Source of the DNA: Chiloscyllium plagiosum
Taxonomy: Eukaryota
Length of the DNA stretch: 34,367 nt
Direction of reading: 5' to 3'
Assembly (NCBI RefSeq): GCF_004010195.1
Contig: NC_057755.1
Location: forward strand, 3,564,938 to 3,599,304
The notes beneath the pieces are model-generated. The model ran no database searches, was not told the origin of the DNA, and saw nothing but the letters and a program-made list of their open reading frames with translations. Shown here piece after piece: positions 1 to 34,367 of the stretch. The first letter of the stretch is position 1, and the number at the start of each line of letters is the position of its first letter. A program made the position numbers and the translations under genes.

Positions 1-472
1 ACCCTATCTAACTCCCTAATCATCTTGTACACCTCAATCAAGTCACCCCTAACCCTTCTTTTCTCTAGTGAAAACAGCCCCAAGTGCCTCAGTCTTTTCT
101 CATACGATCTTCCTTCCATACCAGGCAACATCCTGGTAAACCTCCTCTGCACCCGTTCCAGTGCCTCCACATCCTTCCTATAGTATGGCGACCAAGACTG
201 CACACAATACTACTGATGCGGCCGCACCAGAGTCTTATACAACTGCAACATGACCTCAGTATTCCGGAACTCAATTCCTCTACCAATAAAAGCCAGTACG
301 CCATATGCCTTCTTCACCGCACTATTTACTTGGGTGGCAACTTTCAAAGATCTGTGTACATGGACACCAAGATCCCTCTGCTCATCCACACTACCAAGTA
401 TCCGACCATTAGCCCAGTACCCCATCTTTTTATTACTCTTACCAAAGTGAATCACCTCACACTTAGCTACAT
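1..472 (-). mobile_element. CR1-clade LINE fragment, ORF2 C-terminal (post-RT) region; runs off the window start
   Basis: ORF 210..455(-) reads IHFGKSN..QRDLGVHVHRSLKVATQV..KKAYGVLAFIGRGIEFR..LYKTLVRPH, typical of CR1 ORF2; same family as 18466-21218. Confidence 0.92.
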
Positions 473-3400
473 TGATCCTGCCAGGTGTATACAGGGTTTT
501 GCAGTGTATCAGTATCTGGCCAGGTGGGTACAGGGCTTCACAGTGTATCAGAATCCTACCAGGTGTATACAGGGTTTCTTAGCGTATCAATATCCGGCCA
601 GGTGTGTACAGGATTTCACATTGTATCAGGATGCTGCCAGGTGTATACAGGGTTTCACGGTGCATTATTATCCTGCCAGGGTTTCACAGTGCATCAGGGC
701 CCTGCCATGTGTATACAGGATTTCCCAGTGTATCAGCATCCTGTTAGGTGTGTGCAGGGTTTCACAGTGTATCAGGACCCTGCCAGGTATGTATAGGGTT
801 TCACAGTGCATCAGGATCCTGCCAGTTGTGTTCAGGGTTTCACAGCGTACCAGGATCCTGCCTGTTATGTACGGGGTTTAACAGTGTATCAGGACCGTGC
901 TCAGTGTATACAGAGTTTCACAGCGTTTCAGGATCCTGCTAGGTGTGTACAGGGTTTCATTGTGCATCAGGACTCTGACAGGGTGTACAAGATTTCCGAG
1001 TGTATCAGCATCCTGCCAGGGGTGTACAAGGAATCACAGTGGAACAAAATAGTGCCACGTGTGTACAGGGTTTCACAGCGCATCAGTATCAGGAACCTGC
1101 CAGGTGTGTATAGGCCTTCACAGTGCATCAGGATCCTTCCAGTTGTGTACAGGGTTTCACAGTGCATCAGGATCCTGCCAGTTGTGTATAGGGCTTCACA
1201 GTGTATCAGGACCCTGCCAGGTGTATATCGGGTTTCACAGTGTATCAGGACGCTGCCAGGTGTATATCGGGTTTCACAGTGTATCAGGACGCTGCCAGGT
1301 GTGTATAGGCTTTTACAGTGTATCCGGGTCCTGCCAAGTATGTACAGGGTTTCACATTGTATCAGGATCCTGCCAGGTGTGTACACGGTTTCACATTGTA
1401 TCAGGATCCTGCCAGGTGTGTACACGTTTTCACAGTGGATCTGGACTCTGCCAAGGGTGTACAGGATTTCAGAGTGTATCAGCATCCTGCCAGGGGTGTA
1501 CAAGGAATCACAGTGGAACAGGATCCTGCCATGTTCGTACAGGGTTTCACAGTGCATCATGATTCTGCCAGGTGTATACGGGGTTTCGCAGTGCATCAGG
1601 ATCCTGCCAGGTGTATGCCAGGATTCACAGTGTAGCAGGAGCCTGCCAGGTGTGTTCAGGGGTTCAGTGGGTATCAGGATCCTGCCAGGTGGTGTATAGG
1701 ATTTCACACTGTATTGGGACCTTGCCAGGTGAGTACCAGTTTTCTCAATGTCTCAGGATTCTGCCAGGTGTGTACAGAGTTTCAGTGTGGAACAGGAGCC
1801 TGCCAGATGTGTACAGAGTTTCACAATGTATGGGGACCATCCCCAGGTGTGTACAAGGTGTCACAGTGTCTCAGGATCCTGCCAGGAGTGTGCAGCGTTT
1901 AACAGTGTGTCAGGATCCTGCCAGGTGTATACCGGGTTTCACGGTGTATCAGGATCTTGCCAGGTGTCAATGGGGTTTCACAGTGTATCAGGATCCTTCC
2001 AGGTGTGTACAGAGTTTCACAGTGTATCAGGATAATGCCAAGTGTGTATAGGGTTTCACAGTGTATCAGCATCCTGCCAGTTGTGTTCAAGGTTTCACAG
2101 TGCAACAGGATCCTGCCAGGTGTGTATAGGGTTTCACAGTATATCAGCATCCTGCCAGGTGTGTATAGGGTTTCACAGTGTATCAGCATCCTGCCAGGTG
2201 TGTTCAAGGTTTCACAGTGTAACAGGATCCTGCCAGGTGTGTATTGGGTTTCACAGTGTATCGGGATCCTGCCAGGTGTGTATAGGGTTTCACAATGTAT
2301 CAGGATCCTGCCAGATGTGTAAACGTTTTCACAGTGTATCAGGATCCTCTGGGGGTGTACAGGGTTTCAGAGTGTATCAATGACCTGCCATGTGTATACA
2401 GGGTTTCACAGTATGCCAGGATTCTGCCATTTGTGTACAGGATTTCAGATTGCATCACAATCGTGCCAGATGTGTACTGGTTTTCAGAGTGTATCAGCAT
2501 ACTGCTGTACGGGTAAAGAGTTTCACAGTGTATCAGGACCCTGCCTGGTTTGTGCAACATTTCACGGTGCATCTGGATCCTGCCCGGTGTGCACAGGGTT
2601 TCACGGTGCATCCGGATCCTGCCAGGTGTGTCCAGCATTTCACAGTGCATCAGAATCCTGCTGGGTGTGTACAGGGTTTCACATTACATGTGGATACTGC
2701 CAGGCATGTACAGGGTTTCACAGTGTATCAGGACACTGCCAGCTGTGTACAGGGTTTCACAGTGTGTCAGGATTCTGCCAGTGTGTACAGGGTTTCATGT
2801 TGTATCGGGACCCTGCTAGGGGTGTACAGGATTCTCAGTGTATCAGCATGCTGCCAGGTATTTACAGAGTTTCAGTGTACCAGGACCCTGACAGGCGTGT
2901 ACAGGGTTTCACAATGTATCAGGACCCTGTCAGGTGTATACAGGGTTTCACAATGTATCAGGACCCTGCCAGGTATGTACAGGGTTTCACAGTGCATCAG
3001 GACCCTGCCAGGTGTGCACAGGGCTTCACATTGTATCTGGACCCTGCCAGGTGTGTACAGGGTTTCACATTGTATCTGGACCCTGCCAGGTGGGTACAGG
3101 GTTTCACATTGTATCTGGACCCTGCCAGGTGTGTACAGGGTTTCACATTGTATCAAAATACTATCAGGTGAGTACATGGTTTCAGAGTGTCTCAGGATCC
3201 TTCCAGGTATGTACAGGGTTTCACAGTGCATCAGGGCCCTGCCAGGTGTGTACAGGCTTTCACAATATATCAGGACCCTGCCAGGGGCGTACGGAGTTTC
3301 ACAGTGTATCAGGACACTGCCAGGTGTATACAGGGTTACACAGTGTATCATGACCCTGCCAGGGGCATACGGAGTTTCACAGTGTATCAGGATCCTGCCA

Positions 3401-6400
3401 GGTGTGTACAGGGTTTCACAGTGGATCAAAATCCTACCAGGTGTGTACAGGATTTCAGAGTGTATCAGGATCCTTCAAGGTATTTACTAGGTTTTCCAGT
3501 GCATCAGGACCCTGCCAGGCATGTACAGGGATTTACAGTGTGTCAGGACTGTGTCAGGTATGTACAAGGTTTCAAACTGTATCACAATCGTGCCATGTTT
3601 CTACAGTCTTTCAGTATGTATCAGGATCCTGCCAGGTGTGTACGGAGTATCACAGTGAATCAGTATCCTGCCAAGTGTGTCCAGGGATTTCACGTGCATC
3701 TGGATCCTGCCAGCTGTGTACAACATTTCACAGTATATCACGATGCTGCCAGGTTTGTACAGGGTTTGAGTGTATCTGGATCCTGCCAGGTGTGTACAGG
3801 GTTTCACAGTGGAGCATGACGCTGCCATTTGTATACCGGGATTCAGACAGCATCACAATCGTCCCAGTTGTGTACTGGGTTACAGTGTCGTTCAGTGTAC
3901 TGCTGTATTTGTACAGCGTTTCACTGTGTATCAGGATCCTGCAGGTATGTACAGGGCTTCACTGTGTACAAGCATCCTGCCAGGTGTGTACAGGGTTTAA
4001 CAGCGTATCAGGACTCTGCCAGGTGTGTACAGGGTTTCTCAGTGTATCAACATCCTACCACGTGTGCACAGGGTTTCAGAGTCTATCAGGATCCTTCACG
4101 GTATGTACAAGGTTTCACAGTGCTTCAGGACCCTGACAGGCGTGTATAGAGTTTTACAGTATGTCAGAACCGTGTCAGGTGTGTACATGGTTTCAAACTG
4201 TATCACAATCGTGCCATGTTTGTACAGTGTTTCAGTATGTATCAGGATCCTGCCAGGTGTGCACAGGGTTTCACAGTTTATCAGGATCCTGCCAGGTGTG
4301 TGCAGGGTTTCACAGTGTATCAGGACCCTGCCAGGTGTGTATAGGGTGTCACAGTGTATCCAGATCCTGCCAGGTGCACACAGGGTTTCACAGTGTATCA
4401 GGATACTGCCAGGTGTGTACAGGGTTTCACAGTGTATAAGGAGCCTGCCAGGTGTATGCAGGATTTCACAGTGTATTAGGATACTGCCAGGTGTGTACAG
4501 GGTTTCACAATGTATCAGGAGCCTGCCAGGTGTATCCAGATTTTCACAGTGTATCAGGATCCTGCCAGGTGTGTACAGGTTTTCACAGTGCATCAGGATC
4601 CTGCCAGGTGTGTACAGGGTTTAAGTGTATCTGGATCCTGCCTGTTGAGTTCAAAATTTCACACTATAACAGGATTCTGCCAGGTGTGTTCAGGGTTTCA
4701 AAGTGTATCAGTGCCTGCCAGAGGCGTACAGGGTTTCACAGTGTATCAGGATCCTGCCCGGTGTGTGCAGGGTTTCACAGTGTATCAGGATCCTGCCCGG
4801 TGTGTGCAGGGTTTCACAGTGTATCAGGATACTGGTAGGTGTGTATATGGTTTCACAGTGTGTCAGGACCCTGTCAGGTGTGTACATGGTTTCAAACTGT
4901 ATCACAATCGTGCCATGTTTGTACAGTGTTTCAGTATGTATCAGGATCCTGTCACGTGTGTACAGGGTTTCACAGTGTATCAAGACACTGCCAGATGTGT
5001 ATAGGGTTTCACATTGTATCTGGACACTGCCAGGTGGGTACAGGGTTTCACATTGAATCAGGATCCTTCCAGGTGTGTACAGGGTTTGAGTGTATCTGGA
5101 TCCTTCCTGTTGAGTTCAAAATTTCACACTGTAACAGGATCCTGCCAGGTATGTTCAGGGTTTAACAGTATATCAGAGCCTGCCCGGTATGTGCAGGGTT
5201 TCACAGTGTATCAGGACACTGCTAGGTGTGTATATGATTTCACAGTGTGTCAGGACCGTGTCAGGTGTGTACATGGTTTCAAACTGTATCACAATCGTGC
5301 CATGTTTGTACAGAGTTTCAGTATGTATCAGGATCCTGCCAGGTGTTTATAGGGTGTCACAGCGTATCCAGATACTGCCAGGTGTATACAGGGTTTCACA
5401 GTGTATCAGGATACTGCCAGGTGTGTACAGGGTTTCACAGTGTATCATGTCCCTGCCATTTGTGTACAGGGTTTCTGACTGCATCACAATCGTCCCAGGT
5501 GTCTACTGGGCTTCAGTATCGATCAGTGTACTACTGTATTTGTACAGAGTTGCAAAGTGTAGAAGAATCTGGCCAGATGTTTACAGGGTTTCAGAGTGTA
5601 TCAGGATCCTGCCAGGTGTGTATAGGGTTTCACAGTGTATTAGGTTCCTGCCAGATATATACAGGGTTTGGCAGTGTATCAAGATCCTGCCAGTTGTGTA
5701 TAGGGTTTCAGAGTGTATCAGGATCCTGTCAGGTGTGTACAGGGTTTCACAGTGTATCAGGACACTGCCAGATGTGTATAGGGTTTCACATTGTATCTGG
5801 ACACTGCCAGATGGGTACAGGGTTTCACATTGAATCAGGAGCCTGCCAGGTGTGTACAGGGTTTCAGAGTGTCTCAAAGACACTGCCAGGGGCGGACAGG
5901 GTTTCAAGTGTATCAGGATTCTGCCCGGTGTGTACAGGGTGTCACAGTGTATCAGGATCCTGCCAGGTGTGTACATGGTTTCACAATATATCAGGGACCT
6001 GCCAGGTTGGTACAGGTTTTCACAGTGCATCAGGATCCTGCCAGGTGTATACAGGGTTTCACAGTATGTCAGGATTCTGCCATTTGTGTACAAGGTTTCA
6101 GACTGCATCACAATCGTGCCAGGTGCATACTGGTTTACAGAGTGTATCAGCAAACTGCATTATGGGTGCAGTGCTTCACAGTGTATCAAGGCCCTGCCAG
6201 AGGCGTTTTGGGTTCCACAGTGTATTAGGAAACTGCCAGGTTTGTACACTGTTTCGCAGTGCACCAGGATCCTGACAGGTGTGTTCAGGGTTTCACAGAG
6301 AATCAGGCCCCTGGCACGTATATACAGGTTTTCACAATGTAACTAACCCCTGCCAGCTGCCCCGTATTTAACACTGTATCAGGACATACCAGCTGTACAG

Positions 6401-9387
6401 AGTAGCACAATGAATCAGGTGTGCACAGCGTTTCACAGTATATCAGGATCCTGCCAGGACTGTACTGCGTTTGAGTGTATCTGGATCCTGCCAGTTGAGT
6501 TTAAAATTTCACACTGTTACAGGCACCTGCAAGGTGAGTACAGAGCTTAACAGTGTATCAGGATGCTGCCAGGTGTGTACAGGGTTTCACAGTTTATCAT
6601 GTCCCTGCCATTTATGTACAGGGTTTCTGACTGCATCACAATCGTCCCAGGTTTGTACTGGGTTTCAGTATCGATCAGTGTACTACTGTATTTGTACAGA
6701 GTTGCGCATTGTGGCAGAACCCTGCCAGATGTTTACAGGGTTTCAGAGTGTATCAGAATCCTGACAGGTGTGTACAGTGTTTCACATTGTATCAGAACCC
6801 TGCCAGGTGGGTACAGGGTTTTGCAGTGTATCAAAATCCTGCCAGATGTGTACAGGGTTTCAGAGTGTATCCGGATCCTTCCAAGTATGTACAGGGTTTC
6901 ACAGTGCATCAGGACCCTGCCATGTGTGTACAGGGTTTCAGACTGCATCACAATTGTGCCATGTGCGTACTGGTTTACAGAGTGTATCAACATACTGCAT
7001 TATGGGTACAGAATTTCACAGTGCATCAGGACCCTGCCAGGGGCGAACAAGGTTCCAAAGTGTATCAGGATCAAGCCAGGAGTGTATTGGGTTTTTCAGT
7101 TTATCAGGACCGGCCAGGAGAGTACACGGTTTCATAGTGCATCAGGATTCTGCCAGGTGTGTACAGGGTTTCACAGAGAATCAGACCCCAGCCAGGTGTG
7201 TACAGGGTTTCACAGTTTATCATGTCCCTGCCATTTATGTACAGGGTTTCTGACTGCATCACAATCGTCCCAGGTTTGTACTGGGTTTCAGTATCGATCA
7301 GTGTACTACTGTATTTGTACAGAGTTGCGCATTGTGGCAGAACCCTGCCAGATGTTTACAGGGTTTCAGAGTGTATCAGAATCCTGACAGGTGTGTACAG
7401 TGTTTCACATTGTATCAGAACCCTGCCAGGTGGGTACAGGGTTTTGCAGTGTATCAAAATCCTGCCAGATGTGTACAGGGTTTCAGAGTGTATCCGGATC
7501 CTTCCAAGTATGTACAGGGTTTCACAGTGCATCAGGACCCTGCGAGGTGTGTACCGGGTTTCATAGAGTATCAGGACTCTGCCAGGTGAGTACAGGGTTT
7601 CACGGTGTATTAGTACACTGCTTTGTGTTTACAGAGTTTCACAGTGTATCTGGATCCTGCCAGGTATGTACAGGCTTTCACAGTGTAATAGATCCTGCCA
7701 GTTGTACCCCGTATTTAACACTGTATCAGGACATACCAGGTGTGTACAGAGTATCACACTGAATCAGGTATGCACAGCGTTTCACAATATATCAGGATCC
7801 TGCCAGGAATGTATAGGGTTTGAGTGCATCTAGATTCAGCCAGTTAAGTTCAAAATTTCACACTGTAACAGGATCCTGCCAGGTGTGTACAGGGTTTCAC
7901 AGTGTATCAATAGCCTACCAGGTGTGTATAGGGTTTCAAAGTGTATCAGGATCCTTCCAGGTAAGTACAGGGTTTCACAGTGCATCAGGACCCTGCGAGG
8001 TGTGTACCGGGTTTCATAGAGTATCAGGACTCTGCCAGGTGAGTACAGGGTTTCACGGTGTATTAGTACACTGCTTTGTGTTTACAGAGTTTCACAGTGT
8101 ATCTGGATCCTGCCAGGTATGTACAGGCTTTCACAGTGTAATAGATCCTGCCAGTTGTACCCCGTATTTAACACTGTATCAGGACATACCAGGTGTGTAC
8201 AGAGTATCACACTGAATCAGGTATGCACAGCGTTTCACAATATATCAGGATCCTGCCAGGAATGTATAGGGTTTGAGTGCATCTAGATTCAGCCAGTTAA
8301 GTTCAAAATTTCACACTGTAACAGGATCCTGCCAGGTGTGTACAGGGTTTCACAGTGTATCATGTCCATGCCATTTGTGTACAGGGTTTCTGACTGCATC
8401 ACAATCGCCCCAGGTGTGTCCTGGGTTTCAGTATCGATCAGTGTAGTACTGTATTTGTTCAGAGCTGCGCAATGTAGCAAAATCCTGCCAGATGTTTACA
8501 GGGTTTCAGAGTGTATCAGTATCCTGTCAGGTGTATACAGGGTTTCACATTGTATCAGGATCCTGCCAGGTGTGTACAGGTTTTCACAGTGCATCAGGAC
8601 CCTGCCAGGTGCGTATCGGGTTTCACAGTGTATCGGGATCCTTGCAGGTATGTACAGGGTTTCACAGTGTATCAGGATCCTGCCAGGTGTGTATAGGATT
8701 TCACAGTGTATCAGGATACTGCGAGGTATGTACACGGTTTCACAGTGTATCAGAATCCTGCCAGGTGTGTATAGGGTTTCACAGTGTATCAGGTCCCTGC
8801 CAGATATATACAGGGTTTGACAGTGTATCAGGACCCTGTCAGGAAAAAATTGCTTTTCACAGTGCATCAGGATCCTGCCAGTTGAGTTTAGGGTTTCACA
8901 GTGTATCAGGATCCTGCCAGGTGTACAGGGTTTCATAATGTATCATGATCCTGCCAGGTATACAGGGTTTCACAGTTTATCAGGATGCTGCTAGGTGTGT
9001 ATAGGGTTTCACAGTGTATCAGGTCCCTGCCAGATATATACAGGGTTTGGCAGTGTATCAGGGCCCTGCCAGGTGTGTATCACTTTTCACAATGTATCTG
9101 GATCCTGCCAGATGTGTACAGGGTTTCACAGTGTATCAGGATCCTGCGAGGTGTGTACAGGGTTTCACAGTGTATCAGGACACTGCCAGATGTGTATAGC
9201 GTTTCACATTGTATCAGGACCTTGCCAGGTGTGTATAGAGTTTCACAGTGTATCAAAATCCTACCAGGTGTGTACAGGGTTTCAGAGTGTCTCAGGATCC
9301 TTCCAGGTATGTATAGGGTTTCATAGTGCATCAGGACCCTGCCAGGTGTGTACAGGGTTTCCCAGCGTATCAGGACCGTGTCAAGTG
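473..9387. repeat. 39-bp tandem satellite array, about 225-230 diverged monomers, consensus CAGGGTTTCACAGTGTATCAGGATCCTGCCAGGTGTGTA
   Basis: Direct periodicity; 13-aa repeats in the ORF track (RVSQCIRILPGVY / GFHSVSGSCQVCT / QGFTVYQDPARCV; HCETLYTPGRILI on minus). Copy number estimated as length/39. Confidence 0.97.
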
Positions 9388-9804
9388 TTGGAGGAAGAGC
9401 GCCTCATCTTCCGCCTTGGAACCTTCCAACCACAAGGGATGAACTCGGATTTCACCAGTTTCCTCATTTCCCCTACCCCCACCTTCTCTCAGTTAAATCC
9501 ATCGAACTCAGCACCGCCTTCCTAACCTGCAATCTTCTTCCTGACCTCTCCGCCCACACCCCAGTCTGACCTATCACCCTCACCTTGACCTCTTTCCACC
9601 TATCGCATTTCCGACGCCCCTCCCCCAAGTCCCTCCTCCCTACCTTTTATCTTAGCCTGCTGGACAGACTTACCTCATTCCTGAAGAAGGGCTTATGCCA
9701 GAAACGTCGATTCTCCTGTTCCCTGGGTGCTGCCTGACCTGCTGCGCTTTTCCAGCAACACATTTTCAGCTCTGATCTCCAGCATCTGCAGACCTCACTT
9801 TCTC
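9388..9804 (+). mobile_element. Penelope-like element terminal fragment (pLTR-like): GIY-YIG C-terminus, pyrimidine-rich UTR, hammerhead core and tail
   Basis: Translates LEEERLIFRLGTFQPQGMNSDFTSF, matching the end of the PLE ORF at 10153-10731 (LEEQHLIFRLGTLQPAGLNIEF); ends CCAGCATCTGCAGACCTCACTTTCTC. Confidence 0.88.
9681..9708 (+). ncRNA. Minimal type-I hammerhead ribozyme-like core in the PLE terminus
   Basis: CTGAAGA-A-GGGC-TTAT-GCCA-GAAACGTC; conserved boxes CUGANGA and GAAA, palindromic ACGT in place of stem III; one stem II mismatch relative to other copies. Confidence 0.7.
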
Positions 9805-9809
9805 CTGAG

Positions 9810-10889
9810 AGAAGGTGAGTCAGACGCAAAGTTAGCAATAAAGAGGTGATAATGACAGTGCCTAGAGAGATTATAGGGAGATTAGCAGCTGTGAATGACC
9901 AAGGCTAAAGCCAGTGCTATGTGACAAAATACGTGGAGGATGGGTGAAGCAGAGACAAAATGGAAAACAGGGGAGAAGGGTAGCGAAGCGGGAAGAGGAG
10001 AGGAAAAAGGTGATGAGAGAGTGGGGAGCAAGAGAAAGAGAGACAATCAAGACATAAAAGATACAGAACAGTTAAAAAATATTTTAAAAAGATAAATACA
10101 ATAAAATAAAATTATGGAGAAGAATGAAAACAGAGGGGTCGAGATGGGATAATCATCTGAAGTTGTTGAATTCAATGTTGAGACCGGCAGGCTGTAACGT
10201 GCCTAGTCGGAAGATGAGATGCTGTTCCTCCAGTTTGAATAGAGCTTCATTGGAACATTGCAGCAGGCCCAGGACAGACATGTGGGCATGGGAGCTGGAT
10301 TGTGTGTTGAAGTGGCAAGCCACGGGAAAATCCTGGACCTGACTGTGTGCAGACCGAAGGTGCTCAGCAAAGTGATCTCCCAGTCGGAGTTTTACCTCTC
10401 CAATATAGAGAAGACCACACTGGGAGCAATAAATGCAACAGACCAGATTGAAAGAGGTACAAGTGAAACGCTGCTTAATCTGAAATGAGTGTTTGGGTCC
10501 TTGGATGGTGAGCATGGAAGAGGTAAAGGGGCAGGTGTTGCACCTTGTGCAATTGCATGGAGAGGTGCCGTGTGTGATGGGAGAGATGTTAGGTATGATG
10601 GAGGAGTGGACGAGGTTGACCCGGAGGGAACGATCTCTGCAGAATGCAGATACGGGGAGGGAAGGGAAGATGTGTTTAGTGGTGGCATCGTGTTGGATTT
10701 GGCGAAAATGGCGGAGGATTATTCTTCGCATGTGAAGGCTGGTGGGGTAAAAGGTGAGAACAAGAGGAACCCTATCCTTGTTCTGGGAGGGGAGGGAGGG
10801 GTGAGGGTCGTGGCACGGGAGATGAACTGCATGCTGTCGAGAGCCCTGCTAACCACTGTAGGTGGGAAGCCACGGTTGTCGAAGAAGGA
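9810..10889 (-). mobile_element. Penelope-like element 3' portion (linker, Cys-rich motif, GIY-YIG endonuclease, 3' UTR)
   Basis: Minus strand SFFDNRGFPPTVV..NKDRVPLVLTFYP leads into ORF 10153..10731. Confidence 0.9.
10153..10731 (-). pseudogene. PLE GIY-YIG endonuclease domain, truncated ORF (Neptune-like Cys-rich linker)
   Basis: PCNCTRCNTC, FTCTSFNLVCCIYCSQCGLLYIGE..RLGDHFAEH..PVACHFN..H..LEEQHLIFRLGTLQPAGLN. Confidence 0.88.
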
Positions 10890-10909
10890 TCACATATTGT
10901 TCCACATAA

Positions 10910-12754
10910 CCCAAGACATGAGATAGCTTTGGCAAATAGAATTAAGGAGAATCCAAAGTTGTTTTACAAAAGTATTAAGGACAAAAGGGTAACTCGGGAG
11001 AGAATAGGGACCCTGAAAGATCAGCAAGGCGGACTTTGTGCGGAGCCACAGAAATGGGGGAAATACTGAATGAATATTTTGCATCAGTTTTTACTGTGGA
11101 AAAGTATATGAAAGGCATAGACTGTAGGGAAATAGATAGTGACATCTTGCAAAATGTCCAGATAACAGAGGAGGAGCTGCTGGATGTCTTGAAACGGTTA
11201 AAAGTGGATAAATCCCCAGGACATGATCAGGTGTACCCGAGAACTCTGTGGGAAGCTAGAGAAGTGATTGCTGGCCCTCTCGCTTAGATATTGTATCATC
11301 GATAGTCACAGGTGAGGTGCCTGAAGAAAGAAGGTTGGCAAACGTGGTGCCACTGTTTAAGAAGGGCGGTAAAGACAAGCCAGGGAACTATAGACCAGTG
11401 AGCCTAACCTCAGTGGTGGGCAAGTTGTTGGAGGGCATCTTGAGGGATAGTATGTACATGTATTTGGAAATACAAGGACTGATTAGGGATGGTGAACATG
11501 GTTTTGTGCATGGGAAATCACGTCTCACAAACTTGATTGAGATTTTTGAAGAAGTAACAAAGAAGATTGATGAGGGCAGAGTGGTAGAGGTGATCTATAT
11601 GGACTTCAGTAAGGCGTTTGACAAGGTTCCCCATGGGAGACTGATTAGCAAAGTTACATCTCATGGAATACAGGGAGAACTAGCCATTTGGATACAGAAC
11701 TGGCTCAATGGCAGAAGACAAAGGGTGGTGGTGGAGGGTTGCTTTTCAGACTGGAGGCCTGTGACCAGTGGAGTGCCACAAGGATTGGTGCTGGGCCCTC
11801 TACTTTTGGTCATTTACATAAATGATTTGGATGTGAGCAAACGAGGCACAGTTAGTAAGTTTGCAGATGACACCAAAATTGGAGGGGTCGTGGACAGTGA
11901 AGAGGGTTACCTCAGATTTCAACAGGATCTTGACCAGATGGGCCAATGGGATGAGAAGTGGCAGATGGAATTTAATTCAAATAAATGCGAAGTGCTGCAT
12001 TTTGGGAAAGCAAATCCTTGCAGGACTTATACACATAATGGGAAGGTCCGAGGGATTGATGCTGAACAAAGAGACCTTGGAGTGCAGGTTCATAGCTCCT
12101 TGCGAGTGGAGTCGCAGGCAGATAGGACAGTGAAGAAGTCGTTTGGTATGCTTTCCATTATTGGTAAGAGTATTGAGTACAGGAGTTGGGAGGTCATGTT
12201 GCGGCTGTACAGGACATTGGCTAGGCCACTGTTGGAATATTGCGTGCATTTCTGGTCTCCCTCCTATCGGAAAGATGTTGTGAAACTTGAAAGGATTCAG
12301 AAAAGATTTACAAGGATGTTGTCAGGGTTGGAGGATCTGAGCTATAGGGAGAGGCTGAACAGGCTGGGGCTGTTTTCCCTGGAGCGTCGGCGGCTGAGGG
12401 GTGACCTTATAGAGGTTTACAAAATTATGAGGGGCGTGGATAGGGTAAATAGACAAAGTCTTTTCTATGGGGTCGGGGAGTTCAGAACTAGAGGGTGAGA
12501 GGGAAAAGATATAAAAAAGACCTAAGGGGCAACGTTTTCACGCAGAGGGTGGTACGTGTATGGAATGAGCTGTCAGAGGAAGTCGTGGAGGCTGGTACAT
12601 TTGCATCATTTAAGAGGCATTTGAATGGGTATATGGATAGGAGGGATATGGGCCGGGCGTTGGCAGTGGGACTAGATTAGGTTTGGATATCTGGTCAGCA
12701 TGGACGGTTTGGACCAAAGGGTCTGTTTCCATGCTGTACATCTCTATGACTCTA
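10910..12754 (+). mobile_element. 5'-truncated CR1 LINE with RT domain and 3' UTR
   Basis: ORFs 11036..11287, 11317..12498 and 12495..12680 are consecutive CR1 ORF2 pieces; terminus CTGTACATCTCTATGACTCTA. Confidence 0.95.
11317..12498 (+). pseudogene. CR1 ORF2 reverse transcriptase domain, 393 uninterrupted codons, frameshifted on both sides
   Basis: PGNYRPVSLTS, YMDFSKAFDKVPH, SGVPQGLVLGP, SKFADDTK motifs. Confidence 0.93.
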
Positions 12755-12812
12755 AAATGCAGGCATAGCTGGGACCCATGCGGGCACCTATTGCTATACC
12801 TTTGATTTGGAG
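12755..12812 (-). mobile_element. PLE reverse transcriptase motif remnant
   Basis: Reverse complement translates LQIKGIAIGARMGPSYACI, resembling the PLE RT Q..G.AMG...P motif. Confidence 0.7.
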
Positions 12813-12850
12813 TTTAAATACCGCATGAGAGTGATCATATTATGATTAAA

Positions 12851-13350
12851 NNNNNNNNNNNNNNNNNNNNNNNNNNNNNNNNNNNNNNNNNNNNNNNNNN
12901 NNNNNNNNNNNNNNNNNNNNNNNNNNNNNNNNNNNNNNNNNNNNNNNNNNNNNNNNNNNNNNNNNNNNNNNNNNNNNNNNNNNNNNNNNNNNNNNNNNNN
13001 NNNNNNNNNNNNNNNNNNNNNNNNNNNNNNNNNNNNNNNNNNNNNNNNNNNNNNNNNNNNNNNNNNNNNNNNNNNNNNNNNNNNNNNNNNNNNNNNNNNN
13101 NNNNNNNNNNNNNNNNNNNNNNNNNNNNNNNNNNNNNNNNNNNNNNNNNNNNNNNNNNNNNNNNNNNNNNNNNNNNNNNNNNNNNNNNNNNNNNNNNNNN
13201 NNNNNNNNNNNNNNNNNNNNNNNNNNNNNNNNNNNNNNNNNNNNNNNNNNNNNNNNNNNNNNNNNNNNNNNNNNNNNNNNNNNNNNNNNNNNNNNNNNNN
13301 NNNNNNNNNNNNNNNNNNNNNNNNNNNNNNNNNNNNNNNNNNNNNNNNNN
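12851..13350. other. Assembly gap (500 N)
   Basis: Run of N. Confidence 1.
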
Positions 13351-13460
13351 GCAGGAGAATCGACGTTTCGGGCACAAGCCCTTCTTCAGGAAACGTCGAT
13401 TCTCCTGTTCCTTGGATGCTGCCTGTCCTGATGCGCTTTTCCAGCAACACATTTTCAGCT
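13351..13460. mobile_element. Fold-back PLE terminal module, left arm cut by the gap; hammerhead core on minus strand 13362-13389
   Basis: CAGGAGAATCGACGTTTC ... GAAACGTCGATTCTCCTG inverted arms; minus strand CTGAAGAAGGGCTTGTGCCCGAAACGTC. Confidence 0.8.
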
Positions 13461-13666
13461 AAGAAGAACAGGGCGCCCACCCAGTCATTTGGGCTGCGCT
13501 GATGCCTCAGCAGAACACCTGGATAGTAAATGTACAGACTTGTATATCGGAAAAATACATTTCAATGTCTGTATGTAAAGCAATGTAATGTTTGCACAAG
13601 AATGGCATGACCAATTGTAAAGAGATCCAAATAATTTTATGAATAAAGTATATTTTTGAAAAAAAA
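13461..13666 (+). mobile_element. Probable 3' UTR/poly(A) end of an L1/Tx1-type LINE
   Basis: AT-rich UTR with AATAAA at 13642 and an A-run at 13659-13666; family assignment from recollection only. Confidence 0.45.
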
Positions 13667-14134
13667 TAGTGCCTTAGAGTCCAGCCCCTTGACTGATCAC
13701 TGTTGGAAGAATGATAAATTGCCTGGCTTATGTCTGCACTGAACAACCAGGCAAGACAGGAGCACTGTGAAAAATTAGGTTCTGGTTGAAGCATCAAAGT
13801 GCAAAACTGCCAAGGTAAAGCAGAGATATTGCGCCAGTCCCTGAGCAGGAAATGTCTCAGGCACTGGAAAGTCTATGTTTCGAGTCTGACTGATCCTTTG
13901 TCAAAGCTAAAAAAAAGGCTGACAGTTTCATGATAGCTGCCTAGTCGTTTCCAGATTTTATAATCAGAGTAAACGATCTGTTTATCCAGGTGGCTTCATC
14001 TAATCTTTTCTGCCACCATGTTTGATAGTGAATGTAGATGACCAGCAATATATCAATCAGATGTGCTGGGGCTGAGTGTACATACCTAACAAGCCAGTAG
14101 TGTGTCTCTGTCAGTGTCAATGAGATTGCAGCTG

Positions 14135-14358
14135 TACACAGAGAATGGTGCAGCATAGAGGGAGGCACAGCAGCCTCTCATTGTCTGCATCAGCTGTCTG
14201 CCTGTATGGCCTCCTTCCCTCGTCCCACTCACCATGCTTTTCCCCACACATGCCCTGCAAATCTCTCTGAAGATAATTATTTGATTCTTTCCTGAAAGCC
14301 ATGATTGAATCTGGCTCTGGTTCCCCTCAGGCAGTGCACAGCCAATAGTGACCACTCA
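14135..14358 (-). mobile_element. Old CR1-like LINE 3' end remnant
   Basis: Minus strand resembles RVV..WNALPE..V....I.AFRKE and a CR1-type 3' UTR (ORFs 14086..14355, 14117..14302). Confidence 0.55.
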
Positions 14359-14958
14359 ATGAAGATGGCAGGGATTACCTAAATACCTTGATGAAATGTG
14401 ACACTTCGTTAAGGACAATTAACCCCTACCCCCCGCCGTCACCTCCATGCATTCCCTTGGTATATGCAATTGCCTGGAGTTTGTACTGTTCTAGTCTCTG
14501 GTCTAAACAAACTGAATGTTAACAATGCTAACAATTCCTGCCTCTCCACAAGGCAAACCAAGACAAACAATTGAAACGGGTTCTAATTCTGATCGAGTAC
14601 TATCACTGTCTGGAAATATTAGGTGACTGTTCTGAATAGAAATCCTTAGACTAATCCATTCGTCTTGTATTATGTGAACTCTGATCTCCAAACCATTAAA
14701 CTCTGCCAACCCCACCAATTGAAATGAACAGAACCATGGTCGACCTGACGTTCGATCAAGTGAACAGCCACAAATGATTTGGCTTTGACTCCAAATATTC
14801 TAATTGCAATTTGGTACCTTAGAATTCCAAATAAAGATTCATAGAGTCATGGAGTTGTACAGCACGAAAATAGACTCTTTGTTTAAGTGGCTGGCATCCA
14901 TCAGATAACTTCGATAAATCTAGTCCCACTTGCCAACATTTGGCCAATATCCCTCTGA

Positions 14959-15225
14959 GGTAAAAACAATGACTGCAGATGCTAGTAACCAGACTCTGGA
15001 TTAGTGGTGCTAGAAGAGCACAGCAGTTCAGGCAGCATCCAAGGAGCTTCGAAATCGACGTTTCGGGCAAAAGCCCTTCATTCAGGCAGCATCTAAGGAG
15101 ATTCGAAATCGACGTTTCGGGCAAAAGCCCTTCATCATTCCTGATGAAGGGCTTTTGCCCGAAACGTCGATTTCGAAGCTCCTTGGATGCTGCCTGAACT
15201 GCTGTGCTCTTCCAGCACCACTAAT
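14959..15225. mobile_element. Fold-back PLE terminal module with an internal 54-bp tandem duplication and ~15-bp TSD
   Basis: Inverted arms; flanks CCAATATCCCTCTGA (14944-14958) and CCAATATCCCTTTGA (15226-15240). Confidence 0.85.
15141..15168 (+). ncRNA. Minimal hammerhead ribozyme-like core
   Basis: CTGATGA-A-GGGC-TTTT-GCCC-GAAACGTC with a perfect 4-bp stem II. Confidence 0.72.
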
Positions 15226-15889
15226 CCAATATCCCTTTGAATCCTTCCTATTCATATGCCCATCCAGATGCTTTTCAAATGTTGTAATTGTACCCTCCTC
15301 CACCACCTCCTCTGGCAACTCATTCCATACACACACCATCTTCTGCATGAAACAAAGTTGCCCCTCAGGTCCCTTATAAATCTATCCTCTCTCAAATTAA
15401 ACCTGTGGCCTTTTCTTTTGGACTCCCCTACCCTGGGGAAAAATGCCCCTTATGATTTTATAAACGGCTATAAGGTCACCCCTCAGCCTCCAACAACCCA
15501 TACGGAACATTGTCACCCACCTTGCTGAAGTCCATGTAGACAACGTCTGCTGCTCTGCCTTCGTCAATCCTCTTTGTCATCTCTTCAAAAAACCTCAATC
15601 AAGTTAATGAGAGATGATTTCCCACACAAAAAGCTATGTTAACTATTCCTAATCAGTCCTTGCTTTTCCAAGTGCACGTGAATCATGATCCTCAACATAC
15701 CATCCAATAGCTTACTTATCACTGACATCAGGCTCACCAGAACTATATTGTTCTTATCGTGCAGACAGCACATTACTAAAAAAAAGTTTAGCATTATCTT
15801 TGCAATTAGAATGCAAAATCTAAAATGCAAAATAAATCAAAGAACTTCCAAGCTTGCTCTACTCCTCTTAGTATTAATGAAAATTGTCC

Positions 15890-16340
15890 AATTCAGTTTA
15901 TGGTCAAGTCTTGCTTCATTGATATTGATGGCAGTGGGTTAATGGGAATGTATCTGAATAGCAAGTGGGATCATTTGGATTATTTCTTACTGGGGATGCT
16001 CACTGCCAGGCAGAGTTATGTCTTTTATACCCCTTGACACTTTTCACCCCAAGCCTGAACTTCTTTGAATGTTGTCATGGATTGCTTCAGTGTCTGAGTA
16101 GCTGAAAATTATGTTTCACGTGAAGCAACCGATTAGGTACACCCACACTTCAGGTCTCATGGTAAATAGAAAATGATTGACCAAACCAAGCGTTGGCCGT
16201 AGTGAGGTGTTCGAGATGATTGTGAGAACCCCCATGGAAAAGTTGTACTGCTGAGATGATAGGCTTGTGGTCACTAGAAACATTTCCCTTTGTGGTATGG
16301 ATAACTCTAACCAGTGGAGAATGTATTCCTTGATTCACAG
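15890..16340 (-). mobile_element. Highly decayed CR1/L2-group RT remnant
   Basis: Minus strand approximates IKEYILHWLELSIPQREMFLV..SSQ....MGV, echoing the GI.G..L.WL..YL..R...VVV..GVPQG region. Confidence 0.5.
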
Positions 16341-16439
16341 GCGCTCACTCAGCTATATTAGACCAAATGCTGCAAAGAGCTCTCACTCTCTCTCGCCTTT
16401 CCTGTTCAGTTTCTTTGTCCATGCTCTGATTACAGTTGA

Positions 16440-16876
16440 GTAGAGTAGAATAGAAATTTTATTTGTCATTTCTACCATATACAACTGTTCCAGTGTTCCT
16501 CCAGTACAAAGGGTGCTGCATGGACAGCACAAACTACACAAACTACACGGCACAAGTAATGCAAAACACACAAGTTACTGTGTAACAGAAGAATGATGGA
16601 TAATAGACATTTTTCTAGCATCAATATGTAAGCATTTCAGACTGGAAAGAGTCCAATCATTCAGGAGCCTAATGGCTTTGGGAAGGAAACTGCTGCACAG
16701 TCTGGCTGTGAGAGATCATACGTCCAGGTATATTCTGTCAGATGGCAGGTGGGAGAAGAGCTTGAGTGAGGGGTGTGTGAGGTCTTCCACAATGCTCTTA
16801 CCCTTTCAGATGCAGCTTGTGGTGTAAATGTCTGTAATGAGGGAAGAGAGACGCCAATGATCCTTTCAGACTTCAT
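16440..16876 (-). mobile_element. Rex1/Babar-type LINE 3' fragment
   Basis: With a frameshift reads SERIIGVSLPSITDIYTTSCI..KSIVEDLTHPS..LFSHLPS..TARLCSSFLPKAIRLLN, the characteristic Rex1 C-terminus. Confidence 0.75.
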
Positions 16877-17454
16877 TGAGTTCTGGACCTCTGTTGATAT
16901 AGTGGACTCGAACTGAGGATGTATTTAGTCAGTTCTTGCGAAATATTTACCTCTTGATATTTACTTCTTAACTCTCCCAATGTTGGAGCAAACCTGGAAC
17001 AGCTTGACTCGCCTCTGGCCTGATTTTGCAGGACAAACAGTTCTTGATTTTCGGAAGCGTCTCTGACATTAACATAGGTTTTGAATTGATTTTTATTGAT
17101 TTTATTGTCAAAACAATCCAAAACCCACTTTATGTTAGTAATGGTGTAGGAAATCAAGACACTCGGTTCACTGTGCTTACGAAATCATTCATTCCTGTTA
17201 TGACTGAATACAGAAAGACAAATCCAAACGAAATAGTGCAAGAAAGAGAGGAAAGGCAGACAGGCTCCCGAATCATTTTATATCGTTACTAGTTGAGCAG
17301 AACAACCTAAATAGGGAGGGACAGGTAAATGAGTGAAATAGCTATCAGATTTTTAAAATTAATTTGTACTATACTTTATTACATACAAATGTATACAATA
17401 AACGAATATTAATTTATATAAAAGCCGACTCTCAGTTCTTTTACTGAATATAAG

Positions 17455-18465
17455 GACTTAAATGCATTGTGTGACAGGCACATCAATGGAGACATGGCTG
17501 AAAGGAGATCAGCACTGGGAGCGAAATATCCAAGGATATCCAACCTATCAAAAAGGCAGATGGGCAGAAGGAATGGGGTTGCTGTGTTAGTAAAAAATGA
17601 AATTAAGTCAATAGTGGTAAACGAAGTACAGTTGGATGATGTAGAATCTGTGTGGACAGAGTTGAGGAAACACAAATGTTAAAAAAAATATAACGGGAGT
17701 TACCGACACGCATCCAAACAGTAATCAGGATTTGGGACATAAGATACACCAAGAGATAGAAAACACGTGTAAGAAAGGTGAGGTTACAGTGATCATAGGC
17801 AATTTCAATATGCAGATGGATTAGAAAAAAAACAGGTGGTCATGGATTGCAAGAAAAGGAATTTATGGAAAGCGTACGAGATGGCTTCCTGGAGCAGATT
17901 GTGGTGGAGCACACTAGGGGACAATTAATATTGGATTTAGTGTTGTGCAATGAGGAAGACTTGATAAGGGAACTTACGGAGAAGGGACTCTGAGGAGGCA
18001 TTGACCATAATATGATTGGATTTACTCTGCAGTTTAAGAGGGAGAAGTCGGAATCAAATGTAACTGCATTACAGTTGAATAAAGACAACTATAGAGGCAT
18101 GAGGGAGAAGCTGACCGGAATGGACTGGGAGAGGAGCCTAGCAGGACACACAGTGGAACAGCAATGGCAGGAGTTTCTGAGAGTCATTTGAGAAACACAG
18201 CAACAATTCATGCCAAGGAAAAAGAAGCATACTGAAAGGAAGATGACGTAACCTGGCTGACCAGGGAAGTCAGCGACAGTAGAAAAGCAAAAGAGAAAAC
18301 ATGAAATGTGGCAAATGGTAATAGGAAGCCAGAGGGCAACAGACCAACAGAGGACAATGCAGAAAGAAATAAGGAGGGACAAGATTAAATATGAGGGTAA
18401 GCCAGCCGGTAATATTACGAAAGATTACAAGGATTTCTTCAGATATATAAAGGGCAGAAGAGAGA
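17455..18465 (+). mobile_element. Decayed CR1 ORF2 (APE endonuclease plus linker), left half of an element split by a nested insertion
   Basis: NIQGY..GRRNGVAVLVK..VESVWTELR; GNFN; ILDLVLCN; DHNMI; ends FFRYIKGRRE. Confidence 0.85.
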
Positions 18466-18742
18466 CATAGAACATAGAGCATTACAGTGCAATACAGGCC
18501 CTATGGCCCTCGATGTTGTGCCGACCTGTCATACCAATCTGAAGCCCATCTAACCTAAAGTATTCCATGTACGACCATATGTTTGTCCAATGACGACTTA
18601 AATGTACTTAAAGTTGGCGAATCTACTACCGTTGCAGGCAAAACAATCCATACCCTTACTACTCTCTGACTAAAGAAACTACCTCTGACATCTATCCTAT
18701 ATCTATCACCACTCAATTTAAAGTTATGCCCCCTTGTGCTCG

Positions 18743-18816
18743 CCGTCACCATTCCTGGAAAAAGGCTCTCTCTGTACACCGTCACCATTCCTGGAAAAAG
18801 GCTCTCTCTGTACACC
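18743..18816. repeat. Exact 36-bp tandem duplication inside CR1
   Basis: CCGTCACCATTCCTGGAAAAAGGCTCTCTCTGTACA twice; VYRESLFPGMVT twice in ORF 18555..18866. Confidence 0.95.
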
Positions 18817-20062
18817 ATATCTAACCCTCTGATAATTTTATATGTATCTATTAAGTCACCTCTCAACCTTCAAACGAAAACAGCCTCATGTCCCTCAGCC
18901 TTTCCTCGTAAGGCCTTCCCTCCATACCAGACAACATCCTAGTAAATCTCCTCTGCGCCCTTTCCAAAGCTTCCACATCCTTCTTATAATGCGGTGACCA
19001 GAATTGTACACAATACTCGAAGTGCGGCCGCACTAGAGTTTTGTACAGCTGTAGCATAAACGTATGGTTCCAGAACTCGATCCCTCTATTAATAAAGGCC
19101 AAAAACACTGTATGCCTTCTTAACAACCCTGTCAACCTGGGTGGCAACTTTCAAGGATCTGGACACCGAGCTCTCTCTGCTCATCTACACTAACAAGAAT
19201 CTTACCATTAGCCCAATACTTTGCATTCTGGTTACTCAGACCAAAGTGAATCACCTCACACTTGTCTGCATTAAACTCCATTTGCCAACTCTCTGCCCAG
19301 CTCTGCAACCTATCTATGTCTCTCTGTAACCTACAACATCCTTCGTCACTTTCCACAACTCCACCGACATTAGTGTTGTCTGAAAATTTACTAACCCACC
19401 CTTCTACGCCCTCATCCAGGTCGTTTATAAAAATGACGAACGGTAGTGGACCCAACACCGACCCTTGTGGTACACCACTGGTAACTGGACTCCAGGGTGA
19501 ACATTTCCAATCAACCACCACCCTCTGTCTTCTTTCAGCAAGCCAATTACTGATCCAAACTGCTACATCTCCCACAATCCCATTCCTCCGCATTTTGTAT
19601 AATAGCCTGCCGTGGGGAATCTTATCGAACGCCTTGCTGAAATCCAAATACACCACATCAACCGGTTTACTCTCATCTACCTGTTTGGTCACCTTCTCAA
19701 AGAACTCAATAAGGTTGTGAGGCACGACCTAACCTTCACAAAACCGTGCTGTCTATCCCTAATCAAATTATTCTTTTCTAGATGATTATAAATTCTATCT
19801 CTTATAACTTTTTCCAATAGTTTACCAACAACTGAAGTAAGGCTGTCTGGTCTATAATTACCAGGATTGTCTCTGCTCCCCTTCCTGAACAGGGGAACCA
19901 CATTTGCTCTCCTCCAGTCTTCTGGCACTATTCCTGTAGACAATGATGATTTAAAGCTCAATGCGAAAGTCTCGACAATTTCCTCTCTGGCTTCCCAGAG
20001 GATCCTAGGATAAATCCCATCCGGCCCAGGGGACTTATCTATTTTCACACTCGGCAGGATTT

Positions 20063-20114
20063 NNNNNNNNNNNNNNNNNNNNNNNNNNNNNNNNNNNNNN
20101 NNNNNNNNNNNNNN
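20063..20114. other. Assembly gap (52 N)
   Basis: Run of N. Confidence 1.
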
Positions 20115-21218
20115 AATATTCATTTAGTGCTTCCCCTATCTCCTCTGACTCCACACACAACTTCCCACTACTATCCTTGATTGGCCCTAATCTTACTCTT
20201 GTCATTCTTTTATTCCTTAAATACCTATAGAAAGCCTCGGTGTTTACCCTGATCCTATCCACCAACAACTTCTCATGTCTCCTTCGGGCTTTTTGGAGCT
20301 CTCGCTTTAGGTCTTTCCTGGCTAACTTGTAACCCTCAAGCGCTCTAACTGAGCCTTCACATCTCATCCTAACACAAGCCTTCTTCTTCCTCTTGACCAG
20401 TGATTCCACTTCCTTCGTAATCCACGGCTCTCGCGCTCTACAGCTTCCTCTCTTCCTGACAGGTACATACTTATCTAGGACACACAGTAGCTTTTCCTTG
20501 AATAAGCTCGACATTTCTAATGTGCCTATCCCCTGCAGTCTCCTTCTCATTCCCATGCTTCCTAAATCTTGCCTAATTGCATGATAAATTGCCTTTCCCA
20601 CAGCTGTAACTCTTGCCCAGTGGTATACACCTATCCCTTTCTATTAATAAAGTAAACATAACAGAATTGTGTTCGCTATCACCAAAGTGTTCACCTACTT
20701 CCAAGTCTAACACCTGGCCGGGCTCATTAACCAGTACCAAATCTAATGTGGCTTCGCCCCTTGTTGACCTGTCTCCATACTGTGTCAGGAAGCACTCCTG
20801 CACACACTGGACAAAAACTGACCCATCCATAGTACTCGTACTATAGTGTTCCCGGTCAATATTTGAAAAGTTGAAGTTCCCCATGACAACTAATCTGTCT
20901 CTCTCACTCCTATCGAGAATCATCTTTGCTATCCTTTCCTCTACATCTCTGGAACTAATTGGATGCCTATAGAAAACTCCCAACAGGGTGACCTCTCCTT
21001 TCCTGTTTCTAACTTCAGCCCATACTACCTCAACTGACGAGTTCCCAAACGTCCTTTCTGCAACTGTAATACTGCCCTTGACCAATAATAACACACCTCT
21101 CCCTCTTTTATCATCTTCTCTGTTCTTACTGAAACATCTAAATCCTGGAACCTGCAACAACCATTCCTGTCCCTGCTCTAACCATGTCTCCGAAATGGCC
21201 ACAAAATCGAAGTCACAA

Positions 21219-21560
21219 GTGGACACTGGGCCCCTGGCAAAATTACCTGGAGAAATTGTAGTGGGGAACACGGAAATGGCAGTGGAACGGAATAAGTACT
21301 TTGTGTCAGTCTTCATGGGGAAGAAACGAATCATATCCCAAAAATTCAAGAGAGTCAGGGGAAGAGATGAGTATGGGAACCATCACCCAGGAGAAGTTGC
21401 TGGAAAAATTGAAAGTTCTGAATGTCGATAAATCACCAGTACCAGAGGGGCTACAGCCCAGAGTTCTGAAAGAGGAAGCTGAAGAGCTAATGGAGGTTTT
21501 AGCAGTGATCTTTCAGGTATCACTGAACTCAGGGAGGATCTCGAGGGACTGGAAAATTCC
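21219..21560 (+). mobile_element. Right half of the split plus-strand CR1
   Basis: VDTGPLAKLPGEIVVGNTEMAVERNKYFVSVF..VDKSPVPEGLQPRVLKE..IFQVSLNSGRISRDWK. Confidence 0.85.
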
Positions 21561-21569
21561 TTACTTTGA

Positions 21570-21990
21570 AACAGCAGGTGGTATATTATGAACGGGTTCT
21601 GTATATGAGAGAGTGATACAGAGTGAGAAGAGGAGAGGGGAGAGTATTAAATATTTATGTTTGAGCGATAGAGAGTAAGTACAGCAGAGGGTACATTGCT
21701 AAAGATTTGTGTGTATGAGTGCAGCACAGGGGAAATTAGTAAAATGCCTGTGTGAGAGAGACAACACGATACACAGTACATCGAGGGATGGGGAGACACA
21801 GTTAATTTAGGATTTATGTGTGACACAGAGAACGTATAACAGAGGGCACTTCATTAAAGATTTGTGAGAGTGAGACAGTGAGATGGGCAAAGTCCAGCAG
21901 GGGAGACATAATGAAATATTATTGTCTGAACGAGTGTGTGATAGAGAGAAAATGAAGCAGAGAGGATATTATTATACATTTGTGTGTGTG

Positions 21991-22034
<44 letters not shown>

Positions 22035-22118
22035 TGAGAGAGAGAGAGAGAGTGGGAGAGACAATAAAATACAGACAGAGTGCAGAGGAGGGTTGCACTT
22101 TGTTAAAGATTTGTATGT
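21570..22118. repeat. Degenerate irregular tandem repeat containing a (GT)n(GA)n microsatellite at ~21981-22052
   Basis: Recurrent motif like CAGCAGAGGG..CATT.TTAAAGATTTGTGT. Confidence 0.65.
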
Positions 22119-22500
22119 CATCCATGTATGGGGAGGCTTTGACCTGCAGGCCCTTGCTGCCTGGAAAAGTTCCCCTCTCGGACTCACATCCTTCCTCAAT
22201 GACTCAGCAAAAGGCTCTAGAGAGCACACAGACAAGGCAGAAGAGAGTGGGCAGTGCTGCCTGACTCTGGATCTGATCGGGAAAGCTTTCTGATTTCCAC
22301 CCATTGATTTAGACTGCACTAACGATGTTGGTGGAGAGCAGTCGGATCTAATTACAAATTCCCTCCCCCCAACCTATTTAGAGACCACACCCCACATGGA
22401 GGAGTGCAATATCCTGTCATAGACATTCCCCTGGCTCAGGCTGATGAGGCCATCTCTCAGGTCCAGCCTGGTACAGCACAGGTTTGATTTGGGTGAATCA
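22117..22500 (-). mobile_element. Tx1/L1-clade RT fragment, decayed
   Basis: FPIRSRVRQHCPLSSALSVCSLEPFAESLRKD, then QVKASPYMDD; upstream LISLSQGNVYDRILH (approximating SLDQEKAFDRV.H). Confidence 0.8.
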
Positions 22501-23550
22501 CCAATCGAAGAGCAGTTCGCCAGTTGGTGATAATATATGAATATCTCTCTTGTATAATAAAAAGTTGCCCCCCATGATTTAACAAAGCATAAATGTAGGC
22601 ATGTGTCAGATGCTACAGGTTGAATGCCAGTATCTACAAACATGGGGTGCAGTGGCATACCCTGAGATGTTAATGCCATGTGTCCAAGATACATGTGTGG
22701 AAGAGCAAGCATTGAGCTGATGTCGCTGATACTCACTTATTTTTGTGTTGAGAGTTCTCAGCCCTTCATTGCTTTTTGGCAGGGGGTAGAATAGGAACAT
22801 ATACATTAAATGAGGTGAGATAAATAATAATGAGCATGAATGAGCACCTTGCCATTTACTCATAACAATCTCATCTTAGCCTCCAGGATTTGCTAGGTAA
22901 GTTTGACCTGTAGATCTCAACGACAAGAAAGGCCTCATTTGACATCTAACAATTCTTCCAAATTATTCACTATCGTTGACGTATTTTGCCAGTGTACTGT
23001 TGTGAGGAGGAAGAGAGTTCCTTTGGCTAGGGAGATGTTAAAAAAAAAGCAGTCAACAATGCCCAAGTAATTTTCTCATGGTTTATTGAGTTTGCAAAGA
23101 AGCATCCGTTTAGGCATGTCACATCAGTTAATTAGATAAACAAAGTATACAACAGAGATATTTGGTATCAGTGACTGATACCAGAGGACACACAGACAGA
23201 CGGCACAAAATGTTTTAATCTTTTTAAAGTGGTGAGGTTGCATTCTGCTCTCTCATGGAGATGATAGCGAACTCTTCCCATGATCTTCCTCCTCTTCTTC
23301 TGGTCCATCTTTCATCTGCCTGATGAGGACTGCTCAATGACGACTGCTCTCTGGGGACAGAGTAATGAGATCTGCTATCGACGAGATCTGCTTGCTGAGA
23401 AGTACCCTCAGAACTTCTCTCAGCCCCAACACATTATTCAATCATATTTCCAGGGGCATGTCGTTTATACTATGTCAACCAATTGTCTGAATTCTTTTGG
23501 CCAGTGGTCATGGGGCAGCTGCATTGGAACTACTGGAAATAGCAGTTTAT

Positions 23551-23692
23551 AATCCTTGGGATGCAGGTGTTTGTGGGATGGAAAGCGAGGAACAAAGGGA
23601 TCTTGTCAGCGTTGTGGGAGGGAAGAGAATGGATGGTGAAGGCAGAGGTGTGGGAAATGGGTGGGACATGGCTAAGGACCATGTCTATCCCA
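23551..23692 (-). mobile_element. PLE linker-region remnant
   Basis: Reverse complement reads ..PISHTSAFT..HNADKIPLFLAFHPTN, homologous to 10740-10860. Confidence 0.7.
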
Positions 23693-23759
23693 GTAAGTGC
23701 CTGAAATGTTTTGTCTCAAGTGAGAATTCCACCAGTCTTCACTTTCTACCCACCAGCAT

Positions 23760-23965
23760 CTTTGATTTGATTATTGTCACATATACCTAGATACAGTGAA
23801 AAGTTCTATTTTCCTGCAGTACAGGCAGATTATAGTCTACAACGTGCATTAGGTAATTCAACAAAGCAAACAATACAATGTTACAGCTGCAGAGAGAAGG
23901 TGCACAGAGAGCGAGATCCATATTAAAATTAATTTCAATGGTCCATTCAGAAGTATAATAATGCA
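23760..23965 (-). mobile_element. Probable LINE (Rex1-like) 3' UTR remnant
   Basis: Minus strand ends CACTGTATCTAGGTATATGTGACAATAATCAAATCAAA, similar in style to the tail near 16450. Confidence 0.45.
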
Positions 23966-23989
23966 TCTAATAATCTTCAGATCATTCAG

Positions 23990-26975
23990 GTGGGTGGACG
24001 GGGTTATTGAGGCTTTACATGGAGGTAGTCACACCGCAGGTACAACAAAGAGGCAGGTGGATTAGGCAGGGGATGGAAAGGGAACCAGCAGACAGTGCAG
24101 GGATCCCCTGCAGCAATTCCCATCAAAGGGTATATTGTTCTGGATAGTGTTGGGGTCGGGGGAGGATGGTGAAAGGACTTACCAGGGGTACGTCATGGAG
24201 TACAGGTCTCTGGCACAGAGTCTGTCCTTGTTGCTCAGAAAGGAAGTTTTGGGGGAGATGATGAGCAGAGAATTAGTCACCAGGGACACCCGAGTTAGGG
24301 GATCATAAAGGAGTTTCTGTGGGAGTGAGAGAGACTCACAGTTTGGGTGTTGCCTCCCAGGTGCCAAAGTTCGTGATGTCTCAGGTCATGTTTCAGGATC
24401 CTTGGATGGAGGTAGCAGCTCCAAGTTGTGGTCCACTTAGGCACTAATGACATAGTTAGGAAAAGGGATTTGGATTTAACACAGAAATTCAGGGAACTAT
24501 GTTGGAAGCTTAGAGCAAGAACAAACAGTTGTTATATCTGCTTTGTTACCCATGCCACATGCTGGCGAGGCGAGGAATAGGGAGAGACAGGAGTTGAACA
24601 CGTGGCTGCACGGATGGTGCAGTGGTTAAGAGTTTCGGATAACTGGAGAACTGGGGCTCGTTGTGGGGTAGGTGGGACCTCTTCAAACAGGATGGTCTAC
24701 ACGTGAACCAGAGGGCCCCAATATCCTGGAGCGGGTGCTCTTTGGGCGGGTTTAAACTAATTCAACAGGGGGATGGGAACCTATATTGTCGTTCCAGTGT
24801 CCAGGATATTGAGGTCATAAATATGGTTTCAAGGTTGCGAGAGTGCACCAGCAAGCAGGAAGGTGGTATGAAATGTGTTTACTTCTGGAGCTTCTGGAAT
24901 AAAGCGAATGAACTTGCAGCATGGATTGGTACCTGGGACTTCAATGTTGTGGCTATTTCAGACACATGGATAGAGCAGGGACAGGAATAGTTTTTGCAGG
25001 TTCCAGGATTTAGATGTTTCAGTAAGAACAGAGAAGATGGCAAAAAGGGGGAGGTGTGGCATTGTTAGTCAAGGGCAGTATTACTGTTACAGAAAGGATG
25101 TTTGAAGACTCGTCTACTGAGGTAGTATGGACTGAGATTAGAAATAGGAAAGGAGAAGTAACCCTTTTGGGAGTTTTCAATCGGCCTCTGGGTTAGTTCC
25201 AGAGGGAGAGGAAAGGATTGCAAATCTTATTCTGGAACTGAGCAAAAGTAACAGGGGAAGTTTTATGGGTTGAAAAACGGCGCTTGAGGGTTACAATCTA
25301 GCCAGGAAACACCTCAAAAAAGAACTAAGAAGAGCCATGAGGGGACATGAGAAGTTGTTGGCTGATAGGATCAAGGAAAATCCTAAAGCTTTTGATAGGT
25401 ATAATCAGGAATAAATTACGAGAGATAGATTAAAGTCAAACAAGAACGGTCATGGGAAGTTATGCGTGGAGTCTGAGGAGATAGGAAAAGTGCTAAACGA
25501 ATATCTTTTGTCAGTATTCACACTAGAAAGAGACAATGTTGTCAAGGGAAATACTGAGATGTCGGCTATTGGACGAGACAGGATTGAGGTTCACAAGGAG
25601 GAGGTGTTAGCAATTCTGGAAAGTGTGAAAATAGGTAAGTCCCCTCGGCCAGATGGGATTTATCCTAGGATTCTCTGGGACGCAAGGGAGGATATTGCAG
25701 AGCCTTTGACTTTGATCGTTTTGTCGTCATAATCTACAGGAATAGCGCCAGAAGACTGAGCGATAGCAAATGTTGTCCCCTTGTCAAGAAGGGGAGTAGA
25801 GACAACCCTGGTAATTAGGGAGAAGTGAGCCTTACTTCAATTGTGGGTAAAATGTTGGGAAGGGTTGTAAAGAGATAAAATTTATAATCATCTAGAAAGA
25901 AATACGTTGATTAGGGGTAGTCACACGGTTTTGTGAAGGGTGTATCGTGCCTCACAAACCTTACTGAGGTCTTTGAAATGGTGTCTAGATTAGATTGGTG
26001 CTGGAAAAGCACAGCAGGTCAGCCAGCATCCGAGGAGCAAGATAATTGATGTTTCAGGCAAACACCCTTCATCAGGAACCTGCTCCTCGAATGCTGCCTG
26101 ACCTGTTGTGCTTTTCTAGCATCACTCTAATCTAGACTCTGGTTTCCAGCATCTGCAGACCTCGTTTTTACCTCTTTGAAATGCTGACTAAACAGGTGGA
26201 TGCGGGTAAAGCGGTTGATGTGATGTACATGGAGTTCAGTAACGTGTCTGATAAGGTTCACCACAGTAGTCTATTGCACAAAGTACAAAGACATGGGATT
26301 GAGGGTGATTTAGCAGTTTGGATCAGAAATTGGCTCGCTGAAAGAGACAGAGAGTGATGGTTGTTGGGAATGTTCATCCTGGAGTTCAGTTGCTGGTGGT
26401 GTACCGCAAGGATCTGTTTTGGGTCCACTGACGTTTGTCATTTCATAAATGAACGAGATGAGGGCGTAGAAGGATGGGTTAATAAGTTTACAGATGACAG
26501 TAAGGTCGGTGGAGTTGTGAATAGTGCCGAAGGATGTTGCAGGTTACAGAGGGACATAGACAAGCTGCAGAGCTGGGCTGAGAGGTGGCAAATAGAGTTT
26601 AATGTGGAAAAGTGTGAGATGATTCACTTTGGAATGAGCAACAGGAATAAAGAGTACTGGGCTAATGGTAAGTTTTTGGCAATGTAGATGAGCCAAGAGA
26701 CCTCAGTGTTCAGGTATATAGATCCCTGAAAGTTGTCACCCAGGTGGATAGGGTTGTTAAGGCATACGGTGTGTTAGCCTTTATTGATAGAGGGATTGAG
26801 TTTCTGAGCCACGAGGTTATGCTGCAGAGGTACAAAATTCTGGTGCAGCCTCTCTTGAGTATTGCGTACACTTATGGTCACCACATTATAGGAAGGATGA
26901 GGAAACTTTGGAAAGTGTTCAGAGGAATTTACTAGGATGTTGCCTGGTATGGAGGGAAGGTCTTGTGAGGAAAGA
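23990..26975 (+). mobile_element. Decayed CR1 LINE: ORF1 SGNH esterase domain plus ORF2 (EN with a large deletion at ~25270, RT)
   Basis: VVHLGTNDI, WGRWDLFKQDGLHVN (ORF1); WDFNVVAISDTWIEQGQE; KSPRPDGIYPRILW; NKFTDDSK. Confidence 0.92.
25984..26172. mobile_element. Older fold-back PLE terminal module with 14-bp TSD; decayed hammerhead core on minus strand 26048-26075
   Basis: Inverted arms TCTAGATTAGA..TCTAATCTAGA; flanks TCTTTGAAATGGTG (25970-25983) and TCTTTGAAATGCTG (26173-26186). Confidence 0.82.
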
Positions 26976-27567
26976 CCAATTCGTCCATGCCACCCAGATA
27001 TTCTAGATTAATCTTGATCCATTTGTCAGCGCTTGGCTCATATCCCTCTAAACGCTTCCTATTCGTTTAGCCACCTAAATGCCTTTTACTTGTTGTAATT
27101 ATACCAGCCTTCCTCTGGCAGCTCAATCCATACATGTACCACCTTTTGCATGAAAACACTGCCCCTTAGGACCCCATTAAATATTTATCCTCTCACCCTA
27201 AACCTACATCCTCTGGTTCCAGACTCTCCACCCAAGGGAAAAGCCCTTTTCTATCCATGCCAGTCATGATTTTATAAATCTTATAAAGGTCACCTTTCAG
27301 CCACTGCCACTGCAGGGGAAACAGCCCCAGCCTATTCAGTGCCGACAGGTGAACCTCTCCAACCCTGGCAACAGCCTTATAAATGTCTTTTCTGAACTCT
27401 TCCAAGTTCACAACATTCCTCCTTTAGGAGGGAGGCAACAATTGCCCACAATATACCAATGCCCTGTACAGCTGCAACATGCAACCTACAACCTCTGACA
27501 ATCGATGCTCTGACCAATATAATAAAGCATACCAAATGCCTTCTTCACTAACCTATCTACCTGTGAC

Positions 27568-27775
27568 GAGAAAGTGAGGTCTGCAGATGCTGGAGATCAG
27601 AGCTAAAAATGTGTTGCTTGAACAGCGCAGCAGGTCAGACAGCATCCAATAAACAGGAGAATCGACGTTTCGGGCATAAGCCCTTCCTGATGAAGGGCTT
27701 ATGCCCGAAACGTCGATTCTCCTGTTTCTTGGATGCTGCCTGACCTGCTGCGCTGTTCAAGCAACACATTTTCAG
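27568..27775. mobile_element. Fold-back PLE terminal module with a perfect 14-bp TSD
   Basis: TATCTACCTGTGAC at 27554-27567 and 27776-27789; about 80-bp near-perfect inverted arms. Confidence 0.9.
27687..27714 (+). ncRNA. Minimal hammerhead ribozyme-like core
   Basis: CTGATGA-A-GGGC-TTAT-GCCC-GAAACGTC. Confidence 0.72.
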
Positions 27776-27959
27776 TATCTACCTGTGACTCCAATTTCAA
27801 GGAACTATGAACTTGGACTCCAAGGTCTCTGTTCAGCAACTTTTCCCAAGACCGGGCTATTAAGTAATGCGCCACCACCTACTCTTCCGGCAGTCAGCCC
27901 TGCCCCAGCTCAGGGCAACACTCTCCAAGACCTTCAAAGAACCTCTGTTGTTCTTCATA

Positions 27960-28597
27960 CTGAGAATAGATCCACACACTCCCACACCTGTGTGGATGAC
28001 ACCTCCTACTAGTCCTCCTGCAAAAACGTGATCCGTATTCCCAATTGCTCAACCTCAGCCATATCTGTTCCCAGGAAATAACAGTTACACTCTAGGACAT
28101 CCCAGATGGCCTCCTATGTCAATGACTGCAATTTCCCCTCCCACATGATCAACAATGCCCTCCAGCACATCTACTCCACTTCCTGCACCTCCACCCTTGA
28201 ACACCACCCATCCAATAAGGACTTAAATCCACCCCCGTCCTTACTTTCCACCTCAATAATCTCCAGGTCCAGTGCATTATCCTCCGCCACCTACAATCAG
28301 ACCCCAACACCAGAGATATATCTCCCTCCTATCCCTATCTGTGTTCTGCAGAAACCATTCCCTCCATGACTCCCTCATTAGGTCCACGCACCCGCCTCCT
28401 CCTCCCCACTCCCCCAAACACACCTGGCACCACCTTCCCTTGCCATTGCAAACACCATAAAATCTGCACTCAAACGTCCCCCCTCATCTCTGTCCAAGGC
28501 CGTAATGGACCTTTTCACAACCGGCAGAGATTTTCCTGCACATCCAAACACCTCATCTACTGTGTCCGTTACTCTTGATGAGGTTCCCTCTACATCG
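27960..28597 (+). mobile_element. Decayed PLE (RT thumb, linker, N-half of GIY-YIG)
   Basis: THSHTCVDDTS..SCKN; MASYVNDCNFPSHMINNAL; FPCHCKHHKICTQTSPLISVQG..FSCTSKHLIYCVR..LYI. Confidence 0.8.
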
Positions 28598-30150
28598 AAC
28601 AAAGAATGAATAAAATTTACAGCCCAGGAACAGGCCCTTCGGCCCTACACGCCCGAGCCGATCCAAATGTACGGTCTAAACCTCAGTCAATTCCTAAGCA
28701 TCTGTATCCCTCTGTTCCCCACCTACTCATGCATTTGTTCAGAAGCATCTTAAATGAATCTACCGTGCCTGCCTCTACCACCTCTGCTGGCAACGCGTTC
28801 CAAATTCCCTCCACCCTCTGTATGAAGCACTTTCGACATGTATCCCCCTTAAATTTTCCACCTCTCACCTTGAAAGCGTGACCTCGCGTCATTGTATCCT
28901 TCACCCTGGGAAAACGCTTGTCTCTCTCTCCCCTGTCTATACCCTTCATGATTTTGTAAACCTCAACCAGGTCCCCCCTCAATCTCGTTTATCAGAATGA
29001 AAATAAATCTAACCTACTCAACTTTTCTTCATAGCTAGCACCTTCCATACCAGGCAACATCCTCGTAAACCTTCTCTGCACCCTCTCCAAATCGTCCACC
29101 TTCTTTTGGTAATGTGGCGACCAGAAGTGTACACAGTATTCTAAATGTGGACGAACCAATGTCTTGTACAATTTTAACATGACTTGCCAGCTCTTTTTCT
29201 CAATACTCCGTCCAATGAAGACAAGAATACTATATACCACTCTATCCACCTGTGCAGCAATCTTCAGGGTACGATGGACCTGCACTCCCAGATCTCTGTG
29301 GCCATCAACATTTCCCAAGGCTCTTCCGTTCATTGTATAATTGGCTCTCGAATTAATCTTGCCGAAATGCATCACCTCACATTTGTGTGGATTGAAAACC
29401 ATTTGCCACTTTTCCACCCAACTCTCCAGTCTATCTATATTGTCCTGTATTCTCTGGCAGTCCCTTATGCTTTCTGCTACTCCACCAATCTTCGAGTCAT
29501 CTGCAAACTTGCTGATCATACCAAAAGTGCCCGCTTCATGATCATTTATGTATATTACAAACAACAGTGGCCCCAACACTGACTGCTCTGGAACACCACT
29601 GGTCACCTTTGTCCATTTCGAGAAACGCCCTTCAACTACTACAGTCTCCTGTTGCACAATCAGTTCTTTATCCACCTAGCTAGAACACCCTGCACACTAC
29701 GTGACTTCACATTCTCCATTAGTCTACCATGTGGAACCTTATCAAATGCCTTACTAAAGTCCATGTGTATGACAACAACAGCCCTTCCTTCATCTATCAA
29801 CTTGGTCACTTCCTTGAAGAATTCTATTAAGTTGGTAAGGCACGGTCTTCCCCGCACAAAACCATGTTGCCTATCATTGATAAGCCCATTCTTTTCTAAA
29901 TATAAATAGATCCTATCCCTTCGTATGTTCTCTAGCAACTTTCCCATCACTAACGTCAAGCTAACTGGTCTGTAGTTACCTAGAGTATCCCTACTACCCT
30001 TCTTGGACATGTATAAACATGAGCAACCCTCCAGTCCTCCGGCACCTCACCTGTATTTAAGGATGCCACAAAGATATCTGTCAGGACACCAGCTATTTCC
30101 TCTCTCGCCTACCTCAGCAACATGGGATACATTCCATCCAGTCCTGGGAC
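28598..30150 (-). mobile_element. 5'-truncated CR1 LINE inserted into the PLE GIY-YIG region
   Basis: ORFs 29660..30010 (NYRPVSLT, MDFSKAFDKVPH), 28992..29675 (SKFADDSK), 28683..28982. Confidence 0.93.
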
Positions 30151-30567
30151 TAATCAAATTTATATTTCTAATCCCAACATTCATCATATTGGGGAGATGG
30201 GACGCCAATTCGTGGAACATTTCAGGGAATATCTCTGGGACATGCACCAAATAACTCCCTCCTCCCATGCTGCCAAGGACATGCAAGTTCAGGGCCCTCC
30301 AGTCCTCCGGCACCTCACCTGTATTTAAGGATGCCACAAATATATCTGTCAGGACACCAGCTATTTCCTCTCTCGCCTCCCTCAGCAACCTGGGATACAT
30401 GCCATCCAGTCCTGGGACTAATCAAATTTCTATTTCTAATCTCAACATTCATCATATTGGGGAGATGGGACGCCAATTCGTGGAACATTTCAGGGAATAT
30501 CTCTGGGACATGCACCAAACAACTCCCTCCTCCCATGCTGCCAAGGACATGCAAGTTCAGGGCCTCC
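30027..30567. repeat. 268-bp tandem duplication spanning the CR1/PLE junction
   Basis: Copies start at 30027 and 30295; about 7 substitutions between them. Confidence 0.93.
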
Positions 30568-30775
30568 TCCACTGTCAAATCAAAGCCATCCAATGGCTGA
30601 AGGAAGAAAGCCTCTTCTTCTGTCTTTGGACTCTTCAAACACAAAGCGTCAATGCCAATTTAATGAGTTATCTTATCTCCCCTCCTCCCAATGCATCCCC
30701 GATCCAGCCCTTGGTACTGCCCTCTTAAAATGTCCTACTTGTCCATCTTCCTTCCCACCTATCGACTCCTATCTC
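30185..30775 (+). mobile_element. Continuation of the PLE (C-half of GIY-YIG plus UTR), partly duplicated
   Basis: HIGEMGRQFVEHFREYLWD..HAAKDMQVQGLLHCQ..LKEESLFFCLWTLQ. Confidence 0.8.
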
Positions 30776-30789
30776 TAATCAAAATATGG

Positions 30790-31850
30790 CATTCTAAGTA
30801 ATTATAAATCCTGTCTCTCAGAATCCTCTCCAATAATTTGCCCACCACAAAGTAATCTGGTCTGTAATTCCCAGTAGTATTCCTATTACCTATGTCAAAC
30901 AAGGAAATAACATTTGCCACCTTAAAACCATGTCCTTACAAACTTGTTTGTCATTCTCCCACTGACGACTGCAAGGTCAAAAGTACAATCACAATAAGGG
31001 TGATCATCCCTTTCTTGTTTCTCAGTTCCATCCAAATAACCTCCATAGATGTGTTTCCAGTAATATCCTCCCAAAGTACAGCCGTAATGGTGTCCCTTAT
31101 CAAAAACACTGCCCCTCCTTTCTTCCCGCCCCCTTTCTATTCCTTAATTTAGCATTTGTATCCTGGAACATTAAGCTGCCAATCCTGTCCAGCCCTGATC
31201 CATGTTTCTGTAATTGCTATGATGCCCCAGTCCTATGTTTATAACCATGTCCTGAGTTCATCTGCCTTTCCCATTAGGCCTCTTGCATTGAAATACATGC
31301 AGGTAAATTCATAAGTCCTACCTCATTCTCTGCTTTGTTTCTGCCTTCCCTGACTGTTTGACTTTTACCTTTTCCAAACTGCACCAGTCTCAGACAGATC
31401 CCTATCCCCAGTCTCACCTTCACCTTACTAGTTTAAATCCTCCTGAGCAGCTCTAACAAATCCCCCTGCCTGTATATTAGTCTCCTTCCAATGCAGGTGC
31501 AACCCCTCCTTCTTCTACATGTCACTCCTACCCCAGAAGAGATTCCAATGATCTAAAAATGTGAATCCTTCTCCCCTGCACCAGTTCCTCAGCCACATAT
31601 TCATCTATTGTATTCTCCTATTCATTCCCTCACTAGCTCATCACACTGGGAGTAATCCAGATATTACTACCATTAAGGACCTCCTTTTTAAATTCCTGCC
31701 AAATTTTCTATATCCTCCCTTCAGAATATCATCCTTTTTTCCTTCCTATGCCATTAGCTCCAACGTGTACAATGTCCTCCTGCTGTTCCAATTCCATTTT
31801 GGGAATATTCTGTACTCAGATATCCTTGATCATGGCATCAGGGAGGCAGT
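30790..31850 (-). mobile_element. Old, internally deleted CR1 (ORF1 esterase end, EN start, RT start)
   Basis: Minus strand DHWNLFWGRSD..EGLHLHW; ..AITETW..WQLNVPG; GNTTGNYRP. Confidence 0.8.
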
Positions 31851-32059
31851 ATGAAGCTCAACAATGTTAAAGGCTCAGCATCTTATGCAATGTCCTTACC
31901 CCAGAGCCCAGGCCCTTGCCATGACACGGGCTGCTTCAGGCACAGCCAGCTCCACGATCAGTTTTTCTTTCTCCCTGCCTCCAGTTCTTTCTCTGTCTGA
32001 CTGCTCTTCTCTCTCTTCCTGAGCTCCAGCTCCACCTACTGCAGGAGTGACAGCCCTCA

Positions 32060-32180
32060 CCCCACTATCTATACCTTTTCTAGTTACTATCAATTCTGAT
32101 GAAGGAGCACTGGGTCGGAAAAAGTAACTCCACAGATCCCACTAAACCGGCCGCCGAGTTTCTCCAGCGATTTCTCTTTG
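32060..32180 (+). mobile_element. Degenerate PLE-type terminal module with a decayed hammerhead-like core
   Basis: TTCTGATGAAGG..GGAAAA at 32094-32122, followed by ..GAGTTTCTCCAGC, echoing the CTGCG..TTTTCCAGC motif of the other copies. Confidence 0.4.
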
Positions 32181-32224
32181 CGTCCACATTCACCACTAAA
32201 TGACCTTCCCTGGCAGGGTCCTCA

Positions 32225-32490
32225 TTCCTTATTGGCTGGGACCGTGTGATTGTCAGACTCTTTGCTGAAGCCCGCCCTGAGGTTTCACGTGGAGCCGCAA
32301 CACGTGGCCGTTTAACCGCCTCTGCGCGAGCTCGCGGGGGGGAGGGGGCGGGGCGGTGAGCAGCTTGTAATTGCGTCATCGTTTAAATTGGTCACCGCGA
32401 GGCGTGACCATGGCGCTATCTCTGTGGAACACAGTGAGAGGGTTTTCTTAAAATCCTTCCAGTGAAGCTGAGAAAATAGTTTCGGTATGA
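32225..32490 (+). promoter_or_regulatory. CpG-rich promoter-like region with a possible short first exon
   Basis: High CpG density; inverted CCAAT at 32231 and 32387; E-boxes CACGTG at 32286 and 32301; GC boxes at 32345-32356; CRE/ATF-like TTGCGTCA at 32371; Kozak ACCATGG at 32407; donor-like GTGAGA at 32434 and GTATGA at 32485. Confidence 0.6.
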
Positions 32491-32589
32491 GTCATTAAAC
32501 AGTTAACGTGCAGATATACTGAAGAGGAAGTCACGTATGTTTGACCTGGGGAAGGACAGAGAGAGCGCAATCAAAACGAATGAGAGATG

Positions 32590-32728
32590 AATCACACAGC
32601 GTGGAAACAGCCCCTTTGACCCAACCCCATTCGGACTGACCGGATTACCGAAACTGAACCAGGACCATTTGGCTGTGTTTGGTCCATATCCCACCAAACC
32701 TTTTTCTGTGAATCACCCCGTCCAAGTG
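32590..32728 (-). mobile_element. Decayed CR1 3' UTR remnant
   Basis: Resembles the reverse complement of 12620-12750 (GGATATGGACCAAAC..GGGTCAAAGGGGCTGTTTCCACGCTGTGTGATTC). Confidence 0.6.
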
Positions 32729-32744
32729 GTATTGGCAATCGGGT

Positions 32745-32881
32745 TAGCGGGAACCCAGGACAGGATGAGACACACACGAGGATTCTGAGTGAAGTGAGAG
32801 CAGAAAGTGTGGGGTCCATTGGCCCGAAAATTACAATCTCCCCTGGACTGGGAGGAGATGTCAGGAGACTGGAGGATTGAC
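32745..32881 (+). mobile_element. Short CR1 ORF2 fragment that seeds the adjacent minisatellite
   Basis: NPGQDETHTRILSEVRAES, then (frameshift) PLARKLQSPLDWEEMSGDWRI, approximating KSPGPDGIYPRILWEAREEI..F.SSL.TG.VPEDWR. Confidence 0.7.
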
Positions 32882-33609
32882 ATTACAATTTCCCCTGGAC
32901 TGGGAGGAGGTGCCAGTAGACTGGAGGATTGACATTACAGTCTCCCCTGGACTGGGAGGAGGTGTCAGGAGACTGGAGGATTGACATTACAGTCTCCCCT
33001 GGACTGGGAGGAGGTGTCAATAGACTGGAGAATTGACATTATAGTCTCCCCTGGACTGGGAGGAGGTGTCAGGAGACTGGAGGATTGACATTATAGTCTC
33101 CCATGGACTGAGAGGAGGTGTCAGTAGACTGGAGAATTGACATTATAGTCTCCCCTGGACTGGGAGCAGATGTCAGGAGACTGGAGGATTGACATTACAG
33201 TCTCCCCTGGACTGGGAGGAGGTGTCAGGAGACTAGAGGATTGACATTATAGTATCCCCTGGACTGGGAGGAGGTGCCAGTAGACTGGAGGATTGACATT
33301 ATAGTATCCCCTGGACTGGGAGGAGGTGCCAGTAGACTGGAGAATTGACATTATAGTATCCCCTGGACTGGGAGGAGGTGCCAGTAGACTGGAGAATTGA
33401 CATTACAATCTCCCCTGGACTGGGAGGAGGTGTCAGGAGACTAGAGGATTGACATTATAGTCTCCCCTGGACTGGGAGGAGGTGTCAGGAGACTAGAGGA
33501 TTGACATTACAGTCTCCCCTGGACTGGGAGAAGGTGTCAGGAGACTGGAGGATTGACATTACAGTTTCCCCCGGACTGGGAGGAGGTGTCAGGAGACTGA
33601 AGGATTGAC
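32830..33609. repeat. 52-bp minisatellite, 15 copies: ATTACAGTCTCCCCTGGACTGGGAGGAGGTGTCAGGAGACTGGAGGATTGAC
   Basis: Exact 52-nt periodicity (e.g. CATTACA at 32881 and 32933). Confidence 0.97.
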
Positions 33610-33973
33610 CGAGATCGATTCAAGCCTGGCCCGGTTTGACGAATCGATCATCTCTCGGAGTTTCACGAACTCCGTGATCAGGCTCTGCTCTGTCGGTGCA
33701 TCCCCCAGGGTGGTCGCCGAGGCCGATGACATGGCCATAGGTGTGTCTGTTGTTGTAGGGTGTGTCCCTTCCTGATGCGATCCTCGTGGTCCTTTTCCCT
33801 TAGTCATCTTCTGAACTGCACCAAACTGCTCAGAACTGTTACTAAATGATTGGGAGATAATTATTTCCAACAAATTAAAGAGTGAATGGAGGGTGAGTGC
33901 TCCACGTTGTCTGGGTTCTGATGCAGAGCTCAACAAACCAGACTTAGTCAGTCACCGCCATCTTGATACCCCC
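33610..33973 (-). mobile_element. 5' end of a probable L1-clade LINE: 5' UTR plus start of ORF1 (ATG at 33807)
   Basis: Begins GGGGGTATCAAGATGGCG (G-run plus YY1-type motif); ORF MTKGKGPRG..EQSLITEFVKLREMIDSSNRARLESIS (basic N-terminus, then coiled-coil-like). Confidence 0.6.
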
Positions 33974-33979
33974 TCGAGC

Positions 33980-34150
33980 TATTTTATTTTAATGCATTGG
34001 ATGAGGGCATCACTCACTCGGCCAGCATTGTTTGCTCTTCCTGTGCGCAGTTATGAGCCAACAACATTGCTGTGGGTCTGGAGATACGTGAAGGTCAGTC
34101 CAGGTAAAGATGGCAGTTTCTGTCCCTAAATGACATGAACAAACGAATGA
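33980..34150 (-). mobile_element. Decayed shark-type SINE 3' part
   Basis: Minus strand ..CTTTACCTGGACTGACC..CTCCAGACCCACAGCAATGTTG..AATGCTGGCC..CATCCAATG; recognised from memory, not from an alignment. Confidence 0.45.
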
Positions 34151-34367
34151 AGAACAGAGAGCGAGAAAAGGAGAGCGAGGGGGAGAAATAAAAGGACAGA
34201 GAGAGAGAGAAAGGGAAAGACTTGGAGAGAGAGAGAGGGGGAGACAGAAAAGGGCACTGTGCGTGTTTGTGTATGTGAGAGAGAGAAAGAGGGAGAGAGA
34301 GAGAGGAAGAGACAGAGGACAGAGAGAGAGAGGGAAGGTCAGAAAGGAAGGGGGGAAGAGAGAGGGG
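34150..34367. repeat. GA-rich low-complexity tract
   Basis: Direct inspection. Confidence 0.9.

Follow-up and report, generated by a model that had tools for sequence, protein, structure and literature searches.

ORF-less hairpins centred near a hammerhead motif in Chiloscyllium plagiosum: probable dead-end insertions of a Penelope-like element

Introduction

The window, a 34,367-nucleotide stretch of contig NC_057755.1 of Chiloscyllium plagiosum, contains four short insertions without coding sequence, in which the terminal module of a Penelope-like element (PLE) is folded back on itself near a hammerhead motif. A reading of the sequence alone had proposed either stereotyped by-products of PLE integration or a non-autonomous hairpin element mobilised by the PLE protein, and the question is which of these accounts for the structures and how their two arms are made. 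The layout of an inverted pLTR plus tail is already described in the literature: the insertion unit of endonuclease-bearing (EN+) PLEs comprises an inverted 5'-truncated pLTR, a one-sided tail of 30–40 bp and a target site duplication (TSD) (PMC8557442; Adineta Pen2a, PMC3846280). The origin of the inverted repeats and the one-sided tail is called unresolved in PMC8557442 and PMC11167929; in PMC3846280 the palindromes were read as self-priming on an antisense template, the choice between sense and antisense template being left open there.

Results

Anatomy of the four insertions

Module positions are numbered from the first T of TTCCTGA (+1), the preceding A being 0. Inverted repeats were found in all four copies, with arms of 85, 84, 57 and 27 nt at 99, 96, 89 and 85% complementarity, and the fold-backs are accordingly real (Table 1). 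In every copy one arm extends to +1 or 0, 3 nt 5' of the CTGANGA core, and in the three complete copies the tail is confined to one arm and a TSD is present, as had been described from the sequence. The left end and TSD of copy 1 are not visible because this copy adjoins a gap of 500 N. The claim that the inversion centre always lies at the ribozyme stands as regards proximity, but not as regards a single fixed base, since the start of the partner arm varies (+24, +9 or +38), with re-priming in copy 2.

Copy 4 folds with an energy of −163.5 kcal/mol (z = −23 against 200 shuffles); a single module folded as RNA gives no stable structure (z = +1.5), as is expected of a minimal hammerhead of the dimer type.

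Table 1. Coordinates of the fold-back insertions and of a parent-type PLE copy in the window
Feature	Position	Strand	Remarks
Copy 1, left arm, visible part	13351..13392	-	reaches +1; remainder lost in N gap 12851-13350
Copy 1, right arm, +24..+94	13390..13460	+	3-nt GAA microhomology with left arm at 13390-13392
Copy 2, left TSD	14944..14958	.	15 bp, 1 mismatch to 15226-15240
Copy 2 (older subfamily), tailed arm	14959..15137	-	57-nt re-copied stretch (internal duplication) at 15081-15137
Copy 2, short arm, start 0/+1	15137..15228	+	hammerhead core from 15141
Copy 2, right TSD	15226..15240	.	pairs with 14944-14958
Copy 3, left TSD	25970..25983	.	14 bp, 1 mismatch; within CR1 RT remnant
Copy 3, short arm, +95..+1	25984..26078	-	
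Copy 3, tailed arm, start +38	26079..26172	+	blunt junction
Copy 3, right TSD	26173..26186	.	pairs with 25970-25983
Copy 4, left TSD	27554..27567	.	14 bp, exact
Copy 4, tailed arm, +127..+9	27568..27686	-	unpaired tail 27568-27602
Copy 4, short arm, +1..+92	27684..27775	+	3-nt microhomology at 27684-27686
Copy 4, hammerhead core	from 27687	+	predicted cut after 27714, by the minimal hammerhead model of PMC4209133
Copy 4, right TSD	27776..27789	.	pairs with 27554-27567
5'-truncated parent PLE copy, apart from the four insertions	9386..9806	+	GIY-YIG C-terminus, pLTR, module (9678-9806), tail; tblastn 84%, E 8e-16

Parent element and hammerhead module

Elsewhere in the genome the module is linked to PLE open reading frames, as the by-product reading requires: it ends RT+EN copies, follows the ORF end in many loci and follows an RT/GIY-YIG ORF in the same loci. 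The translation P0001 (from locus L134) is a single ORF that matches RVT_1 (E 1.1e-5) and, towards its C-terminus, GIY-YIG (E 2.9e-4), though neither match reaches the curated cut-off of Pfam, and its atlas matches at 0.92–0.95 are RT/GIY-YIG clusters. The motifs of EN+ PLEs, as defined in PMC8557442, are present in the translations as read by eye, and P0001 contains a CX4CxxC linker, which falls within the CX2-5CxxC zinc-finger-like RT-EN linker given for the Neptune and Nematis clades in the same source. Judged from these translations, the parent is a PLE with RT and GIY-YIG domains and a linker of the Neptune/Nematis type; the combination of an inverted truncated copy, a one-sided tail of 30–40 bp and a TSD by which EN+ PLEs are recognised was also found. 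The ORF begins with ATG at +166, downstream of module and tail; the module runs into the ORF N-terminus in seven local loci, and 2 of 100 rows run past the tail into the ORF. Thirty long copies end at +93..97 (18), at +127 (9) or elsewhere (3), and solo stubs have the same end points. An intact master element with the partial tandem pLTR-ORF-pLTR was not recovered, the walk to the 5' end having stopped in GC-rich repeats and gaps.

The pLTR carries a predicted minimal hammerhead. Among 251 motif matches, helix II GGGC/GCCC is present in 210, the extra A in 246 and the palindromic C-G plus C17 in 199, with little compensatory change. The core, the extra nucleotide after A9, G10.1-C11.1, the palindromic 15.2-16.2 and the short helix I are shared with the metazoan PLE hammerheads of PMC4209133. 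An Rfam scan gave no match to a hammerhead family; matches to mir-722 and bantam were far below threshold and were rejected as generic hairpin matches.

Abundance and target sites

The ORF-less minimum is the commonest form, represented by 24 fold-backs and 15 solo stubs among 64 loci. From 24 stubs in 572 kb sampled, the total is roughly 1e5, about one per 25 kb, and one subfamily is represented by 4,518 exact copies. Longer versions of the inverted layout are also present in the genome (L096, L114 and L127). The statistics were taken from unselected copies, the top 30 matches to copy 4 being left out as selected for likeness to the query. Fold-back size is uniform, near 205–215 bp, and 43 of 50 unselected fold-backs have one short arm and one long, tailed arm. 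A TSD of 13–16 bp is present in 39 of the 50, while none of 100 swapped-flank controls showed one of at least 9 bp; the mode, 14–15 bp, agrees with the mode near 14 bp on which the sequence-only reading had staked its case. The target site is mildly AT-rich (62%).

CR1 remnants had been named as the target. Locally this was borne out for copies 3 and 4, which lie in CR1 in three of three tests, and less firmly for copy 2 (one of three; by eye, a CR1 3' end); these insertions are in CR1 because the window is rich in it, and not through target preference. Among sampled insertions, no enrichment of CR1 at insertion sites was detected in four tests (3/48 versus 47/600; 5/48 versus 45/400; 5/48 versus 39/400; and, in the largest, 36/373 versus 161/1,500 random sites, p = 0.57). 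A weak cluster at CR1 profile positions 1050–1170 (10/36 versus 20/161, p = 0.04) is not claimed, since the interval was picked post hoc and some insertions contributed both of their ends to the count.

Junctions between the arms

Among the 50 unselected copies 28 junction types were found, with microhomology of at least 2 nt (2–3 nt) at 28 junctions, inserted bases at 12, and a blunt end or 1 shared nt at 10. The first 18 nt of the module are near-palindromic. The three commonest junctions occur in 9, 8 and 5 of the 50 copies, each recurring in two subfamilies; the modal one, also found in two subfamilies, carries the tail on either arm (4:4). No arm of the 50 copies extends beyond −1, the search pattern having allowed −7.

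A replicating non-autonomous family, in which the hairpin is itself transcribed and then mobilised again through the PLE protein, would account for the exact matches, the uniform size, the recurrent junctions and the occurrence of fold-back junctions in RNA reads. It would not be expected to produce so many junction types, the same junctions in different subfamilies or a modal junction with both polarities, and solo stubs and long copies share its end points. Moreover, the lizard protein requires sequence located downstream of the tail (PMC11167929), which the stubs do not have, and stub RNA would be a closed duplex. Such a family is very improbable, the least credible of the readings considered. 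The evidence supports the fold-backs as stubs of the PLE, and the attachment of the module to RT/GIY-YIG ORFs, the TSD mode and the non-random 5' edge favour the first of the two original explanations, stereotyped by-products of integration.

How the second arm is made is a further matter. It might be a DNA copy of the first, if one cDNA snapped back at the RNA end; in a variant, proposed in PMC3846280, an antisense transcript primes itself. The common junctions could form within one molecule, as small hairpins with loops of 5–8 nt. The two arms of an insertion agree in subfamily haplotype (divergence 1.9% within versus 4.1% between insertions), and of 12 doubleton variants 8 are found in both arms of a single insertion; no clear chimera of arms from two subfamilies was found in 50 copies. 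Shared variants are, however, also expected if one RNA is copied twice or if palindromes self-correct later, and private variants shared between arms were found in 0–2 of 199 other arms, the background level. Of 48 copies that could be scored for polarity, 36 carry the tail on the 5'-trimmed arm and 12 on the complete one; this speaks against snap-back because a copy cannot exceed its template in length, and the extra G at position 0, described below, points to a sense, capped template. Snap-back is thus largely refuted by tail polarity and unlikely as a whole; where it merely starts the join of two target-primed cDNAs, it is a variant of the two-strand model.

The fixed 5' edge

In the young subfamily the arms end close to the A that precedes the hammerhead core by four bases, within an initiator-like CTCATT. 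Of 30,438 arm matches, the first 100 were counted by hand: 69 stop between +9 and −2, 1 near −5 and 30 run on. In a sample of 71 unselected arms, starts fall at −2..+4 in 26 and at +32 in 2, none lies at +21..+31 or +33..+38, and 18 arms run on. Random scatter of the breakpoints, which would have spoken against the by-product reading, is contradicted by this sharp edge in both samples. The older subfamily has a broader edge (by hand count, 38 of 100 stop at +9..−5, 5 at −11..−14 and 57 run on), lacks the initiator C and shows no visible C excess.

In the young subfamily, the cDNA strand continues past 0 with an extra C in 2,665 cases, which take in those where the G comes from the target or the partner arm (loci were inspected for the C group alone), versus A or T in 1,626; the genome composition (C 0.21, A+T 0.59) predicts about 0.36:1. 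After +1, C is added in only 683 cases. Twenty extra-C loci include 11 solo stubs with TSD, the G being untemplated in 4 and lying in target microhomology in 7. An extra untemplated 5' G marks reverse transcription through the mRNA cap in LINE-1 (PMC9341517), and the G before the A at 0 is what a copied cap would give, although a source RNA with a templated G would look alike; no earlier description of cap evidence was found in a limited literature look-up.

The fixed edge fits a capped transcription start at position 0, which in the parent PLE copy of the window would be the A at 9677. A splice acceptor was rejected, there being no AG before +1 in either subfamily. A downstream promoter element was not matched at the expected spacing, as judged by eye against the consensus, and none is claimed. 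Of two raw RNA runs, one (2,032 reads, which cannot separate copies) showed no pile-up of starts and the other yielded no reads.

The ribozyme itself could set the edge as an uncapped RNA end, through self-cleavage, a 5'-3' nuclease or an RT stopped by the fold. The 5' strand of helix I does lie at the edge, and the two arms at +32 start exactly at the predicted cut site (+31/32), with none at the flanking positions. This site is nevertheless distinct from the edge and accounts for only 2 of 71 unselected arms, one of which is explained by a 4-nt microhomology; most arms retain the core, which cleavage would remove; a stall predicts no extra G at one position; and ribozyme mutants of the lizard element insert normally (PMC11167929). 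An edge set by the ribozyme is therefore hard to sustain, though marginally less so than a replicating family, and the fold likely marks the start of the element RNA rather than the ribozyme cut.

Proposed mechanism

The preferred reading, to which a probability of about 0.7 is given, is that an endonuclease-bearing PLE leaves the hairpins behind as dead-end insertions, each likely built anew from two target-primed cDNAs that copy the front ~90–130 nt of the element's RNA. A capped mRNA would start at the A (0) in CTCATT, 4 nt before the core, followed in order by module, tail and ORF. GIY-YIG would cut the two target strands 14–15 nt apart, the distance seen in the TSDs, and leave two 3' overhangs. 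Each 3' end would then prime RT inside the RNA, one near +92 and one near +130, the tail being the stretch between; both end points are observed in the copies, and priming is proposed from the biochemistry of a lizard element, which belongs to another clade than the shark element. Because these start sites also lie near the mRNA 5' end, both cDNAs would run off the RNA after no more than ~130 nt, and RT would often add C opposite the putative cap, in line with the observed edge and extra base. The cDNA ends would be joined, mostly through the 2–3 nt microhomologies seen in the near-palindromic first 18 nt, to give a head-to-head hairpin. Priming by one strand alone would give a solo stub, and priming at the 3' module copy the ordinary long truncated copies. 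Under this model the central place of the ribozyme in the hairpin is simply a consequence of its position at the RNA 5' end.

Discussion

Like the EN+ PLE unit described previously, the stubs have head-to-head arms, a tail on one arm, a TSD, a palindromic junction and a hammerhead in the pLTR; unlike it, they are commonest as an ORF-less minimum, with a sharp 5' edge and an extra G, and their TSD mode is 14–15 bp versus 8–10 bp in Adineta (PMC3846280). Dual hammerhead motifs 100–700 bp apart on opposite strands were ascribed to truncated PLEs in PMC4209133, where, in the main text, they are given without anatomy, junctions or TSDs and the word 'shark' is absent. For PAc, a Poseidon element of Anolis, both target strands are cleaved and extended in vitro, two internal RT start sites bound the tail, as in the model proposed here, and the ribozyme is dispensable for insertion (PMC11167929). 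PAc belongs to a different clade, the element described here having the CX4CxxC linker, and the PAc ORF starts inside the ribozyme, that of the present element after the tail; the available parts of PMC11167929 neither explain inverted copies nor map the mRNA 5' end. The two-strand model itself differs from LINE-1 twin priming in that its two cDNAs are made from one and the same stretch and start at internal sites.

In twin priming the second target strand primes a second cDNA, and the event inverts without duplicating and starts at the poly(A) tail. MITEs, palindromic non-autonomous DNA transposons and retrozymes are likewise short, high-copy and hairpin-forming or hammerhead-bearing. In contrast to them, the stubs are without a fixed junction and have asymmetric ends, a TSD of 14–15 bp and ribozymes arranged head-to-head, not in tandem. 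Repeat annotation could confuse such hairpins with MITEs or miRNA precursors, as the weak mir-722 matches illustrate. At their density the hairpins are likely to give rise to double-stranded RNA; in a lizard, Penelope copies undergo heavy A-to-I editing (PMC5625713).

The tens of thousands of minimal insertions provide countable junctions that favour two-strand priming on capped sense RNA, and the model predicts an exact transcription start and a cut stagger, both testable. It appears somewhat more probable than an even chance that the ~1e5 stubs are a genomic record of PLE integration in which both cut strands prime on capped sense RNA at two internal sites. If this is true, the promoter would be placed at the 5' edge of the ribozyme, the antisense self-priming model would be replaced, and two-strand priming would account, across the whole PLE class, for the tail, the TSD and the inverted repeats in head-to-head order.

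Fold-back copies and their parent element

Positions within the terminal hammerhead-bearing module of the Penelope-like element (PLE) are counted from the first T of TTCCTGA (+1), the A just before it being 0; the tail is the one-sided stretch beyond about +92. All four fold-back inverted repeats that the sequence-only reading had placed in this part of the 3.56-Gb genome were confirmed. As it had described, one arm starts at or near TTCCTGA in every copy, reaching +1 or 0 in 4/4, and the TSDs of the three complete copies have the length it had given. A fifth module copy was found in addition.

PLE-related features of the window
Position	Feature	Partner arm from	Junction	TSD
about 8400-9380	Degenerate tandem array, unit roughly 36 nt, stopping where the PLE copy starts (by eye)			
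9386-9806	Fifth module copy, 5'-truncated parent PLE: GIY-YIG end, pyrimidine-rich terminal repeat (pLTR), then module			
10159-10776, minus strand	Older PLE ORF remnant adjoining the 9386-9806 copy (tblastn, 51%)			
13351	Fold-back, interrupted by a 500-N gap	+24	3-nt microhomology	
14959	Fold-back containing a 57-nt re-copied stretch			15 bp, 1 mismatch
25984	Fold-back	+38	blunt	14 bp, 1 mismatch
27568	Fold-back	+9	3-nt microhomology	14 bp, 0 mismatches
28104-28602	Old PLE RT/EN remnant			
30158-30710	Old PLE RT/EN remnant			
32096	Hammerhead-like motif of a different, older PLE family, preceded by a pyrimidine-rich stretch			

At 9804, 175 reads of RNA run X19 have a common flank with AATAAA right after the tail, which suggests a PLE copy elsewhere, inside a well-expressed 3' UTR.

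The parent PLE was sought by walking upstream from the fifth copy. The loci obtained carry an RT + GIY-YIG ORF terminated by the module, in agreement with the proposed link between the module and PLE ORFs elsewhere in the genome. The protein translated from one such locus (P0001) matched the profiles RVT_1 (E 1.1e-5) and GIY-YIG (E 2.9e-4), both under the Pfam cut-offs; its atlas neighbours (0.92-0.95) are eukaryotic RT/GIY-YIG clusters, and it has a CX4CxxC linker, a type assigned to Neptune/Nematis (PMC8557442). Long PLE copies end at +93..97 (18/30), at +127 (9/30) or elsewhere (3/30). Among the listed tails, 2/100 continue into one common sequence, namely the ORF N-terminus, with ATG at +166 (7 local loci). 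Since run-on tails enter the ORF N-terminus and the module ends the ORF copies, the module both precedes the ORF and follows the 3' UTR.

No intact master element was recovered by walking toward the 5' end. Young long copies (L216-L245, L281-L296) very often adjoin assembly gaps, so the assembly probably under-represents full-length and tandem ones. Arrays of 72-nt tandem units akin to the GC-rich repeats of the PLE N-terminal region were found at G000:C15:4034396-4036248 (L297-L310), and also on contigs C10 and C1.

Abundance

One exact fold-back pattern gave 4,518 genome matches, and its reversed-pattern control gave 0. A sample of 60 stretches of 10 kb each, placed arbitrarily and comprising 571,654 non-N bases, contained 64 module loci: 24 fold-backs, 15 solos that start no later than +9, 10 pLTR-attached copies, 12 fragments and 3 at gaps. 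Extrapolation to the genome gives roughly 0.9-2e5 fold-backs, older related families counted in.

Junctions and origin of the fold-backs

For the junctions, the 4,518 loci were sampled by taking the first 50, which all lie on contig C1 and were not chosen by junction. One arm of +120..132 is combined with one of +85..100 in 43/50. A TSD of 13-16 bp is present in 39/50, so that the mode near 14 bp extends to unselected copies, and none was found in 7/50; in 100 trials with swapped flanks no TSD reached 9 bp.

Two origins had been proposed, abortive PLE by-products and a replicating hairpin element, to be told apart by independent or shared junctions. The 50 fold-backs contain 28 junction types; the three most frequent are each shared by two subfamilies, and copies with the modal type carry the tail on one arm or the other equally often (4:4). 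Such variety, recurrence and double polarity support by-products and speak against a replicating element. The fold-backs are real and are ordinary PLE debris, formed independently of one another and not as a replicating family (probability about 0.9).

The junctions show microhomology of 2-3 nt in 28 cases, 1 nt in common in 5, a blunt join in 5 and inserted bases in 12. The tail sits on the 5'-trimmed arm in 36/48 scorable fold-backs, which snap-back copying of the first cDNA is unable to produce; this route is unlikely. The two arms of one insertion have a common haplotype, with 8/12 doubleton variants common to both, which may reflect one RNA template or later correction of the palindrome. 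One fold-back (L341) is tailed on both arms, one of them extending 70 nt into the ORF start.

The 5' edge and the ribozyme

None of the 50 sampled fold-backs has an arm passing -1. There were 30,438 arm matches; of the first 100, 69 end within +9 to -2, 1 ends near -5, and 30 continue, in a hand count with the first 30 rows script-checked and some rows representing both arms of one insertion. An anchor downstream of the ribozyme yielded 97 arms; 26 older ones were dropped, and the 71 young ones start at -2..+4 (26), +5..+12 (10) or +32 (2), while 18 continue.

After position 0, the cDNA strand has C in 2,665 cases vs A or T in 1,626, base composition alone predicting a C : A+T ratio of about 0.36:1. 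C one base earlier, after +1, occurs in 683 cases, and in 0/10 among the first 100 arm matches. Among 20 fetched loci, 11 were solo copies with TSD, of which 4 have an untemplated G on the sense strand and 7 have this G within target microhomology; the remaining 9 were fold-backs or complex. The edge sequence CTCATT agrees with the initiator consensus. RNA reads were uninformative on the transcript start. We infer that the cap and transcription start site lie at the edge: in L1, reverse transcription that has passed through the cap is recognized by an untemplated 5' G (PMC9341517), and Drosophila Penelope has its promoter within the pLTR (PMC2377424). A source copy whose transcript begins at a templated G would look alike. 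The older subfamily has a broader edge (38/100 stop at +9..-5, 5/100 at -11..-14, 57/100 continue; counted by hand) and shows no visible C excess.

The minimal hammerhead described in PMC4209133 is fitted by 251 motif matches; the Rfam scan did not detect a hammerhead. Judged by the motif, the ribozyme is predicted to cut after +31.

Target sites

The proposed targeting of CR1 did not hold: insertions showed no CR1 preference in four comparisons. The library used recognizes CR1 at about 8-11% of randomly drawn positions; old copies may escape it, equally in both sets. AT content is 62% in TSDs vs 59% in the genome sample. Two independent fold-backs (L152, L253) lie at about one CR1 site (profile 1134-1145); the window copy 27568 and four other insertions lie within 100 nt of it, which is not significant as tested.

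Mechanism and relation to known PLEs

The observed end points, TSDs, junction spectrum, edge, extra G and ORF position enter a mechanism that we consider likely, two-strand priming near the capped 5' end with cDNAs joined by microhomology. Cutting of the target would leave two 3' overhangs of 14-15 nt. Both would prime RT, each using one of the two internal start sites that lie close to the mRNA's capped 5' end, on one RNA molecule or on two; both cDNAs would run off the RNA end and then join through microhomology. Cutting and priming on two strands are proposed by analogy with PMC11167929.

An inverted pLTR plus tail, the layout of the fold-backs, is known from EN+ PLEs (PMC8557442, PMC3846280 and PMC8969392), and opposite-strand pairs of minimal hammerheads are already recorded in PMC4209133. 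A literature search that covered few subscription papers and did not extend to Dfam, Repbase, Arkhipova 2006 or the supplements of PMC4209133 and PMC11167929, all of which may bear on the point, found no paper presenting fold-backs without an ORF as the main product of PLEs, nor, within the same scope, one describing a cap-marked PLE edge or twin priming for PLEs.

Three loci (L338, L004, L342) are head-to-tail tandems, with a short copy from position 0 behind a piece extending into the ORF start, and look as if RT had jumped from the RNA 5' end to another RNA; they may bear on the origin of pLTR tandems. With fold-backs in such high numbers, an open mechanistic question on PLEs becomes directly testable.
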